Part shown: positions 1 to 64,000 of the stretch, one piece after another | Position numbering within the stretch: the stretch's first letter is position 1 | Layout: the number at the start of each line of letters is the position of its first letter | Source: a virus | Lineage: Duplodnaviria > Caudoviricetes | Strand: one strand, 5' to 3' | IMG/VR virus record: IMGVR_UViG_3300027759_000007 | Span: 1,145-65,144 of that record | Length of the DNA: 64,000 bases | The notes under the pieces: model-generated | The model's database searches: none | Told to the model about the DNA's origin: nothing | Seen by the model: only the letters and a program-made list of their open reading frames with translations | Translations under genes and position numbers: made by a program

Positions 1-3
1 TGG

Positions 4-213
4 ATGTTTGGTAAATCCGTGGAAGCACGGAACGCCCTGCAAAACTGCGGGCGCGTGCATCCATACACCTGCGGAAATAACGACTGCCGCAAGACGACGA
101 ATCAAGCACCGCTTCGCGCCGTGGAAGATGGCTGGATCTGCGACCACTGTGGATACACGCAATCCAATACGGCGAACAGTGATTATAAACACCACCTTCC
201 AACAAAACCATGA
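4..213 (+). CDS. Small Zn-ribbon protein (possibly 5'-truncated by the window edge)
   Basis: CGNNDC and CDHC cysteine pairs; ATGA overlap with the next ORF. Confidence 0.5.
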   Translation: MFGKSVEARNALQNCGRVHPYTCGNNDCRKTTNQAPLRAVEDGWICDHCGYTQSNTANSDYKHHLPTKP

Positions 214-590
214 CACCAACACCACGAACAGATGCTCCAGAGCGGTTGAGTCCTACCGATAGTTCTGATGTCGAGCTATCCCGCGTCTGGCAGCACATGG
301 CGAGCACACACAATATCAACCTCACTTCTACTGAGGAATATGACATCAAAAGTGCCGCCCTTGATGATTACGACGCCGAGCGAATCAAGCAGGAAAATCG
401 AATTATGCGATTGGAGGCCGATGCTGCGGGAGACCGCGCACGTTGTGATGCGGCCAAGAAAGAAAACGACGCATTGCACAAAGCTCTCGCCGAACTCAAT
501 GAGCGGCTGATTGACCGTCAGAAAACCCTGATGACAGCACTCGTTGAACTCCAAGACGCTAAACGCCAGATCAGATATTTAACTGCCTAA
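210..590 (+). CDS. Hypothetical coiled-coil protein
   Basis: 126-aa ORF with heptad-like C-terminal half, coupled to its neighbours. Confidence 0.65.
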   Translation: MTPTPRTDAPERLSPTDSSDVELSRVWQHMASTHNINLTSTEEYDIKSAALDDYDAERIKQENRIMRLEADAAGDRARCDAAKKENDALHKALAELNERLIDRQKTLMTALVELQDAKRQIRYLTA

Positions 591-593
591 ACC

Positions 594-785
594 ATGAAAC
601 CTAACTATTACAAAATCATCGAAGACTGTATTGCTACAGGCACATCGCTGGGATACGCACGAGCACACAAGCATGACGACACGCCCGAGCGTGTAGTGCT
701 CGAAGAGAAAATCATCGCTGCCATCATGGAGCAGGTAAACGAGAACTTCGTTTTTGATCACCCCTTCGAGACTTCGCAACTATGA
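594..785 (+). CDS. Hypothetical protein
   Basis: 63-aa ORF, start context aaaccATG as in other genes here. Confidence 0.65.
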   Translation: MKPNYYKIIEDCIATGTSLGYARAHKHDDTPERVVLEEKIIAAIMEQVNENFVFDHPFETSQL

Positions 786-804
786 AAGCTAGACGCGATA
801 GGTG

Positions 805-841
805 TTGACAACTGTGCAATAGGTTTCACATTTTAGAAACC
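805..841 (+). promoter_or_regulatory. Sigma70-like promoter with overlapping palindromic operator
   Basis: TTGACA at 805-810; palindrome GGTTTC-N8-GAAACC (822-841) covers the -10 region directly upstream of the XRE gene. Confidence 0.6.
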
Positions 842-1054
842 ATGCGAAATAAAGAATCCATTGGCTCGCGACTGCGAGCGGCAAGAAACACACAAGGGTT
901 GACACTCTCCGCTCTGAGCAAATCATCTTCGGTAGGCATTGGAACGATCTCTGAGATTGAGAATCACACTTCCCGCATACCGACAGTTCGCACGCTACGC
1001 AAGTTAGCTAAAGCACTTGGCATAACGATCAACGATTTAGTAGGTTCCGAATAA
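842..1054 (+). CDS. XRE/Cro-C1 family helix-turn-helix regulator
   Basis: IGSRLRAAR..GLTLSALS...GTISEIEN...PTVRTLRKLAKALGITINDL is a classic HTH_3 pattern. Confidence 0.92.
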   Translation: MRNKESIGSRLRAARNTQGLTLSALSKSSSVGIGTISEIENHTSRIPTVRTLRKLAKALGITINDLVGSE

Positions 1055-1075
1055 CTGGTTAGTTTATAACCCTAT

Positions 1076-3685
1076 ATGTCTGCCAAGTATCTTTTTGGTC
1101 GCTCTGTAAAGAGCAACCAGCTATCACCATCATCTGCCCGCACGTTCACTGAGCTGATTAAAAAGCACATAGAACCTGCCTTTAAGCTCGCGATGACACG
1201 CGATGTTTATCAGAACTTACAAACGCGGGAGGAAAAACTCTCAGCCAAGGATGGACACTACCTCATTCCATGCACCATTGACTCCGAAGAGCCATCGCGT
1301 GCCGCCGAGCATCGCCCAGGACCGTGCAACCTTGTATTTATTGACATTGACGAGGCCAAGGATGCTCGAACGCTGATTTCTCGACCTGACAACATGGTGC
1401 GAGCACTAAGCGATTGGAACTTTGCCGCTTACACGACAGCGAGTTCGACGCCCGAGAAGCCACGTCTCCGCGTCGTGGTAGATGCAGACAGTATTCCAGC
1501 GGATAACTACGAGAAGGTGGTCCACTTTGTCGCGTCGAAGCTAGGCTTGCAGGAGGTCACAAGTGAGTCGCTCAAACCCAAGCAGCCGATGATCTTACCC
1601 AGCATCTTCTCAGATGATGACCCAGACACGCAGCACCCGCTTATTGTCTGCCAACTTACAGGCCGAGCGCTCACGGTTAGGGACATCGCTAGCTTCGATA
1701 CAAAGATCGAAGTGGCAAAGGTGGTAGGCAAAGCCATCCATAAAGCTGAAGGCTGGCACGGGGAGAACGAAGATGATGGACTGCAATACTTGAGAGCGCC
1801 ATTGTTAGGAATTACCGTCGATATGGCTCGGGAGGCTCTTAAATGCGTAGATCCCGACAAGGACTACTTCACATGGCTCGACATGGCTTCGGCCCTCAAG
1901 CACCAGTGGGGGCACTCAGACCCAGATGCAGCTTTCCACCTGTTCGATCAATGGAGCATGGATGGAAAAGGTGGTAAATACCTTGGTGAAGATGACACGC
2001 TCGCCAAGTGGAATTCTTTGAAGCCAACACCTAAAGGTCGTTTGCCCGTAACCATTCGATCTCTAATCAAGCGAGCCACGGAAGCAGGATGGAACGCAGC
2101 TCCCGCCAAGGAGGCGTGTTTCAAAGCTGTGCAGGACTGGATCACATTAGAAGCCCGAACGATTCAAGACTTCTCGGTCACAGCATTAGAGCGTGTCGCT
2201 GCCCTGCCAGCACCTACAGCATCCGAGGAGTCCATGCTACTCGGAGCTATCTGTTCACTACTCAAAGAAAGACACGGTGAGCGCGTAACCAAGACTGACT
2301 TGGCAAAAGACTTGAAGAAGTTGCGTGATCGTAGAGCTAGGGCCAAGGACGAGAACCGTGAAAAAATACCAGCGTGGTCAATCGGTTGGTGTTACGTTAC
2401 CAAAGACTGCTTGTTCTTTCGTCCGACCACCGGACAGCGCATCAATGCAGAAGCACTCAACTCGGCATACAGTCGTGAGCTTCTTCCCACAAAGGATTGG
2501 TTGGAATCACAGGGTAAGGACGCCACGCCAGAGGAAGCAAGCAAGCCGATTATGTTCCCAGCAGACTACCTGCTCAACCATCAGAAGTGTCTGGTGTGCG
2601 ATGGTTACATCTACGATCCGAGCAGCCCAAATGACGTGTACTCAGACGACGCTAACGGATTCAGATCAGTGAATTACTACCAAAAATGCACCACCAAACC
2701 TGACTCTGACGCATCCGCTAGCGCGTCCCTTATGTGGATCAACCACCTGTCCAAACTTATAAAAGAACCAGAGTACCGTCAGGTTCTCACGGACTACATC
2801 GCCTACATGGTGCAGTTCCCCGGTCGAAAAATCCGCTGGGCTATATTGATTCAAGGCGCTGAAGGCTGCGGCAAGTCTTATCTATCTAAAATACTCTCCA
2901 CAGTTCTTGGTGAACCAAATGTCAAGATGATCAATAATGACATCCTGAGATCGACATGGACCGACTGGGCTACAGGCTCACAGGTGGTAATTCTTTCGGA
3001 AATCCGCGTATCAGGGCAAAATAGGCATGACATTATGAATCGTCTCAAGGAGGCAATTACCGATGATCGCATACCCATTAACCAGAAGGGCAAAGACAGC
3101 CGCACCGTGGTCAACGTGACCAATTACATCGGATTTACCAACTTTCCAGACGCATTGGCCGTAGGAGAAGGAAGTCGTAGATGGTTTGTCATTAAATCAC
3201 CCTTGCAAACTCCTGAGCAGGTAAAAGCGCTTGGTGAAGACTATTTTGATGAGCTATTTCAAGACCTATTGCAGAACCCTGGAGGCTACCGAGCCTTTTT
3301 TGAGACCTGGAACATCAGCAGCGATTTCTCCCCAGACGGTAGAGCACCCGAAACCATCTATCTCAAAGAGATGATCGAGGACAGTGCCGACGTAGTTTCT
3401 GCATCCATCAAAGAGCTGATTCGCGAGAATGAGAATCCTTTGATCGCAGACGACCTTATTTCTCAGACGATTTTGAAGGAATATCTTGATACGAAAGAAA
3501 CGTCACAGTATGTTACTCGAATCCTTCGAGAAAACCAATACAACTTGGTCTTTGGAAGGGCTGAGATAAACGGAATCAAACATCGGCTCTGGATCAAGTC
3601 AGGGTCGTTTGAAGGTCTTGAGCCTTCACAAATATACGAAATCGCGAGATCGCGGCACAACCAAAATGAAGGAGACTGGATATGA
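1076..3685 (+). CDS. Primase-helicase (AEP-like N-terminus, PriCT-2, SF3/DUF5906-type helicase)
   Basis: FIDID and YTTASS..KPRLRVV primase motifs; PriCT-2-like DYFTWLDMASALKH..FDQWS..KY; Walker A QGAEGCGKS. Confidence 0.88.
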   Translation: MSAKYLFGRSVKSNQLSPSSARTFTELIKKHIEPAFKLAMTRDVYQNLQTREEKLSAKDGHYLIPCTIDSEEPSRAAEHRPGPCNLVFIDIDEAKDARTLISRPDNMVRALSDWNFAAYTTASSTPEKPRLRVVVDADSIPADNYEKVVHFVASKLGLQEVTSESLKPKQPMILPSIFSDDDPDTQHPLIVCQLTGRALTVRDIASFDTKIEVAKVVGKAIHKAEGWHGENEDDGLQYLRAPLLGITVDMAREALKCVDPDKDYFTWLDMASALKHQWGHSDPDAAFHLFDQWSMDGKGGKYLGEDDTLAKWNSLKPTPKGRLPVTIRSLIKRATEAGWNAAPAKEACFKAVQDWITLEARTIQDFSVTALERVAALPAPTASEESMLLGAICSLLKERHGERVTKTDLAKDLKKLRDRRARAKDENREKIPAWSIGWCYVTKDCLFFRPTTGQRINAEALNSAYSRELLPTKDWLESQGKDATPEEASKPIMFPADYLLNHQKCLVCDGYIYDPSSPNDVYSDDANGFRSVNYYQKCTTKPDSDASASASLMWINHLSKLIKEPEYRQVLTDYIAYMVQFPGRKIRWAILIQGAEGCGKSYLSKILSTVLGEPNVKMINNDILRSTWTDWATGSQVVILSEIRVSGQNRHDIMNRLKEAITDDRIPINQKGKDSRTVVNVTNYIGFTNFPDALAVGEGSRRWFVIKSPLQTPEQVKALGEDYFDELFQDLLQNPGGYRAFFETWNISSDFSPDGRAPETIYLKEMIEDSADVVSASIKELIRENENPLIADDLISQTILKEYLDTKETSQYVTRILRENQYNLVFGRAEINGIKHRLWIKSGSFEGLEPSQIYEIARSRHNQNEGDWI

Positions 3686-3843
3686 CAGAACTTAGACGCA
3701 GGCACATTCTTGCCGCCATCATAAGCAGTTTAATTTTTTTAAGCAGCTACTTTTTTGAAAATACACGATGGCTATTAGGCACAGGATGTTTCTGCATCGT
3801 TCTGATGCTGCTCATTTTTGCACCGCTTTTAACTGAAAACTAA
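3682..3843 (+). CDS. Small two-TM membrane protein (53 aa, not in the ORF track)
   Basis: Hand translation MTELRRRHILAAIISSLIFLSSYFF...CIVLMLLIFAPLLTEN*; ATGA overlap with the primase stop. Confidence 0.55.
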   Translation: MTELRRRHILAAIISSLIFLSSYFFENTRWLLGTGCFCIVLMLLIFAPLLTEN

Positions 3844-3849
3844 CAGACT

Positions 3850-4614
3850 ATGAAAGCCATCGACTACACCCTACCCTTTTACAAGAAATGTCTATCCCAG
3901 CACATCTGGGACTGGCGGAGCCGCTTCGTCACGACTCACGTTGCCGCTCACCATGAGCACAACGAAGAGATGCTGAAGCAGGTCGCACATGAGCGCGGGG
4001 CCGAGTTCCTCGAAGCCTTCAACCAGCATACTACTCAACCCATTTTCCCGTTTGCTGGAATCCCAGCAACGGAAATCAAACCAAACCAAACACCCAATAC
4101 CAACGCTACGATGAAACTCGAAATCAACATCCCCGACGAACTCTTCAACCCACTTGTGCAAGCCATTGACCGCCTCACGGCGGCTGTCGCGGCAGGTGGA
4201 TTCACCCAGCCATCGTTCACCATCACGACCTCTGAGGGAGTCACAGGCACCACACCTGTCGGCAGCGTCGGTGAGACGACTCCTGAGCCTGAGCCTGAGA
4301 AGCCCAAAGCAGGTCGCCCGAAGAAGGAGAAAGTCACCACACCTGAGCCTACGCCAGTCGTTGAAACTGCCGCTGTCGAGGAAACACCTGCTGAAGAAGC
4401 CCCCGCCAAGGTCAAAGTGCCAACAGGCCCAGAACTTTCCGAGAAGGTCAAACCACTCGCAGCTCACCCCGAGCTTCAGCAGGACTTGATTCGCTTCAAG
4501 GCCAACGAGTTAAAGATCAACGGCCCGATTCGCCTTGTCACCGACACAGAAGCTCTTGCAAAGTTTGACGCGAAAGTGACTGAGCTTCTCGCCAAGATCC
4601 CAGCCGAAGTTTAA
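3850..4614 (+). CDS. Hypothetical protein with Pro/Glu/Lys-rich linker
   Basis: 254-aa ORF in the slot before the DUF2800-like nuclease; possible internal start at 4111. Confidence 0.7.
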   Translation: MKAIDYTLPFYKKCLSQHIWDWRSRFVTTHVAAHHEHNEEMLKQVAHERGAEFLEAFNQHTTQPIFPFAGIPATEIKPNQTPNTNATMKLEINIPDELFNPLVQAIDRLTAAVAAGGFTQPSFTITTSEGVTGTTPVGSVGETTPEPEPEKPKAGRPKKEKVTTPEPTPVVETAAVEETPAEEAPAKVKVPTGPELSEKVKPLAAHPELQQDLIRFKANELKINGPIRLVTDTEALAKFDAKVTELLAKIPAEV

Positions 4615-4622
4615 CCCTACCT

Positions 4623-4657
4623 GTTAGCCTGAGAGGTCCGATCCCTCTTGGGCTAAC
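4623..4657 (+). other. Intergenic hairpin capped by a T-loop-like heptamer
   Basis: GTTAGCCTGAGAGG-TCCGATC-CCTCTTGGGCTAAC. Confidence 0.65.
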
Positions 4658-4673
4658 TCGATCAACTACTCTC

Positions 4674-5894
4674 ATGTCTAAACCCTCAAAAATTTCACTT
4701 GCGGCAAGTTCGTCGGGCTGTTGGTCGAAATGCACAGCCCAGCCCCATTACGTCTTAGCCAACGCGAAGCACATCCCGCCACAGGACACCCAGTTCTCCG
4801 TGGAAGGAACGAACGCGCACACAGTTGTTGAGTGTCTGTTCAAAGGTCTTCCGCTGCCTGCGTTCGCAACGCCAGAGATGACCAAGCACGCCACCAATTT
4901 CGTAGCTTACTGTTCGCAGTTTGAGAGCGACTGGGCTTACTCAGAGTTGAAGGTCGATCTGTTCTACATGCCAGGGCGCAATGGTTACGTTGACTGGTGC
5001 TCCTTCGCTCCTGACGTGATCGACATTGCTGACTTCAAGTACGGTCAGGGTGTGTCCGTCTCAGCCAAGGAGAACCTTCAGATGTCCATCTATGCTCGTA
5101 GCGCCATCAAGCAGAAGAAAATCCCCGTTCGACCCGACACCAAGGTCCGATTACACATCGGACAGCCACGGGTCAGACAAGGTGAGCGCATCAGTGTGTG
5201 GGAGATCAATTACGCCGAGTTGGAGCAGTTCACCGATGACAACGTGGTAGGACCATCACAGGTCATCCTCAACCGAACAGATGACCTCACCTTCCACTCA
5301 AGCGACAAGACCTGCCAGTTCTGTCCAGCCAAGACCTTCTGCGGGCTGAAGGGATACGAGCCAGCGTTCGCCTACCAGGGCGCAATGAGAGCACAGGCAG
5401 TGACTAAAGGCACACCATTGGAAGACTTGACCAAAGGAGCTATCCCTGTCCTAAAACCTGTAAGTGAGACATCTGATGACGTGATTGTGAGCATCATCAC
5501 CCGTAAGTCAGAGATTGTCGCATGGCTCAACACCTTCGAGAAGTATGGACTTCAGATGGCAGCGAGCGGCACAGCACTCCCTGGCACCAAGATCGTCACC
5601 AGTAAGGGTGGTCATCGGTCGTGGAGTGACCCGCTTGAAGCCAAGATCATGTTCCTTGAGCTTGTCGAGTCTGGCAAGATCACCAAAGACCAAATTATTG
5701 AGGAGAAGTTGCTCACGCCCAAGCAAGCCGAGGAGTTTGAGTTCGATTTCGAGAAGGACAGATGGAAGGAAGTCCAATCCCTTATCTTCAAGCCCAAAGG
5801 CAAGCCTGTGCTCGCGTCACTGGATGATCCACGCCCAGCTTACACAGGTGAGGCTGACATCTCAGGACTCTTTGATGAGGAAGAAGAAATTTGA
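4674..5894 (+). CDS. Cas4-like PD-(D/E)xK exonuclease (DUF2800 family)
   Basis: EGTNAH, GYVD, IADFKYGQG, NLQMSIYA, CQFCPAK..C motifs; sits in the nuclease-SSB-PolA module. Confidence 0.85.
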   Translation: MSKPSKISLAASSSGCWSKCTAQPHYVLANAKHIPPQDTQFSVEGTNAHTVVECLFKGLPLPAFATPEMTKHATNFVAYCSQFESDWAYSELKVDLFYMPGRNGYVDWCSFAPDVIDIADFKYGQGVSVSAKENLQMSIYARSAIKQKKIPVRPDTKVRLHIGQPRVRQGERISVWEINYAELEQFTDDNVVGPSQVILNRTDDLTFHSSDKTCQFCPAKTFCGLKGYEPAFAYQGAMRAQAVTKGTPLEDLTKGAIPVLKPVSETSDDVIVSIITRKSEIVAWLNTFEKYGLQMAASGTALPGTKIVTSKGGHRSWSDPLEAKIMFLELVESGKITKDQIIEEKLLTPKQAEEFEFDFEKDRWKEVQSLIFKPKGKPVLASLDDPRPAYTGEADISGLFDEEEEI

Positions 5895-5904
5895 AGATTC
5901 AGTA

Positions 5905-5933
5905 TTGACACTTCTGAAATCAGAAACTATGCT
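5905..5933 (+). promoter_or_regulatory. Sigma70 promoter with operator in the spacer
   Basis: TTGACA-N17-TATGCT; spacer contains the inverted repeat TTCTGA-AA-TCAGAA. Confidence 0.8.
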
Positions 5934-6124
5934 TGACTCCTCGACTCCAAAAGTCCTTACCTACACCACCATGAAGTAATCTACCATACGCCAGCACGCG
6001 CAAGCAGGTTCACGGGAGCCGCTGGAGGAAGCAAACCGTTCTATGATCATACAACGAAGGAGACTGAGTAACCTGCCTGTAAGTGGCTGCTCAATTTGCT
6101 GCGAAACACAAAACCGATACCCCT

Positions 6125-6721
6125 ATGAGCACTAACACCACCCCCGGCGAAATCGCCCTCCGCAACGTCAAACTCACCTATGTCCACGTCGATAAGCCGT
6201 GGGCTAAACAGGGAGACCCTGAAGACAAGAAGAAGTTCGCCATCACTCCGGTCTTGCCGAAGAACCACCCACAGGTCGCCGCTTTGCAGGCTGCTGCAAA
6301 TGCAGTCGCCGTCGCTAAGTGGGGTGACAAGCTCAACAAGTCTGTTTTCCCGACCTACTGCATCCGTGACACCGACTTGCCTACAGAGGCGAAGCATCGT
6401 GCCAAGGACGGCTTTGGCCCAGGCGTGTTGTTCTTCAACGCATCCCGCAAACCTGCTGATGGACCTCCTGCCGTTCGTCACAAGTCAGTGGCGTCAGGCA
6501 CCGTGCAACTTAACCCTGCCACCAACCCGAACGAGTATCCTTACTCAGGCTCACTCGGCAGCGTCGTGGTGAAGTTTTGGGCACAAGACAACATCCACGG
6601 GCAGAAGATCAACTGCGAGTTGGTCGCTGTTGCCAAGTCCGCAGAAGGCGAGAAGTTGTCTGGAGGAGGCACCGACACCGAAGCCGCAGCCGCCTCGATC
6701 ATGGAAGAAGACGAGGTGTAA
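6125..6721 (+). CDS. ssb: Single-stranded DNA-binding protein (DUF2815 / T7 gp2.5-like)
   Basis: LRNVKLTYVHV..P, FFNAS, YSGS, GEKLSGG motifs, acidic tail EEDEV; ATG at 6125 preferred over GTG 6083. Confidence 0.82.
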   Translation: MSTNTTPGEIALRNVKLTYVHVDKPWAKQGDPEDKKKFAITPVLPKNHPQVAALQAAANAVAVAKWGDKLNKSVFPTYCIRDTDLPTEAKHRAKDGFGPGVLFFNASRKPADGPPAVRHKSVASGTVQLNPATNPNEYPYSGSLGSVVVKFWAQDNIHGQKINCELVAVAKSAEGEKLSGGGTDTEAAAASIMEEDEV

Positions 6722-6810
6722 CCGATTGAGAAATTTAGGGGTGCGTATTCTCACTAATCAAATGTGATCCCCGAGAAGGTGCAAAGCCTTCACTTACTTT
6801 TCACAATCTT

Positions 6811-7065
6811 ATGGCTAAAAAAGCATCATCCAAAAAACCAAACCTATCAGTCGGACGTGGCGAGAAGTTGCCAGTATCCAAAGGTGCTGGACTCACTGCT
6901 AAAGGCCGCGCCAAGTATAACGCTGCTACAGGGTCAAACCTAAAGGCACCCGCCCCCAAGCCCAAGACCGAGGCAGACAAGGGCAGGAAGGCTAGCTTCT
7001 GCGCTCGCAGTTCCTCTTGGACTGGCGAGCGGGGCAAGGCAGCACGCAAACGCTGGGCTTGCTGA
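6811..7065 (+). CDS. Small basic phage protein (resembles DUF6321)
   Basis: GLTAKGRAKYN...NLKAP...RKASFCAR...RKRW.C; family name recalled, not searched. Confidence 0.7.
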   Translation: MAKKASSKKPNLSVGRGEKLPVSKGAGLTAKGRAKYNAATGSNLKAPAPKPKTEADKGRKASFCARSSSWTGERGKAARKRWAC

Positions 7066-7069
7066 CACA

Positions 7070-7560
7070 ATTTGTGAGCTAGGAAGGAACGCCTAGCAAT
7101 TCAAGACTCCTACCTGTATGGCGTAGAGCAGGGTAAACCGAGCGGTAAAGTCCGTATAACGCCAGCAATTTCCACGGTCCCTTGTGTTTTTCATATTCCG
7201 CAAGGTAGGTGTTCTCTCCCGAATCACCCGCACCAGCCAGTCCTGTGCGCCCAGTCGAAGCAGGTGGTTTCGTTTCCACCCTCTAACCTGTTGTGAGTCG
7301 CAACAGGGCTTTGCAAAAGATTGGCCCGACTCACCTTTTTGATAGTAGAGTCCAGCGTCGGGGTGCGAGAGCACCAGATCGAGCGATTAGTCATCGCAGT
7401 GCAGGCTTAGACTGAGCTTGCCCGCTGGACTCTACTATCTGAAGGTTGAATTGAGCGGACATGGAGAAGCATGGCGACTTCCTCAATCCAAGGTTAGCAG
7501 CAGGTTCGACTCCTGCCATGTCAGCGGGGACGCCCGCAACGCTCAATTCAGCCTTCCATA
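7070..7560 (+). ncRNA. Candidate large structured ncRNA with tRNA-like modules
   Basis: About 500 nt without a credible ORF; perfect 17-bp stem 7341-7357/7423-7439 and 17-bp stem 7441-7457/7540-7556 (one G-U), each closing a multibranch domain. Confidence 0.7.
7458..7522 (+). ncRNA. tRNA-like element (non-canonical)
   Basis: GACATG/CATGTC acceptor-like stem, D-arm GAAG-CATGGCGA-CTTC, T-arm GCAGG-TTCGACT-CCTGC; anticodon arm degenerate, no CCA. Confidence 0.6.
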
Positions 7561-7582
7561 AAACTAATTTCTGAATAACCAA

Positions 7583-7807
7583 ATGAACTTTTCTAACATG
7601 CGTATATGGACAGGCCAAAAAGAACAAGATGGGTGTCGTTTGGAGGTAAGTGACCCGTGGTTCTACCGAACGGAATTTGAACTCATAGCCAAGCAGCATC
7701 GAGAAACTTCAATAGGAGCTAAGTTTGTAGCCTTCCCAGCTTTCAAAGATGGCTACCTCCACAGCATGATGGTGTTCATGCTTCCTCCATACAATCACGC
7801 TGGATAA
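7583..7807 (+). CDS. Hypothetical protein
   Basis: 74-aa ORF; same ataaccaaATG start context as the polymerase. Confidence 0.6.
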   Translation: MNFSNMRIWTGQKEQDGCRLEVSDPWFYRTEFELIAKQHRETSIGAKFVAFPAFKDGYLHSMMVFMLPPYNHAG

Positions 7808-7811
7808 CCAA

Positions 7812-9947
7812 ATGCCTCTGACTCTCCATCTTGATTTCGAGACAAAAAGTAGGTGCGACCTGCCGAAACGAGGCGCGTACCGTTATGCAAACGACGCTTC
7901 GACATCTATCTTGTGCGTGGCGATTGCAGAAGGGAATGGCGAACCTGTGCTGTGGAACACTTGGCAACGCCCCCATTTTTCCCCTGCTTGGAACTTGATT
8001 GAAGCAGCGTCAGACCCCAGCACCATCATCTACGCCCACAACGCGGGATTCGAGCGCTCAATCAGCGATGCTCTATGGACCAAGACCTTTGGACTGCCAG
8101 CACCCCACTACTCACAGTGGCGTTGCACCGCAGCAATGGGAAGGCGTGCGGCACTGCCAGCTAGTCTGGAAAAGCTGGCAGAGGCGCTCAAGCTCGGACA
8201 TCAGAAAGACCCGAAGGGGAAGGCGCTCATTCGCAAGTTCTCGATCCCACAAACCGTGGGCAAGTTGAAAGGGCAGTTCATCAACCCCGAGGACGAGCCA
8301 GAGGCATTCAAGGAGTTCTGCCAGTACTGCATCCAAGATGTCAAAGTCGAGCAGGAGATTCACCGAGTCCTCAAAGACTTCGAGCTTTCTGGCATTCCGC
8401 TTGAGACGTTCATCCTCGACATGGAGATCAATGGTCGTGGCTTCCCCGTGAACCTCGACGCCCTGCACAAGGCTCTCAAAATTGTAGAGGAGGAGAGTGA
8501 AAGGCTCGGCGGAGAGTTTACCAAACTGACAGGATGCTCACCCAACCAGAATGCCGTGTTCCTCGCATGGCTCAAGGAACGTGGCTACGAGGGCGACAAC
8601 CTGCGTGCTGAGACGTTGGAGGAGACACTGGAAGATGAAGACTTCGACCCAACAACCGAGGTCGGACAGGCGCTCACCCTCAAGAAGCAAATCAGCTACG
8701 CCTCGCTCAAGAAGATCCCGTCAATGATCAACTGCGCTGGGCCTCACGACAACCGAGTTCGTGGAACACTCACTTTCCACGGTGCGGGACCGGGGCGATG
8801 GAGCGCGACACTGGTGCAGCCTCAGAACTTTAAGCGTCCGACCATTGATGAGACGGAAGCAGTCTATGACGCCATCTGCTCGGGCTGCGATGCGACGTGG
8901 CTGCGTGAGATATATGGATCACCCTTGGAGATGGTGTCATCAAGCATCAGACACTTTATCCACGACACCGAGAATGGCGACATGCTGGATGCTGACTACG
9001 CAGCTATCGAAGCTCGCGTCATCGCATGGCAGGCACAAGAGGAGTGGAGACTTGAGGTGTTTCGCACTCACGGCAAGATTTACGAAGCATCGGCTTCTCA
9101 GATGTTCAAAGTCCCTTTCACTGAGTTTGAGCAATACAAGAAGGAGCATGGTAAAGTCCACCCGCTGCGCCTGAAGGGGAAGGTGGCAGAGTTGGCCCTC
9201 GGCTATCGTGGAGGACCTGGGGCAATGGAGAAGATGGGTGCGCTCAAGCAAGGACTCACCAAGAAGGAGCTACCTGCCATCGTGAAAGCATGGCGCGAGG
9301 CTTCCCCGAGCATCGTCAAACTGTGGGATGAAACCGAAGCCGCAGCGGTGCAGGCTGTCAGAACACCTAACATCAAAATTCCATTCGGTGTGCGGTGTCA
9401 CTTCATCAGCACTCGGACGGCGGGGATGAACTACCTTTTCATGGTACTGCCGAGCGGTCGCCGTATTGCTTACCCAGATCCTATGATTGAGAAGGTGCTT
9501 GTGTGGGGCGTGAAGAAGATCATCAAAGATGAGAACGACGGAGATGTGGAGGAGATGAGCTGGTTCAAGATTCTCAACCCCACCACTGATCAGATTCTTC
9601 AGGTTAAAGAGAAGCACTCGAATGCCCGCACCAAGGACGGCTTGACAATCTTCAGCCAGCTACCCAAAACCGTCCATTGGGGGAGATCGCTGACTCACGG
9701 CGGGATTCTCGTTGAGAACTGTGTCCAGGGTATAGCCTTCGACTTCATGGCAGAAGGTGCCCTCAACGCCAGCAAAGCAGGCTACGAAATCTGTGCCCTC
9801 ATCCACGATGAAGCCCTGTCAGCCTACCATCCTGAGCAGGGACAGACGCTTGAGGAGTTTGTCGCGCTTTTGACAAAACTTCCTGCATGGGCTGACGGAA
9901 TGCCGTTGAAAGCAGAGGGTGATGTCGTTAAATTCTATAAAAAATGA
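7812..9947 (+). CDS. polA: Family A DNA polymerase with 3'-5' exonuclease
   Basis: Exo motifs LDFET, AHNAGFER, YCIQDV; Pol motif A DYAAIEARV, motif B RLKGKVAELALGY, motif C IHDE. Confidence 0.96.
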   Translation: MPLTLHLDFETKSRCDLPKRGAYRYANDASTSILCVAIAEGNGEPVLWNTWQRPHFSPAWNLIEAASDPSTIIYAHNAGFERSISDALWTKTFGLPAPHYSQWRCTAAMGRRAALPASLEKLAEALKLGHQKDPKGKALIRKFSIPQTVGKLKGQFINPEDEPEAFKEFCQYCIQDVKVEQEIHRVLKDFELSGIPLETFILDMEINGRGFPVNLDALHKALKIVEEESERLGGEFTKLTGCSPNQNAVFLAWLKERGYEGDNLRAETLEETLEDEDFDPTTEVGQALTLKKQISYASLKKIPSMINCAGPHDNRVRGTLTFHGAGPGRWSATLVQPQNFKRPTIDETEAVYDAICSGCDATWLREIYGSPLEMVSSSIRHFIHDTENGDMLDADYAAIEARVIAWQAQEEWRLEVFRTHGKIYEASASQMFKVPFTEFEQYKKEHGKVHPLRLKGKVAELALGYRGGPGAMEKMGALKQGLTKKELPAIVKAWREASPSIVKLWDETEAAAVQAVRTPNIKIPFGVRCHFISTRTAGMNYLFMVLPSGRRIAYPDPMIEKVLVWGVKKIIKDENDGDVEEMSWFKILNPTTDQILQVKEKHSNARTKDGLTIFSQLPKTVHWGRSLTHGGILVENCVQGIAFDFMAEGALNASKAGYEICALIHDEALSAYHPEQGQTLEEFVALLTKLPAWADGMPLKAEGDVVKFYKK

Positions 9948-10258
9948 CCCACACCCTCAACACTTGGCCGAATATTTTCGACCGCATCAGGTCAGGCATC
10001 CAGCCGTTCGACATCCGAGCCAACCTTCGTTTCAGCGAGGGTGACACCATCATCCACAAGGAGTTTGCTCCATGTGAGACGTGCCGGGGCACAGGCGAGG
10101 CAGGAAACATCGTTGACGCATGTCCTACTTGTGTGGGCAAGCGTGGCACCTACACAGGCAGGACACTCGAATCGACTGTGACCTGCGTGTCCTCCTTCAA
10201 ACAATCCTTCAACACCGTAGTCCTCGGACTCGACATAACGAAAGACGAGAACCCATGA
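9944..10258 (+). CDS. ASCH/DUF3850-like protein with Zn-finger insert
   Basis: THTLNTWP..FDRIRSG..PFDIR..RFSEGD....EF...YTGR pattern; CETCRGTG...CPTCVG insert. Confidence 0.7.
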   Translation: MTHTLNTWPNIFDRIRSGIQPFDIRANLRFSEGDTIIHKEFAPCETCRGTGEAGNIVDACPTCVGKRGTYTGRTLESTVTCVSSFKQSFNTVVLGLDITKDENP

Positions 10259-10443
10259 GCGACACAGGCAACTCCATTACCCCCACCGAAGCCGAGCACG
10301 ACGAGCACTACGCTCACAAGTGCTGGGGCTGTGACAAGCCCTTCAAGCTGTGCGGAGAAAGGCCCGCAGGCGAGTGTAAAGATGGCGACCTGTGCCAAGA
10401 CTGTATGGATGCTAGACAAAAACTAACCGACGAAGAACAATGA
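10255..10443 (+). CDS. Small Cys-rich protein
   Basis: CWGC...CQDC; ATGA overlaps at both ends. Confidence 0.55.
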   Translation: MSDTGNSITPTEAEHDEHYAHKCWGCDKPFKLCGERPAGECKDGDLCQDCMDARQKLTDEEQ

Positions 10444-10754
10444 CACACGAACCACTCGAAAAAGAAATTGAAAAAAAGATCGGCGACTACGCCAAGAAGC
10501 ATGGATGCCTCTATTGGAAGCTCACATCCCCCGCGAACCGTGCCGTGCCCGACCGCATGATCTGCACCAATCGCGGGATCGTCGGGTTCCTTGAAGTCAA
10601 GCGTCGGGGGTGCAAGCCCACCGAACTGCAACTTGTCAAGATGAAGGAACTCAAAGACCGAGGACATCAAGTGACATGGTGCGACAGCGTGGAGGCGGGC
10701 ATTCGATTTGTGGATGACCTGCTGAACCCATACCCAACATGTGAGGAAATATGA
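10440..10754 (+). CDS. VRR-NUC domain nuclease
   Basis: EKEIE, AVPDRM, FLEVKR, PTELQ motifs; precedes the SNF2 helicase. Confidence 0.9.
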   Translation: MTHEPLEKEIEKKIGDYAKKHGCLYWKLTSPANRAVPDRMICTNRGIVGFLEVKRRGCKPTELQLVKMKELKDRGHQVTWCDSVEAGIRFVDDLLNPYPTCEEI

Positions 10755-12202
10755 ATTTCCCCTCCTCAGAGCCTCAAGACCTGCTCACTGACCACCTTCT
10801 TGCCCACCCCCATGCTCTTGGCTTTGTCGGGGTAGGAATCGGCAAGACAGCGGCAACCTTAGCCGCCTTTGCACATCTGCGTAAGTCAGGAGAGTCGTGT
10901 GGTGCGTTGGTCCTCGCTCCTGTGCGGGTAGCCAACCTCACTTGGCCCCTGGAAGTGCAACGCTGGGATGACTTCAACTCGCTGCGTGTGGCTAACCTGC
11001 GACAGGAGAGCGGGAAGCGTGCGTTCCTGCAAGGCACGGCTGACATCTATGTCTGCAACTACGAGGCGATCCCGATGTTACTACGGCTAGTGGAGGCGAG
11101 GAAGAAGACGGGAAAGGGGCTACCCTATGACACGCTGATTATTGATGAGTCCACCAAGATCAAGAATCCATCAGCCAAGCGAGCCAACGCCTACCGCCGT
11201 GAAGTGCCCCATGCCAGCCACAAGCGCATCTGGGCGCTCACAGGAACGCCAGCACCCAACTCCCTGCTCGACCTCTTTGCACAAGCCCGCTTCGTGGATG
11301 GTGGTCAGCGTCTCGGCAGAGCCTTCGACCTGTTCAAGCAGACCTACTTCAAACAGTCGGGCTACCAAGGCTATCAGTGGAAAGAACTCCCAGGGTCGAA
11401 GAAAGCCATTGAGCAGCGCATCCATGACATCACGCTCACGCTCAGATCGAAAGACTGGCTCGACATACCAGACACCGTGGTTGAGGACGTGGACATCCAC
11501 CTCCCACCCAAACTGATTGCAGACTACAAAGCATTCGAGAAGGAGCTAGTGCTCCAGATTCGACAAGACAAAGAGATCACAGCGACCAATGCTGCCGCTC
11601 TTGTCTCCAAGCTGCTTCAGTTCACCTCGGGCAGTCTCTACGACGAGGACAAAAAGTACCATGACATCCACGAACTAAAACTGGATGCTCTCGCCAAGAT
11701 TGCCAAGGAGACCAAAAGCCCGATTCTGGTTGCCTACGCTTTCCAGCATGAATCTCACCGCATCAGAGCAAGGTTTCCACAAGCTCGGTTCTTCAGTGAC
11801 GCGAAGACACCCGAGGCTCAGAGAAAGCTCTTGGACGACTGGAACAGCGGGCGAATTGAGATGCTGGTAGCTCACCCCAAGTCCATTGGTCACGGGTTGA
11901 ACATGCAGGGTTATCCAGGTGTCGTGATCAACCTCATCGTTTGGTTTACCCTGACGTACAGCCGGGAGGACTATGAGCAGCTTATTGCTCGTCTTGTGCG
12001 TCGAGGTCAGGAGAACTTTGTCACAGTCTATCGCCTGATGGTCGAGAATACCGTGGACTGGGCGGTAGCCACTGTGATCGAGGACAAGCGTGCGACCGAA
12101 GATCGGTTACTTACTGCTTTGCAGCTTTTGGAATCGTGCCGCGAGGTGCCTTTGAAGACGAAGAGAAATGACAGTAACTACTTGGAGGGAGAATGGATCT
12201 GA
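10751..12202 (+). CDS. SNF2-like superfamily 2 helicase
   Basis: GIGKT, IIDEST, LTGTPAPN, GHGLNMQ, QLIARLVRRGQ. Confidence 0.92.
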   Translation: MNFPSSEPQDLLTDHLLAHPHALGFVGVGIGKTAATLAAFAHLRKSGESCGALVLAPVRVANLTWPLEVQRWDDFNSLRVANLRQESGKRAFLQGTADIYVCNYEAIPMLLRLVEARKKTGKGLPYDTLIIDESTKIKNPSAKRANAYRREVPHASHKRIWALTGTPAPNSLLDLFAQARFVDGGQRLGRAFDLFKQTYFKQSGYQGYQWKELPGSKKAIEQRIHDITLTLRSKDWLDIPDTVVEDVDIHLPPKLIADYKAFEKELVLQIRQDKEITATNAAALVSKLLQFTSGSLYDEDKKYHDIHELKLDALAKIAKETKSPILVAYAFQHESHRIRARFPQARFFSDAKTPEAQRKLLDDWNSGRIEMLVAHPKSIGHGLNMQGYPGVVINLIVWFTLTYSREDYEQLIARLVRRGQENFVTVYRLMVENTVDWAVATVIEDKRATEDRLLTALQLLESCREVPLKTKRNDSNYLEGEWI

Positions 12203-12203
12203 C

Positions 12204-12488
12204 ATGCCTCAGAAACCGACCATCTGGGCACGCAACGCCCGTCTCCGACTGCTGACCGCCCTCGGCGGATGTTGTGCTGAGTGCTTCGCTCTAACACACT
12301 TGGAGTTTGACTGTATCCTCCCACAAGGACACGTCCATCACACGCTAGGCACAGCCAAGCGGATGACGTTCTACCGCAGGCAACACACAGAGGGTAATCT
12401 GCAAATCCTGTGCAACCGATGCAATCGTCAGAAAGCGAAATTGGATGTTGTATATTTGAAACAAAAGCTAGAGACTGAACCATTCTGA
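12204..12488 (+). CDS. HNH-fold endonuclease next to the terminase
   Basis: LGGCCAEC....LEFDCI...NLQILCNRCNRQK; the catalytic DH appears as DC. Confidence 0.7.
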   Translation: MPQKPTIWARNARLRLLTALGGCCAECFALTHLEFDCILPQGHVHHTLGTAKRMTFYRRQHTEGNLQILCNRCNRQKAKLDVVYLKQKLETEPF

Positions 12489-12511
12489 ATTATGAAGCAC
12501 ACCTCAAAAAG

Positions 12512-14437
12512 ATGGCGCTAATCGTCCCAACCACCAAGAAAGAGATCAACAAGCTATACCGAGTCAAGTATGGGTTAAAATGGAACCCTCTTTGTGGCGC
12601 AAATGGTCAGCCCGTAGCACAGCGCCCAGATGTCTTCATCGAACAAGAATGCTTACGCTTCTACGACATCCTCAAGAAGCAGCCGGGAAACTTGATGCTT
12701 ACTTGGGAAGAACACTTCCAGAAGTTTGTTGAACTGATCTGGAATAATAAGGAGTGCAGTTACAAATTCTCTTGGAACCCTTTAGCCCTCAGAATGCTGA
12801 AGGAAGTCAGAAATCACCGCTTTCTTGGTGTCTCGGGACACGCTTCATCGGGGAAATCGCAGTTTGGAGCTATATGGGCACTCGCTAACTTTCTCATTTC
12901 GCCAGAGGATACCCGAGTTCTTGTCACTTCTACGTCCCTTCAAGAGTCAAGACTGCGTATTTGGGGGACAATCGAGCGCTATTGGGGTGAAGCAGAAAAG
13001 TATTTTTCGCAAGTTTCAGCCTCGCTCAACTCACCGCCGTCTATGCCAGGGAAGTTGGTTACTTCGTCAGGTAAGATCACAGGATTCATCAACGGGAAAA
13101 CAAACGACCTCGTAGGTATAGCTTTGATTGCAGGAGGTAAAGGCAACGATGGCGATGCATCCACAAAAATTGGTTTCAAATCTCAAGGCAAACTGATCCT
13201 TGTTGCTGACGAACTTCCGCTATTGACTCACAAACTTTATGAATCTACGAGCAATTTGCTCTCGGTTGATGGTTTCCAGATGCTCGCTACAGGAAATTTT
13301 ACTTCTGCGTTCGACCCATTCGGAATGTTTACTGAGCCAGAAGAAGGCTGGAGCAATGTCACCGAGGACATGTATGCGTGGCGAACTAAAGTTGGTGGGT
13401 ATTGCATTCGCTTCGATGGTGAACAATCTCCCAACGTCATCGCCAAGAAAGAGATTTACCCCGGTCTTCTGACAGAGAAAGGCTTGCAGGAAATTCGTGA
13501 ACGTAACGGTGAAAAGTCTCCAGCGTTCTACCGGATGATTAAATCTTTCCCCTGCCCAACGGGTCAGGAGCACATGATCTACAGCGAGCCAGAACTGATC
13601 GGAAACTTTGCAGATCACATAGGCAATACACCTTGGCTCCGCAGACCAATCCCACTCGCGTTTCTCGACCCATCATTCTCGACAGGCGGGGATGCTGCCG
13701 CAGCCTCGTTCGGTCTGTTGGGTGATGCACAGGTCGCAGGCAAGACTGTCACCATATTGGAGAAGGTCGCTACCATCGACCTGATGATGAAGGTGAACGC
13801 TCGGGCCAAGGATTATGACCGCAACGAGCAGCTCGCTGACCTGTTCATCACTGAATGTAACCTGCGTGGTGTAGCAATCGAGGACCGAGGAGTCGATGCA
13901 ACTGGTGGGGGAGATCCATTCGCTTCGTTGATGGCTATCAAGATGGGCAAAGGCTTTCAACTTGTCTCCTTTGGTGGTGCGGCTTCTGATGCGTCTGTCA
14001 GCAAGACAGATACACGTCCAGGCAAAGACCGATTCGTCAACAAAGTCTCAGAGCTTTGGTATGTCGGGAAAGAGTTTGTCCTATCAGGACAGATTCGCGG
14101 CCTTGATCCTGAGACGATTCTAGAACTCATCAACCGCACCTATAAGTCCATCGGTCGGCGCATCCAAGTCGAGCCAAAGGACAAGATGAAAGAGAGAACC
14201 AGCGGTCGAAGCCCCGACCGTGCGGACTCATGGGTAGGGTTGCTGGAGGTGGCAAGGCGCAGGCACAAGTTCATGGCAGCAGCCCGCGCAGCCATTCAAC
14301 CTGCAAAGATTGAGACTCCTGACGACTGGTTCGCCCCACCCAAGGAAGAGAAGGGCAAGAAGTTCCGCGACTTCTTTGGCACCGACGTTGGATTTCACAA
14401 TGAGGGAAATTTCGCTTGGGGCGAAGAACTTCATTGA
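12512..14437 (+). CDS. terL: Terminase large subunit
   Basis: Walker A GHASSGKS, Walker B LVADE, ATGN; nuclease FLDPS, GVDATG, RSPDRADS. Confidence 0.9.
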   Translation: MALIVPTTKKEINKLYRVKYGLKWNPLCGANGQPVAQRPDVFIEQECLRFYDILKKQPGNLMLTWEEHFQKFVELIWNNKECSYKFSWNPLALRMLKEVRNHRFLGVSGHASSGKSQFGAIWALANFLISPEDTRVLVTSTSLQESRLRIWGTIERYWGEAEKYFSQVSASLNSPPSMPGKLVTSSGKITGFINGKTNDLVGIALIAGGKGNDGDASTKIGFKSQGKLILVADELPLLTHKLYESTSNLLSVDGFQMLATGNFTSAFDPFGMFTEPEEGWSNVTEDMYAWRTKVGGYCIRFDGEQSPNVIAKKEIYPGLLTEKGLQEIRERNGEKSPAFYRMIKSFPCPTGQEHMIYSEPELIGNFADHIGNTPWLRRPIPLAFLDPSFSTGGDAAAASFGLLGDAQVAGKTVTILEKVATIDLMMKVNARAKDYDRNEQLADLFITECNLRGVAIEDRGVDATGGGDPFASLMAIKMGKGFQLVSFGGAASDASVSKTDTRPGKDRFVNKVSELWYVGKEFVLSGQIRGLDPETILELINRTYKSIGRRIQVEPKDKMKERTSGRSPDRADSWVGLLEVARRRHKFMAAARAAIQPAKIETPDDWFAPPKEEKGKKFRDFFGTDVGFHNEGNFAWGEELH

Positions 14438-14468
14438 CTCAAGACGTTGGCGGTTCTATTTTTAGAAA
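14434..14468 (+). promoter_or_regulatory. Sigma70-like promoter with operator over the -10
   Basis: TTGACT-N17-TATTTT; GTTCT-ATTTTT-AGAAA at 14453-14468. Confidence 0.6.
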
Positions 14469-14472
14469 CCCT

Positions 14473-14682
14473 ATGACCCAAGCAACTATTTTTCTTAACC
14501 AAGTGCGAGCACGCATCTCCGAACAAACCAACTGGTCGCGTATTGCTCGCTTCCCTTACTCATACAAGCACAAAGAACGCCAGAAACGGGTGTTCGTCAT
14601 CACCCGCGAAGATAGACGATTTACCGTCGTCGCTGACAACTTTACTCAAGCCGATAATCGCCTGACATCTCTCCTAGCATGA
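14473..14682 (+). CDS. Hypothetical protein
   Basis: ATG at 14473 follows the promoter; ATGA overlap with the next gene. Confidence 0.6.
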   Translation: MTQATIFLNQVRARISEQTNWSRIARFPYSYKHKERQKRVFVITREDRRFTVVADNFTQADNRLTSLLA

Positions 14683-14864
14683 GTGACTATTTGATTTTTG
14701 CCGCTGGCTTCCTAACCGCTTCATTGCTCTCGGCTGCGTACATCTTCCATCTTTGCAACCAGCACATCGCTGATCTCCACGATGTCAAAGAAGCTGGGCG
14801 CAAGCGTGGTTATGCTGAAGGCTACCAACGCAAAGCTCTGTCGGCTTATGCACCAACCAACTGA
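14679..14864 (+). CDS. Small membrane protein
   Basis: N-terminal hydrophobic helix YLIFAAGFLTASLLSAAYIF. Confidence 0.6.
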   Translation: MSDYLIFAAGFLTASLLSAAYIFHLCNQHIADLHDVKEAGRKRGYAEGYQRKALSAYAPTN

Positions 14865-14868
14865 ATCT

Positions 14869-15054
14869 ATGCCCACCAAAGATCAGTCCCTCGAACTCCT
14901 GAAAGTCGCTACCCTGGTTCTTCTTGTAGCTGCCTGCTTTGGGTTAGCTCAACAGCGTGAGAACCTAAAAGCCGAAGCTGTGAAACACGGAGCCGCCGAG
15001 TGGTTGGTAAACCCCGACACCGGAGACACGACCTTCACTTGGAAAGAGAAATAA
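14869..15054 (+). CDS. Small membrane-anchored protein
   Basis: TM LLKVATLVLLVAACFGL, then EAVKHGAAEW...FTWK. Confidence 0.6.
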   Translation: MPTKDQSLELLKVATLVLLVAACFGLAQQRENLKAEAVKHGAAEWLVNPDTGDTTFTWKEK

Positions 15055-15058
15055 TTTT

Positions 15059-15598
15059 ATGACTGACCAAATCGCACTCGACTCCCACACCTCTGAATGC
15101 TCTCTCGCCAGAGGTGACTTTGCACCATTCCTGACAGGGAGCCTTATCCTAGAGATGGGTGCAGGAGGTGACACGACTGTCCCTCACGCTCTCACCTTCG
15201 ACATGCCGCAGCCCTACACCCGTGTCGGCGGGGTTCCTCAGATCCTCCGAGGTGACTGCCGCAACCTCGGCATGTTCTGTGATGGAGTCATTGATGGCAT
15301 TGCCAGTCATCACCTACTGGAGGACTGGACCTACAACGATTTAGTGCCCCTGCTGGCTGAGTGGCGTCGAGTGTTGAAGGTTGGCGGTGTCATCTGCACC
15401 AACTGTCCTAACCAGCAAACCTTCTTGGCCCACTGTGCTGCGACAGGCCAAGGAACGAATGATGCCCACAAGGAGCCAGACTTCAGCATTGGCAACTTCG
15501 AGAGGTTGGTGTTGGCAAAGACTGGACCTTGGAAGACTGTGCTGCGTAAGCCAGTGGTGCCTCCGTATTCATGGTATCTTGTGATTGAAAAAGCATGA
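15059..15598 (+). CDS. Class I SAM-dependent methyltransferase
   Basis: ILEMGAGG, DGIASHHLLED, EWRRVLKVGG. Confidence 0.85.
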   Translation: MTDQIALDSHTSECSLARGDFAPFLTGSLILEMGAGGDTTVPHALTFDMPQPYTRVGGVPQILRGDCRNLGMFCDGVIDGIASHHLLEDWTYNDLVPLLAEWRRVLKVGGVICTNCPNQQTFLAHCAATGQGTNDAHKEPDFSIGNFERLVLAKTGPWKTVLRKPVVPPYSWYLVIEKA

Positions 15599-16572
15599 AG
15601 CACCCAAAGATTTACATTCTGAGCGCCCACGCGAAAGGAGACATCGACGGCACGACGATGCAGAACATCCTGTGCCATCTCCCCAATCGCACGACCGAGC
15701 TTGTCGAGGCAGACGCGGTTCTGGTGCCAGTGTCTCACTTTGAAGACTTCAAAATGAACCCGCTTCTCAGAAAAGTGAAGAAGCCTATCATTCTGATGGA
15801 TTTCATGGAGTATTACTCAGGAACCTCTGAGAACGTGACTCACCTGTTTGGGTCGAGGCATCGCGAAGCATGGTACAACTGCCCTGGGGGCGCATGGGAC
15901 GAGTTTCACCAGTGGTGCGTGGAGAACCCGCCCGTGCTGACCTTCAAGCGTGAACTCTACCAGTGTGACGCCTCAGACAAGGTGGTGCCTATTGAGTGGC
16001 CTTGCTACCTGCCCGCGTGGGAGATCGAGCCAAAGTCCAACTTCGATGCTCGCCCTTTTGAACTGTTCTTCAACTGGGGGATGAGCCACCACTCTCGCCC
16101 TGCGTTTGCTGCTCAGGCTTATCAACTAATGGCAGAAGGTAAGATCGACATCGTTTCCCACTTTGACTGCATCGACTCCAAAGCTAATGAGCCGCACCGC
16201 AAGTGGATCAGCATCCACTCCCCCCACACGCACCGCACCAACATCAACGAGATTGCTCGCAGACAGGCCCAGTCGAAGATGAGTCTTTCGCTGCCTGGGG
16301 CGGGTGTTAAGTGCTTCCGTAGTTGTGAGCATCTAGTCCACACAGTCCCTCTGAAGCTACAGGACAGCATGGCTTGGTCCTTCCCGTGGGAGCATGGAGA
16401 GAACTGCCTTCAACTACCGTGGTCTTCCAACATGGCTTTAGACGCTTACGACTACGCCAAGCACTTCGACCTTCACTCTATCTATGCGTCGGCTCAAGAC
16501 CTTGCTGACAGATACCGAGTCCACCGCTACACTGCCGAATACATCATGCCCCGCATCCGCCGAGTCCTATGA
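15595..16572 (+). CDS. Putative GT-B glycosyltransferase (exostosin/GT47-like)
   Basis: SKMSLSLPGAGVKCFRSCE resembles the exostosin-type LxPxG...RxxE signature; locus context. Confidence 0.6.
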   Translation: MKHPKIYILSAHAKGDIDGTTMQNILCHLPNRTTELVEADAVLVPVSHFEDFKMNPLLRKVKKPIILMDFMEYYSGTSENVTHLFGSRHREAWYNCPGGAWDEFHQWCVENPPVLTFKRELYQCDASDKVVPIEWPCYLPAWEIEPKSNFDARPFELFFNWGMSHHSRPAFAAQAYQLMAEGKIDIVSHFDCIDSKANEPHRKWISIHSPHTHRTNINEIARRQAQSKMSLSLPGAGVKCFRSCEHLVHTVPLKLQDSMAWSFPWEHGENCLQLPWSSNMALDAYDYAKHFDLHSIYASAQDLADRYRVHRYTAEYIMPRIRRVL

Positions 16573-17174
16573 ATTTTGACCTTATCAAGAAGCACATCAA
16601 CCCGAAGTCGATTTTAGACGTGGGAAGTAACGTCGGTCACTGGCACAACGAAGCCCGACTGCACTGGCTCAACGCCTACTTCTTCCTTATCGAAGGCAAT
16701 CCAGCTTGTGCCGAGCAGCTAGCTATGACTGGAGCCAGTATGCGAATCGCCCTGCTGAGTGACACTGAGAAGGAGGTGACGTTCTTCACGCGCAATGATG
16801 CTCCGACCTGCACAGGGGCAAGCTACTACCGTGAAAACACTGAGTTCTACGATGAAAGCAAAGCAGTCCCTCACACCATGCTCACGCAACGCCTAGACGA
16901 CGTGGTGGAGGGCCATACTTTTGAGCTTATCAAGATCGACACCCAAGGCAGTGAACTGGACATCCTTCGCGGAGCGCCCAACACCCTCAACGCAGCTAGA
17001 GCCGTCATCATGGAGGTGAGTCTCACCAACTACAACGAGGGTGCGCCTCAGATGAGTGAGACGGTCATGTTCATGGAGGCCCACGGCTTCTACCTAGCCG
17101 AGAATCTTGGCGATATTGTCCACCCTGTTCAACGCAACGTCATCCAACGCGACTGTCTTTTCCTCCGCTTATGA
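16569..17174 (+). CDS. FkbM family methyltransferase
   Basis: ILDVGSNVG, LIEGNP, LIKIDTQGSELDILRGA. Confidence 0.9.
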   Translation: MNFDLIKKHINPKSILDVGSNVGHWHNEARLHWLNAYFFLIEGNPACAEQLAMTGASMRIALLSDTEKEVTFFTRNDAPTCTGASYYRENTEFYDESKAVPHTMLTQRLDDVVEGHTFELIKIDTQGSELDILRGAPNTLNAARAVIMEVSLTNYNEGAPQMSETVMFMEAHGFYLAENLGDIVHPVQRNVIQRDCLFLRL

Positions 17175-17911
17175 GCCTTCAAATTGTTGCTGTCGCTAAT
17201 GGCGAGCCAACTCACGACTACCTCAAGAGAGGCTGGGAAGCCTTTCTCAAATCATCGAGGCGTTATGGCTTCGAGCCGTTCGTTCTTGGGTGGGGTCAAC
17301 CGTGGCAAGGGCTTGGTAGTAAGCCCAAGCTACTCAAGAAAGCCGTCGAGGACGGGCTTGTGAGTGCTGACCATCTGCTGTTCGTGGACGCTTTCGATGT
17401 CTGGTTCGGCTCCAACCCTGAGAACATCCTCAAGTTGTTCCTGATGCAGTCTGACTATGACATCATCTGGAACGCCGAGAAGAACTGCTTTCCAAACGCG
17501 GACTGGGCCAAGGACCACCCTGCTACAAGTTCTCCGTTCAAGTTCTTCAACTCAGGGATGAGCATCGGCAGGATCGGAGCCTACCACACCATCTTTGAGC
17601 AGATGAAGGTGGATGAGTGGCCCAACGACTACCAACGCAAAGACAAGTCATGGGTGCATGTGAACGACCAGCATCACGTCATGGAGAAGTTTCTCTTTGG
17701 GCAGTGCTCGGAAGGAGAGCCAAAGATGGCTCTCGACTCGGGGTGCTTGATGTTCCAAACGCTCACAGGGGTTGAAGCGAACGAATTATCCATCAAGCAT
17801 GGGCGTGTCTTAAACCTTTTCACAGAGACTTGCCCTGTCGCTTTTCACGCCAACGGCGGCAGCAAGACAGCCGGACTCATGGAACCAATTCTGCAAGCCT
17901 TCGATCTATGA
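17171..17911 (+). CDS. GT-A glycosyltransferase resembling the PLOD/LH3 glycosyltransferase domain
   Basis: LLFVDAFDV, NAEKNCFP, FFNSGMSIG, NDQ, LDSGCLMFQTL, FHANG. Confidence 0.8.
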   Translation: MSLQIVAVANGEPTHDYLKRGWEAFLKSSRRYGFEPFVLGWGQPWQGLGSKPKLLKKAVEDGLVSADHLLFVDAFDVWFGSNPENILKLFLMQSDYDIIWNAEKNCFPNADWAKDHPATSSPFKFFNSGMSIGRIGAYHTIFEQMKVDEWPNDYQRKDKSWVHVNDQHHVMEKFLFGQCSEGEPKMALDSGCLMFQTLTGVEANELSIKHGRVLNLFTETCPVAFHANGGSKTAGLMEPILQAFDL

Positions 17912-18903
17912 AATCAGCTGAACTGACCTTTGGACACTCGGGCGACTTTGGGGATGTAGTCTTTGCGCTTGCCCTCGTTGAGCGCAGTGGAGGAGGTCAC
18001 ATCCGACTCTACGACCGACCCTACACCAAGGCTATCAGTTCGAGGGCTGGCGTGATTGTCCCCCTGCTAAAAGCACAGCCTTACGTCAAGTCAGTGCAGA
18101 TAGCGGAGCCAGATGAGAGCACTATCGACCTCTCCAAGTTTCGGTCACACTACCAGCCCGACCGCACGCTCCTCATGTCGCAGTGTCTCTACGCTGCCAG
18201 AGCCTATCAGACACCAGTGGTGCGAGGTGCAGAGGCTTGGCTGACAGCAACACCAAGCAAAGCTACCAAAGGCCGAGTCGTTATCGCTCGCAGCCCACGC
18301 TACCACAATGACAAGTTCCCGTGGGAGCGCATTCTAGCCCATTATGGAGATGAGTGTATCTTCATCGGGTTGAAAGAGGAGCACGACTATTTTGCAGATT
18401 CGTTCGGGCCTGTAGCGTATTTGAAGACTGACAATCTGCTAGACGTTGCAGAAGCTATCGCAGGCTCAGACCTGTTCATCGGAAACCAGAGCAGCCCGAA
18501 CTCAGTAGCCGAAGGACTCAAGCACCCTCGCATCTTGGAAGTGAGCGAGAAGCAGTGTGATTGCATCTACCCGAACCACGGCGTCCTGTGCTACGATGGC
18601 TTTCTGAGTGAGCTACCCGCAGCAGGTGGTAAAGAGCGTGAAGTCTTTGAGAAGCCGCCCACATTCAAGAAGCTCGACCTCATCATCTGCCCGCCGAGAG
18701 GCTGGCGCTACCCTGGACTGCCTACAAGCACTCATGCGAACGTGCTAGTGCCTCAAGTAGCCAAGCACCTCAACATCTCGAAAGAGGAAGCCCTTCCGCT
18801 GATGTACGACTACAACTGTCAGATCAACCCTGAGTTCTTCAAAGACCCAGCATCCGAGGCAAAATACGCCCGAGTTCGGAAAGCCATCGCAAACGCACAA
18901 TGA
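17908..18903 (+). CDS. GT9 (heptosyltransferase-like) glycosyltransferase
   Basis: GDFGDVV and NLLDVAEAIAGSDLFIGNQSSPNSVAEGL; ATG at 17908 by ATGA overlap. Confidence 0.8.
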   Translation: MKSAELTFGHSGDFGDVVFALALVERSGGGHIRLYDRPYTKAISSRAGVIVPLLKAQPYVKSVQIAEPDESTIDLSKFRSHYQPDRTLLMSQCLYAARAYQTPVVRGAEAWLTATPSKATKGRVVIARSPRYHNDKFPWERILAHYGDECIFIGLKEEHDYFADSFGPVAYLKTDNLLDVAEAIAGSDLFIGNQSSPNSVAEGLKHPRILEVSEKQCDCIYPNHGVLCYDGFLSELPAAGGKEREVFEKPPTFKKLDLIICPPRGWRYPGLPTSTHANVLVPQVAKHLNISKEEALPLMYDYNCQINPEFFKDPASEAKYARVRKAIANAQ

Positions 18904-19925
18904 AAATCATCATCCCCATTGGCCCCAAAGACGCCACCAACCTAAATCTCCTTGTCCGAACCATCGTTTCGCTCGGGGAGGTCAAACAGCCTATTCTGAT
19001 TGTCACCGTCCCGTCGCTCCTGACCGAGGCAGCACAAGCACAGGAGAACCTGCTGAAGGTCTGTGAGCGAGTCGAGCTTGTGGACACAGGCGACGAGTTT
19101 GCAGACGGCTGGTTCATGGGAGCCAACCGCATGTTTCACTGGGTCGCGACTCACCTCCACATGCAGGAGAACAAGCATGGCTGGCTATGGATGGAGGCTG
19201 ATTGCTGCCCCCTGCGTTCAGGTTGGTCAGATGCCCTTGAACAAGAGTATCGTGACGCCAAGAAACCCTTCATGGGTTTTGTCCGTCCTCAGAAGCACAA
19301 AGACGAGAAGGGCATCATTTATTTCAAGGCAGGAGACAACATGCTGGCGGGAGTGGCCCTTTACTCACCTCAGATGCTTACAGATCAAGAGATGCTGCCA
19401 CTGTTCAATAATTTGAACATATCGCAGAGGAATGCTCACCCCAAGTATCCGTGGGACATCTACTTGCGATGGAGATTCTTCAAGCGGGGTGTCCATGAAA
19501 CCGCGCTGATGCATGACAAATGGCAAACGCTCAATTACCGTCGTGAAGGAGGTCAACTTGTCTGCGAGGCTGCTCCTGATGCCCCAATGGGTACGGCTAC
19601 GGGCGGTGTGATCCCTAAAGCTGCTGTGCTTGTTCACGGGTGCAAGGATGGCACGCTGCAAGAGTTGGTCATCGCAGAGCACTCGAAGCCAATCGCTAAG
19701 GTTGCTGCCCCGAAGACAGTGACATTTATCGTCGGAAACAAGAGCGACATTACCAAGGTGGAAGAGGTCATCCACACCCTCCGCACCGAAGGCATCAAGC
19801 CACGGGTGGGCGACATCGCCAAGAGAGCTGGACTATCGGCTGCTGATACTAAACCGATCCTCGACCAACTTGGTCATGTGATCGGCACCGCAGGATGGGT
19901 AACACTGAAGGAGGAAGAAGTATGA
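18900..19925 (+). CDS. Putative GT-A glycosyltransferase with C-terminal HTH-like region
   Basis: IIIPI start, WLWMEADC (ExD), VLVHGCKDG; tail PRVGDIAKRAGLS looks like a HTH. Confidence 0.55.
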   Translation: MKIIIPIGPKDATNLNLLVRTIVSLGEVKQPILIVTVPSLLTEAAQAQENLLKVCERVELVDTGDEFADGWFMGANRMFHWVATHLHMQENKHGWLWMEADCCPLRSGWSDALEQEYRDAKKPFMGFVRPQKHKDEKGIIYFKAGDNMLAGVALYSPQMLTDQEMLPLFNNLNISQRNAHPKYPWDIYLRWRFFKRGVHETALMHDKWQTLNYRREGGQLVCEAAPDAPMGTATGGVIPKAAVLVHGCKDGTLQELVIAEHSKPIAKVAAPKTVTFIVGNKSDITKVEEVIHTLRTEGIKPRVGDIAKRAGLSAADTKPILDQLGHVIGTAGWVTLKEEEV

Positions 19926-20155
19926 GCGAGGCTAACCCTATTTGTACGCCTATAACTGGACCAAACCCTGTCTTCATACGCCTTTGCCGCTGGGGCTTAG
20001 ATGGTAAGTTCGCTTGGGTGCGGGACGACGGCGAACTGATGAGCCGAATTTATGACACTAAGGAGGAAGCTCAGAAAGACGACACTGTTAAACTCACCGA
20101 GCAAGAGCGTGAGGACATCCGCAGCGGTCGAATAATCTCACCCATAAAAATCTAA
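19922..20155 (+). CDS. Hypothetical protein
   Basis: ATGA overlap with the upstream gene. Confidence 0.55.
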   Translation: MSEANPICTPITGPNPVFIRLCRWGLDGKFAWVRDDGELMSRIYDTKEEAQKDDTVKLTEQEREDIRSGRIISPIKI

Positions 20156-20385
20156 TGCACCAATTCATCAAAAAGATTCAAGACGGAAACCCGATGCAGA
20201 AGTTTCGGGCCAAGATTCAAGCCGAGACGGCTAAAGCCATCGAGACAATTATCAACGAAGCGGACGAGATTCCTGGCATCGGGAAGCTAATCGCCAAGAT
20301 TGACATGGACGGCGAGAACGTGTCTCTGCAAATGGGGGTCAAGCGTCCTCAATCATCCAGCACCCAGGAGCATACTCAGGGGTAG
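20155..20385 (+). CDS. Hypothetical protein
   Basis: TAATG overlap; last gene of the + strand block. Confidence 0.55.
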   Translation: MHQFIKKIQDGNPMQKFRAKIQAETAKAIETIINEADEIPGIGKLIAKIDMDGENVSLQMGVKRPQSSSTQEHTQG

Positions 20386-20929
20386 CACCGATCTTCTCAT
20401 CCACTTGCTTGAGCACCTCCATAGGCATCAGCGCCTTGGAGGTGATGTCACACCCACACGCAAGGCAGGACCGACGAAACACTTCAGGAGCACGGTGAAC
20501 ACGGCGACGGCCCATCAGGGCTGTCAGCTCCTTGGCAAGCCATCCACACCCGCCACAACTGATCTGACCATTCTTGGGGCAGGCAGCACAGATGTCGAGC
20601 CTCCGACGATGCTCTTCCTCACTGACCATCTCGCCATTCTTGCGAAACTCGTTCATGGTAGTGATAAACCTTCTCACGTCGTCACCTGTGAACCAACGAC
20701 GCTTTGAGCCGACCTCTTCCCACTCTAGCTTGGGGTTGTTGAGGATGACGGTCTCATGGATCTCGTCCACCCACCCCGGCTCCAGCGGCAGCGAGCAAGC
20801 GTTACGGTGGTCCCTAATCTTCTTCAAGAACGCACTCCAGCTCCAGTCTGCTGACGTTACGCCTGTCTCGGGCTGTGTATAAGTCCACATGCCTCCTACG
20901 GGGTGATTGGTGTTGACGATGTGCCTCAT
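20339..20929 (-). CDS. Cys-rich hypothetical protein
   Basis: RRLDICAACP, CGGC, CLACGC, CW; coupled to the giant gene by ATGA. Confidence 0.75.
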   Translation of the reverse strand: MRHIVNTNHPVGGMWTYTQPETGVTSADWSWSAFLKKIRDHRNACSLPLEPGWVDEIHETVILNNPKLEWEEVGSKRRWFTGDDVRRFITTMNEFRKNGEMVSEEEHRRRLDICAACPKNGQISCGGCGWLAKELTALMGRRRVHRAPEVFRRSCLACGCDITSKALMPMEVLKQVDEKIGATPEYAPGCWMIEDA

Positions 20930-23900
20930 TTCTTTTGGTCGTTATAGGTCATTACGCCAGCTCCAAAGAGCATGAGCGTGGTAAGTGCTGCGCCTTTTGG
21001 CATTCCGTGAGCTTCCATCGTTTCTCTGGCTTCATCAAAGGACATAGGCACCGTCATCTTGTATGCTATATCCATAGGTGTGACAGTCTCACCAATGACG
21101 TTCTCACCTGTGACAAGATCGACAACTCCGCCGAACGCAGGAGAGAACTTTGTCCGCATGAAGGTAGAACCAACGTCGAACACGTTGCTACCGCCATAGG
21201 GCACCTTGTCAGTCTTGGCGACTTCGCGGAACAAGTTGGGTAGGCGAAAGGTGTCACGGATCGGAACGATCTTTCCTGACGCTGATTTCTTTTCACCTGC
21301 GATGATGCGGGAAACAAACACCGTGGCTTGGATCAAACCACCGAGAGGATCGACGCGAGTGTCTCCATAGCGAATCTTGAGGAAGTCACTGGAGCGAGGA
21401 TCAAACTCAAGAGGCTTGTCCTCGTCGTCTTGTGCCATGCCTGCCAGTGCGTACACGATGGCAGCGCCCATGATAAACTTAGCATACTCTTGGAGAACTA
21501 AGGCTTTCGTGCGTCCAGTTGCTTTGAAGATTGGCATCCCGCCGATGATCTGGAATCGGCTCACAACCAGACGTGGAGCGAAGAAGATGGTGTTAAGACC
21601 AACCGCAGCCTGATTGAATGCTCCTTTGCCAAGGTCTCCACGTCCCGTAGCTACATTGATGTAGCGTGCAATCGACTCCATCTCCTCACGGGTAGGTGTT
21701 GGGCCTTTCTGAAGTTGATTCAGCAAAGAGTCAAAGGTGTCCGCCCGCATATTGTTGAGGAACGCTAGGTAGGCACGCTGGGAGCCACGCACTAAACTGC
21801 CGATGAACAAACCCTTCACACCACCGGGAATCTTGTCAACCCAGCGAGACATGAACGCCTCCTCCTGTGCAGACATCTTGGTTTGATCAGTCTCAGCAAT
21901 GTAAAGCCCTGCCATCACATAGTTGCGCCAGTTGTCACGTTGCTTCAGACGTTTCAAAGAAGCCTTGGAAACATCATCAGACGTGAATGCCTTGAGCATT
22001 GGTCCGATGTTTCTGAAAGCGCGGATGGGGTTGCCAAGTCCGATGAACCCGCCCTGACGGAGCACGGCGCTCAAATCCATACTGGTGAGAATAGCTCGGG
22101 AAGTGTTGAGAACCTGCCCGCCAGTGTCGAACATCCGTTGCAGTTTTGTCCGTGAGGCGAGATGAGCCTCAAAGACTTTCTTCGACCACTCGGCTTTAAT
22201 GTTGTCGAGGTCGATCTCCAACTGCATCAGGGAGTCGTCATACACCTTAGCAACCTTGGGGCGTTTGCGGAAGTCGCTTTTAGCAATTCGGTCCTCGTAG
22301 CCTTGGATCACACGTTGAAGCTGCTTGCGGTCTGCTTTGATCTTCTCGGCAACTGGGTCTCTGGCAGCATCTTCTTTGACCTTACGGAGACGTTGCACCT
22401 CTTCGCGCAGCGAGTCCCGTTCAGCACGGAGGTTCTTGATCTTCGCGACTTCTGGCGTCTTTGAGGGGCGAGTCTTGGAAGCAAGGTCGCCTTCGTTGAT
22501 TTGCTTGTTGAGGCTATCAATCGACTTCTCAAGACTGGCGACCGCAGCGTCAACCAATTCGTCATCAGTTTTTTGCTTCTTCCTGAAGCCGAGGTCTTCT
22601 TTCAGTTGGTCACGCTGCTCACGGAGAGTTTCGACTCTGGCTTTAAGTCGGAATAACTGCGGAGACATCTCAGGCTTTAAGCCTTCCTTGGGCGCAAAGT
22701 CCTGTTCACGAATCTGCTTCTCCAATGCGTCAATCTGACGAGTAAGGGAAGCCTGGGCATCCTCGTTTACCTGCTCCTGCGTGCGAACGGGTAGTCCTTC
22801 CTCCTTGATGCGGAGTTCTTTCAGTGTTTGGGAAAGGGCATCGCGTGCGTCCATCTTTACTTGAAGCTGCTCGGTGAGCGGCGTCTTGTTCTGAGTAGGT
22901 GCGAAGTCTTTTTCTTTGATCTTGCGCTCAAGCTCCGTGATCTGCTTGTTAAGGTCTTTGAGACGAGCGGTAATGCGCTCCTGTGCTGTCGGTGGACGTG
23001 GAGGGTCAATCTCGTCTAGCTGCTTCTGGAGAGCGTCACGCTGGGCTTTTAGCTTGTTAGCTTCATCGTCATACTCCACGTCTTTGCGTGGACGATCAGT
23101 GCGCTTGCGCTCTTTGATCTGCTTATCAAGGTCTTCGATGCTGTTCTTTAGACGGGACTTTACTGCGTCCAAAGGCGTCTTGATATTCCTGCCACTAGGG
23201 GCTTGTGGAATGTCCAAGTCCTTCATCGTCTGGTTGAGCAGACGCAAGGCTTCACGTTCTTCAGGAGTCGTCTCATCACGCTGCAAGCCCGCACGCAATG
23301 GAGCAACGCCAGCACGGGCACGCTCTAACTTGTCGAATAGAAGCTCAAGACGACGCATCTGGCGCAGCTTGACGGCAGCGGCTTCAGGATCGGGGAACTT
23401 CACCTTCCCATAACCTGAGAACATGTCGCGAAGCTGCTGCTCAGTGATGGAGGGATCAAACTCGTTGACCTCCTCGGTGATAACACCGAACACCTCATCA
23501 AGCAGTTCCTTGGAGTCACGCTTCAAGCCTGCCTCACCTTGCTCGACAAGCCACTCTTTCACACGGTTGTAAACCCAGCGGTCAGAGAGGGACTCGCCTT
23601 GGGACTCTACCAGTTGTTCGGCGTAGGACTTGGTGGTGCCTTCTTCAGGTTTCTCAAACACCGACTGCTCAGCTTCGAGGAGAGCGTCAGCTTCTTTCTT
23701 GATTTGAGGGATATGCTTCTCAATACCAGGGCCAAAGTCGCCAATCATCTTGGCAGTCAGGTCAGCTAAAGACACCACGCCTTCCGCAATGTAGGAAGCC
23801 ATGATGACGGCGTGATCGAAGAGGTCGGCAGGGTTGAGGCCCATGTTGAGATTTCCCCCACGTTGACGGATGCGCTTCCGAGCTTCCTCACGTTTTTCAA

Positions 23901-26900
23901 CAAGGAAGTCCTTCATCGTTGTGCCCTTCTTGGCAGCGATGCGGGACTGAGCAATCAGGTCGTTGGCGGTCTTCTTGGTGAGCGCCATCGCCTCTTTGAA
24001 AGTCTCATCGAAGACACTCGTTAGCTCGGCTTCGGCACCTGCGGAGGCTTTGGTCTTGGCGATCTCTGCCTCGATTTTGGTGATCTTCGAGTGAGTGGCT
24101 TGGGCGTCAGCCTTTTCCTCTTTGGAGAGTTCTGCTTGCTTGGCTCCTTGAAGGCGCACGACCATGTTGGCGAGGCTAAAGTCCATCCAAGCTGACATTT
24201 TGCGGAAGTTGAGCGCACGACCACTGAAGGTGCCCATGACAGCACTCGCTTGCTGGACATCTGCCAGGGCGTTAATGGCGTCAGAGACGCGCTGATTCGC
24301 CGACTCTAGCTCACTGGCAGAGGCTTTGGTCTGAGCCTCCACGGCTGCATTGTAGGAGTTGGTGCGGACGACGGCTTCACGCAGTAGGATAGGCACCTCC
24401 ACGGGTGACACCTCGCGAGGACGTGAAAGCATCTCACTGACAAGCTCGGAACCTCTGTTCGGGTTCCGCTCCATCTCGACTCGGGCATCTTCCCACGCCT
24501 TTTCCCACTTGTAGGGGCCATCGAGCGGTGTCTCAAGCTGCGGCAGTCCGAGGATCTCAGCCACTTGGTTGAGTTGCTCGTTGACGATGCTGACTGGACC
24601 TTCAAGGGGTGTAGGTTCTGCTGCTGCTGCTGCTGCTGCTGCTGCGGGTGGCTTAGCAGGCGGCGGCGGTGGCGGCTCAGACGCCTTCGTCTCAGGTGCA
24701 GGTGGCTCCGCTTCCACTGGCGCAACTCCATCCATCCCATCAAAGGCATATTTCTCCCTGACTGCGTTGTAGATGTCTTGAAGGTTCTCCTGGATGCTCG
24801 GGCCAAGTTCGTCGATCATCTTCTTGGAGAAAGCAGCGAATGTGCGTGCTCCACGCTCCACGTAGTAAGCACCAATAACGACTGCATCAGCGAGCGCTGT
24901 GGGGTCGAGCAGCAGGTTCGTTGATCCGCCGAGACGGGTCTTGCTCTTGATGTCTTTGAGAGCCTTGGCGACTCGTTCCTCGGTAATGAGGGTGTTTTTG
25001 GATGCCTCGAACTTGGCCCGCCCTTTGGGCGTTTCCGGCAGGATGTAAACAATCCCACCTGTCCCTGAGAACAGCGGGTCAATCACCTCATCAAAAAGTG
25101 AGTCAGGCACGTTCACACAACCTGATGAAATTCGATTATCTACAGGGGATTTTGAACTCAATCGGTCAGAGCGATTCTGCGATGGAATACCCTGATAAAC
25201 ACGGTGGACTGCTAAAACACTGTCCTCTTTTTCGAGGAAATCGAGAGTCTTACCATAGTTATATTCGTTGTTGGCATCAGGGTCGATAGTGGCTTCAAAA
25301 CGCCCTGATGGTGTAACCTTCCCACCATTGAGCGTGTCCCCTTTGTCCATCCCGAACAGTGCAGACTCACTACGCACCAAGACGCCCGAGCCATTAAACA
25401 CATACATCTTGCCACCTGTTTTGTCACCGACCACGAAGGGGCGACCATTTGCATTGTTAGAATCGACCACCCAGTTAGCGGTAGAGACAACCATAGATGG
25501 AGCACGGGTGCCTTTGAAATCGGCTTTCTTCGTCAGCTTCATGCCGCCGATGCCTACACGCTTACCTGCAACATCCCCGACAGGGAGCAGGCTGGCAGGA
25601 GGCATGTCTCCAAGTGATCGGTCCTTTGCGCTTACCGTTGAAAGCACAGGGTCAAAGGACTTTGTGACGGGCACGTCAACGTAAGTGGCTTGGGTGTTTC
25701 CTGTCTGCGAAGACACCGCGATGATTCCACCAAGCAGTAACGTCTTAACTTTTGAAGCCAGCTTCGCGAAGATTTTGGCGAGACGACTGGTAGCCGCCTT
25801 GGCTGTTACCAACCAGTCTGCATAGGCTTCTCGGAAAGACTTCTTCGCTTCTGCATTCCACTCGGACTGGCCCAGGTCTTCTGCGGCTTCCTGCTTCTCT
25901 TGCGAGGTCAGAGAGGCGTCGATCTCTTGATCCACCTCTACCGTTGGTTCTGGAGCAGGATTCTCTGCCTTCACCCCACCATCAGGTCGGTAAACATAAA
26001 GCTCACCATCTGCGACGTAGCCTTCTGGGAGCGTGATGCCGTAGGTGTCAACGGCGGCTTGGGAGACTGGCTTCTGATCCACCAAGGCTTTATTCACCTC
26101 GCCATAGTGGTCGGATGCACCACGCTTTATGTCGGATTCTGTCGGGGTTGAAACTTTATCTAAACGTTCCTTGGTGTCTTTTATCGCAGCAGCTTTAGAT
26201 TTGTAGTTCTGCCCACCTGAGAAGCCCCATGTCTGGCCTGTTTTCGCAAGCTCATAATCCTGCTTGGCAAGTTCAATGACTTCTTGATGCCCAAGCTGAC
26301 CACGCTCCTCTGGCGTCATCTGCTCAGGCTTCGACGTGTCACGCTGTCCGCTTGGACTTGGCTCGGTGAGGGTGGTGGGTGACTCCTGCTTTTGTGAAGA
26401 CAACCACTGCGCGTAGTCATGCTCGGCTTTGGTGACAATGAACCGAGCGCCGCTCTCTGTCTCTAGCGAGTACTCCGTCTTGTTGCCTGCTGCTTTCCGC
26501 TTGCGCTCGAACTCCGCCTGCTCACGGTTGTCCATGCGGTTTGACTGCCTGCCTGTCAGGTCTTTAATAGCAGGAACTTCCTCAGTCTTTGGAGCATAGC
26601 CGTCCTCCACCATCTCGCGGATAACTTTCTCACGTTGACCTGTGTAGTCTTTATTCTTTTCGGTGCTCCTGCGGGCGGTGCTCTCTTGTAGAGTCTTCTT
26701 CAACTTACCACGCTGCATGGCGGTGAGGTCGAGGTCATCCAAGTAGTCGTTGAGAGGCTTGTCCTTTGCCTCTTGCTCTGCTTTGGCAGCTTCAGCCTTG
26801 GCCTGCTGTTTATCGAAGAAAGCCTTGTTCTGCCTCTCCATGTCTTGCTGACGCAGCGACTCCTTGATAGCCTCTTCTTGAGAATCTACAATCTGATCTC

Positions 26901-29900
26901 CAAAGCCTCGTTTGTCGGATTGCTGAATGAGCCAACGGCTACCAGATTGGTAAACACTGTACTTCCCTTCTTGTGGGACACCTTCAGCAGCACTTGACTT
27001 TCCCGTTTCTTCGGTGTTCTTCTGCACAGTAACGGCAGGGATCGACCCCTCTGCCGTGGTTGGCAACTGACTAGGACTGCCCTCCTGTGTTTGCGCGACT
27101 GGGGGGAGGGTTTCTTTTTGGGACTTTTCACGCTCGTAGATGCGCTGCGACATGCGTGCAATCTCTTCGCCTTTGCTGTTGTCGGACATCCCGCTCCATG
27201 AAGTGTCACCCTGCTCGGCAGCAATCGCTGAAAGCTCGGTCCTCCATTTTGCTCCTGCTGACTCCACTCGCGGTGTTATCTCTGCACTGATACGACGCAT
27301 ACCTGTGAGCATGGCAGCACTGTCGTCTTTGATTTTCTGTAGGTCATCGCGGAGGCTCACAAGCTCACTTTTGCTCATCTTAGCGAAGCTCTTGCCTCGC
27401 TCCTTCCACGTGTTGAAAAGATTGAAGTTGGACGGTTTCGGCCCAAGTATTTCTGCGATTATGTCGGCTTTAGTTTGACTCTTTGCCTTGGCTTCTGAGG
27501 GGGCTTGTGGGGCTACTTGCTCGACGTTCTCCACAGGTTTTGTTTCTTGGCGTTCTTCACCCACACGACGCAGCCACTCCATAGGGACGGTCATCTGTGT
27601 CTTACCTGTCCACACGACAGCTTTGCCTTCTAGCGGCCCACGGTAACTGACTTCAGTATCCGTGCCTGAGTAAGGTGAATACATGATGAGTTTGTCATCA
27701 GGGGAAAACTCTGTTTCTGGCGTCACGACAGTCCCTTTCTCGGCGACGGGTTGGGCTTGGGGAGGCGGGGCTTCCTCTTGGGTTGACTCGCTTCGCATAT
27801 ACTCAAAAAGTGCATCTGCACTTGGAAACTTACGAATCACGGTTCCTTTTTTGAACTGCGGGTTGGCTTTCTCACCTTGAGGAACCCAAGTTGCTTCATC
27901 TGCGACAACCGTGAATCCCCCATCCTTTTGCTTCTCGTAGCGCACATACTGTCCATCTGCGAAGAGAGAGCTTTCAGGAGCTGTGCGTGGGGCGCTACCT
28001 TTGAACTTTTCCAAGTCTGCTTGGAGATAGCCCATCCAGTCTTTTTTGGCCTGCTCCGGTGTGCGGTTCCGAGCTTCTCGCATCATCTCCGCGATGTCTG
28101 TGAACGCCCCAATAGCATCAGCTGTTCTGCGATCAAGTCCCGCATCAAGAGCCTCCTGACGACGCTGCATACCTGTTTTTGGTGCTTGGTTTTCCATCTC
28201 CAACCCTACCTCCGTTTCACCAGCGTCCGCAACTACATTTTCTGTTTGTGGAAACTTATCTTCGGTGATCGGAGGCGTTGGAGCCTCTTCACCTGCTGGT
28301 ATTGGCTCGACGGGCGGGGCGGTTTCTTCGATGGCTGGTTCACTTGGGGGTGTGGGTGTTTCTTTCTGTACAGGCTGTGCCAGAGCGGCTAGGCTTCTTG
28401 CGATTGCCTCCTCAACTTTCTTTTCATAGTCCTTCGTGTTCTGCCCCCCTGCTTGCCTAGACAGCACAGCGTCACCCAAATCCTTCACCAGTTTGTTATG
28501 CGCGGCTAGAGCCGCAGGATCAGGAACTACAGGAGCAGGAGCAGGAGCAGGAGGACGGGCAGGAGCAGGAGGACGGGCAGGAGCAGGAGCCAACTGCGCG
28601 TCTCGCATCGCCTTGAACCTCTCCAAAGCTGCGCTTGCTTGGCTATCGGCAATTGCTGCCGCAGTCGCAGGCAGGACATCCACGTTGGTCATCACTGTCT
28701 CAGCGGTGGCAGTCTCAAGACTCTTCGCCATCTCCTTTGTCTGCTCATTCAGGCGACCGATAAAGGCGTCGTTCGATTCCCCTGGCTCCTGTGTCAGGTT
28801 GCGTACAGGACTCACCCGAACGTCTGCCGTCCCACGGCCACCCATTACGGTTGGCTTGGCTTCGACTTGCGTTGACGTGGCGGTCGGGCGTGCTGGATTG
28901 ACGTAGCGCTCGACGGCTGACTCAAGACCTGATAGTCCTGCTTCAACAACGGTCGTCGGGATTGTCCCTTCGACAGTCTGAGCAATAGCCTCCTCTTCAG
29001 GAGTGGTAGGCACAGCCAAGTCTCGCGGACGCATGAGAGCACCAGCACCCGCCATCCCACCTTCGATCACACCGGAGCCGACAGCACCGAGAGCGCCTGC
29101 CTCTGCGATCTGAGCACCTGTAGCACGGGGGTCTTGGAGATACTCGGTGCCTGCTTCTTGACCACCTTCTTTCAGCATCCCTGCACCGACACCTCTGAGT
29201 GCAGAAGCGACTCCACCTGCGCGGGCGGCTTCGAGTGCTTTAGCACCTCGCAGCATTGGGAGCGCGGCTGATGCCAAGTCGATAGGGCTTTCCTGCATGG
29301 AGAAAGAACGAGTAACCATCTCCTTGCCAAGTCCTTCTGGCATAGCTTTTAACGTGCGTTCGGCTTCGGGCTTCTGCGCTGCCCACCGACGAAGGCGGGT
29401 TTCATACTGTTGATCTGTCTCGGTGACACGATTCTTGAAAGCCTCCCAGCTTTGGGGATCTTTGGTAGCGACGTAATCAGCTAAGAACTGCCGAGCACCT
29501 GCTTCTTCAGGTATGTCTGAGTCAGCCCGTGCTGGGTTGCGGTCAGACTGCATGAAGGCTCCAAGTCTTTCTTGGTCGATGTCGCCCATCCGGTCAGCAG
29601 CTACGCCTGCTCTGGAGACACTGGATATGAGAGCGTCCACATACGCTTGGGTGTCGGGGTCATCAATGTCTTTGGAGTCATACTCGCCACTCAGCCACCG
29701 CTCAAAACCTTGAGGTGATGCGCCTGTGTCCAAATCTTCTCGAAGGCTTTCGAGGAGTGCATCTCGCTGCTCCTGTCGGTCGTTCGGATCAAGTTGCTTG
29801 ATGCGTTGACCTGCGGTGTCCACAAGACCCTTCACCCCCTGCACAAGGCGAGTGCCTGACCCTGTGTTCGTCAAACCGAGTGCATCGGTGGCTGCAAACA

Positions 29901-30165
29901 CTGCGGCTCCACCTGCTGCGGGAATGGATTTAACTGTCTCCTCAACAGCAGTGCCCACAAACTTGCCCGCCTTAGAGAGCGAGCTTGGCTCGGACTTACC
30001 CCATAGGGAGTCCATCAACTGCTTGTGTGACTCTGCATCCAAGCCAGACTTGGCATCAATGCCTACTTGCCGAATGAAGTCTCGGCGTGTGGATTCATCA
30101 GACCATGATGGGTGCGTGGTAAGGGCATCGACATCAACTTTAAGTTGGAGGGGATCGTAAGGCAT
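20926..30165 (-). CDS. Giant (3079 aa) internal virion / DNA-ejection polyvalent protein containing an L,D-transpeptidase-like domain
   Basis: Uninterrupted 9.2-kb ORF at the end of the structural operon; YkuD-like segment TPSGRF...AVHRV...RISSGCVNV; helical repeats. Confidence 0.8.
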   Translation of the reverse strand: MPYDPLQLKVDVDALTTHPSWSDESTRRDFIRQVGIDAKSGLDAESHKQLMDSLWGKSEPSSLSKAGKFVGTAVEETVKSIPAAGGAAVFAATDALGLTNTGSGTRLVQGVKGLVDTAGQRIKQLDPNDRQEQRDALLESLREDLDTGASPQGFERWLSGEYDSKDIDDPDTQAYVDALISSVSRAGVAADRMGDIDQERLGAFMQSDRNPARADSDIPEEAGARQFLADYVATKDPQSWEAFKNRVTETDQQYETRLRRWAAQKPEAERTLKAMPEGLGKEMVTRSFSMQESPIDLASAALPMLRGAKALEAARAGGVASALRGVGAGMLKEGGQEAGTEYLQDPRATGAQIAEAGALGAVGSGVIEGGMAGAGALMRPRDLAVPTTPEEEAIAQTVEGTIPTTVVEAGLSGLESAVERYVNPARPTATSTQVEAKPTVMGGRGTADVRVSPVRNLTQEPGESNDAFIGRLNEQTKEMAKSLETATAETVMTNVDVLPATAAAIADSQASAALERFKAMRDAQLAPAPARPPAPARPPAPAPAPVVPDPAALAAHNKLVKDLGDAVLSRQAGGQNTKDYEKKVEEAIARSLAALAQPVQKETPTPPSEPAIEETAPPVEPIPAGEEAPTPPITEDKFPQTENVVADAGETEVGLEMENQAPKTGMQRRQEALDAGLDRRTADAIGAFTDIAEMMREARNRTPEQAKKDWMGYLQADLEKFKGSAPRTAPESSLFADGQYVRYEKQKDGGFTVVADEATWVPQGEKANPQFKKGTVIRKFPSADALFEYMRSESTQEEAPPPQAQPVAEKGTVVTPETEFSPDDKLIMYSPYSGTDTEVSYRGPLEGKAVVWTGKTQMTVPMEWLRRVGEERQETKPVENVEQVAPQAPSEAKAKSQTKADIIAEILGPKPSNFNLFNTWKERGKSFAKMSKSELVSLRDDLQKIKDDSAAMLTGMRRISAEITPRVESAGAKWRTELSAIAAEQGDTSWSGMSDNSKGEEIARMSQRIYEREKSQKETLPPVAQTQEGSPSQLPTTAEGSIPAVTVQKNTEETGKSSAAEGVPQEGKYSVYQSGSRWLIQQSDKRGFGDQIVDSQEEAIKESLRQQDMERQNKAFFDKQQAKAEAAKAEQEAKDKPLNDYLDDLDLTAMQRGKLKKTLQESTARRSTEKNKDYTGQREKVIREMVEDGYAPKTEEVPAIKDLTGRQSNRMDNREQAEFERKRKAAGNKTEYSLETESGARFIVTKAEHDYAQWLSSQKQESPTTLTEPSPSGQRDTSKPEQMTPEERGQLGHQEVIELAKQDYELAKTGQTWGFSGGQNYKSKAAAIKDTKERLDKVSTPTESDIKRGASDHYGEVNKALVDQKPVSQAAVDTYGITLPEGYVADGELYVYRPDGGVKAENPAPEPTVEVDQEIDASLTSQEKQEAAEDLGQSEWNAEAKKSFREAYADWLVTAKAATSRLAKIFAKLASKVKTLLLGGIIAVSSQTGNTQATYVDVPVTKSFDPVLSTVSAKDRSLGDMPPASLLPVGDVAGKRVGIGGMKLTKKADFKGTRAPSMVVSTANWVVDSNNANGRPFVVGDKTGGKMYVFNGSGVLVRSESALFGMDKGDTLNGGKVTPSGRFEATIDPDANNEYNYGKTLDFLEKEDSVLAVHRVYQGIPSQNRSDRLSSKSPVDNRISSGCVNVPDSLFDEVIDPLFSGTGGIVYILPETPKGRAKFEASKNTLITEERVAKALKDIKSKTRLGGSTNLLLDPTALADAVVIGAYYVERGARTFAAFSKKMIDELGPSIQENLQDIYNAVREKYAFDGMDGVAPVEAEPPAPETKASEPPPPPPAKPPAAAAAAAAAEPTPLEGPVSIVNEQLNQVAEILGLPQLETPLDGPYKWEKAWEDARVEMERNPNRGSELVSEMLSRPREVSPVEVPILLREAVVRTNSYNAAVEAQTKASASELESANQRVSDAINALADVQQASAVMGTFSGRALNFRKMSAWMDFSLANMVVRLQGAKQAELSKEEKADAQATHSKITKIEAEIAKTKASAGAEAELTSVFDETFKEAMALTKKTANDLIAQSRIAAKKGTTMKDFLVEKREEARKRIRQRGGNLNMGLNPADLFDHAVIMASYIAEGVVSLADLTAKMIGDFGPGIEKHIPQIKKEADALLEAEQSVFEKPEEGTTKSYAEQLVESQGESLSDRWVYNRVKEWLVEQGEAGLKRDSKELLDEVFGVITEEVNEFDPSITEQQLRDMFSGYGKVKFPDPEAAAVKLRQMRRLELLFDKLERARAGVAPLRAGLQRDETTPEEREALRLLNQTMKDLDIPQAPSGRNIKTPLDAVKSRLKNSIEDLDKQIKERKRTDRPRKDVEYDDEANKLKAQRDALQKQLDEIDPPRPPTAQERITARLKDLNKQITELERKIKEKDFAPTQNKTPLTEQLQVKMDARDALSQTLKELRIKEEGLPVRTQEQVNEDAQASLTRQIDALEKQIREQDFAPKEGLKPEMSPQLFRLKARVETLREQRDQLKEDLGFRKKQKTDDELVDAAVASLEKSIDSLNKQINEGDLASKTRPSKTPEVAKIKNLRAERDSLREEVQRLRKVKEDAARDPVAEKIKADRKQLQRVIQGYEDRIAKSDFRKRPKVAKVYDDSLMQLEIDLDNIKAEWSKKVFEAHLASRTKLQRMFDTGGQVLNTSRAILTSMDLSAVLRQGGFIGLGNPIRAFRNIGPMLKAFTSDDVSKASLKRLKQRDNWRNYVMAGLYIAETDQTKMSAQEEAFMSRWVDKIPGGVKGLFIGSLVRGSQRAYLAFLNNMRADTFDSLLNQLQKGPTPTREEMESIARYINVATGRGDLGKGAFNQAAVGLNTIFFAPRLVVSRFQIIGGMPIFKATGRTKALVLQEYAKFIMGAAIVYALAGMAQDDEDKPLEFDPRSSDFLKIRYGDTRVDPLGGLIQATVFVSRIIAGEKKSASGKIVPIRDTFRLPNLFREVAKTDKVPYGGSNVFDVGSTFMRTKFSPAFGGVVDLVTGENVIGETVTPMDIAYKMTVPMSFDEARETMEAHGMPKGAALTTLMLFGAGVMTYNDQKK
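24618..24645 (-). repeat. (GCA)n microsatellite encoding poly-Ala in the giant protein
   Basis: About nine perfect ctg/gct units on the + strand. Confidence 0.85.
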
Positions 30166-30188
30166 CGGTCAGAATAGTCGCTGGTTAA

Positions 30189-31085
30189 TCAAGGCTGAAC
30201 TGCCGTAGATTTAACAGGGATTTTCTGCATATCCAATGCTCTTTGCAAAAAAGCACTCGGCTTTGGGGTCGCTACAGGCGCGACATCTTCAGGACGCATC
30301 GTGGAGAGCGTGTCATCTGTGACTTTCTGGAGACGCTGATTGTAGCTATCAAGTCGCGCTTTAAGAAGGGCTTTCTCCTCTTTTGTAGCAGCCACTTCAT
30401 AGGCTTTCTCAGTGCGTTCGATGACTTTGGTCAAGAGGCCCATCTCCTTCTCGGCGGGGTTAGGAGGTGTGGAAGCCTTGGAACGAGACCGATCAAAAGA
30501 ACGCCGAGCGGTTTCACGCTTCACCTCCACGGGGTCAAACGTTCCACTCTGCGTCCGATACATGTCGAACTGCTCCCTTGGCACCCCTGCCTCTGCAAGC
30601 TGCTGCATGAGCGGCTCGTTGAACTGATCGGTGCGGTAGGCTTCCCAAGCATCATTAGCGGTCATGCCTTCATCCAGCATCCGACGTTGGAAGTTCTGGA
30701 GAGCACGGGGATCTTTATCCTCCTGAATCTTGGTGTAGAAGTAAGTGCCTAGCTTCTGATCTGCGGGGGTAGCGGCTTGCTGGCGAAACTGCTGATAGTT
30801 TTGAACTAATCCCGCATTCCGACCACGGAAGATGTTTGGATTCTCGATGAGCGTCTGGTTGATCTGTTCATCAGACAAGTTTGGAGCTTGATTCAAGAGT
30901 TCATTCACCAGTTGATCCGCTTCCATCTGCCTCTGCTCTTGCTGGTAGGCTTCATCTTGCTGAAGCATCGCCCGAGCTTGTGGAGAGAACTGCGTGTTTT
31001 GCGAGCCTCCTGCTGGGGCTTTGAAGTAGCTGGTCAGAGGAATATTCCCGAAACCGAAAGTCTGTTCTGGTGTGAGGGCAGGCAT
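30189..31085 (-). CDS. Putative internal virion protein
   Basis: Gln-rich helical 298-aa ORF directly upstream of the giant protein. Confidence 0.6.
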   Translation of the reverse strand: MPALTPEQTFGFGNIPLTSYFKAPAGGSQNTQFSPQARAMLQQDEAYQQEQRQMEADQLVNELLNQAPNLSDEQINQTLIENPNIFRGRNAGLVQNYQQFRQQAATPADQKLGTYFYTKIQEDKDPRALQNFQRRMLDEGMTANDAWEAYRTDQFNEPLMQQLAEAGVPREQFDMYRTQSGTFDPVEVKRETARRSFDRSRSKASTPPNPAEKEMGLLTKVIERTEKAYEVAATKEEKALLKARLDSYNQRLQKVTDDTLSTMRPEDVAPVATPKPSAFLQRALDMQKIPVKSTAVQP

Positions 31086-31088
31086 AAG

Positions 31089-32039
31089 TTATGCACCAAT
31101 CTGGCTGGTTTTTCCCCACATCAAAGTGGAATCGACATTCAAGGTGATGCGACTTCCGCCACGGGCTGACTTGGCTTCTTGATTCAGGAAGTCGAGAGCA
31201 CGGTCAAAAGCAGCCGATGCCTCTGTAATCTGCCCTGCGTTCTCAAAGGCCCGCATCTTGAGTCCGTAGCGAAGGGCACTCAAACTGCCTGGAATCACCC
31301 AGTCGGTCTCATTGCGGAGAGGGATATAGCGTCGATTGCAGATGAGTTGCACAGCCTCCTCAAGTTCCCCTGTCTGATAGCGACGATAGCGAGGGACGGT
31401 CTCGCCTGGGTAGTAGGTGCTCAGAAGCGTCGGTGTAGCTCCATTGACCACACTCAAAGTCCAAGGTGCAACGATGGTTGAAGGTGCCTGCACACCGCTC
31501 ACTACGGAGAACTGCTGCGTTGTCGTGACTGTTGGATTGACGAGAGTGACATTCAGGCCAAGCGACCCATCGGTTGAATACACATCGGCTCCATTCTGAT
31601 CCAAACCGAACAGCCGCACGACTTTGCCTGCGTCAGAGGCACTCGAAACAGCCAGTCTCAGGGTGCCTGCTGTTGCGATGTCATACTGAGTCACGAAACC
31701 ATCGCCTAGATCAATCAGCACACCTGACCACGCATCTGCGTCTGGAAGGATGCCTGGACCGCTTTCACTGAATTGGTAGAAAGGCGTAAAGACAGGCACC
31801 GGACGACGAAGATAGGACATCACCAGCACTGAGACATACCATCGTGGTAGTGAGAAGTAGTTCAGCCCGTTGACGGGGATCGTCACCAGTGGTGTCTGCC
31901 CCTTCCATTTGCCTGAGTTGATGAACCGCTCAACGACCTCGTTCAATGCTGGGATAAACAAAGCCGAATTGATGTCAGTGGCATCGACCTCTGTGTAGAG
32001 GGCGTTACGGCAGTCTGAGACGGTGATGCGGGTGTCCAT
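31089..32039 (-). CDS. Putative head-tail adaptor / tail structural protein
   Basis: Helical N- and C-termini with a beta-rich middle, as in tail tubular/adaptor proteins; position. Confidence 0.5.
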   Translation of the reverse strand: MDTRITVSDCRNALYTEVDATDINSALFIPALNEVVERFINSGKWKGQTPLVTIPVNGLNYFSLPRWYVSVLVMSYLRRPVPVFTPFYQFSESGPGILPDADAWSGVLIDLGDGFVTQYDIATAGTLRLAVSSASDAGKVVRLFGLDQNGADVYSTDGSLGLNVTLVNPTVTTTQQFSVVSGVQAPSTIVAPWTLSVVNGATPTLLSTYYPGETVPRYRRYQTGELEEAVQLICNRRYIPLRNETDWVIPGSLSALRYGLKMRAFENAGQITEASAAFDRALDFLNQEAKSARGGSRITLNVDSTLMWGKTSQIGA

Positions 32040-32941
32040 TAGGCTCGGGAAAGGGGTTTGCGCTTATCGGCAAGTTTGACATTAGCTAGCTTGACGCCTT
32101 TGAAGTTGTCGGTCTGCGGTTGGAACTTGTCAGTAGCTTGTCCCGTCCCAAGGTTTCCCTGCTTGTTGGCAAGACCCTGCATGACTTCGGAGAAGGGGCG
32201 ACCATTGACCATGCCTTCTGAGCGTTTGGCTCCTGGGGTTGTTGGAGCAGGCCAACCAGTGCCATACTGCCCTACAAGGTTTTTACCCCCGCCTTGTTCA
32301 GTTACCTGCATAGGCGACTGCTGCGTCTCCCTCAACAGCTTTAACCCCGCAGCCCTTTGTTCGAGATTTTGGCGATTTGCAGTGCTCGGATTAGGACCAG
32401 CTTGGGGCATGAGTCCGCTCCGCATAGGCACACGACCTTGAATTGGTCCTGCCATGATATTGCCAAACTTGTTCATCTTCGATCCAGACGCGCTGTTGTC
32501 CTGATTGAACTTATCTCGAATGGTGTCGAAGGTGCCGTTCCGCTGAGACTGAGCAATGCGCTGTTCACGGGTCTGAGCGAGCATCTGACCAAAACCTTCC
32601 ACGCCACCTGCTGCGTTGCTGCCGCCGCCACCTGATGCGCTGCCGCCACGATTGAAGAAGCCCGGGTTAGCCGCATACATCGAACCCATCGGATTACCGA
32701 GCGTGGAGATACTCTTTGCCCCACGGGATAAGCCGTTCCGCTGTTCAGATGCAAGGCCCACCATCTGACCGTAGTCTTGGGTCGGAGTAAGTTGCCCGTC
32801 CTTAACTTTGAAACCGCTGGTTTCTAAGTTACGAGCCATTTCTTGAAACTCGTTTGGTTTTGTTTTGACTCCAACGATTTGCCGTCTTCCACTGGAGTTA
32901 TAACCATTTGCGTCATACTTGGAGTTGTTTTGAGAAGCCAT
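32039..32941 (-). CDS. Putative internal virion (pilot-like) protein, Gly/Gln/Asn-rich
   Basis: Low-complexity 300-aa ORF behind its own promoter. Confidence 0.55.
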   Translation of the reverse strand: MASQNNSKYDANGYNSSGRRQIVGVKTKPNEFQEMARNLETSGFKVKDGQLTPTQDYGQMVGLASEQRNGLSRGAKSISTLGNPMGSMYAANPGFFNRGGSASGGGGSNAAGGVEGFGQMLAQTREQRIAQSQRNGTFDTIRDKFNQDNSASGSKMNKFGNIMAGPIQGRVPMRSGLMPQAGPNPSTANRQNLEQRAAGLKLLRETQQSPMQVTEQGGGKNLVGQYGTGWPAPTTPGAKRSEGMVNGRPFSEVMQGLANKQGNLGTGQATDKFQPQTDNFKGVKLANVKLADKRKPLSRA

Positions 32942-32951
32942 AATAGCCCTG

Positions 32952-32980
32952 ATTTTACTTGACGATGGGGGTTATGTCAA
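32952..32980 (-). promoter_or_regulatory. Sigma70 promoter
   Basis: TTGACA-N17-TAAAAT, 10 nt upstream of the ATG at 32941. Confidence 0.8.
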
Positions 32981-33000
32981 AGGTTGTTCGTTGCCTAGTT

Positions 33001-33687
33001 TTAGTCCACTCGTTGAATACTCTTCACGGTCAAAAAGAAACTCCCTTCAGACGGTGGCACAAAGTTTACCGTTTTCCCCGAAAAACCAACTCGAAAGTTA
33101 TGGGACTCAACCAAGTTGACGTCCCCAACGCCAGTAGTCGTTCCTTTGAACACGTCTATTCCTACTCTTACTGGAAACCTAAAAATACGTTCTTCTTTTT
33201 TCTGCCAGCTATACGGTTCGTAACTGCTCTCTAGGTTATTTAGATCGTAGTAATTCCCGAAAAAACTGCTTGAGTTGGCAGGTATTGAGCTAGAACGAAA
33301 GGTTATGTTAGCAGATACATAGACAGTTTCTTTTGATAATCCATCGTCAAATACTATTACGTTGTCATCAAGAAAAGCAAAAGGCAAAGCTAAAATAGTT
33401 GAATCTCTAGTCACATAAGCAATAGCTCGTTTGTATGTAAAGGTTTTAGTCCCCCCCGGAGATTGTGAACTTTCAGACCTAATTACTGTGTATGTGATGT
33501 CCGCCAACAAAACAAAATTCCAATCCTCATCCTCCTCTGCTGCCTCATCCGCAATAGGCACTTCAACGGCAATGCCCATGCCGTTGACGCTGGCACCGTT
33601 GCCTGCTGTCGGCTGGACTTGGGCAACTCGGGCAGCGATCTGCTCTTTTGCTGCGCCGTAGAGTTGCTGATATTGGTCGTAGGTCAT
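33001..33687 (-). CDS. Hypothetical structural protein with AT-rich C-terminal domain
   Basis: 228-aa ORF coupled by ATGA; beta-rich C-terminus. Confidence 0.65.
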   Translation of the reverse strand: MTYDQYQQLYGAAKEQIAARVAQVQPTAGNGASVNGMGIAVEVPIADEAAEEDEDWNFVLLADITYTVIRSESSQSPGGTKTFTYKRAIAYVTRDSTILALPFAFLDDNVIVFDDGLSKETVYVSANITFRSSSIPANSSSFFGNYYDLNNLESSYEPYSWQKKEERIFRFPVRVGIDVFKGTTTGVGDVNLVESHNFRVGFSGKTVNFVPPSEGSFFLTVKSIQRVD

Positions 33688-33869
33688 GGTGTGACGGCAG
33701 TGCGGGTTGCCACTATCGTTGTCATCCCATGCGTTACAAGGGTGTCTTCGCTGTCGGCAGTATAGACCAACTCCGACATTGCTAGCGTGATCATCTGGTC
33801 AAGCTCAAACCACCAAGCATCCGCTTGTTGCTGGGGTTCCATCGCATCCCATGTAGTCTGTGGAATCAT
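33684..33869 (-). CDS. Hypothetical protein
   Basis: ATGA overlaps at both ends. Confidence 0.6.
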   Translation of the reverse strand: MIPQTTWDAMEPQQQADAWWFELDQMITLAMSELVYTADSEDTLVTHGMTTIVATRTAVTP

Positions 33870-34060
33870 TCAGCGGCAGATATGAGGGATTCTTGGGAGT
33901 TGTGGACGGTTGCACCATCGCCCGACATGAACCGAAACAGGTCAAACCTTTGGTCGATGATTTCCTGAGAGCGAGACTGCGTAGCACTAAATTGTGCCTC
34001 TTCGCCCTTCTCACCGAGAAGGGTAGCTACCTTGTCCTCGGCTTCAGGGTCGGCGGTCAT
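33866..34060 (-). CDS. Hypothetical protein
   Basis: ATGA overlaps at both ends. Confidence 0.6.
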   Translation of the reverse strand: MTADPEAEDKVATLLGEKGEEAQFSATQSRSQEIIDQRFDLFRFMSGDGATVHNSQESLISAAE

Positions 34061-37000
34061 GCAGCAGTGAAGGACGCGGAAATAGTTCCGACATTCACAA
34101 GGGCAGGAGATAGGTTTCCCCCTGTCGTTGGGATGGTGGTAATGTTGCTGACTGTGTTATAGATGACTGCGCGGAAGTGGTATTGTTGACCTGCGGTAAG
34201 TCCTGTCACAGTTTTGGTAACGATAGTAGCCGTAAACCCTGCTAGCGTTGAACTACCGCTGTTGATCCAGTTAGTTGCTGATACCAACTTGTATTGGAAA
34301 TAGGCAGTAGCGGCATCGTGATTGGCTTTGAAGGTGCCCGTAAAAGTAGCCGCACCCGCCACGATAGCTGTTGCTGGACTCACGGTAGCCGCTGTTGGCG
34401 CAGTGATAGCCGTGCCGTTTAAGGTCACATCATACGGGTTCTTGAGGCCCGGGTTGCTTGAAGTGATCCGCAGGAAGGCTGAACGGTAGCCAACGATGTT
34501 TGCCGCAGGCGCGAACTGCACTCCGAGTGCCGTGCTGCCTCCAGCAGAGATCGTTGTTGCGGGTGTGCTCACGATAATGAACTCGCCTGCAACACCACCG
34601 CCGACAGGCGACACAGCAGCGGAGACGCTGTTCAAATCCGCCCCGCCAATGTTAGAGAGCGTGACGGAGGTTGTGGTATTTGTGCCACCGAGGATAGGAT
34701 TGAACTGGACGATGCCTCCTTCGGCAATCTCGTTAGCCCCTACTTGGAGGATCAAGTCGGGCGATGGAAGACCTGAGAAGGTTCTTTGCTCTTCGAGGAT
34801 CGACACGCTGCCATTGCTGAGTCCGCCTTGGATGTAGGCGCGAGCGCGGATAGTCCCGCTGACGGGGAGACTTCCGAAAAAGAATCCGGGCAGAAGAGGT
34901 CCAGCAACGCTGGTTGCTATGATGCGCCAGCCGCCGCTAATGCGTGCGCCTTGGCCGAGTCGATTCCAAGAGACTCCGCTATCTTGGCTGAGATCAAACA
35001 CGACTGTCTGGCATTCAGGAAGCGTGCCCCCGCGAACCCATGTGATCTCGGCTGGCCCAACCACAGTGAGGGAGCTATTGACAGGTCCAGCAATCACCCG
35101 AGCAAGAGATCTTGGAGAGCCTGCAAGGGTGTAGTTGCCACTCACTAACGCCCTCCCCTCGGGGGGTTGAGGTACGTTATTGATAGGGGGCATATCCACG
35201 CTTATGAGCGTAACCCCATAAACGGTGTTCCTAGCGTTGGCTCCGAAGGTGCTGTCTGCTGCCCCCAAAGTCGTGACACGGAACAACCTTTCGGTGGAAG
35301 TGAGTGAGCCACTGGTAGAACTGCCAACGATGATGTTACCATCTGTCTGCACCGCGATGGACTGGGCAGCAGTCACGTTGTTGGTGAATGTCGCATCCAG
35401 TGCCCCGAGTGCTGTGAAGCGGTTCAAACCTGTCACGGCTCCTGCTGTGTATGGGCCTGACAACAGGACTTTCCCTGTCGCATCTACTGCCATGCTAGCA
35501 ACCACGGCGCTACCCGATGTCAGTCCTGATGTGAAGGTTGCATCGGGAGAGCCGTCAGAGTTACGACGAGCAACCCCACGTCCTGAGATGGCATCCGTGA
35601 AGCTGCCTGAGACGAGAATCTTGTTGTCTGTCTGCACTGCGATGGAGCGGACCAACCCGTAGAAGTGGGAGGTGAAGGTGCTGTCGATAGCCCCTGTTGA
35701 AGTGAGTCGAGCTAGGCCTATTCGGTTAAGCCCACCAAAAGTGAGGAATGTGCCCCCGACGAGGAGAGCACCATCAGGCTGAAGCGCAAAGCACCAGACT
35801 GAATCTCCTGAGACAAGCCCCATGCTGACGAAAGAAGTGTCCACGGAGCCATCAGCATTGAGACGGGCGATGCCACGGCGAGCGACGCCGTTCACCGTCG
35901 CGAACTCACCGCCAATCATCACTTTGCCATCTGGCAGTTGAGCCACAGCTAGCACACGTCCGTTGGCCCCGGCTCCTGCCTGTGACTGCACAACCGCAGA
36001 GTCATTGATGTAGGCGTAGCGCCCACGGCTGAGAGCGCTGACCGTCGTGAAGTCCCCGCCCACCCAACTAAGGTCAGTCGGGCTGCGCGAGACAGTGTTG
36101 ACTGTGTTGTTCGCGATGGGTTGCCATGTGGTGTCGAGAGCGCCGGGACCGGGAGTGCCGACACCTGCAAGCGAAATGGTGAAGGCGGGCGTTGTTGGAT
36201 CGTCGCTATTGATCGTAACTGTGTCCGTCTTAGAACCCTGAACAGTTGGGTTAAAAGCCAATGTGAAGGACGCTGCCCCACCGGGGAGTACTGGCGTAGT
36301 TGGTTGTGCGGGGATTGACCAATTTGTTCCCGTAGGAGTGCCTGTGGAGGTCAAAACTGCCGAGGTTAGTGTTAGATCGTCTAGCCCGCGATTTACAATG
36401 TTCACAACCAAGTTACTTGCAACACCTGTCTGCGTGGAGCCGAAGTCTAGGGTGCCGACACCACTGGTGCGAACAATGCCTTCAACGGATACCTCGATAG
36501 CAGGATCAACGACAAAAGACACGATCTCTTCAATCATGCCTTCGCTATGTGAGTCCGATGGGAAGGCTCGGGCACGGATCGACCCTGTAACTAAGTCAGG
36601 CGTGATTGTGGCTTTCCAGCCTCCGTCAATGCGGGAAACTGTGATTCCCGTAGTGACATAACCTGCACCTATATCTTTTTCAAAGGTGACACGTTGCGCT
36701 TCCTGAGTTGCTCCTGACCGAAGCCACTGGACTTCAGAGAGGCTTGACACGCTCAAGACGTTGGATGCAGGGTCATTGTAGAGCCTAGCTACACCATTGC
36801 GTGTCAATGCGCCTACTTGCGTCATAGCTCCGCCGACGAGTATTTTACCATCCTCTTGCAAGGCACAGGCATGGATGGCTCCGTTGGCGTTTGGGTTAAA
36901 AGCTGCTTCGAGCGTGTAGTCATTCTGGAGACGTGCGACACGGTTGCGGGTCGTTCCGTCAATCGTGGTGAAGTCTCCTCCCAAGATGATCTTGCCATTT

Positions 37001-37251
37001 ACCTGCGTGACCAAAGTTCGGACTGTGGCTGAAGGGGTTGGCGTGCCCGTTATGAGTGTGCCATCAGCTTCAAAAAGAGCTAGCTTGGCTCTCATAGAAC
37101 CACTCACCATGTTGAAACTGCCTCCTGCGATCACCTGCCCTGCGGCATCGAGATTGACGCAGATGCCTTCAGCATCCAAGCCTGCACCGGGGTCGAAGCT
37201 AGTGTCTGTGGTCCCATTGGAGTTAAGTCGGGCGATGCGGTTAGGGATCAT
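34057..37251 (-). CDS. Virion protein with delta-60 beta-propeller repeats, choice-of-anchor-D/Ig-like and FN3-like domains
   Basis: Repeats QxDGKILVGGxF...IARLNxDGxxDxxF; Ig-like NRGLDDL...F.P...G.K; C-terminal TGLTAGQQYHFRAV. Confidence 0.85.
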   Translation of the reverse strand: MIPNRIARLNSNGTTDTSFDPGAGLDAEGICVNLDAAGQVIAGGSFNMVSGSMRAKLALFEADGTLITGTPTPSATVRTLVTQVNGKIILGGDFTTIDGTTRNRVARLQNDYTLEAAFNPNANGAIHACALQEDGKILVGGAMTQVGALTRNGVARLYNDPASNVLSVSSLSEVQWLRSGATQEAQRVTFEKDIGAGYVTTGITVSRIDGGWKATITPDLVTGSIRARAFPSDSHSEGMIEEIVSFVVDPAIEVSVEGIVRTSGVGTLDFGSTQTGVASNLVVNIVNRGLDDLTLTSAVLTSTGTPTGTNWSIPAQPTTPVLPGGAASFTLAFNPTVQGSKTDTVTINSDDPTTPAFTISLAGVGTPGPGALDTTWQPIANNTVNTVSRSPTDLSWVGGDFTTVSALSRGRYAYINDSAVVQSQAGAGANGRVLAVAQLPDGKVMIGGEFATVNGVARRGIARLNADGSVDTSFVSMGLVSGDSVWCFALQPDGALLVGGTFLTFGGLNRIGLARLTSTGAIDSTFTSHFYGLVRSIAVQTDNKILVSGSFTDAISGRGVARRNSDGSPDATFTSGLTSGSAVVASMAVDATGKVLLSGPYTAGAVTGLNRFTALGALDATFTNNVTAAQSIAVQTDGNIIVGSSTSGSLTSTERLFRVTTLGAADSTFGANARNTVYGVTLISVDMPPINNVPQPPEGRALVSGNYTLAGSPRSLARVIAGPVNSSLTVVGPAEITWVRGGTLPECQTVVFDLSQDSGVSWNRLGQGARISGGWRIIATSVAGPLLPGFFFGSLPVSGTIRARAYIQGGLSNGSVSILEEQRTFSGLPSPDLILQVGANEIAEGGIVQFNPILGGTNTTTSVTLSNIGGADLNSVSAAVSPVGGGVAGEFIIVSTPATTISAGGSTALGVQFAPAANIVGYRSAFLRITSSNPGLKNPYDVTLNGTAITAPTAATVSPATAIVAGAATFTGTFKANHDAATAYFQYKLVSATNWINSGSSTLAGFTATIVTKTVTGLTAGQQYHFRAVIYNTVSNITTIPTTGGNLSPALVNVGTISASFTAA

Positions 37252-38078
37252 GGTGAGAGTATAACCTCTTGAATCAGTTCGTCCAGCCTACTTTGAGGTA
37301 TGGTAGTGAGCCAGTGTTGGGTCATTTGTTGCACCATTGGGTGCTCTAGCGTCTTGTAAAGGTGAAGCCAGCCTCGATAGTAGTTCTTGATGCGGGCATC
37401 GTTGCAGCTTGGGTACGAGCGTTTGGGCCAGCAGAAGCGGTGCATCCAGCCCATTGCAGGGTGACATAGAACCTGTCCTCTTTGCTTGCGAACCTTTTCA
37501 GCGAAGAACCACTCTTCGGCTCCGAACCCTTGGAAGTTAGGTAGATTGGTTGGAAAGTGCTCACGCCAGAAGGAGAAGCACCCCATGCCTTGCATGTGTA
37601 TCTCAAAAGGCTCGGTGCCCTTAACCCCAACTTCGTCAGTCCCCCAAGTGCCAAAATCCTGTCCTCGCCACACGGGATTCATGTGAGTCGAACGAGACTT
37701 CAGGCAGTTGTAAACGAGCGGACCTGTGAGTTGATTTCTTGACCCTTGGTTCGCCTCCCACCATTCCAAGAGTCTGTCGATGAAGCCAGTCTCTAACAGC
37801 ACATGGCAGTCCAGCCCGAGAACAACATCCCCTGTGGCGTGTTTGAAAGCATCGTATTTGACGAAGCTGCTTTGGCGATCTTCGACATGAATCCATCGGC
37901 TGTTCGGAACCGCTGAGAGAAAGTGTTTTGTAGCTTCCAAGTGGTCGCCTTTCGGGCTGTTGTCGAGCACCAAGAACTCTGTGTCCGCTGGTAGCTTGTG
38001 ATGCATACGGAGCGACTGGACGGTGAAAAACACGCCGTCGTAGTCGTCGTAGCACGCCATTGAGATGGTGAGTTTCAC
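37248..38078 (-). CDS. GT2 family glycosyltransferase
   Basis: LTISMACY, LVLDNSP, ATGDVVLGLDCH, GFGAEE. Confidence 0.85.
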   Translation of the reverse strand: MKLTISMACYDDYDGVFFTVQSLRMHHKLPADTEFLVLDNSPKGDHLEATKHFLSAVPNSRWIHVEDRQSSFVKYDAFKHATGDVVLGLDCHVLLETGFIDRLLEWWEANQGSRNQLTGPLVYNCLKSRSTHMNPVWRGQDFGTWGTDEVGVKGTEPFEIHMQGMGCFSFWREHFPTNLPNFQGFGAEEWFFAEKVRKQRGQVLCHPAMGWMHRFCWPKRSYPSCNDARIKNYYRGWLHLYKTLEHPMVQQMTQHWLTTIPQSRLDELIQEVILSP

Positions 38079-39346
38079 GGAAGTACGAGAGTGGTGTTGT
38101 ATCCTGATTCAATCACGACATACCCTAGACCTTGGTAAAGTACCAGTGTGTGCTCCAGTTTTTCAACGGGTGTGTTTGAGTTAGATTCAAAAAATATCTT
38201 CTTTGGTAGCCAAGACCTATCACGCGCATTAGTAACAAAATCGCGGGCAAAACCATCAAGGATGATAGTGTCGTGCCCTTCCGTATCAATCTTCAGGTAG
38301 CCCACACTGCCGATGTTGAACCGCTCGTACAGTTTGTCCAAGGTGGTCATGGGGACTTGCTCACGCTGAATTCGCTCAAGAGGAAGCTGTTTCGAGTTCA
38401 AGTAGCCTTGAATGATCGGGTGGATGTCATCAATCCGTGTGCAGCCAGCCAGCCACGTTGGAAGCTCGTACTTCAAGATGTCCTCCCTCGATACAAAGAC
38501 AGCCTCGCAGAACCCCTCTTGGTCTGACACAGCCTCTACTAGTTTGATCACATTCGGGGGGCTTGGTAGAACGTCTAAGTACCGCCCCACTGGCTCAACA
38601 GACAGCCCTCTCGCCGTTTGGGGTGCCGAAGCTATTTGAGTGTCAAAATCACAAGTCCCAATTTCGATAAAATCAAAGTGCTCTCTTTCTTTCGGCCACT
38701 GCTTAAAAGGCAGAAGTCCTGTTGTAACGCCTGAAGCATTCAAAAGCTCACAGCCAAGGTTTGCGGCGTACTTTTCCGCTTGCTTGAACAGTCTGACCAA
38801 TTCTTGTTCCCCAAGCCGAAGTGGGTCGGGTGTGCCGTGCCCATAGAAAAAATCAGGTTCAAAAGTTTTGAAGAATTCCTCCCCCCATTTAATTGCGTCT
38901 ATGGGGTTAGCACCTCCGAAGAGATCGTGAGGAGTAGGTTGCTTGGCTTCCCTCCATGTTTGAGTCTTAGCTTTATTGTAGTCGTGGTCAAAGCCGAGAT
39001 GTAAAATCCGCTTCGGTTTGAAGGTGTCTAGTATCCAGAAAAGACCTTGGAAGTACAGTGTGTACCCGATGTGATACTCTGGTCGCTCAAACTGCATACC
39101 CAACTGTTCACACATACGCCCGGGCGAGTCTTTGTATTCGTAGTAGCTGACTACCTTTGCCCCATGATCTTTCGGGAGGAAGCCAGACGCAGGAAAATCC
39201 CCTGAATGCACCCAGTAGTCTAAGGTATTTTTGTCGAAAACCTGCCAAGAGTTATTGACCGCGCATGTTACATCTACCGATGATAATATCTTAGATGCCT
39301 TTCTTGCGGATATGCCACTGCCTACATAGAGCACTACGTCAGTCAT
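38075..39346 (-). CDS. Fusion: Maf/DUF115-like (sialyltransferase-fold) domain + FkbM methyltransferase
   Basis: N-terminal YVGSGIS, CAVNN, DYWVHSGD, ILHLGFD; C-terminal FIEIG, SVEP, LKIDTEGHD. Confidence 0.7.
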   Translation of the reverse strand: MTDVVLYVGSGISARKASKILSSVDVTCAVNNSWQVFDKNTLDYWVHSGDFPASGFLPKDHGAKVVSYYEYKDSPGRMCEQLGMQFERPEYHIGYTLYFQGLFWILDTFKPKRILHLGFDHDYNKAKTQTWREAKQPTPHDLFGGANPIDAIKWGEEFFKTFEPDFFYGHGTPDPLRLGEQELVRLFKQAEKYAANLGCELLNASGVTTGLLPFKQWPKEREHFDFIEIGTCDFDTQIASAPQTARGLSVEPVGRYLDVLPSPPNVIKLVEAVSDQEGFCEAVFVSREDILKYELPTWLAGCTRIDDIHPIIQGYLNSKQLPLERIQREQVPMTTLDKLYERFNIGSVGYLKIDTEGHDTIILDGFARDFVTNARDRSWLPKKIFFESNSNTPVEKLEHTLVLYQGLGYVVIESGYNTTLVLP

Positions 39347-39349
39347 ATC

Positions 39350-42300
39350 TTATGGTGGGGCTGTTGTTGTCGTTGGAGGCGCTGTTGTTGTAGTCGTAGA
39401 GGTTGTCGTAGTTGGGGGCGCAGTCGTTGTAGTCGTAGAGGTTGTCGTAGTTGGCGGCGCAGTCGTTGTAGTCGTAGAGGTTGTCGTAGTTGGGGGCGCA
39501 GTCGTTGTAGTCGTAGAGGTTGTCGTAGTTGGCGGCGCTGTTGTAGTAGTCGTAGAGGTTGTCGTAGTTGGCGGCGCTGTTGTAGTAGTTGGAGGCGCTG
39601 TTGTAGTGGTCGTCGTCGTTGTTGTAGTGGTCGTAGTGGTCGTGTTGCTGGTATCCGACCAATCTCCGACAATGAACATGTCCCCGTCTTGGAGCATCTG
39701 GATGCCATTCACTCTGCCGGGGCTAGTGACTGAGCCAACTTCACTGGTAAACCCTGCGTCCAAGGTGCCATCAACATTCAACTGTGCGAGGTAAGGTTTA
39801 GCTCCACCGCCAATAGTGGTGAAGTCGCCACCTACCATGATCTCACCGTCTGAGCGCAAGCCCAAGCAGCGGACTACCCCATTAGCGTTGGGGTCGAAGG
39901 TAGCGTCAATCACACCAACTGAGTCGAGTCGGGCGATGCGGTTACGGGCAGAAACATCGACACTGGTGAAGTCTCCGCCAATGATGATCTGCCCATCAGG
40001 CTGAACAAGCACGCAGCGGACGATGCCGTTAGCGCCGGGATCGGTGTCAAAGGTAGCGTCCACGGAGCCGTCTGTTGCATCCACTCGGGCGATGCGGTTG
40101 CACGTCACGCCATGAACCACAGTAAAGTCACCGACGATGATAGCCTTGCCATCTGGCTGATATGCGATGCCGTAAACGGTGCCGTTGGTATTGGCATCCC
40201 AATCTGGGTCAACCGCGCCGGGGGCTGTTGGGTTCTGACTCTCTCCGGTAAGGTTGACGGTAAAGGGGTTCTCGTTCTCATCGCTGCTGCCAATCGTCAG
40301 GACCGCCGTGCGAGTATTTGAGATAGTAGAGTTCTCTTCAGGCGCAAACCGCACTGTAAAAGGAGTGAAGCCTGATGGGGCTAGTGTTGTTACCAATAGA
40401 CCGGGGTCTACGATAGAGAAACTTGGGTTGTCCTGCGTGATGCTAGCCGTCAACAGTCGGAGAGTGTCGTTCCCAACATTTCGGATGTAGAACACTTCGT
40501 CAGACGCACTACCTGTGGTCACGGTTCCGTAATCAACTGTGCTACTACCATCAACCAGAATAATGTTGGTGGGAGCTTGGACCAACTCAACCTGAATCTC
40601 CGCAGCGACTCCAGTGCCCTGAACTTTCAAGATGTAGGTCGTGGCTGCGTTGGTGGTGATGATGATTGTGGCACGCTTCAAACCTGCTGAAGTCGGAGTA
40701 AAAAAAATGTTCCACGGGGTCGAAGCGGATGGGGACAAGGATACAGGTAAATCCCCAAGAGTGAAATCGTTGAAGGTCGTATCGCCGACAGAATACGCCG
40801 ATTTCACAGCGGAGAAACCCGCCAGTGTCTCCAATCCTATGTTTGCCAGTGTGAGAGCTAAGGTCGATTGTACCGCTACTGATGTCTCTGGAGCCGTCGT
40901 CAAAGATGAAGGGTTACTATTGCTGATGATCTCCTGACCCTGATTTTCAATTAAAAGCTCTGGCTGGGGGTCTGTGAAGGCGATGCAAAGACGGCTAGTT
41001 TCCGAAAGGAGGGGGTTTGCAGCTTCACAAACGAGCTTGGCATAGTAAGCAACTCCGGGAGTGGCTCCCGTTATATCCGTAGTGGTCAAGGTTGGGGGAG
41101 CGTTGACCGCCAAATTCTGCGTGTGCGTGCCAATCGTCTTGGCGTTATAGTCACCCAAGAAGCCACTGCCAAAGTTTGGGTCAGTAGATACCGAAAGTTT
41201 TAGGGTTCCTGTCACCGTTTTTGCATTGACGGTTCCCGATAGCGTGAACCCACGCGCTGTTCCAGCAGTCTGAGTTAAGTCGATGTTCGTAGCCACACCC
41301 GCCGTGCTAGGTGCGTTGACATAAAACATGCGTGTCAGATAGCCACCTTGGTCGGGAGACACCGTGACACGGGCTAATACTGTTGCAGGCCAACGTGGCG
41401 GAGTTGTCGCAGGGTATTCTGCGTAGAACTGGGTATCTCGAATAAATAAATTCGAGTGCAGGCAGGCGGGGATACGGATGCTCAACTCAGACCCTTGGAA
41501 GACAATCTCTGTTTTCAGCATGGGTGTTTCCGAAGGAATCAAGGGGGATACTGCTACCCAATTTGCAGAGTTAAAAGTCGAGCCAGATGTGTGAGCTACG
41601 GTGCATTTGTAGTAGGTTGGGGAACTCCCAACTACAAGAGTGATATATGCACCAAGGGCATAGACCGTAGAGGGTGCCCATACCGTGCCTGTATTCCAGC
41701 CCGAATCCCCATTGAACACGGGTTTTGCAAGGGTCCAGCGTTCAACCAAGGTGTAGTCGCAAGGTCCATCAAAAGCATCGGCTAGCCAGACAGGGAACCA
41801 AGAATATGTGCGGACTGGAGAGTACACATTGCTTGGATCGGAAAGTATTGCTTGGATGTAGATGTAGTTGAGAACTCTCGGCCATGAGTAGTTGTCACGA
41901 TAGAAGAGAGTCCTCGAAGCCACCCCAAGATTGGCGTTGCCCGCTAGTCCTGCGGCTTTTCTTGTCGTGGACGTGGACCAAAGTGAGTTACTCGGGTCAA
42001 CAGTTTTGTAGCTTCCCGAAGGATCGACCACCGTGCCTAGTGTGCCAGCGGCTACTTTCTGGCTCACTGCCCCGCGAAGCTGGTTCGTGTCCAGATCGAC
42101 GGAATACTGCGTCTGCGTATCCGTGATCTTCTCCCGACTCACTTGGACCGCTACATAAAGGCTGTCGAGTTTTGGCTCGCCAATTTTCTGTTCCTGCGTT
42201 GCCGTGATAGCATACCCCGTTGTGTCAATCGGAGGATTTGGGGGAGCAGGATAAGTCGTCGCAGGGTTAGCAGGCAGCGCCACATAGTCTGCTCTCGGGA

Positions 42301-42619
42301 TGATGAACGTCTGTGTGATAGACTTCCACTGCCCTGAATCGCTGATCTCGTAATTGTAAAGATTTTGCGTCTCTTGGTCAGCTACATACCAACGCTGGTA
42401 GTTACCTTGCTCGTCTGCCTGCGTCTGAAGGCAGAACTTGTGGTTCGGCCAAGACTTGAGCTTGGAGATGGTATCATGCGGTGTCCCGTAAACAGGGATT
42501 GAGTCGTTGGGCGACTGGACGACATTGAAATTCTCAACAACGAAAACATCCGTCGATAGCGGAGTAAATGGAACCCGTTGAGCGGGCAGTAGCTTGGAGG
42601 CGGAATTTGCGAGTGCCAT
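39350..42619 (-). CDS. Virion/tail protein with CBM5/12-like module, Ig-like domains, 3.5 delta-60 repeats and Thr-rich tail
   Basis: WAPSTVYALG...YKCTVAHTS (chitin-binding-like); two choice-of-anchor-D-like domains; ends in T/APP repeats. Confidence 0.85.
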   Translation of the reverse strand: MALANSASKLLPAQRVPFTPLSTDVFVVENFNVVQSPNDSIPVYGTPHDTISKLKSWPNHKFCLQTQADEQGNYQRWYVADQETQNLYNYEISDSGQWKSITQTFIIPRADYVALPANPATTYPAPPNPPIDTTGYAITATQEQKIGEPKLDSLYVAVQVSREKITDTQTQYSVDLDTNQLRGAVSQKVAAGTLGTVVDPSGSYKTVDPSNSLWSTSTTRKAAGLAGNANLGVASRTLFYRDNYSWPRVLNYIYIQAILSDPSNVYSPVRTYSWFPVWLADAFDGPCDYTLVERWTLAKPVFNGDSGWNTGTVWAPSTVYALGAYITLVVGSSPTYYKCTVAHTSGSTFNSANWVAVSPLIPSETPMLKTEIVFQGSELSIRIPACLHSNLFIRDTQFYAEYPATTPPRWPATVLARVTVSPDQGGYLTRMFYVNAPSTAGVATNIDLTQTAGTARGFTLSGTVNAKTVTGTLKLSVSTDPNFGSGFLGDYNAKTIGTHTQNLAVNAPPTLTTTDITGATPGVAYYAKLVCEAANPLLSETSRLCIAFTDPQPELLIENQGQEIISNSNPSSLTTAPETSVAVQSTLALTLANIGLETLAGFSAVKSAYSVGDTTFNDFTLGDLPVSLSPSASTPWNIFFTPTSAGLKRATIIITTNAATTYILKVQGTGVAAEIQVELVQAPTNIILVDGSSTVDYGTVTTGSASDEVFYIRNVGNDTLRLLTASITQDNPSFSIVDPGLLVTTLAPSGFTPFTVRFAPEENSTISNTRTAVLTIGSSDENENPFTVNLTGESQNPTAPGAVDPDWDANTNGTVYGIAYQPDGKAIIVGDFTVVHGVTCNRIARVDATDGSVDATFDTDPGANGIVRCVLVQPDGQIIIGGDFTSVDVSARNRIARLDSVGVIDATFDPNANGVVRCLGLRSDGEIMVGGDFTTIGGGAKPYLAQLNVDGTLDAGFTSEVGSVTSPGRVNGIQMLQDGDMFIVGDWSDTSNTTTTTTTTTTTTTTTAPPTTTTAPPTTTTSTTTTTAPPTTTTSTTTTTAPPTTTTSTTTTTAPPTTTTSTTTTTAPPTTTTSTTTTTAPPTTTTAPP
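39353..39643 (-). repeat. Tandem repeat encoding a mucin-like tail; 39-bp unit TTTTSTTTTTAPP x5 plus TTTTAPP units
   Basis: Near-identical gttgtcgtagttgg(c/g)ggcgc... units read directly. Confidence 0.95.
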
Positions 42620-42641
42620 ATAGGGAGAACCTACTCTGTCT

Positions 42642-43169
42642 TCAGCGCACTAGCAAGTAATCCCGAACTTGGTGTTGCAGGGTCACGATGTCGCCTTCGT
42701 TGGCAAAGCTGTAGTCAATCAGATCGCGAGAGACCCCTGCTTCCGAAGCATGTTCCATCTGAGGAGCACTGGCGCGAGTGATCTCTACAACAACTCCCCC
42801 CATGTTACGGACCAATTCGGCTTCATTGTCGAACCGAATATCGTCTATTACGATGCCCCGAATAATGTCGCTTTCGACATCGCCAAGCAGCGTCTCTAGC
42901 CGAGCACGTCCTGCACGAATCCAGATGTCACCACCAACCATGTTGCGACCCCAATCGGTTCCCAAGGTCTGATACACTTCGCGCAGAGTTTTCCCACACA
43001 ACTCGGGCGGACGAGCTTCTTTGTCCGTGCAACTAGTGAGGCATCGCACCATTGCCTTCAATGGCTCGGCAAAGGACATTCGATCATATCCGATTGAGAT
43101 AAAGGCGTTCGCTGCGGTGGTTTTCCCTGATTGAGCTAAACCTGTGAAGGCGATGATTGGGTTTTTCAT
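42642..43169 (-). CDS. Deoxynucleoside monophosphate kinase
   Basis: IIAFTGLAQSGKTT, FAEPLK, REVYQTLGTDWGR, DDIRFDNEA, HASE; ATG at 43169. Confidence 0.9.
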   Translation of the reverse strand: MKNPIIAFTGLAQSGKTTAANAFISIGYDRMSFAEPLKAMVRCLTSCTDKEARPPELCGKTLREVYQTLGTDWGRNMVGGDIWIRAGRARLETLLGDVESDIIRGIVIDDIRFDNEAELVRNMGGVVVEITRASAPQMEHASEAGVSRDLIDYSFANEGDIVTLQHQVRDYLLVR

Positions 43170-43180
43170 ATTTTTGATTA

Positions 43181-43738
43181 TCAAGCGAACTTTGCCGCAA
43201 TCGCATCCGCCAGTGCTTTGCAAACTGCAAGGCGTGTCGTCGTTGAAAGCATCAAAGTGCGGTCTTCTTTATTGTCGATGAAGCCGAGTTCTACCAACCA
43301 ACACTTGTCGAACTCCATGACGGCTAGAGATGTGTGCTGTGAATCCTTTTCAGTCTTCACGCCACGGTCTTTAGTCCCCATAGCCTTCACGATGGCGGTA
43401 TTCAATACTTTGGCAAAAGCTCGGTCATCCTCGCCACGGAAGAAAGTCTCCGTGCCTCTGGCGTTGCCATCTGCGGCATTGCAGTGGAGTGAGATCATGC
43501 ACACGGCATTGTAGGCTTTAGCGATGTCATCTCTGCGAGACACAGGGCAAGGGTCTTTGTCATCGACTCGGGTTCGCACAACCTTGAAACCTCGGGCTAC
43601 CAACTCTAGGCGCAGCACGTTGGCATAATCCATCACGATGGCGGCTTCTGTGTAGCCGTTGCTTTCAGCCCCCGAGTCATAGACGAGAGCTTTTCGGTTA
43701 GCCATCCCGTGTCCAGGGTCTAGGCAGATGATTTTCAT
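43181..43738 (-). CDS. Endolysin, N-acetylmuramoyl-L-alanine amidase (Amidase_3)
   Basis: LDPGHG, E, ISLHCNA, LVELGFIDN. Confidence 0.93.
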   Translation of the reverse strand: MKIICLDPGHGMANRKALVYDSGAESNGYTEAAIVMDYANVLRLELVARGFKVVRTRVDDKDPCPVSRRDDIAKAYNAVCMISLHCNAADGNARGTETFFRGEDDRAFAKVLNTAIVKAMGTKDRGVKTEKDSQHTSLAVMEFDKCWLVELGFIDNKEDRTLMLSTTTRLAVCKALADAIAAKFA

Positions 43739-43878
43739 CGGTTCTTTTTGTTCTCCAAATCTTGTTTCCTCTCCTGTTCCGCCGCTAGGTCACAGCTTAC
43801 AAAGAGAGCGATTACCGTGAGTGCTCCAAAAGACACTAGGGCAAACGTGATACCACAAAAGATGCCGATAAAGTCCAT
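43735..43878 (-). CDS. Small single-TM protein (47 aa, lysis-associated candidate)
   Basis: Hand translation MDFIGIFCGITFALVSFGALTVIALFVSCDLAAEQERKQDLENKKNR*; ATGA overlap with the amidase. Confidence 0.55.
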   Translation of the reverse strand: MDFIGIFCGITFALVSFGALTVIALFVSCDLAAEQERKQDLENKKNR

Positions 43879-44862
43879 TTAGTAAACCCTCCCCTGAATG
43901 ATCTTGTGATTGGTAACCTCGTAGTTGCCGTCTGGCTGGGTTTCAACCCACACAAATCCATGATTCCAGCGATTCACGATGGCGTAATCGGGCGACAAAT
44001 CGCAGAGGCAACCAGTGCTCCAACACGACGAGAGCTTTTTGTTAAGACCTGTGCTTTCGGTGTGCTCGCTTGTTCTGTGCCAGTGCCCACAGATGAGGGA
44101 TTCTTGCACCCGCATCCAAATGCCGCGAGCAGGATTGACTGGTGACGACATGCCCTGCGGCAATTCGTGCCCATGATAAATTGGCAGGTTGCCTAACCGA
44201 ATGAGTGTAAGTGATGGGACAAGCTCAATGTTGAGTTCGTCAAACTTGAGCAACACGGGAAGCTCGAAATCCGAAACGCCGAGGAGCACTGGAGCATTCT
44301 TAACCAAGAACATTTCCATGCGTGCCTCATGGTTGCCAATTTTGTAGAGGATTCTGGCTTTGGGAAACTGAGCGCGGAGGTGGAAGAGGAACTGACGGAT
44401 TGCATCAAGCTCGTCGGAGAGCGATCTGCGCGGGTCTTTATCGTGTCGGGATACACCATAAAAATCACCTATGTCTCCGTTGAGGATAACCACATCGGGC
44501 TTCTTTTTCTTACCGTGTGCGATGGCAGCGGCAACGGCGACCTCATCGTGGTAGGGGATGTGAATGTCTGACAAGATCAGCACCTTCAATGCACCATCGA
44601 GAACGATTGGCTTGCGTGAGGTCGCCTGTGTCTTCGGCATGATATTCTTCTGCCAGCCGAGCGGCTTAAAATCACTTTTGTTCGAGATGTGTGTTTTGTG
44701 ACGATCCCCCTTTGCTCCCCGAACATGTCTGACTGTGTTTCGAGCATTTTCCAATGACGGAAACACCTTTGGCTTTTCCTTAAACATCACACGGGCAATC
44801 GTGCGGTTTTCCACGTCTGGGAAACGTGCGATGAATTCTCTGGCGATTTCGGTTTTGGTCAT
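43879..44862 (-). CDS. Calcineurin-like metallophosphoesterase
   Basis: SDIHIP, NGDIGD, GNHE, HGHE, GHWH motifs. Confidence 0.9.
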   Translation of the reverse strand: MTKTEIAREFIARFPDVENRTIARVMFKEKPKVFPSLENARNTVRHVRGAKGDRHKTHISNKSDFKPLGWQKNIMPKTQATSRKPIVLDGALKVLILSDIHIPYHDEVAVAAAIAHGKKKKPDVVILNGDIGDFYGVSRHDKDPRRSLSDELDAIRQFLFHLRAQFPKARILYKIGNHEARMEMFLVKNAPVLLGVSDFELPVLLKFDELNIELVPSLTLIRLGNLPIYHGHELPQGMSSPVNPARGIWMRVQESLICGHWHRTSEHTESTGLNKKLSSCWSTGCLCDLSPDYAIVNRWNHGFVWVETQPDGNYEVTNHKIIQGRVY

Positions 44863-44870
44863 GCGGTTTG

Positions 44871-45125
44871 TTAGCTGTCGGTTTTTCGGTAGCCTTGTTT
44901 CCAAAGCGCGTGGCCCATAAGGCGGCCAGCGCGTAGAACTTTTTCTTCAGTCCAATCAGGCGCGATGTGATGGATGATTTCGTGACAGACAATTTCAATA
45001 CGCTTTTTGCCTTTTAGGCGTGAGTCGATTTCAATCGTGCCGTCACTCCAGCAAAGGCCATGCGCGCCGTGTTTGCCGAGCTTGCGTTCTGTTATGGTCG
45101 GCGGCTTCGGCATGGGTAAGATCAC
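44871..45125 (-). CDS. Small HExxH zinc metallopeptidase-like protein
   Basis: HGLCW..GTIEID..L...CHEIIH. Confidence 0.7.
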   Translation of the reverse strand: MILPMPKPPTITERKLGKHGAHGLCWSDGTIEIDSRLKGKKRIEIVCHEIIHHIAPDWTEEKVLRAGRLMGHALWKQGYRKTDS

Positions 45126-45370
45126 TGCGCCCTGCCAATGGTTAGGGCGCGGGTAAATGCTGCCTGTGAATAGAGTTTCTCACCTGTGGCTTTCCATCGA
45201 CCTTCCGCAAACTGATACTCGACACCTTCAAGACTTGTCATTGAGGTCGGTGTGTAAAGTGCCGACAAGTTTAGAGAGGACTCTGCGCTCGCGGTCGAGT
45301 GACTCGATTTGCAAGAGAGCAGACTCAGTAGCGCCAACACTAAGCCGAAGTATTTCACGATCAATTTCAT
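45122..45370 (-). CDS. Lipoprotein, candidate outer-membrane spanin
   Basis: MKLIVKYFGLVLALLSLLSC lipobox; overlaps the upstream ORF in another frame. Confidence 0.55.
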   Translation of the reverse strand: MKLIVKYFGLVLALLSLLSCKSSHSTASAESSLNLSALYTPTSMTSLEGVEYQFAEGRWKATGEKLYSQAAFTRALTIGRAQ

Positions 45371-45452
45371 GGAGTCGTTGAAAGGGTTTCGAGGCATTTA
45401 CCGCTAGCCAGACCCGCAAGGCCAACTGGAGCAGGTCAAGGAAGGAAAACAT
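45228..45452 (-). CDS. Candidate inner-membrane spanin
   Basis: Hydrophobic N-terminus followed by coiled coil; Rz/Rz1-like overlap. Confidence 0.5.
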   Translation of the reverse strand: MFSFLDLLQLALRVWLAVNASKPFQRLHEIDREILRLSVGATESALLQIESLDRERRVLSKLVGTLHTDLNDKS

Positions 45453-45457
45453 AAAAA

Positions 45458-45522
45458 TGGCGCAGGGTCGGGACTTGCACCCAACTGTAGGCTACGGTTT
45501 ATCAGGTCGCTCCTTACCCTGC
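45458..45522 (-). ncRNA. tRNA-like element ending in CCA
   Basis: GCAGGGT...TGGG-TGCAAGT-CCCG-ACCCTGC-G-CCA: acceptor stem, T-arm and CCA; D and anticodon arms degenerate. Confidence 0.6.
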
Positions 45523-45528
45523 ATTTTG

Positions 45529-45699
45529 TTATTTGCGACTGAACTTGCCGATGAAATCAGCAAATGCCTTGATCGCCTTTTCTGGCTGTTCGCCGGGGAT
45601 GAAGGCAAAAAGAACAACGAGCGATGTGCAGACGCCAGAGAGAGCGCCGAGCAGGGAGAGCCAGTCGGTAGAGAGTAGGAGTGGTAGTAAGTCTTTCAT
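45529..45699 (-). CDS. Small membrane protein, holin candidate
   Basis: Hand translation MKDLLPLLLSTDWLSLLGALSGVCTSLVVLFAFIPGEQPEKAIKAFADFIGKFSRK*. Confidence 0.6.
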   Translation of the reverse strand: MKDLLPLLLSTDWLSLLGALSGVCTSLVVLFAFIPGEQPEKAIKAFADFIGKFSRK

Positions 45700-45863
45700 T
45701 ATTTGCGGAGGTTACGGATTGCACTGATACAGCCAAGGATACCAGCAAGGGTTCCAACTGCAAGTGAGGAAAGTTTGAGCCACATCTCCATATCAGCATG
45801 GGTAGCTAACGAACTGATGAGAGCTACAATGGAGCCGATAAATGGTGTGGTGTGGTCGTTCAT
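45699..45863 (-). CDS. Small two-TM protein, holin candidate
   Basis: Hand translation MNDHTTPFIGSIVALISSLATHADMEMWLKLSSLAVGTLAGILGCISAIRNLRK*. Confidence 0.6.
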   Translation of the reverse strand: MNDHTTPFIGSIVALISSLATHADMEMWLKLSSLAVGTLAGILGCISAIRNLRK

Positions 45864-46024
45864 GGTTCAGATTCGCAAAAGTTATCGTCAGGGATGAGTT
45901 CCAGCACTTTTGCTTTTACGACTTCAGCAGTGGCATCGATGACCAGCTTATTCCGAGTCTCAGCAGCAGCCCCAAAAGCTTCACAGAGTTTTAGGATATT
46001 GTTTCGGAGTTGTTCTGGATTCAT
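45860..46024 (-). CDS. Hypothetical protein (54 aa)
   Basis: MNPEQLRNNILKLCEAF...ESEP*; ATGA overlaps at both ends. Confidence 0.55.
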   Translation of the reverse strand: MNPEQLRNNILKLCEAFGAAAETRNKLVIDATAEVVKAKVLELIPDDNFCESEP

Positions 46025-46284
46025 GGGTTTAGTTGGGTTTCAAGTTGTGAGATCAGTGCTTGACGCTCTTCGTATGGGAGTGCAGCAGCTGCGTTGCCAA
46101 TACGTTGCACCGCACGCTCATAAGCAGTAGCTACATACCCATCAACAGCAAACATGAGGACGTGGGTTAAATAGCTATCGTCTGTAAAAGCTGTCGAACC
46201 TGCTGGGAGTGCTGCATTTTCACCAGCAATAACTCCAGCTAGTGCGTCAGCTTGCTCTTGGGTGAAGGTAAGGTTTAGAGTCAT
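46021..46284 (-). CDS. Small protein after fibre 2 (chaperone-like)
   Basis: 87 aa, ATGA-coupled to the fibre gene. Confidence 0.6.
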   Translation of the reverse strand: MTLNLTFTQEQADALAGVIAGENAALPAGSTAFTDDSYLTHVLMFAVDGYVATAYERAVQRIGNAAAALPYEERQALISQLETQLNP

Positions 46285-47045
46285 AGATTTGAAAGAAGTA
46301 CTTTATACTGAGTTCCGTTTACTTTGATGAGTGCTGTGTGGGTGCAGGCTATCACACCAGCAGCCGCAGTTTGCCCCATGATATTGATCCGTCCTGTTGT
46401 GCCTGCTGGTGTGATGTTGATGTCCACATTAGCTGCTCCTGTTCCAGCACGTTCAGCAGCTATACTAACTAGTGTGCCAGTGCAATGTATAGAAGCACGA
46501 ACGTAATTGCTCGCATTGTTGTAGAAACCATAGATGTGGAATCGGTTTGTTACCGTTCCTGCATTGGTGTCTCCACGAATAGCTAATGTGTTGGCTTGAC
46601 TGTCTCTACGAAGCTGAGTGTCTGCCCATCCGATTGGGTAAGAATTAGGCCAAACACTTTGTTCGGTTATTAAAATACCCCCAGTTGCAGGCGTGTAATA
46701 CGCTACATTTTCTGGGACTTGGCTAGTGTTTAATTCGAGGCCAGCAGATTTGCCTGCATCGCTGTTTCCAATCGTAATTTGGGATCCAGAGAGACTGGCA
46801 TAATACTCATTTTGACCAACCAATACATAGTTAGGCTGAATAGCAGTCCCACTAGTGTCATTTTGTATGCTAAGTTGAGAATTTGTAAGACTTGAGTTTC
46901 CTCCTAAATTTAAAATATTGTAGTTTAAATTTAAGTTGCCAGTCAAAGTGCCCCCAGCGAGTGGAAGAACTCCAAGATTGGTTCTTGCCGCTGCATTGTC
47001 TGCGGATCGAAGAAAAGTATCAATGTTGGCGGAGACGTTTGGCAT
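46281..47045 (-). CDS. Fibre/spike-like protein 2
   Basis: AAARTNLGVLPLAGGTLTGNL fibre motif; C-terminal LIKVNGTQYKVLL. Confidence 0.75.
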   Translation of the reverse strand: MPNVSANIDTFLRSADNAAARTNLGVLPLAGGTLTGNLNLNYNILNLGGNSSLTNSQLSIQNDTSGTAIQPNYVLVGQNEYYASLSGSQITIGNSDAGKSAGLELNTSQVPENVAYYTPATGGILITEQSVWPNSYPIGWADTQLRRDSQANTLAIRGDTNAGTVTNRFHIYGFYNNASNYVRASIHCTGTLVSIAAERAGTGAANVDINITPAGTTGRINIMGQTAAAGVIACTHTALIKVNGTQYKVLLSNL

Positions 47046-47057
47046 AAAAGGTCAAGT
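46981..47057. repeat. 77-bp direct repeat copy 1 (fibre start + leader)
   Basis: Matches 48051-48127 with one mismatch. Confidence 0.95.
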
Positions 47058-47074
47058 CCGTTGGTTTTGTATAG

Positions 47075-47311
47075 TTAAGAAAGGATTTCTGCTTTGCGGT
47101 TGGCTGTCAGGATTCCTTCGGCTGTGAGGATGTCTAACCCCTGTGAAAGCTCTACTGAATCGTCACGGATACGATCCGCTCCAAGTCCGATCATGCGCCA
47201 ATAAGCCACTTGCGGATTTGTGGATAGTCCGATGGCAATTACCTCCGATTGGGTGAGCTTCGTTTGCAGAAAGTCCTTTGGTGTCATGCACCATTTAAGT
47301 TGGATATTCAT
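47075..47311 (-). CDS. Small protein after fibre 1 (chaperone-like)
   Basis: ...GLDILTAEGILTANRKAEIL C-terminus, typical of fibre-associated small proteins. Confidence 0.65.
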   Translation of the reverse strand: MNIQLKWCMTPKDFLQTKLTQSEVIAIGLSTNPQVAYWRMIGLGADRIRDDSVELSQGLDILTAEGILTANRKAEILS

Positions 47312-47314
47312 AAA

Positions 47315-48115
47315 TTAGTAAACTGCGTTTCCTCCTATATCGACGGTTGGTGTGAATCCAGTGTAGGAACATCTGCCAATAAATGTACCACTGGTGTTTG
47401 CTGCTATCGAGCCACCCGCAGGGCGAAGGTCACAGTTATCAGCAGAAAATTGGTTGGCAGTGCCACCACCCCCACTTCCGGCGTTAGCCTGTGCCGATAG
47501 CACCAGACAGCCCCTTCCATTTATCGTGATGGTTCCAGCATATCCCCCGAAGCCGGGACTTTCAAAACCAAAGCCATCGCCACCAGTACTGTCTATGTGG
47601 TTAATTTTACAGTCACCAGTTACTATCATATCGCCCCCATTTCCGCCATTAAGACCATTAACCTCTAGTGGATCGCTTCCTGTGCCTCCTTTTGCATATG
47701 CAGTTAAAGCGCATTGGTTTGCTTCTATGGTAAGACTGGGTGAATTTGTGGCTTGCACCGAATTCACGTTTGCTGGAGTAACTGAAACCGTGAGGTCTGT
47801 TGCGTAGTTCCCACGTCCCGAAACATTCTTCAAACTTGAACTAATAGGTCGGTTGCTGACGGTTACATTAAATGTCCCAACTCCAAACTGGATTACAAAG
47901 CTCACTCCTACCGCATGGCCCGCAGCCTCGGCGGCTGTGCCTGTGGCGTAGGGCAACGCAGGATTACCCACGGCTCCAGTGCTATCGTTGCCCATTGTCT
48001 CGACGTAATAGACCTTGGGGGTCGAGATTACCCCAGATACACCCAGATTAGTTCTTGCCGCTGCATTGTCTGCGGATCGAAGAAAAGTATCAATATTGGC
48101 GGAGACGTTTGGCAT
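47315..48115 (-). CDS. Fibre/spike-like protein 1 (beta-helix/Gly-rich)
   Basis: YYVETMGNDSTG..GNPALPYAT (DUF1565-like) after the shared N-terminus. Confidence 0.75.
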   Translation of the reverse strand: MPNVSANIDTFLRSADNAAARTNLGVSGVISTPKVYYVETMGNDSTGAVGNPALPYATGTAAEAAGHAVGVSFVIQFGVGTFNVTVSNRPISSSLKNVSGRGNYATDLTVSVTPANVNSVQATNSPSLTIEANQCALTAYAKGGTGSDPLEVNGLNGGNGGDMIVTGDCKINHIDSTGGDGFGFESPGFGGYAGTITINGRGCLVLSAQANAGSGGGGTANQFSADNCDLRPAGGSIAANTSGTFIGRCSYTGFTPTVDIGGNAVY

Positions 48116-48127
48116 AAAAGGTCAAGT
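48051..48127. repeat. 77-bp direct repeat copy 2
   Basis: Matches 46981-47057 with one mismatch. Confidence 0.95.
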
Positions 48128-48345
48128 TAAGGAGTTGCGTAGTAATCGCTGCCATCGGGTGTGCGATAGTCGGCGCTGCCATCTGGAGTGAGGTAAGCGT
48201 CACCGGGAAAGCCGCCGCCGCCCAAAGCACAGGCGATCAATATCTGTTGGAGGAGCGTTTGTTGAGTCGTCGCGATATTGCTCGTCTCTATGACGACTAG
48301 CGTTTCATTAACTTTTTCACTTGAGGCAAAGGGGGAAGCACTCAT
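48127..48345 (-). CDS. Small capsid-associated protein (paralogue of 48342-48584)
   Basis: PFAS..K..ETL..I and ATTQQTLLQQIL shared with its neighbour. Confidence 0.65.
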   Translation of the reverse strand: MSASPFASSEKVNETLVVIETSNIATTQQTLLQQILIACALGGGGFPGDAYLTPDGSADYRTPDGSDYYATP

Positions 48346-48584
48346 GCAGTAGCAGCGAGTACGAGGATTTGTTGAAGAAGTGTTTGCTCAGTTGTAGCGA
48401 GAGGCGACCCGCCGAGAGCGGTGATAGTGTTCTGCATCGGGTCTCCCCCGACTGCATTACGATTTGCCAAAGCCATAGCGATCTGCTGATAGAGCTTCTG
48501 ATTGGTCGTGCCTACATACGGCTCACCGATGATGGTCAGGGTTTCCTGAATCTTGGCGTCTGATGCAAAAGGGTAGGCGTTCAT
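48342..48584 (-). CDS. Small capsid-associated protein with internal duplication
   Basis: GTTNQKLYQQI and ATTEQTLLQQI; directly after the capsid gene. Confidence 0.65.
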   Translation of the reverse strand: MNAYPFASDAKIQETLTIIGEPYVGTTNQKLYQQIAMALANRNAVGGDPMQNTITALGGSPLATTEQTLLQQILVLAATA

Positions 48585-48604
48585 GGCGTGTAGTTCTTAG
48601 GAGA

Positions 48605-48634
48605 AGCCTCCCAGAGTTGTCGCTCTGGGAGGCT
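48605..48634 (-). terminator. 12-bp hairpin after the capsid gene (leaky terminator or stabiliser)
   Basis: AGCCTCCCAGAG-N6-CTCTGGGAGGCT; U-tract weak. Confidence 0.6.
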
Positions 48635-48657
48635 CAAGACTATCTAGTTGGCTTACC

Positions 48658-49830
48658 TTAGTAGGTGCAACCAGAACCAGTGATCTGCGGGCAGCGCTTC
48701 CAGATGATAACGTAGCCGTACTGCACCTTGATAGGCTTGTAGGCGGCGTAGAGCTGGGAAGCCCAGTAGCCCATGTTCTTCATCAGGTTGATGGAACCGT
48801 CAAGATTCACATCTGGATTGCGCCAGATGACCTGTCCGTTGTAGTTGTATCCACCAAAGCTGGTGTCGCCACCAACTGAGGACACTGCTTTTGGCACCAA
48901 ACGATGCACAACGTCCTGATGCCAGACGAAGGCGGCTTCGTAGCCAGCACTCACATAAGCAGGATTCAACACCAGCTTGGTGCCGATGGTGGCAGCAGCA
49001 GTGGTGTAGAATGGCACCTCGACGTAAGCACCATTAACGAAGTTGTAACGAGGCATCTTGTTGTCGATGATGTGCATGTAGCCACCGTAGGCGCTATCCA
49101 CATTCCAGTTCTTGAGCAGCGCAGCATCTTCACCCTTGCCCATTTCAGCAAAGCGGAAGTCTTCGCGAGTGCTAGCATCGCCTTTGACGATGGTGCGATG
49201 ACCTTCGCTGGATGTGATTAGAGGAAGCTGTGGAGCTGCGTTTTTGAACGCATAGGCTTCTTCACCACCGCCGTCTTGGATGATCTGAGTGTACAGAGTG
49301 TCCAGGAGGTTTTGGTTGATCTGGAAGTCAGCTTCGGCGGCTGGCAACGTCGAGCCGCTGCTGCTGGTGAGCGAGGAGTCGAAGATGATCTTGTGACCCG
49401 CGTTCGTAATGAACTGGGCCTTGTCGCGATCTTCCCAGAGATCCACAATGGTCTGGATGAACTGGCTGCGCTTGTTGGCAACCTGACTCTTGAAGTCGTA
49501 GGAACTCCAAGCATCGTCCAAACAGATGGTGTCTGAGGTTTCCACGCGCTTGTAGGCACTCCAAGTCAGGAGGTCAATAGCGGAGCTAGTGGTTCCTGGG
49601 GAAGGCGCACAGTTGTTGCCATCACCTTCTTCAGGCTGGACAGCGACCCAACCCGAACCACCTGTGCGCTGCGAGCGCTGAGTGACTGGAGTGGAGAAGT
49701 TGAAACCCATGCCCTGTGGGAGCACGTCTTTCTTGATGAGGGCGGATACACGTCCACGGACGCGCATAATATTGTAAACATCACCTTGGATTCGGGATGC
49801 GTCGGCGACGAACATTGGTTCGATATTCAT
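48658..49830 (-). CDS. Major capsid protein
   Basis: 390 aa, after portal and scaffold; own promoter, long leader and downstream hairpin; C-ending codon bias. Assigned mainly by synteny. Confidence 0.75.
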   Translation of the reverse strand: MNIEPMFVADASRIQGDVYNIMRVRGRVSALIKKDVLPQGMGFNFSTPVTQRSQRTGGSGWVAVQPEEGDGNNCAPSPGTTSSAIDLLTWSAYKRVETSDTICLDDAWSSYDFKSQVANKRSQFIQTIVDLWEDRDKAQFITNAGHKIIFDSSLTSSSGSTLPAAEADFQINQNLLDTLYTQIIQDGGGEEAYAFKNAAPQLPLITSSEGHRTIVKGDASTREDFRFAEMGKGEDAALLKNWNVDSAYGGYMHIIDNKMPRYNFVNGAYVEVPFYTTAAATIGTKLVLNPAYVSAGYEAAFVWHQDVVHRLVPKAVSSVGGDTSFGGYNYNGQVIWRNPDVNLDGSINLMKNMGYWASQLYAAYKPIKVQYGYVIIWKRCPQITGSGCTY

Positions 49831-50063
49831 AGTAGGGGAGGGGGTCTTTGGGTTTGGTTGTCCCCCTGTGCCTCAAGCTCATGCCGATAGCAGTCAGGAG
49901 ACGGTTGTCTCTTGCACTGGCATCGGGGGAGCTACCCCAACTATGTGATTTAAGCTCTGTCGCCTTTGATCATTGAGCGAGCTACCTCAATCCGCAAAGA
50001 CACGGTTTTTAAGCTCGCTATGACTCTCTGATAATTTCGGTAGAAAGTCAATAGGGAAAGTGT

Positions 50064-50100
50064 AAAAAGAAAAACCCGCCTCCCTTTCGAGAGACGGGTT
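50064..50100 (-). terminator. Rho-independent terminator after the scaffold gene
   Basis: AACCCGTCTCTC-GAAA-GGGAGGCGGGTT-TTTCTTTTT. Confidence 0.85.
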
Positions 50101-50169
50101 ATTTTGAGGGTCATTGCAGTCTAAGCCTATTCCGTGTGCTGGCCTCATTAAAGACGCGCCCTTCTCAAA

Positions 50170-51390
50170 TTATCGAATCCCCATCGCTGCCAGTCCATCT
50201 AGCAACGACTTGCCTCCATCTGGACCTGTGCGAGGTGCTGGTCCTTGACGATTGGCTTCGCCTGGGCCTGCGCTTGCGCCTGAGCGACTCTTGGCGAGCT
50301 TCTCAAGACTGGCGTTCTTTTGAATAAGACCATTTAGCGTCTGAATGAGGTATGGCATCGCGGCAGCAACCTGTGCTTGATAAGCTGCGAGCATCGGCTT
50401 CTCGGAGGGGTTAGCCAGTGCTGCTTTCTTCATGGCTTCACCGACCTTGGGGTCATCGAATAACCCTGGGATCTTCTTCAGATTGGCTTCTAGTTTGCTG
50501 TAAATTTCTGTCGAAGCGGCTTTCAACTCGGCTTGTTGCTTCTCGGACATGCGGGCCTGCTCAATCTGCTTCTGCCCTTGGAGGGACTTCTGAATTTCGG
50601 CAGCGTTCGCCTTCAACTCATTCATCTTGGGCACCACGTTCTTGTGGAACTCGTTGGTGGCTGTGATTGCCATCTGAATCGCGTCTTCTCCGACCTCGTT
50701 CTCAGAGGCGAGCAAGGCTTTGCGAATGGCACCCGCCCGTTGGAAGGGGTTGGCGATGTCAAGTGATTCGTATAGCGCAGTCGCTTCCACACCTGCATAC
50801 TCAGCCACTTGGTCAAGCGTGTTCCTGATTTCACTCATCGGGGCAATCACTTCCGCCTGATACTCTGGAGTCTCTTCAATAGCGTAGGCTGATCGAAAGT
50901 TACGGAGTTCTGCAAGCTCAGTCTCTACTTCTGGAGCGAGTTTAGGTTCCGCCTTCTCCAGTTCGATAATCTTGGCTTTTAGAGACTCAACTTCTGGCTT
51001 AAGTTTGTCCAATTCTGTCGCTTTGGCTTTGAGTTCGCCCCACTTCGCTGTTTGAGCTTCGTTCTTGAACGTCGGTTCTGGCACAACCTCTTCCTTCTTG
51101 GCTTCAAGCTCCTTTTTCTCTTCTTCAGTCTTGATCTCAGCTTCCCACGGATTGTCGAAGTCTTTGAGTGCCTCAGTCGGTTTGTCCACATCAGGCGCTA
51201 GATTGGCTTCAACCACCTCTGCTTTAACCTCGGCAACGGGTGCCTCAACGACGGGTGCCGCTGACTGACCTTTGTTGGAGTGGAACTGCGAGATAGCTGA
51301 GTCCAGCCCATCCATCAGTGACCGTCCTCCATCAGGTGTGGGGACGGAAGGTGCTAAGTTGGTGGATTCGATGTTAGTTGTGTCAATCAT
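50170..51390 (-). CDS. Putative scaffolding protein
   Basis: Acidic, coiled-coil, between portal and capsid; N- and C-terminal PDGGxSLxDGL repeat. Confidence 0.65.
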   Translation of the reverse strand: MIDTTNIESTNLAPSVPTPDGGRSLMDGLDSAISQFHSNKGQSAAPVVEAPVAEVKAEVVEANLAPDVDKPTEALKDFDNPWEAEIKTEEEKKELEAKKEEVVPEPTFKNEAQTAKWGELKAKATELDKLKPEVESLKAKIIELEKAEPKLAPEVETELAELRNFRSAYAIEETPEYQAEVIAPMSEIRNTLDQVAEYAGVEATALYESLDIANPFQRAGAIRKALLASENEVGEDAIQMAITATNEFHKNVVPKMNELKANAAEIQKSLQGQKQIEQARMSEKQQAELKAASTEIYSKLEANLKKIPGLFDDPKVGEAMKKAALANPSEKPMLAAYQAQVAAAMPYLIQTLNGLIQKNASLEKLAKSRSGASAGPGEANRQGPAPRTGPDGGKSLLDGLAAMGIR

Positions 51391-51746
51391 GGGTTTTTAG
51401 AGATAGGTAGGGGGATTGGTTGGAAGTCAGCAGCAATGTGATCAAACTCATCAGGGTCTTCGGTCAAGGCTTCATTTGCGTTGAATCGACGTGCCAACCG
51501 CTTCAGTCGATCAAGGATAGCATTGGCTCCTTGGAGGAAGTGATAGTAATGCGCGAGATTAGTGTCGGGGTGCAGCCCTGGAACTTGGTCAGGCAGACTA
51601 TTTCTCGGGCGAGATTCGTCACTGAGGATGCTGAGAGCCTGCTTCATTGAGGTCAGAGCAAGGGCTTCCTGCAACTGGGTGACAAGTTCCGCTGACTTGC
51701 GGAAGTGCATTTCGGCATCCGACGTGGGGAGAGTTGTAGTGGTCAT
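51387..51746 (-). CDS. Hypothetical protein
   Basis: 119 aa between portal and scaffold. Confidence 0.7.
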   Translation of the reverse strand: MTTTTLPTSDAEMHFRKSAELVTQLQEALALTSMKQALSILSDESRPRNSLPDQVPGLHPDTNLAHYYHFLQGANAILDRLKRLARRFNANEALTEDPDEFDHIAADFQPIPLPISKNP

Positions 51747-51762
51747 ACCGTGGTAATTTCAG

Positions 51763-51791
51763 ATTATGGAAGACTTTCCATTTATCGTCAA
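51763..51791 (-). promoter_or_regulatory. Sigma70 promoter
   Basis: TTGACG-N17-CATAAT upstream of the ATG at 51746. Confidence 0.7.
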
Positions 51792-54323
51792 CTACTTCTT
51801 GTTCGTTTGCACAGGTTTGTTAGAGCCTTTGACCTTGAGGCTGGTCTCCACGTCCTTCACTGCCATGTTCTGCCTTGCCTGCGCGGCGTCGAGGTAGGTG
51901 CGGGTGCGGATGGCTTCTGTCTCAGCAAGGGTCTTGGCAGTGGTCGCCTGCTCCTTGGCTGTAGCTGCTCTCGCGGCTGCGTCGGCGTTGGCAATAACAA
52001 GACCTGCTGGCACACCCCCATAGAGATCGCCCTCGGCTTGACCGCTTGCTTCAAGCTCACGTTGCGATTCGGCATCAAGGTGCTTGCGGCTGTTCTTGAT
52101 GAACTCACCAAGCTGCTGAAGGTTCTCTTTGAACTGTGGCTTAGCTGGGTTCATGTCGGAGAGCATCGGCATGTGCTCCTCATTACAGTGCAGCCACACA
52201 GGCTCCATCTTGTCGATAGTATCGCGGAGGAGATCACCGCCGTCTGTTCCCGGCTTGAGTGCTTTGATCTGCTCGCCAAAGCCTTCGTTGATGGCGTTGA
52301 GGAACTCAGTGTGCTTCTCAAGGTGGACGAAGTGGTCTTGGTTCGGCTCGAAGGCTGGTGGTTGACCCAGCGACATAAGACTGTTCTCCATCTGTGCAAC
52401 TTGGGCATCGACAGGAGGACGTAGCCCTGGCTCATCGGGAACGAGTTGATTGGCGATCTGGAACCCTGCGTATGACGCGGCAGTCAGTCGGTTGAGGTAG
52501 CGTTGACCTTCTGGATCAAGCTGACCGCCAAGGCTTTGATTCAAAGCTGTGACTACTGAACGGCGTTCGGAAGCGCTGCCTTTGCCGATACCTGAGTTGA
52601 CTTCCATCGCGTCAAAATCGACGTTTTGCAGAATGTCGATGACTTGCTGTACATCAGTTACGCCGAGTGGTTGCAAGCGAGTGAGCAGCCAGTTATACAG
52701 CTTGTGGACTTCCCTGCCGCCTGGATCAGACGTAAGGTAGTCTTCACGGCAAACTCGTTTGAGTGTGGTGCAAAGAAGTTTTTCCCACGCAGCCATAAAC
52801 ATGCTAAAGGAAGATGCCTGTAAACTGCCCTGCATCTCTGTCTCTGTCTGTACTTGCGTAGCGGTCTTGCGCGTCCGGTCAGTCTGAGCCGACAAGACTG
52901 GAGCAGACGAAGCAGCACGGGCTTGAACAAGTCCGTTGATGACTTGAAGAGCTGGGGACAGGTTGCTGTTTACATCGGGGTGATTGACTTGTTGGAAGTT
53001 CAATCCCGAAGCCATCATCATGTACGGCCCCATCGGTGTGAACATCTTCTCCACATTCAAATCCTCATTGTCTGTGGATATATGCGGAGTAGCTGCAAAC
53101 ATCGCATTGTCCAGCAGCTTGTTGATCATCTTGTTCTGACCTGTAGTGGACGAGAACATCTTGTAGCCTAGACCACGAATAGAGTGGAAGTTTCCTGTGG
53201 TGCCGACGTTTTCGATGAAGGCTGTGATCAATTCACTGATGTCTGTGAATTTACCCTCGCATTTATATAAGAACTCACCCTGTCCATCGAACCTTGAGAC
53301 GTAGTGACTGACTGTGCCATCCAGCTCGCGGATGTAGCCGTGAATTACTCGAACTGTGTTGGCTGTGATGCCAAAGCTAATGTCGTTACCCTTCCAAGCG
53401 CGACTAACGGCTTCTGGGTCATTAACATCGAGTCCTTTTGATCCGCTGGTTTCCTTGATAGCTTCAAGCACAGCCGCTTTGTTCCAGTACCTCTTGTAGC
53501 CTTCTTCTGGAGATTGCGCGGTTGCTGGCTTCTCCATGACGGCATCATCTTCGGTCATCTCGACCTCAGTGAACTCGCCCATCTCTGGCTGCTCAACTTC
53601 TTCCATCTCATCTTCCATCTGGAAGGCTTCTTGATATGACTCTTCCCCTTCATCCTCTGATCTGATCTTAGACATCAGCTCATCGGGGCGCATATAGTCT
53701 TGGCAGGTAATGACATCAAGGTAGTTGACATCGGCGGGTGTATCGCGTGGAAACTTGAGATCATCCAGTCCTTTGACAATCCACTGCCAGTTATAAGGGT
53801 CGTTATGCAGAGGAAGCCCCACACCTTCAGAGACATAGAGGTTCACCAGTTGGCACCACCTCGGGCGAAAGCTCGGCCACTTGATCAGCATTCGCGTGAA
53901 CCCTTCTGCAAGGATTGGTTCAACAATGCTACGCATCTTCACGTCCAAGAAGTCTTGCTTCAACGGGGTCGAGATGAAGGTGTCCAGTGTTTCGAGCAAA
54001 CGCCAGTACGGCATCATGGCTTCTTCAAGCACTTGACCGAGGCTACCCCAGTTGATGTTTGCTGTGCCGCCTAACCCACGACGAACGAGACTACCTTGAT
54101 CTTTCGGGGCATCGCCTCCTGCTGCTGCTTGCACAAGCGCTCGTTTCTGACTTGAGTATAAGTCTTCGTTGAAAAGCGTAACGTGCATCGTCGCTAGTTC
54201 AGCTGCCGACTTGAGCCGACCGCGCATGATGAGCTTCTGTTCTGGCGTTACCACTGACGGTACGGCATCAGTGGCTAGAGCATCAGTTAGCGGGGCAGCA
54301 TTGACTTGGGCGACGGCGGGCAT
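51792..54323 (-). CDS. Portal protein
   Basis: 843 aa heading the head module; RGLG, RKTATQV (podoviral TATEV-like) and a helical C-terminal barrel. Confidence 0.75.
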   Translation of the reverse strand: MPAVAQVNAAPLTDALATDAVPSVVTPEQKLIMRGRLKSAAELATMHVTLFNEDLYSSQKRALVQAAAGGDAPKDQGSLVRRGLGGTANINWGSLGQVLEEAMMPYWRLLETLDTFISTPLKQDFLDVKMRSIVEPILAEGFTRMLIKWPSFRPRWCQLVNLYVSEGVGLPLHNDPYNWQWIVKGLDDLKFPRDTPADVNYLDVITCQDYMRPDELMSKIRSEDEGEESYQEAFQMEDEMEEVEQPEMGEFTEVEMTEDDAVMEKPATAQSPEEGYKRYWNKAAVLEAIKETSGSKGLDVNDPEAVSRAWKGNDISFGITANTVRVIHGYIRELDGTVSHYVSRFDGQGEFLYKCEGKFTDISELITAFIENVGTTGNFHSIRGLGYKMFSSTTGQNKMINKLLDNAMFAATPHISTDNEDLNVEKMFTPMGPYMMMASGLNFQQVNHPDVNSNLSPALQVINGLVQARAASSAPVLSAQTDRTRKTATQVQTETEMQGSLQASSFSMFMAAWEKLLCTTLKRVCREDYLTSDPGGREVHKLYNWLLTRLQPLGVTDVQQVIDILQNVDFDAMEVNSGIGKGSASERRSVVTALNQSLGGQLDPEGQRYLNRLTAASYAGFQIANQLVPDEPGLRPPVDAQVAQMENSLMSLGQPPAFEPNQDHFVHLEKHTEFLNAINEGFGEQIKALKPGTDGGDLLRDTIDKMEPVWLHCNEEHMPMLSDMNPAKPQFKENLQQLGEFIKNSRKHLDAESQRELEASGQAEGDLYGGVPAGLVIANADAAARAATAKEQATTAKTLAETEAIRTRTYLDAAQARQNMAVKDVETSLKVKGSNKPVQTNKK

Positions 54324-54506
54324 ATTAAAAGAGTCTCAGGGGAAAGTAGGCAGGCGTCAAGTGCATAGATTATAGCTTGGCGTGGATTAGTGGCTTGCAC
54401 TTAGCTGGGCACTTCTTCATTAGACCAGTTCCAGCGTTGATGAGAATGTGACCTTTATTCAGGCAAAGGTGGCACACGGGTTTTGGGATTGACGGGGTAT
54501 CTTGGT

Positions 54507-55115
54507 TCATACTTCAATTTGCTGGGGTTCTCCAATTTGACACTCTGCTGTGTATAGGTATTCGAGAGACTCGAAGCGTGGTAGGCTCTCACACGGTTTG
54601 GCAAACGCAGTGTCCACACTGAGCACACGATTGTTTGGCACGGCTGCGAACCAGCCCTCCTCCACTTGCAGGACGTGGAGCTGTTTATGCTGCTCGAAAC
54701 AGTCTGCCAAGGCGTTTCCCTCAAAGTCGATGGTGAACAAATATCTGGCTGGCAGGCGTTCTGGGTAGCCGTCAGCCTGTCTCACGTTGAGGAGCAGTGC
54801 GTTGCCTCTCTTCCATAAAGCAAACTCATGCACGGTGAACGTCGATGAGAACGTGTCCCACGGTTGAATCAACTCGGCATCCGGTAGTGGGCATGGTTTC
54901 CAGCACAGCGCTTGAATAGGTAGGCAGAACATCGCCCCAGCTATCTCTGGTTCATCGAAACGAACTTGAAACTGGAGGCTTGCTGCTTCCTGGCATCGGA
55001 TGCCTAGAATGTGGGCTTTGAGGTAGCTGTTGTGTCCGCGTTGGTGGTTCTGGGTGAACTCTGCACGGACTAGGCAGCGAACGATTGAGGGAGTGTCGGC
55101 GAGAATGAAAGACAT
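54507..55115 (-). CDS. Conserved hypothetical phage protein
   Basis: GAMFCLPIQAL, YLFTID, QHKQLHVL, FAAVPNNR; resembles a widespread aquatic phage family (recalled). Confidence 0.7.
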   Translation of the reverse strand: MSFILADTPSIVRCLVRAEFTQNHQRGHNSYLKAHILGIRCQEAASLQFQVRFDEPEIAGAMFCLPIQALCWKPCPLPDAELIQPWDTFSSTFTVHEFALWKRGNALLLNVRQADGYPERLPARYLFTIDFEGNALADCFEQHKQLHVLQVEEGWFAAVPNNRVLSVDTAFAKPCESLPRFESLEYLYTAECQIGEPQQIEV

Positions 55116-55133
55116 AGCGTTGTGGTTCTGAGG

Positions 55134-55388
55134 TCATACCCAGTCAGGGTTAAGTGGTTTTGGTTTTGTGCGAGTCGGTTTAGGTTGTCCCCTCCGCCCC
55201 TTGCTCAGCTCGTCCCGAAGGCACCCGCACGATGTCGAGCGGAGCTGTTGCAAGGTGTCAGCTCTGACAACGCGGATGGAACCACACGAACACTGGCACA
55301 CCCAATGTGTGCGTCTGGACGGCGACTGCTTGATGACAGTCAGGCGTCCAAAGACTTTGTGGGTGAGGTTGTCTGGGTGGCGGGGCAT
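55134..55388 (-). CDS. Stand-alone Cys-rich repeat domain of the type found in HNH homing endonucleases
   Basis: NLTHKVFGRLTVI...WVCQCSCG...TSCGC. Confidence 0.7.
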   Translation of the reverse strand: MPRHPDNLTHKVFGRLTVIKQSPSRRTHWVCQCSCGSIRVVRADTLQQLRSTSCGCLRDELSKGRRGQPKPTRTKPKPLNPDWV

Positions 55389-55397
55389 CGCGATTAG

Positions 55398-55583
55398 TCA
55401 CTCTCCCTCACCGTTGGTTGCGTCCTCTTGGCTGGCTCGTTCGGCCTCACGGCAAAGCATGAACGTCTGGATGTGCAGCACTCCCACCATGTTGGTATAG
55501 GTCAGGTCGTACTCGCACCTGTAGCGCATGATCAGGGATTCGAGGTCGTTGGCGAAGTGTCGGGCTTGGTCGCGTTGATCCAT
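55398..55583 (-). CDS. Hypothetical protein
   Basis: MDQRDQARHFANDLESLIMRYRCEYDLTY..VGVL. Confidence 0.55.
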   Translation of the reverse strand: MDQRDQARHFANDLESLIMRYRCEYDLTYTNMVGVLHIQTFMLCREAERASQEDATNGEGE

Positions 55584-55679
55584 GTGTGGGGGAAGTTTAG
55601 ACGGGCTGGAGTGGGGAAGCAAGTTGTGTTTTCATTTGTGGGTGAAATATTTTGGAGTGATTTTTGTTGAGACGGGTTT

Positions 55680-56786
55680 TCATATCCAGTCCTCGGTCTC
55701 GGGAGGGGGTGGTGGGTTATGCTTCGGCAGCGGGGTCTTGTAGAGCTGGAGATTCCTGAGCTTGGTGGCGGGAACGATGGCCGTGCCGTTGTCTCTGTCT
55801 CTGCACAACCACATGGCGGGGGCTGTCCTATGCAGTCTGCCTGTGTAGCACAGCACCTCCCACTCGCCTCTGTGCTGCCCTGTGTAATCAATAAAGCTGG
55901 TGTAGCCCTCGACGTGCTTGGGGGCATTCGTGATGTCACCATCCATCATCTCCCTCGTCACCTTGATTGCCTCCTCCAAGGTTGGCATGGTGTTGTAGAG
56001 GTGAAACAGGAGGGACTTGGCAAGGTTGAGGTGTTCGGCGAGGATGCGAAGTCTGAGAGTTTGGCCTCGATAAGTGACCTCGGGATTATTGCCTCTGTTC
56101 TCTGCCTGCGTGAATCGGGATGCCCACCTGACATTACCTGGGCAATAACCTAAATTGTTCTCGATCCTGTCCACCGAGTAGTCTTTCGAGGGGCGGGGGC
56201 CGATGTGGTTGGCAAAAGCTAGGAAATCGTGCTTCCAAAGGGGGTCAACCGTGATGCCTCTTGCCCCGTAGCGTTGGTAGGCAGGGTGCTTCTGGTTGTA
56301 GCAGCGAGTCTTCATACTGGTCCAGATGGCGTAGAGCGGGTTCGTGGCGTCGTGGAGGAGGTGGGATTCTAAGTCGTGATACTTGGTGGCTCTGGCACCT
56401 ACCTGTTCACCCCGTAGGCACCCGCAGGACTGTGAGTAGCCCGCTACCAGTTGGCCGATTGTTACTTGCTTGATCGTGCCGCAGTCGCACTGGGCTACGG
56501 CTTTGTATTTGGGTAGGTGCGACAGTATTGTCCAGCGTCCGTGCTTCTCTCCAATGCGATTCTGCATACGAGGGTTGGTCGGGTGGGCGGGTTTACCACA
56601 CATACCACATGACGTGGACTGCCCCCGTATTAAGGCGGTGTAGAATACCTTTTGGTTCTCATTCCCGCAGGAGCAGCGACAGTGCCACCGTGAGACTTTG
56701 GAGCGGGTGGTGGGGGTTTTAGTCTGTGATAGGACTGTCCAGTTGCCGAAGACTTGTCCTGTGAGGTTGTTGAATGAGCGGGCCAT
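55680..56786 (-). CDS. HNH-type homing endonuclease with Cys-rich repeats
   Basis: RCYN..YGARGITV..W, SVDRIENNLGYCPGNVRWA; repeated G..FG.WTVL...C.C.CG units. Confidence 0.85.
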   Translation of the reverse strand: MARSFNNLTGQVFGNWTVLSQTKTPTTRSKVSRWHCRCSCGNENQKVFYTALIRGQSTSCGMCGKPAHPTNPRMQNRIGEKHGRWTILSHLPKYKAVAQCDCGTIKQVTIGQLVAGYSQSCGCLRGEQVGARATKYHDLESHLLHDATNPLYAIWTSMKTRCYNQKHPAYQRYGARGITVDPLWKHDFLAFANHIGPRPSKDYSVDRIENNLGYCPGNVRWASRFTQAENRGNNPEVTYRGQTLRLRILAEHLNLAKSLLFHLYNTMPTLEEAIKVTREMMDGDITNAPKHVEGYTSFIDYTGQHRGEWEVLCYTGRLHRTAPAMWLCRDRDNGTAIVPATKLRNLQLYKTPLPKHNPPPPPETEDWI

Positions 56787-56791
56787 TGGGT

Positions 56792-56820
56792 AGTATGGCG
56801 TCGGGAGTTATGGATGTCAA
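56792..56820 (-). promoter_or_regulatory. Sigma70 promoter, predicted leaderless transcript
   Basis: TTGACA-N17-CATACT, 5 nt before the ATG at 56786. Confidence 0.75.
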
Positions 56821-57157
56821 GTGGTCGGGGTGTCTTTTGTGCAAAATTGATATATTTGAGGTAAAATTTTTTATACCCTCCCACCGCTACCCCGTGCGTG
56901 CGCTGGGCTGGTGCCGGGTGCCGGGCGTGGTCTCCTACTGCACGCACGCACACCGCACGCCCTACACACCGCACCGCCTGCGCCCTCGCTGCCTGCGCTC
57001 GACTGTCTGCGCCCCGGTGTTAGTGCGTCAGAGTCTCCGCGCTATATATTGCAGGTACGCATTAGTACGGTAGTCTGTAGTTTATGCAGTCAGTAGATGA
57101 AGTGACAAGCTGTAATGCGTTTAGTTCCAACAGTTTACAGCGTCAACGGGTAACAAT

Positions 57158-57189
57158 GAAAAAAGGCTACCTGTCACCGAGTAGCCCTA
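57158..57189 (-). terminator. Rho-independent terminator
   Basis: AGGGCTAC-N10-GTAGCCTT-TTTT downstream of 57219-57800. Confidence 0.6.
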
Positions 57190-57218
57190 AATCCTGCCAT
57201 TATTGAGACTGGAACGCC

Positions 57219-57800
57219 TCAAATCCAGTCATCTTGTGCCTCTTGCGACACGATCTCAGCCTCGACAGTGACACTGGGAGCCGGGGAAGCTCCGCCACCT
57301 GCCCAGAGATTGACCTGGACGACGTTTGTTTTGTCATCCTGTCCTGTTGATTTTCTCATCATTTCCATTGCCGTTTTTGCCTCGCTCCATGATGTCGGAA
57401 TAGGGATCATCCCTTGATCAATAGCGACTTTTAACGCGTTGTACGTAAAATTGGCTAGCAACTCTGGGTTGAGGTTTGCGATCTCTGCGAGGGAAAGAGG
57501 GGCTGTTTTGCTCTCCTGAAAGGTTATTTTGGCCCCTGCTAGTGGCAAATCTTTGACTCTATCATGCGCCACTCTCCAGGCTGGGTCATTGTGGCGGCGC
57601 TGTCGTATAGTAGAGGTAGGAACACCATATTTATCTCCCAGGTCTTTATCAGTCGCACCCTTCAAGCTCTCAGCCATGAGTCGCGCCCACTCAGTATTTG
57701 AAAGAGATTTATATATTAAACTATCACCCTCCTCTCTGGGTTTCCGCTTTGTGTCGCTCTCAGCTTCCATAATCTCAAATCTCCTCCTTATTCGCTCCAT
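57219..57800 (-). CDS. terS: Putative terminase small subunit (N-terminal HTH)
   Basis: GATDKDLGDKYGVPTSTIRQRR HTH, helical middle, NVVQVNL strand and VEAEIV tail typical of TerS. Confidence 0.55.
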   Translation of the reverse strand: MERIRRRFEIMEAESDTKRKPREEGDSLIYKSLSNTEWARLMAESLKGATDKDLGDKYGVPTSTIRQRRHNDPAWRVAHDRVKDLPLAGAKITFQESKTAPLSLAEIANLNPELLANFTYNALKVAIDQGMIPIPTSWSEAKTAMEMMRKSTGQDDKTNVVQVNLWAGGGASPAPSVTVEAEIVSQEAQDDWI

Positions 57801-58317
57801 TGTCTATCGGAAAACTCGACAATTCAGCCTCTAACACCCTTTGAGCCTCCACAAGATCAGCCTCCACCTCAGGCAGTAAGCGCACACTAGCCGCTAGCTG
57901 TGCGGCACCTTGCAGGCTCTCAGGCTCTCTCTCTAGCGTTTCCCGCGCTCCCTCGATACGGTCTTTATGCATTGCAACTTTAGCCCGCAACCGCTCCACC
58001 ATCAGCGCGGCCGCGCTTTTAATCATTGGCGCGGCAGCAGGCAACCCGGCAGCAGGCAACCCGGCAGCAGGCAACCCGGCAGCAGGCACCTCTACCACAG
58101 GCAGCACGCTAGCAGGCACCTCTACCACAGGCAGCACGCTAGCAGGCAGCAAAGGCGCAATCTCTCCATGCTCTGTCTCGTACCATGTGATGAAAAGCTC
58201 CACGCCTTTTGAGAGCATCCACCGCCAAGGGCGTTGCTCCCTCACTTTGATCATGTGCAGCTTAGCCCACAGGGTAGAATCTAAATCCCAGGGAGGCATT
58301 CTCGTATTCGTTTTCAT
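57775..58317 (-). CDS. Hypothetical protein with repeat linker (possible ribbon-helix-helix N-terminus)
   Basis: ATG at 58317; linker (PASVLPVVEV)x2 (PAAGL)x3; coiled-coil C-terminus. Confidence 0.6.
   Translation of the reverse strand: MKTNTRMPPWDLDSTLWAKLHMIKVREQRPWRWMLSKGVELFITWYETEHGEIAPLLPASVLPVVEVPASVLPVVEVPAAGLPAAGLPAAGLPAAAPMIKSAAALMVERLRAKVAMHKDRIEGARETLEREPESLQGAAQLAASVRLLPEVEADLVEAQRVLEAELSSFPIDNGANKEEI
58033..58150. repeat. Tandem repeats, 15 bp x3 and 30 bp x2
   Basis: GGCAGCAGGCAACCC x3; AGCAGGCACCTCTACCACAGGCAGCACGCT x2. Confidence 0.9.
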
Positions 58318-58423
58318 AGAGTGATATTTTATATCTAAATATATACCCCGTAAACGTAAAAAGAGACAGCGACACAAACGACAAAAAGACAGCCGCTCTC
58401 CGGTCTCAAAGCAAAACAAAAAC

Positions 58424-58489
58424 GAAATCTATATTCTAGGACAATCTATATATAAAGTCATAGATTGGCTATCCTAGAATATAGATTTC
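58424..58489. repeat. AT-rich inverted repeat (18-bp perfect arms + 8-bp inner arms)
   Basis: GAAATCTATATTCTAGGA / TCCTAGAATATAGATTTC; CAATCTAT / ATAGATTG. Confidence 0.9.
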
Positions 58490-58736
58490 AAAGATTTCGG
58501 GTCAACGAGATGCACACTCAAGGTATTTTGTCGGAGGAATAAAACCCCTTTTAAGGGTTAAAATAGTTCACTTGAACACTAAAACGACACCAAATGGTAG
58601 GACTTTCGCAAATATGAGAAAATAAAATTGGTAGAAGTGGAAATATATACATATATCTATTGCCAAAGGTAAAAAAGAACCGAGAGTAGTGGTCCCAAGT
58701 GGGGACTTCGGAAAAAATCAAAAACAAAATCAGACT

Positions 58737-59201
58737 ATGAAAACACGCTACCAAATCACACAAGCCTTTAACTCTATCTCTGGACTGCTTCAACCGCTTT
58801 GCACTGCGCTGGAAGTAGCGAACCGCTCGGACAGTGAAGAAAAGCAAATCTCCCACGGTGAAAATGGAAACCTCCCAGAGTGGGCAGGTACCGTTTTTAA
58901 TCCACTTATAGTCATCATTGACCAACTGATCCGGGACAAGTTCGGCATCTCGGTACGCGATGGTATTAATTGGGGCGGTAGCGGTTCTTTTTATCAAGAC
59001 ATTCAGGAAGCAGTGATTTCGGCACTTGTGCCAACTCTGAACAATGACGCCGAAGACATCAGGCACACACCAACGGGTAAAATCGCCAAGTTAAAAGGTG
59101 TCTGGCACTCTGTAAACGCCGACTCAAACAATGGAGAGTACGAAGTGCGGTACGCCTTGCCCGCTTCAGAACTCAAAGCTGCAAACGTAGAAAACGACTA
59201 A
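58737..59201 (+). CDS. Hypothetical early protein
   Basis: ATG at 58737 in aaaatcagactATGaaaaca, a context repeated at 59722. Confidence 0.7.
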   Translation: MKTRYQITQAFNSISGLLQPLCTALEVANRSDSEEKQISHGENGNLPEWAGTVFNPLIVIIDQLIRDKFGISVRDGINWGGSGSFYQDIQEAVISALVPTLNNDAEDIRHTPTGKIAKLKGVWHSVNADSNNGEYEVRYALPASELKAANVEND

Positions 59202-59239
59202 ACAACCCTGCCAACAATAACCCGCCACCGAATAAAAAT

Positions 59240-59494
59240 ATGATCAAAGTACACACCTCCCCGCAACCGTTCACCGTTCGCAAGATGACCACTGGAGAGC
59301 GCGTCATCGTTTTAGACTCTGGTTCAACCATCCCCGCTGACATCGCTGGCCTCTGCACGGGTCGGGATTTGTGGCTGTCACAGATCGAGTGCAAATGTCG
59401 TGACTGTGGTGAAAAGTTCCCCCTTTCCCGCCTAAATGGTGGCGGGCAATGGTGCGACGAGTGCCAGACAAAAGGCATCGAATCTGAAGAATAA
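59240..59494 (+). CDS. Small Zn-finger protein
   Basis: CRDC...CDEC. Confidence 0.65.
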   Translation: MIKVHTSPQPFTVRKMTTGERVIVLDSGSTIPADIAGLCTGRDLWLSQIECKCRDCGEKFPLSRLNGGGQWCDECQTKGIESEE

Positions 59495-59569
59495 TTTTTC
59501 CAAGTCCCTCAGTTTCAACTTTCCATATTAAATTAGTAGATAAACCAGGTACACAACTCACCACACAAT

Positions 59570-59695
59570 ATGAAAAATACGTTATCAGACATTCTCGAAA
59601 TCTTCGACCTTGTTTTCTTCCTTCTCGTGGCCGCGCTCCCTGTAGCACTGGCCGCGCTGATTCTGTATGCCATGTACCAACAGCCCACACTGTAA
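59570..59695 (+). CDS. Small membrane protein (41 aa)
   Basis: Hand translation MKNTLSDILEIFDLVFFLLVAALPVALAALILYAMYQQPTL*. Confidence 0.5.
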   Translation: MKNTLSDILEIFDLVFFLLVAALPVALAALILYAMYQQPTL

Positions 59696-59721
59696 ACCCA
59701 AACCCCCCAGAAAATCAGACT

Positions 59722-60285
59722 ATGAAAACAAAGCTCACACTCCCCGAAGCAGTCGACGCGCTAGCTATCACTGCCACATTCTCAGAACCTCGCGGAGATA
59801 TCCGAAAAGAAGATGGAAAAGACGGCTGGCAATGTATCACCTATGGAGTCACACTCTCGAAGAATGAAAAACCTTTCTGGAGTGGTCCGTACTCTATTGG
59901 AACAGGACACATCAAGCCAGGCATGGTGAGAAAAGCACCTCACCTAGCCACAAGCACAGAGTGCCATCTTTTTGATGCTTGGCAGAAAAAGCCAAACGCT
60001 AACTACACCGAGAAAGAGGCTTTTGTTTCTATGCTTGGGCAGGTAGCCAAAGCGATAAACCACAAGCCACAAATTGCAGACGTGACGCATTCACTTTTGA
60101 TGGATGGAAGCCCGTACTTCGATTCAGAAAGCTTTGAAGAATGGGCTTCCAATTTTGGCTATGATACAGATTCGCGCAAAGCGGAAAAGATGTATCAGGA
60201 ATGCATGGAGACAGGGCGCAAACTCAACCGAGCTTTCACAGCTAAAGAACTCGAAACACTGCGCGAAGCTGCCCAGGACTACTAA
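59722..60285 (+). CDS. Conserved hypothetical early protein
   Basis: SFEEWASNFGYDTDSRKAEKMYQEC motif, recalled from phage early genes. Confidence 0.75.
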   Translation: MKTKLTLPEAVDALAITATFSEPRGDIRKEDGKDGWQCITYGVTLSKNEKPFWSGPYSIGTGHIKPGMVRKAPHLATSTECHLFDAWQKKPNANYTEKEAFVSMLGQVAKAINHKPQIADVTHSLLMDGSPYFDSESFEEWASNFGYDTDSRKAEKMYQECMETGRKLNRAFTAKELETLREAAQDY

Positions 60286-60327
60286 ATCACCCCGACAACC
60301 AAACACCACAAAAGAACACACCAGATT

Positions 60328-60816
60328 ATGAGCAAAAAATACTTAGACACACGCGACCTTTACAAACGCAAATGCGAACTGGAAGACTTGAAAAACAATA
60401 TCGAGTCATGCGAGGAGTATCTAAAGGAAGCAGAAGGCGTAGCGGCAGCACTGGAAGAAACGCCAGACGATGAAGCAACCGAAACGAGTAGAGAGCTAGC
60501 GGCTGAAGCTGTGGAAGATGCCCAGAGCGCTTTAGATTCAGCATTGGAAGATTTCGGCGATGACGAGAAAAGCGAACTCGCTGAGCTTGAGGAACTGGAA
60601 AGCGAAATCTCAGAGTTTCGGCACGGCGAAACGATGGTGCCAGAGTCGGAGTTTGAAGACTACGCTTGTGAGCTTGCCTATGATCTGGGGGTAATGCCAA
60701 AAGACCGCCCTTGGCCTCTTAACTGTATCGACTGGAAAGAAGCGTCGGACGAACTGAAAAGCGACTATTCAGAACTGACGTACCAAGGGGAAATGTACCT
60801 CGTTCGCTCCTGCTAA
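60328..60816 (+). CDS. Acidic ArdA-like antirestriction / DNA-mimic candidate
   Basis: Very Asp/Glu-rich; EDYACEL...CIDWKEASDEL..DY resembles the ArdA C-terminal domain. Confidence 0.55.
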   Translation: MSKKYLDTRDLYKRKCELEDLKNNIESCEEYLKEAEGVAAALEETPDDEATETSRELAAEAVEDAQSALDSALEDFGDDEKSELAELEELESEISEFRHGETMVPESEFEDYACELAYDLGVMPKDRPWPLNCIDWKEASDELKSDYSELTYQGEMYLVRSC

Positions 60817-60818
60817 TC

Positions 60819-60870
60819 GCTTCCCGTTCTACCCTTTCCAGCGTGTGCCTGGAGAGGGTAGCGGGGAGGC
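60819..60870 (+). other. Long intergenic hairpin (processing or stability element)
   Basis: CTACCCTTTCCAG-N7-CTGGAGAGGGTAG core with extended outer pairing; no U-tract. Confidence 0.65.
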
Positions 60871-60918
60871 GAACACGCCACCGAGAAACAAAAACACCTA
60901 GCTATAGAACCCAAGACC

Positions 60919-61410
60919 ATGAAAAACACTATTCAAAATATCCCGACAGAATTCGCGCAACGCCTTTCAAGCCTGAAAGTTAAAACCGCCTTGTTCACAT
61001 CATCCGAAGGAAGGCAGTACTTGTACCTGTCTGGCGAATGGAGCAAACACCAGGAGAAACGAGACCAATACCCGAACGCTAAAATTCTGTCTGGCTTGCT
61101 TGGTTCAAGTGGATCAAGCTGGAGCGAAAAAGCGTACGCATTCTGTGTGGCGGACTGCTTTGACCCATGCATGTACATCCAGTTCGGTTCAAGCTGGGAA
61201 GATGCGTACGAGAGCTACTGCGACAATGACGAGCAACTGATAATCCCGGAGTCTGACTATGCAGATTATGGCATCACTAAAGATGCAGATGGTAACTGGA
61301 ACAGCTACGAGTACACAGGCTCGTACACTTCAGACGGTGCGTTGATTGACACAGACAATGTACAAGCGGTCAGTTCACAAAGTTTAAAACTTGTCGAAAT
61401 CACTTTCTAA
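60919..61410 (+). CDS. Hypothetical early protein, acidic C-terminal half
   Basis: 163-aa ORF preceded by the leader repeat. Confidence 0.7.
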   Translation: MKNTIQNIPTEFAQRLSSLKVKTALFTSSEGRQYLYLSGEWSKHQEKRDQYPNAKILSGLLGSSGSSWSEKAYAFCVADCFDPCMYIQFGSSWEDAYESYCDNDEQLIIPESDYADYGITKDADGNWNSYEYTGSYTSDGALIDTDNVQAVSSQSLKLVEITF

Positions 61411-61431
61411 ACTCAAAACAGAAAAAAAGCT

Positions 61432-61875
61432 ATGAAATCAAAACACCCTCAAACCGAACTACAAGCCAAACTTGCAACCGTCGCACCGTTTATCAGAATC
61501 AGGACAATATGGAGCCGAGACCCCGACTGTTCGAGAGACTGGCGTGAACTGTCTCAGCCAGGAAACTGCTTCGATGGCGAAAAGCGTGCAGACTGGACCC
61601 CTTGGCAGTCGGAAGTTGAAGCGCTGGTAATCGTGGATTTTGAGCAGGTAAAAGGGAGCGCCTACTTGGGTGCAACGTGGGAGCGCAAAGGCGACAAGCC
61701 GCACGTTTCAAACCCTGAAATTGGCGGATATGAGAATCAAATGACGGTCGAAGCATTGGAAGAACTGATGCGCGCAGTAAGTCCAGAGCTAGTCACTAGC
61801 CTCAATATTCGCGAAGCTATCGCCGAGTGCGAAAGGCTAGCGACTGAAAGCTACGCCTTAGATATTGGCGCATAA
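61432..61875 (+). CDS. Hypothetical early protein
   Basis: 147-aa ORF, GSAYLG motif. Confidence 0.7.
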   Translation: MKSKHPQTELQAKLATVAPFIRIRTIWSRDPDCSRDWRELSQPGNCFDGEKRADWTPWQSEVEALVIVDFEQVKGSAYLGATWERKGDKPHVSNPEIGGYENQMTVEALEELMRAVSPELVTSLNIREAIAECERLATESYALDIGA

Positions 61876-61908
61876 CCAAGCACAGAAAACCCCTAGCTAT
61901 AAACGACC

Positions 61909-62109
61909 ATGACAATTCTACACACCATTACTTGTACCAAGTTCCTGCCAGCATTTAACGCCTGCGAAACATTCACGCGCTATCTAACACGCAACCGCAT
62001 TCTCACGGAAAAAGGCATTGAGCGTCTATTTTCCAAAGGATGCCCCGAATACGAGGCAAGCAAAGGAGTGTGCGTAACTCGCGTTGAAACGGCTATCTAC
62101 ATCCGCTAA
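61909..62109 (+). CDS. Hypothetical early protein
   Basis: ATG ends the 31-bp repeat. Confidence 0.7.
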   Translation: MTILHTITCTKFLPAFNACETFTRYLTRNRILTEKGIERLFSKGCPEYEASKGVCVTRVETAIYIR

Positions 62110-62142
62110 TCCATCACAGAAAACCCCTAGCTATAAACGACC

Positions 62143-62493
62143 ATGTACCAGAAAAACTTTATCGCTCAAATGAGCAAATGCCTCAAACTGCATTCAATCC
62201 CTGTAACCTTGAAACGCACTCGCGGTGGGTACAAAGCTCTGATGCCTTCAAAGATCACACGAGATGGGGGCGCTGAAACCTTGTCTAGCATCAATATCGC
62301 CCCCGGTTCCTTCCGAACAAAGATCGACCTCAAGATTGCACTTTGCCAGCGTTTTGAAGCGGAAGTCTTCAACCACTGCGACACAGTGTACATTCGTCCG
62401 CGTCTCGCCATGAAGTCGCCACGATGGGCGGGCAATCGGTATGCCGCACTTCCTGAATTGGCCCGCTATGCAAAGCAAGCTGGCCTCATCTAA
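62143..62493 (+). CDS. Hypothetical early protein, basic
   Basis: ATG ends the 31-bp repeat. Confidence 0.7.
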   Translation: MYQKNFIAQMSKCLKLHSIPVTLKRTRGGYKALMPSKITRDGGAETLSSINIAPGSFRTKIDLKIALCQRFEAEVFNHCDTVYIRPRLAMKSPRWAGNRYAALPELARYAKQAGLI

Positions 62494-62534
62494 AACCATC
62501 ACCCCGAACACAAAACCCCTAGCTATAAACGACC

Positions 62535-62768
62535 ATGAAACCCGACACACGAAAAATATACATCACAACCGCATTCACACCTATGGACAGAGTAACAGAC
62601 AGACGCGCAGAGTATCACCTCCGCCACTTTCAAGCCTTGACGCAGGAGCAGACTGAAGAGAAGGCTTATTACCCAGGTTCACTCCTGCCCTTGGCGCTCT
62701 CCGCGCTCCTAATATGGGGAGCCATTGCCGCTGCCGTTTGGTTCCTTGTCCACACTTGGAGCGCGTAA
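62535..62768 (+). CDS. Small protein with C-terminal TM helix
   Basis: LLPLALSALLIWGAIAAAVWFLV; ATG ends the repeat. Confidence 0.7.
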   Translation: MKPDTRKIYITTAFTPMDRVTDRRAEYHLRHFQALTQEQTEEKAYYPGSLLPLALSALLIWGAIAAAVWFLVHTWSA

Positions 62769-62823
62769 CCGACTCAACCAAGAACCTATTCAAACGAACA
62801 GTTAGCAACGTAAACGCCTAGCT

Positions 62824-62997
62824 ATGAGCGACTCAAGCGCAACCATTGCGCCCATTGACCAAGCACTCGACCGCCTCTTCACCACAATGGAGAGACGGAA
62901 ACAGGAACAGCGAGAAGAACGACGCAAGGCGGAAGATGCCAAGCTAGCCAGACTCACCCGACGCAAGCCGCTATGGTGGCAGGACAAAGAAGAATGA
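62824..62997 (+). CDS. Small charged protein (57 aa)
   Basis: Hand translation MSDSSATIAPIDQALDRLF...PLWWQDKEE*; ATG lies within CCTAGCTATG. Confidence 0.6.
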   Translation: MSDSSATIAPIDQALDRLFTTMERRKQEQREERRKAEDAKLARLTRRKPLWWQDKEE

Positions 62998-63194
62998 ACC
63001 GCAACCTTCTCTTACTGGATGATCTACCCGATACGATGTGGCGGGAGTGCTCAAACATACAGATAGCCGAGCGCTATGACATCCCAAGGCCCGTCGTCCG
63101 ATTCTTTCGCAAAGAGGGAGCCAGACCCGCGCAACCAACACAATCGAGAACCACACCGACCGAGAACCACACCGACCCAGAACCAGCGATATAA
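62994..63194 (+). CDS. Small HTH-like protein
   Basis: SNIQIAERYDIPRPVVRFFRK. Confidence 0.55.
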   Translation: MNRNLLLLDDLPDTMWRECSNIQIAERYDIPRPVVRFFRKEGARPAQPTQSRTTPTENHTDPEPAI

Positions 63195-63219
63195 AACCCC
63201 TAGCTATAAACAAAAAAAA

Positions 63220-63435
63220 ATGCACCGTAAAATAACCCCACAACAGGCGAGACACATTAACCATCTCGTCAACGTGAAGCGATTGAAGCTCCGCGAGGTC
63301 GTCCAACAGTTCCCGCAATACGCAGTCTTGAGCCTAACGCAAATTCATCGTATCGCCACTGGCAAGAACTGGAGCCACGAAACAGGCACAGTTCACATTC
63401 AGAGCACCACATCACTTGAAAAAGTAAACCGCTAG
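63220..63435 (+). CDS. Small HTH-like protein
   Basis: KITPQQARHI...LSLTQIHRIATGKNWSH; ATG at 63220 after a repeat copy. Confidence 0.6.
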   Translation: MHRKITPQQARHINHLVNVKRLKLREVVQQFPQYAVLSLTQIHRIATGKNWSHETGTVHIQSTTSLEKVNR

Positions 63436-63446
63436 CTATAAAGCGC

Positions 63447-63475
63447 TTGATTTCTAAAAATAGAAATAGTAAAGT
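63447..63475 (+). promoter_or_regulatory. Sigma70-like promoter with operator in the spacer
   Basis: TTGATT-N17-TAAAGT with perfect TTTCT-AAAAAT-AGAAA at 63451-63466. Confidence 0.65.
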
Positions 63476-63481
63476 AACAAA

Positions 63482-63655
63482 ATGAACACTCACGAACACA
63501 CAACGGCAGATGAAAAGCTGTCACGACTCAAACGGGCACAGCAAATTATGAGTGCAGGCTACACGCAAGAGGTAGCGGAGAAAAGGACACGAACTAACAT
63601 CAGGCACCTACGCAAGTGGGCAATGGAACTCAACTTCAAACTCAAAGCAAAATGA
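63482..63655 (+). CDS. Small HTH-like protein (57 aa)
   Basis: Hand translation ...IMSAGYTQEVAEKRTRTNIRHLRKWA... Confidence 0.5.
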   Translation: MNTHEHTTADEKLSRLKRAQQIMSAGYTQEVAEKRTRTNIRHLRKWAMELNFKLKAK

Positions 63656-64000
63656 AAGAACACACCCTCAAAGAACTTGCAGACATCGGAGCCGATGCGG
63701 CATTTGCTAATAACAAAGGCGGCCACTATATGAGTGTATCGAAGAAATTCCATTCATGGGACGCAGACGAACCAGCTCGCCAAGCATTCGCGCAAGCGGT
63801 GAGGGACGCGGTCATCAAGGATTTGGTAACGAATCTAGTTTCGTTACCTACCGAACCCGTCCTCGTCCCACTCGACATCGACGACATCCGCGCAACGGAT
63901 GAGTTTCGTCACAAAGAATCGCTTGTCATTGAAACCGTGGACCACTGGAACTGCGGAGAAGTGGGTTTGGCATGGAGTGACACCCCTACCTATGCCGAAC
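63652..64000 (+). CDS. Hypothetical protein, runs off the window end
   Basis: Open frame from ATG 63652 (ATGA overlap) to 64000. Confidence 0.55.
   Translation, partial: MKEHTLKELADIGADAAFANNKGGHYMSVSKKFHSWDADEPARQAFAQAVRDAVIKDLVTNLVSLPTEPVLVPLDIDDIRATDEFRHKESLVIETVDHWNCGEVGLAWSDTPTYAE

Follow-up and report, generated by a model that had tools for sequence, protein, structure and literature searches.

The DNA analysed here, referred to throughout as the window, is 64 kb of the complete 65-kb genome of an uncultured freshwater (lake) phage. Two structured elements, domain A (7341..7439) and domain B (7441-7556), lie in its replication module, with the SSB gene on one side and the polymerase gene on the other, and the flanking genes are all on the + strand. 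Upstream, and outside the RNA feature, a gene for a small basic protein of 84 aa (6811..7065, +) matches DUF6321 (Pfam PF19846, E 3.7e-16). Downstream, a 74-aa ORF (ORF74; 7583..7807, +) is a real small gene with two 74-aa homologues of 82% and 70% identity; it is flanked by a 15-nt start-context repeat, CTGRATAACCAAATG (repeat family D1; 7571-7585 and 7800-7814), and followed by a family A DNA polymerase (7812..9947, +; PF00476; phrog_17, E 1e-96), which matches the Bacillus phage SPO2 polymerase over its full length at 38% identity. No ORF74 relative was found in IMG/VR. The stretch 7070..7560 itself reads as non-coding as far as tested: its two - strand ORFs gave no Pfam or PHROG match, and the 93-aa - strand ORF had no homologue of near length among 5.8 billion proteins. 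A conserved coding signal on that strand, which the original prediction had named as evidence against a structured RNA, was therefore not seen in these searches. A simple scan of 7066-7582 called no sigma-70-like promoter and no terminator.

Both domains fold as first described. Domain A (+) is a clamped four-way junction, in which a perfect 17-bp stem (7341-7357 / 7423-7439) closes three hairpins (7358-7382, with a GAGA loop and a 3-nt bulge; 7383-7397; 7401-7421). Its predicted + strand fold has an MFE of -56.9 kcal/mol and a z of -7.41, with 0/200 shuffles equally good; the - strand gives z -6.46. In domain B (+), a second 17-bp clamp (7441-7457 / 7540-7556), with a single G-U pair at 7446:7551, surrounds a tRNA-like unit and a GCGGG-GACG-CCCGC hairpin (7524..7537, +) placed between the 3' end of that unit and the clamp; the hairpin is not terminator-like because no U-run follows it. 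Domain B folds with z -5.26 on the + strand (0/200 shuffles equally good) and z -5.68 on the - strand. The MFE helices of A and B contain four G-U pairs, three of them in A, and no 1x1 mismatch, so all four become A-C mismatches on the - strand. The asymmetry previously taken as evidence for the + strand is thus present, but it argues only weakly, as both strands fold well; it is reasonable to read the feature as + strand RNA. Only seven inverted repeats of at least 13 nt with arms within 200 nt occur in the 64-kb window, two of which are the A and B stems. Both clamps are exactly 17 bp and their arms agree at 11/17 positions, suggesting a shared constraint or origin.

The core of domain B (66 nt; 7458..7523, +) is a weak tRNA-model match. 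It has a 6-bp acceptor (7458-7463 / 7517-7522, +), a D-like arm (7466-7481, +) whose loop contains GG at 7473-7474, and a T-arm, GCAGG-TTCGACT-CCTGC (7500-7516, +), with the canonical T-loop TTCGACT. The T-loop consensus, D-loop GG and acceptor stem of a tRNA are thus in place; a 7-nt anticodon loop with a readable anticodon is not. The Rfam tRNA model RF00005 scores 16.3 bits (E 0.046) at 7457-7524, below its curated 29-bit cut-off, and ARAGORN reported 0 genes with default settings; at 80% thresholds it drew a cloverleaf of 66 nt whose anticodon stem is mismatched and whose anticodon loop has 6 nt. Folded alone, the core does no better than shuffles (z -0.49). The tmRNA model RF00023 had no match at E<=10 across the whole phage, while control genomes were matched. 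Where tmRNA has G3-U70, B has an A-U pair (A3-U70); its 3' side runs into the hairpin and has no ACCA-like end, it carries a D-stem that is absent from tmRNA domains, and its 66 nt leave no room for an mRNA-like tag reading frame.

The whole stretch had been proposed to form a single multi-domain RNA of about 500 nt, and this claim fails, because relatives retain 7071-7340 and not 7341-7556, with a break exactly at 7340|7341. This comparison was made on metagenome DNA contigs, and most runs have no contig cover over 7415-7900 and are uninformative there. The sharp break was seen in relatives from two studies. One relative keeps 7162-7340 with 1 difference, another comparison shows 7071-7212 kept with 7-18 differences, and 7155-7355 is kept in one relative with 10 differences. 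In a relative from another study, the fourth, the match continues to 7355, 15 nt into the A arm, which shows that the clamp did not arise as an artefact of a single assembly. As A and B are absent from close relatives, they are dispensable. On sequence evidence, then, the region is a composite, in which 7071-7340 differs in history from 7341-7556. Folding divides the stretch in the same place: the 517 nt as a whole give z -6.3, which is due to A and B, and of the upstream stems first noted, the small hairpins are present but the fold of 7066-7340 does not go beyond shuffles (+ strand z -1.52, 17/200 shuffles equally good; - strand z -0.04). The shorter segment 7195-7340 gives z -2.29, with 4/200 shuffles equally good.

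A link to the Lys/Arg-rich DUF6321 protein, part of the original prediction, proved unsupported: of 80 further DUF6321 loci taken from IMG/VR, not one shows a structure resembling A or B, the pair nearest in protein sequence (92-94% identical) have nothing in common downstream, and one relative without the DUF6321 gene (joint 6723->7071) retains 7071-7212. Relatives of the polymerase (PolA) were found at four IMG/VR loci, of which only L002 reaches upstream, with a 243-nt gap that lacks the RNA; among metagenome contigs, the PolA N-terminus matched nine loci at only 30-49% identity. Two SSB relatives (L089, L090) have small ORFs in place of A and B.

What is conserved ahead of A is a leader-like block (7202..7340, +), retained in relatives from three other studies and ending in a hairpin and U-run. 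The candidate helix here, P1, pairs 7293-7300 (GTGAGTCG) with 7327-7334 (CGACTCAC) on the + strand across a 26-nt loop and is followed by C and five T (7335-7340); by reading, a GUGAG/CUCAC pairing followed by a U-run is present in 7/7 sequences compared. The block carries a leader motif, CCGACTCACCTTTTTGATAG (7326..7345, +), which in relatives lies directly before a tRNA-like unit. In the window its CTCACCTTTT form stands at 7330-7339, with A directly next and then B. Two blocks, 7237-7251 (14/15) and 7326-7345 (17/20), match one contiguous stretch of the IMG/VR loci L006 and L007, and the motif pattern CCGNCTCACCTTTTNNATAG occurs in only two contigs in all of IMG/VR, these same two, which also hold a 23-mer of domain B. 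CTCACCTTTT is single-copy in each genome and was therefore rejected as a repeated promoter or terminator signal.

The 23-mer of B (7500-7522; T-arm and acceptor strand) was found at only three IMG/VR loci, L006, L007 and L008. Against L006 and L007, 7500-7522 is identical at 23/23 nt and the remainder of B is unalignable; both are odd tRNA-like units, uncalled by ARAGORN, that sit directly behind CTCACCTTTT in two unrelated phage contigs. At L008 the 23-mer is part of an ordinary tRNA-Arg(CCG) of a 463-kb phage, and the identity there could be due to chance. ORF74 was compared with the ORF that follows the L007 slot and shows no similarity to it. A looser pattern search returned 13 loci and added members to this slot family; 6 of the 13 (L114, L116-L119 and L122) look like chance co-occurrences beside elements that are unrelated or are ordinary tRNAs. 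L121 is flanked as L007 is, with a TLD-only mini-tmRNA as its cassette; L110 shares the left flank, and its slot is occupied by a hairpin together with a true tRNA-Met. Four loci (L112, L113, L115 and L121) match the Rfam tmRNA model at E 1e-9 to 1e-11 and 30.6-35.9 bits, below the 47-bit cut-off; these mini-tmRNA sister cassettes have G3-U70 and an ACUA end. Compared with cultured phages, the mini-tmRNA loci matched only in the T-arm, to sequences annotated as pseudo-tRNAs in Yersinia jumbo phages.

Across six family sequences, the acceptor/T-arm structure is 98.6% paired, and 3/7 pairs of the acceptor helix have changed on both sides, a covariation score reached by 0/500 shuffles. Covariation, proposed at the outset as a check, thus holds for the acceptor helix of the slot family but does not extend to the 17-bp stems, for which no homologue of the clamped form was found. 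Domain B belongs to this family in lying behind the CTCACCTTTT leader and in sharing the T-arm and the covarying 7-bp acceptor helix, of which it forms 6/7 pairs. The free ends that flank the acceptor stem in the family are lacking in A and B, which are both clamped; 17-bp clamps occur in the window only, and none appeared when the slot-family relatives were folded with 60-nt flanks. The B core, for which no known family had been recognised, is accordingly a degenerate tRNA-like unit, which both its sequence and its position connect with the tRNA-like and TLD-only mini-tmRNA genes of phages.

Domain A does not share this T-arm and acceptor arrangement: its T-loop is absent, and the 7401-7421 hairpin stands in the place of the T-arm. 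It occupies the position of the tRNA-like unit in L006, L007, L121, L112 and L115, and its interior aligns with that of the L121 mini-tmRNA with a local score of 23, which 2/1000 shuffles reach. By position and sequence, A is likely a derived tRNA-like or mini-tmRNA-like cassette that lacks the T-loop.

Searches for further copies returned little. An Rfam scan, as had been recommended, gave 0 matches at gathering thresholds in the whole window, and at E<=10 only five chance-level matches over 6700-7900. The 517 nt had no blastn match among 50,697 phage records. Single-sequence models of A (R1) and B (R2), run over the window and 98 loci (559,288 bases), found only themselves and weak tRNA matches, and found none in five related phage records. 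The A 17-mer arm has five single-arm matches in IMG/VR, which share one unrelated context and have an R1 score of 4.5 bits. Neither the two A arms with a gap nor the B 23-mer occurred in 185,579 GTDB species genomes (0 each, in an exact-match search that misses diverged copies), and in the phage itself no further copy of A or B was found, the only match beyond the four arms being one with two mismatches inside a gene. A MITE-like or foldback mobile element with several copies was rejected, as copies with exact or near-exact arms, the only ones detectable, were not found in the phage, IMG/VR or GTDB. By reading, we also rejected an integron attC (end motifs in the wrong order), a retron, a type III toxin-antitoxin system and IS200/IS605 ends (partner genes not found) and a group I intron (flanking genes complete). 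Four strings had no match in the searchable supplement text of a catalogue of 10,006 candidate viral RNAs (PMC10690425), and the slot family may still be included there.

Several known systems resemble A and B in part. Phage T5 RNA1 and RNA2 (NC_005859, 30501-30644 and 32959-33083) carry the annotation 'tRNA-like stable RNA with unknown functions', and the predicted fold of RNA2 has an acceptor stem, a T-arm and a structured middle. Like them, the unit described here is phage-encoded and non-decoding, with an acceptor stem, a canonical T-arm and a structured middle replacing the anticodon arm; the T5 RNAs differ from A and B, which are predicted from sequence, in their annotation as stable, in their place within a tRNA cluster and in the absence of a 17-bp clamp. 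Against R2 they score 14 bits (E 0.04) over the tRNA-like core only, with no sequence relation beyond a generic T-arm. PMC4131195 describes a TLD-only tmRNA in mycobacteriophage DS6A and strong tmRNA inhibition by a similar TLD-only molecule, chargeable or not, perhaps by titrating SmpB. Domain B resembles the mini-tmRNAs of L112, L113, L115 and L121 in slot and leader motif, with an identical T-stem (GCAGG/CCTGC) and a homologous acceptor helix. In contrast to TLD-only tmRNAs, B has a D-stem and neither G3-U70 nor an ACCA-like end, A has no T-loop, and both are clamped.

Processing signals offer a second set of parallels. In plant mitochondria, t-elements have been proposed as RNase P/Z cutting signals (PMC1920247). 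They too are tRNA-shaped folds between transcription units, much as the tRNA-like unit here lies between a conserved structured block and an mRNA; they differ in belonging to another kingdom, in being non-homologous and in having no clamp. mascRNA is a tRNA-like cutting signal of this type. Phage T7 has RNase III processing hairpins between its genes, which are single hairpins with an internal loop. A and B resemble these sites in having long double-stranded stems between genes on a polycistronic transcript of a phage, and differ in that their helices close multi-branch tRNA-like folds. Bacterial Y RNAs (YrlA) have a tRNA-like domain (PMC4201824). The likeness is a long stem formed from two ends together with a tRNA-like module. 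We rejected a bacterial Y RNA, as no TROVE domain was found in the 56 ORFs scanned, the stems have no bulged Ro-binding helix and Rfam gave no match. The topology of YrlA also differs from that in the window, where the long stem continues from the acceptor end.

We therefore favour, with a probability of roughly 0.4, the reading that A and B are two tandem non-decoding tRNA mimics of the tRNA-like/TLD-only family, each enclosed by a 17-bp helix and lodged in a variable slot, which RNase III and the tRNA-processing enzymes of the host excise; their transcription, cleavage and roles we infer. A conserved leader block (~7202-7340) would be followed by a slot that different phages fill differently, here with A and B. 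These would be co-transcribed with the + strand replication genes, each folding into a clamped, cloverleaf-like module, the acceptor, T-arm and elbow of B being recognised by host RNase P and RNase Z or exonucleases, and the long helices by RNase III. Cleavage would separate the polycistronic RNA into an SSB/DUF6321 part and an ORF74/DNA polymerase part, and would release small stable tRNA mimics incapable of decoding. The long stems may thus be handles around small RNAs, and among the ideas first put forward this one still accounts best for A and B. It counts against the favoured reading that RNase P does not usually act on a 5' leader that is entirely base-paired within a helix.

A and B could instead be young functionless relics to which a variable slot between genes is tolerant: either tRNA-like cassettes that have decayed and whose flanks became perfect palindromes through fold-back or template switching of the DNA, or small insertions of foldback type. 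The presence/absence polymorphism, with the abrupt 7340|7341 boundary that relatives of two studies show, would suit such an origin, as would perfect stems, which fit a recent event, the loss of the T-loop in A, the scores of B under the tRNA and tmRNA cut-offs, and the clamped homologue not found in the databases searched (phage records, related loci, IMG/VR and GTDB). Decay, however, has been uneven, the T-arm and acceptor strand remaining 23/23 identical to L006/L007 beside an unalignable remainder. All four helix imperfections are G-U on the + strand, the clamps agree in length and at 11/17 positions, and A and B are unrepeated in the phage, IMG/VR and the 185,579 species genomes. We consider relics somewhat unlikely.

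A broader proposal, more speculative and in our view rather improbable, is that the slot behind CTCACCTTTT is a hypervariable RNA cassette site in unrelated aquatic phages, exchanging mini-tmRNAs, re-identified tRNA mimics, true tRNAs and helix-clamped units. Diversifying selection would act on acceptor identity and on the RNA middle, the cassettes serving as decoys against a host tRNA- or tmRNA-directed system, and the 17-bp clamp would be a new device protecting the decoy or timing its release.

A more specific role, in which B and perhaps A would be a trans-translation decoy that binds SmpB (or EF-Tu) and blocks or short-circuits host tmRNA rescue-and-tagging in infection, is suggested by the sister cassettes of the same slot, which are clear tmRNA tRNA-like domains with G3-U70 and the ACUA end, and by the TLD-only tmRNA of DS6A and the inhibition reported for a similar molecule in PMC4131195. 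Domain B departs from those cassettes, with A3-U70, a D-stem, no ACCA-like end and no tmRNA-model match at E<=10; the clamp holds its 5' end, a T-loop is missing from A, and an smpB-like gene was not seen in the phage. A decoy of this kind is decidedly unlikely.

The stretch might also be a cis-acting switch for ORF74 and the polymerase, in which P1 and its U-run (7293-7340) terminate transcription and a pairing of 7324-7340 with the 5' arm of B (7440-7456), extending the A stem to 34 bp, prevents termination. An inverted repeat with 34-nt arms (7324-7357 / 7423-7456), 79% complementary, does overlap the 3' strand of P1 and the B clamp; P1 and the local hairpin 7287-7307 are mutually exclusive as read from the predicted fold, and the helix-plus-U-run end is conserved in the family. 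Relatives without A and B nevertheless still have P1, which with its 26-nt loop was not called in the terminator scan, and no ligand or factor is indicated. The alternative helix, moreover, forms only once the polymerase has passed the U-run and therefore cannot act on that terminator during transcription. We regard a switch as very unlikely. That A and B act as DNA, forming cruciforms or single-strand hairpins where replication starts, priming is signalled or a protein binds next to the polymerase gene, is hardly credible: they lie in the replication module between SSB and polymerase and their perfect arms fold on both strands, but they are absent in close relatives with the same replication genes, the tRNA-type T-loop, D-loop GG and covarying acceptor helix make sense only for RNA, and the G-U asymmetry points the same way.

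Phages were already known to carry non-decoding tRNA-shaped RNAs, such as RNA1 and RNA2 of T5 and the TLD-only tmRNA of DS6A. The locus described here unites a conserved leader, a slot that swaps a mini-tmRNA for a unit of different acceptor identity among close phages, and a helix-locked derived form. If A and B are relics, they would provide an example of how such cassettes decay; if they are expressed and processed, they would offer a compact model for tRNA mimicry in RNA processing and for interference with host translation quality control.

Domains A (7341-7439) and B (7441-7556) fold exactly as described in the original prediction. A reaches -56.9 kcal/mol against a shuffle mean of -30.4 (z -7.41) and B -53.9 kcal/mol against -33.4 (z -5.26), with 0 of 200 shuffles as good in either case, and their stems are two of the 7 inverted repeats of at least 13 nt within 200 nt in the 64 kb. 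We conclude that both structures are real. Their minimum-free-energy helices contain four G-U pairs (7361:7379, 7404:7418, 7408:7414 and 7446:7551) and no 1x1 mismatch, so all four imperfections favour the + strand, as had been claimed from the G-U pairs; the asymmetry is nevertheless weak, since both strands fold well. The further stems listed upstream did not hold up: for 7066-7340 the z values are -1.52 (+ strand, 17/200 shuffles as good) and -0.04 (- strand), so that as a set they do not exceed chance. A and B account for the z of -6.3 obtained over all 517 nt of the gap. An Rfam scan returned no gathering-level match anywhere in the window, and ARAGORN none either.

The IMG/VR record, of which the window holds bases 1145-65144, is 65,144 bp long, has direct terminal repeats and is rated complete. 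Runs with near-identical sequence come from freshwater or aquatic metagenomes, and no close relative of the phage was found among 50,697 deposited phage records. A and B, both single-copy, lie inside a + strand replication module comprising a primase/helicase (1076-3685), a DUF2800 exonuclease (4674-5894), a Gp2.5/Enc34-type SSB (6083-6721), DUF6321 (6811-7065), the 517-nt gap, a 74-aa ORF (7583-7807), a family A DNA polymerase (7812-9947) and, beyond it, DUF3850, a VRR-NUC-like endonuclease and a SNF2 helicase, all on the + strand. The 74-aa ORF has two 74-aa homologues among metagenome proteins (82% and 70% identity), and a search for a family match gave none; by homology it is a real small gene. 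The 15-nt sequence CTGRATAACCAAATG, a gene-start context, recurs at 6750-6764, 7571-7585 and 7800-7814, and two of its copies bracket this ORF exactly, as though the ORF had arisen there by insertion or duplication at the start of the polymerase gene. Elsewhere, an imperfect palindrome (58424-58489; 30-nt arms, 83% complementary, 6-nt spacer) at the divergence of - and + gene blocks may be a bidirectional terminator, operator or origin. A 3079-aa ORF (20926-30165, - strand) has no Pfam match and a short DarB-like match only (phrog_10089, residues 1720-1912), and most structural genes of the phage are without any family match.

We aligned relatives' Logan contigs from four runs in three studies to 5900-8900. 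The stretch 7071-7340 is kept: 7162-7340 is present in contigs X2 and X4 (1 difference), 7071-7212 in X6 (7-18 differences) and 7155-7355 in X7 (10 differences). In X2, X4 and X6 the match ends exactly at 7340|7341, where A's stem begins. X2 links 7340 to the polymerase gene on one contig through roughly 190 unaligned bases (counted from contig coordinates) against 571 in the window, and X6 has 255 unlike bases beyond the break. The X7 match includes the first 15 nt of A's arm, so an independent study, too, contains a relative with the clamp. Among distant relatives, the SSB-polymerase interval differs in content in L002 (found via PolA) and in L089 and L090 (found via SSB). Together with the breaks at 7340, this indicates that A/B is a dispensable insert, specific to this lineage, that follows a conserved block. 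A single RNA of about 500 nt spanning 7070-7560, as originally proposed, is therefore not supported; the locus is a composite of conserved 7071-7340 and the A/B insert.

Nor do the data support the Lys/Arg-rich, 84-aa DUF6321 protein as the RNA's binding partner. It is encoded in 597 of 600 candidate IMG/VR stretches, 80 of which were kept; an A- or B-like fold was found in 0 of these 80, and the two nearest loci share no common sequence downstream of the gene. The X6 relative keeps the conserved block and lacks the gene: 6723 is joined to 7071 across a clean 347-nt gap (6724-7070), and the joint itself carries three other letters. To judge from this contig, DUF6321 behaves as an optional cassette.

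Within its 17-bp clamp, B holds a tRNA-like core (7458-7523) that combines a 6-bp acceptor stem with a 4-bp D-like arm, whose loop contains GG, and a canonical T-arm (GCAGG-TTCGACT-CCTGC), the anticodon arm position being occupied by a mismatched stump only. ARAGORN draws this core at 80% thresholds only, with a 6-nt loop; the Rfam tRNA model scores B at 16.3 bits (E 0.046), below the cut-off of 29, the tmRNA model gives no match at E<=10, and by itself the core folds no better than chance (z -0.49). The 23 nt of B's T-arm and acceptor 3' strand occur at three IMG/VR loci (L006, L007 and L008) and in 0 of 185,579 species-representative genomes. At L008 (1452-1528, on a 463-kb jumbo phage contig) they form part of an ordinary tRNA-Arg(CCG), an identity that may reflect chance among very many phage tRNAs or common ancestry. 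At L006 and L007 they lie in units of about 106 nt, uncalled by ARAGORN, in a phage that is of another type (38% G+C; GroEL, sigma factor, Erf). Immediately upstream of these units is a stretch that is split into two blocks in the window, 7237-7251 (14/15) and 7326-7345 (17/20), the second, which holds the leader motif, ending at A's first bases. Taken singly, either block is within shuffle range (observed 25, null maximum 28). Across all IMG/VR, the pattern CCGNCTCACCTTTTNNATAG matches the L006 and L007 contigs only, both of which carry the 23-mer, so the co-occurrence of leader motif and B's 23 nt is not chance. The motif is present in one copy in each of the three genomes.

A looser IMG/VR pattern (10-mer, 75-105 nt, then T-loop) gave 13 loci. 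IMG/VR holds perhaps a million tRNA genes (a rough guess, uncounted), so chance matches are expected, and six loci (L114, L116-L119 and L122) are apparent chance matches beside ordinary tRNAs or unrelated elements. The informative loci number 7/13, of which L111 and L120 are L006 and L007 again (L120 on the same contig as L007). L121 and L007 share both flanks but not the cassette between them (L121 300-760 vs L120 300-760); that of L121 aligns to the tmRNA model over its full length apart from a deleted middle (30.6 bits, E 5e-10) and carries G3-U70 and an ACUA end; the L007/L120 unit in the same slot behind the motif has A1-U72, A3-U70 and A5-U68. L112/L113 and L115 hold an L121-type mini-tmRNA directly behind CTCACCTTTTTA (33.4-35.9 bits), and in L110, whose left flank is of the L007 type, the slot is occupied by a hairpin and a true tRNA-Met. 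In these uncultured phages, the genes of about 100 nt that consist of the tmRNA tRNA-like domain (TLD) only (L112, 487-589, -; L113, 487-589, -; L115, 487-585, -; L121, 515-619, +) all show G3-U70 and the ACUA end, score 30.6-35.9 bits (E 1e-9 to 1e-11, below cut-off) against Rfam tmRNA, and have mutually unrelated middles. We then scored the acceptor and T-arm of six aligned units (L121, L112, L115, L006, L007 and B) for covariation. This structure is 98.6% paired, slid controls all dropping to 38-50%; two-sided change affects 3/7 acceptor pairs (G-C to A-U twice, U-A to C-G once), and the score was reached by 0/500 shuffles. G3-U70 has become A-U in L006, L007 and B, while the T-stem is invariant and hence uninformative either way. 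On these comparisons, B belongs by descent to a phage tRNA-like RNA family that includes TLD-only tmRNAs, the tmRNA hallmarks having been lost.

A directly follows the leader motif, the exact position of the tRNA-like unit in relatives. Its interior shares a 10-nt exact block and a second collinear block with that of the L121 mini-tmRNA (local score 23, null 13.7 +/- 2.1, reached by 2/1000 shuffles; one of four comparisons for A), and its third hairpin (7401-7421) opens with the family's T-stem letters and has no T-loop. Less firmly than for B, we infer that A descends from the same stock and is more derived. The 17-bp clamps of A and B are identical at 11/17 positions by reading (about 6e-4 by chance on our own binomial estimate) and probably share an origin or constraint. 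No such clamp appeared in relatives' folds with 60-nt flanks.

In 7/7 sequences compared by reading, the motif's CUCAC is pairable with an upstream GUGAG and followed by a U-run. The window's partner is close, 7293-7300 pairing with 7327-7334 across a 26-nt loop (candidate helix P1) in competition with the 7287-7307 hairpin; in the other six it lies 90-130 nt away, enclosing a middle that varies between contigs. Changes in this helix are one-sided (G-C to G-U), so the pairing is suggestive only; the leader block does not fold significantly and matches no Rfam family. A candidate RNA element of ~130 nt (L006 1285-1415, L007 1288-1415; also upstream of the motif in L110, L112, L115 and L121) consists of two conserved blocks, one 5' (ACAGGTGRGGTTTAAGGTTGGAA) and one 3' (ending CCTCACCTTTT), with a swappable middle, together with a closing helix and a U-run; it has no Rfam match and a fold z of -1.3 to -1.9 only. 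The motif and U-run are also partly complementary to B's 5' clamp arm, so that A's stem could lengthen to 34 bp (7324-7357 / 7423-7456, 79% complementary) at the cost of P1 and B's clamp, and B's 3' arm loosely resembles the motif.

We posit that A and B would be transcribed on the + strand like every neighbouring gene, their RNA folding into clamped modules of cloverleaf-like shape. B's acceptor, T-arm and elbow may be targets of host tRNA-processing enzymes and the long helices targets of RNase III; such cleavages would divide up the message and set free stable tRNA mimics. No terminator-like site was found 3' of B. To A and B as predicted processing signals or tRNA mimics we give a probability of about 0.4. 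Against this reading, A/B is absent from near relatives, and B is sub-threshold for tRNA with a core that folds at chance; an RNase P substrate with a paired 5' leader is also unusual. There are three precedents. In phage T5, RNA1 and RNA2 are annotated as stable tRNA-like RNAs whose function is unknown, and RNA2 folds into an acceptor stem, T-arm and structured middle. Plant-mitochondrial t-elements are proposed RNase P/Z signals (PMC1920247). For mycobacteriophage DS6A a TLD-only tmRNA is on record, and a similar molecule reportedly inhibits tmRNA, perhaps via SmpB titration (PMC4131195). That A and B are relics we consider unlikely. B itself gives no tmRNA-model match, and a specific SmpB decoy seems a doubtful reading of A/B. 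A cis switch is improbable, and a DNA-level role, with the helix imperfections favouring the + strand, highly so. Together, A and B are a new, clamped variant among the little-understood phage tRNA-like RNAs and mini-tmRNAs.
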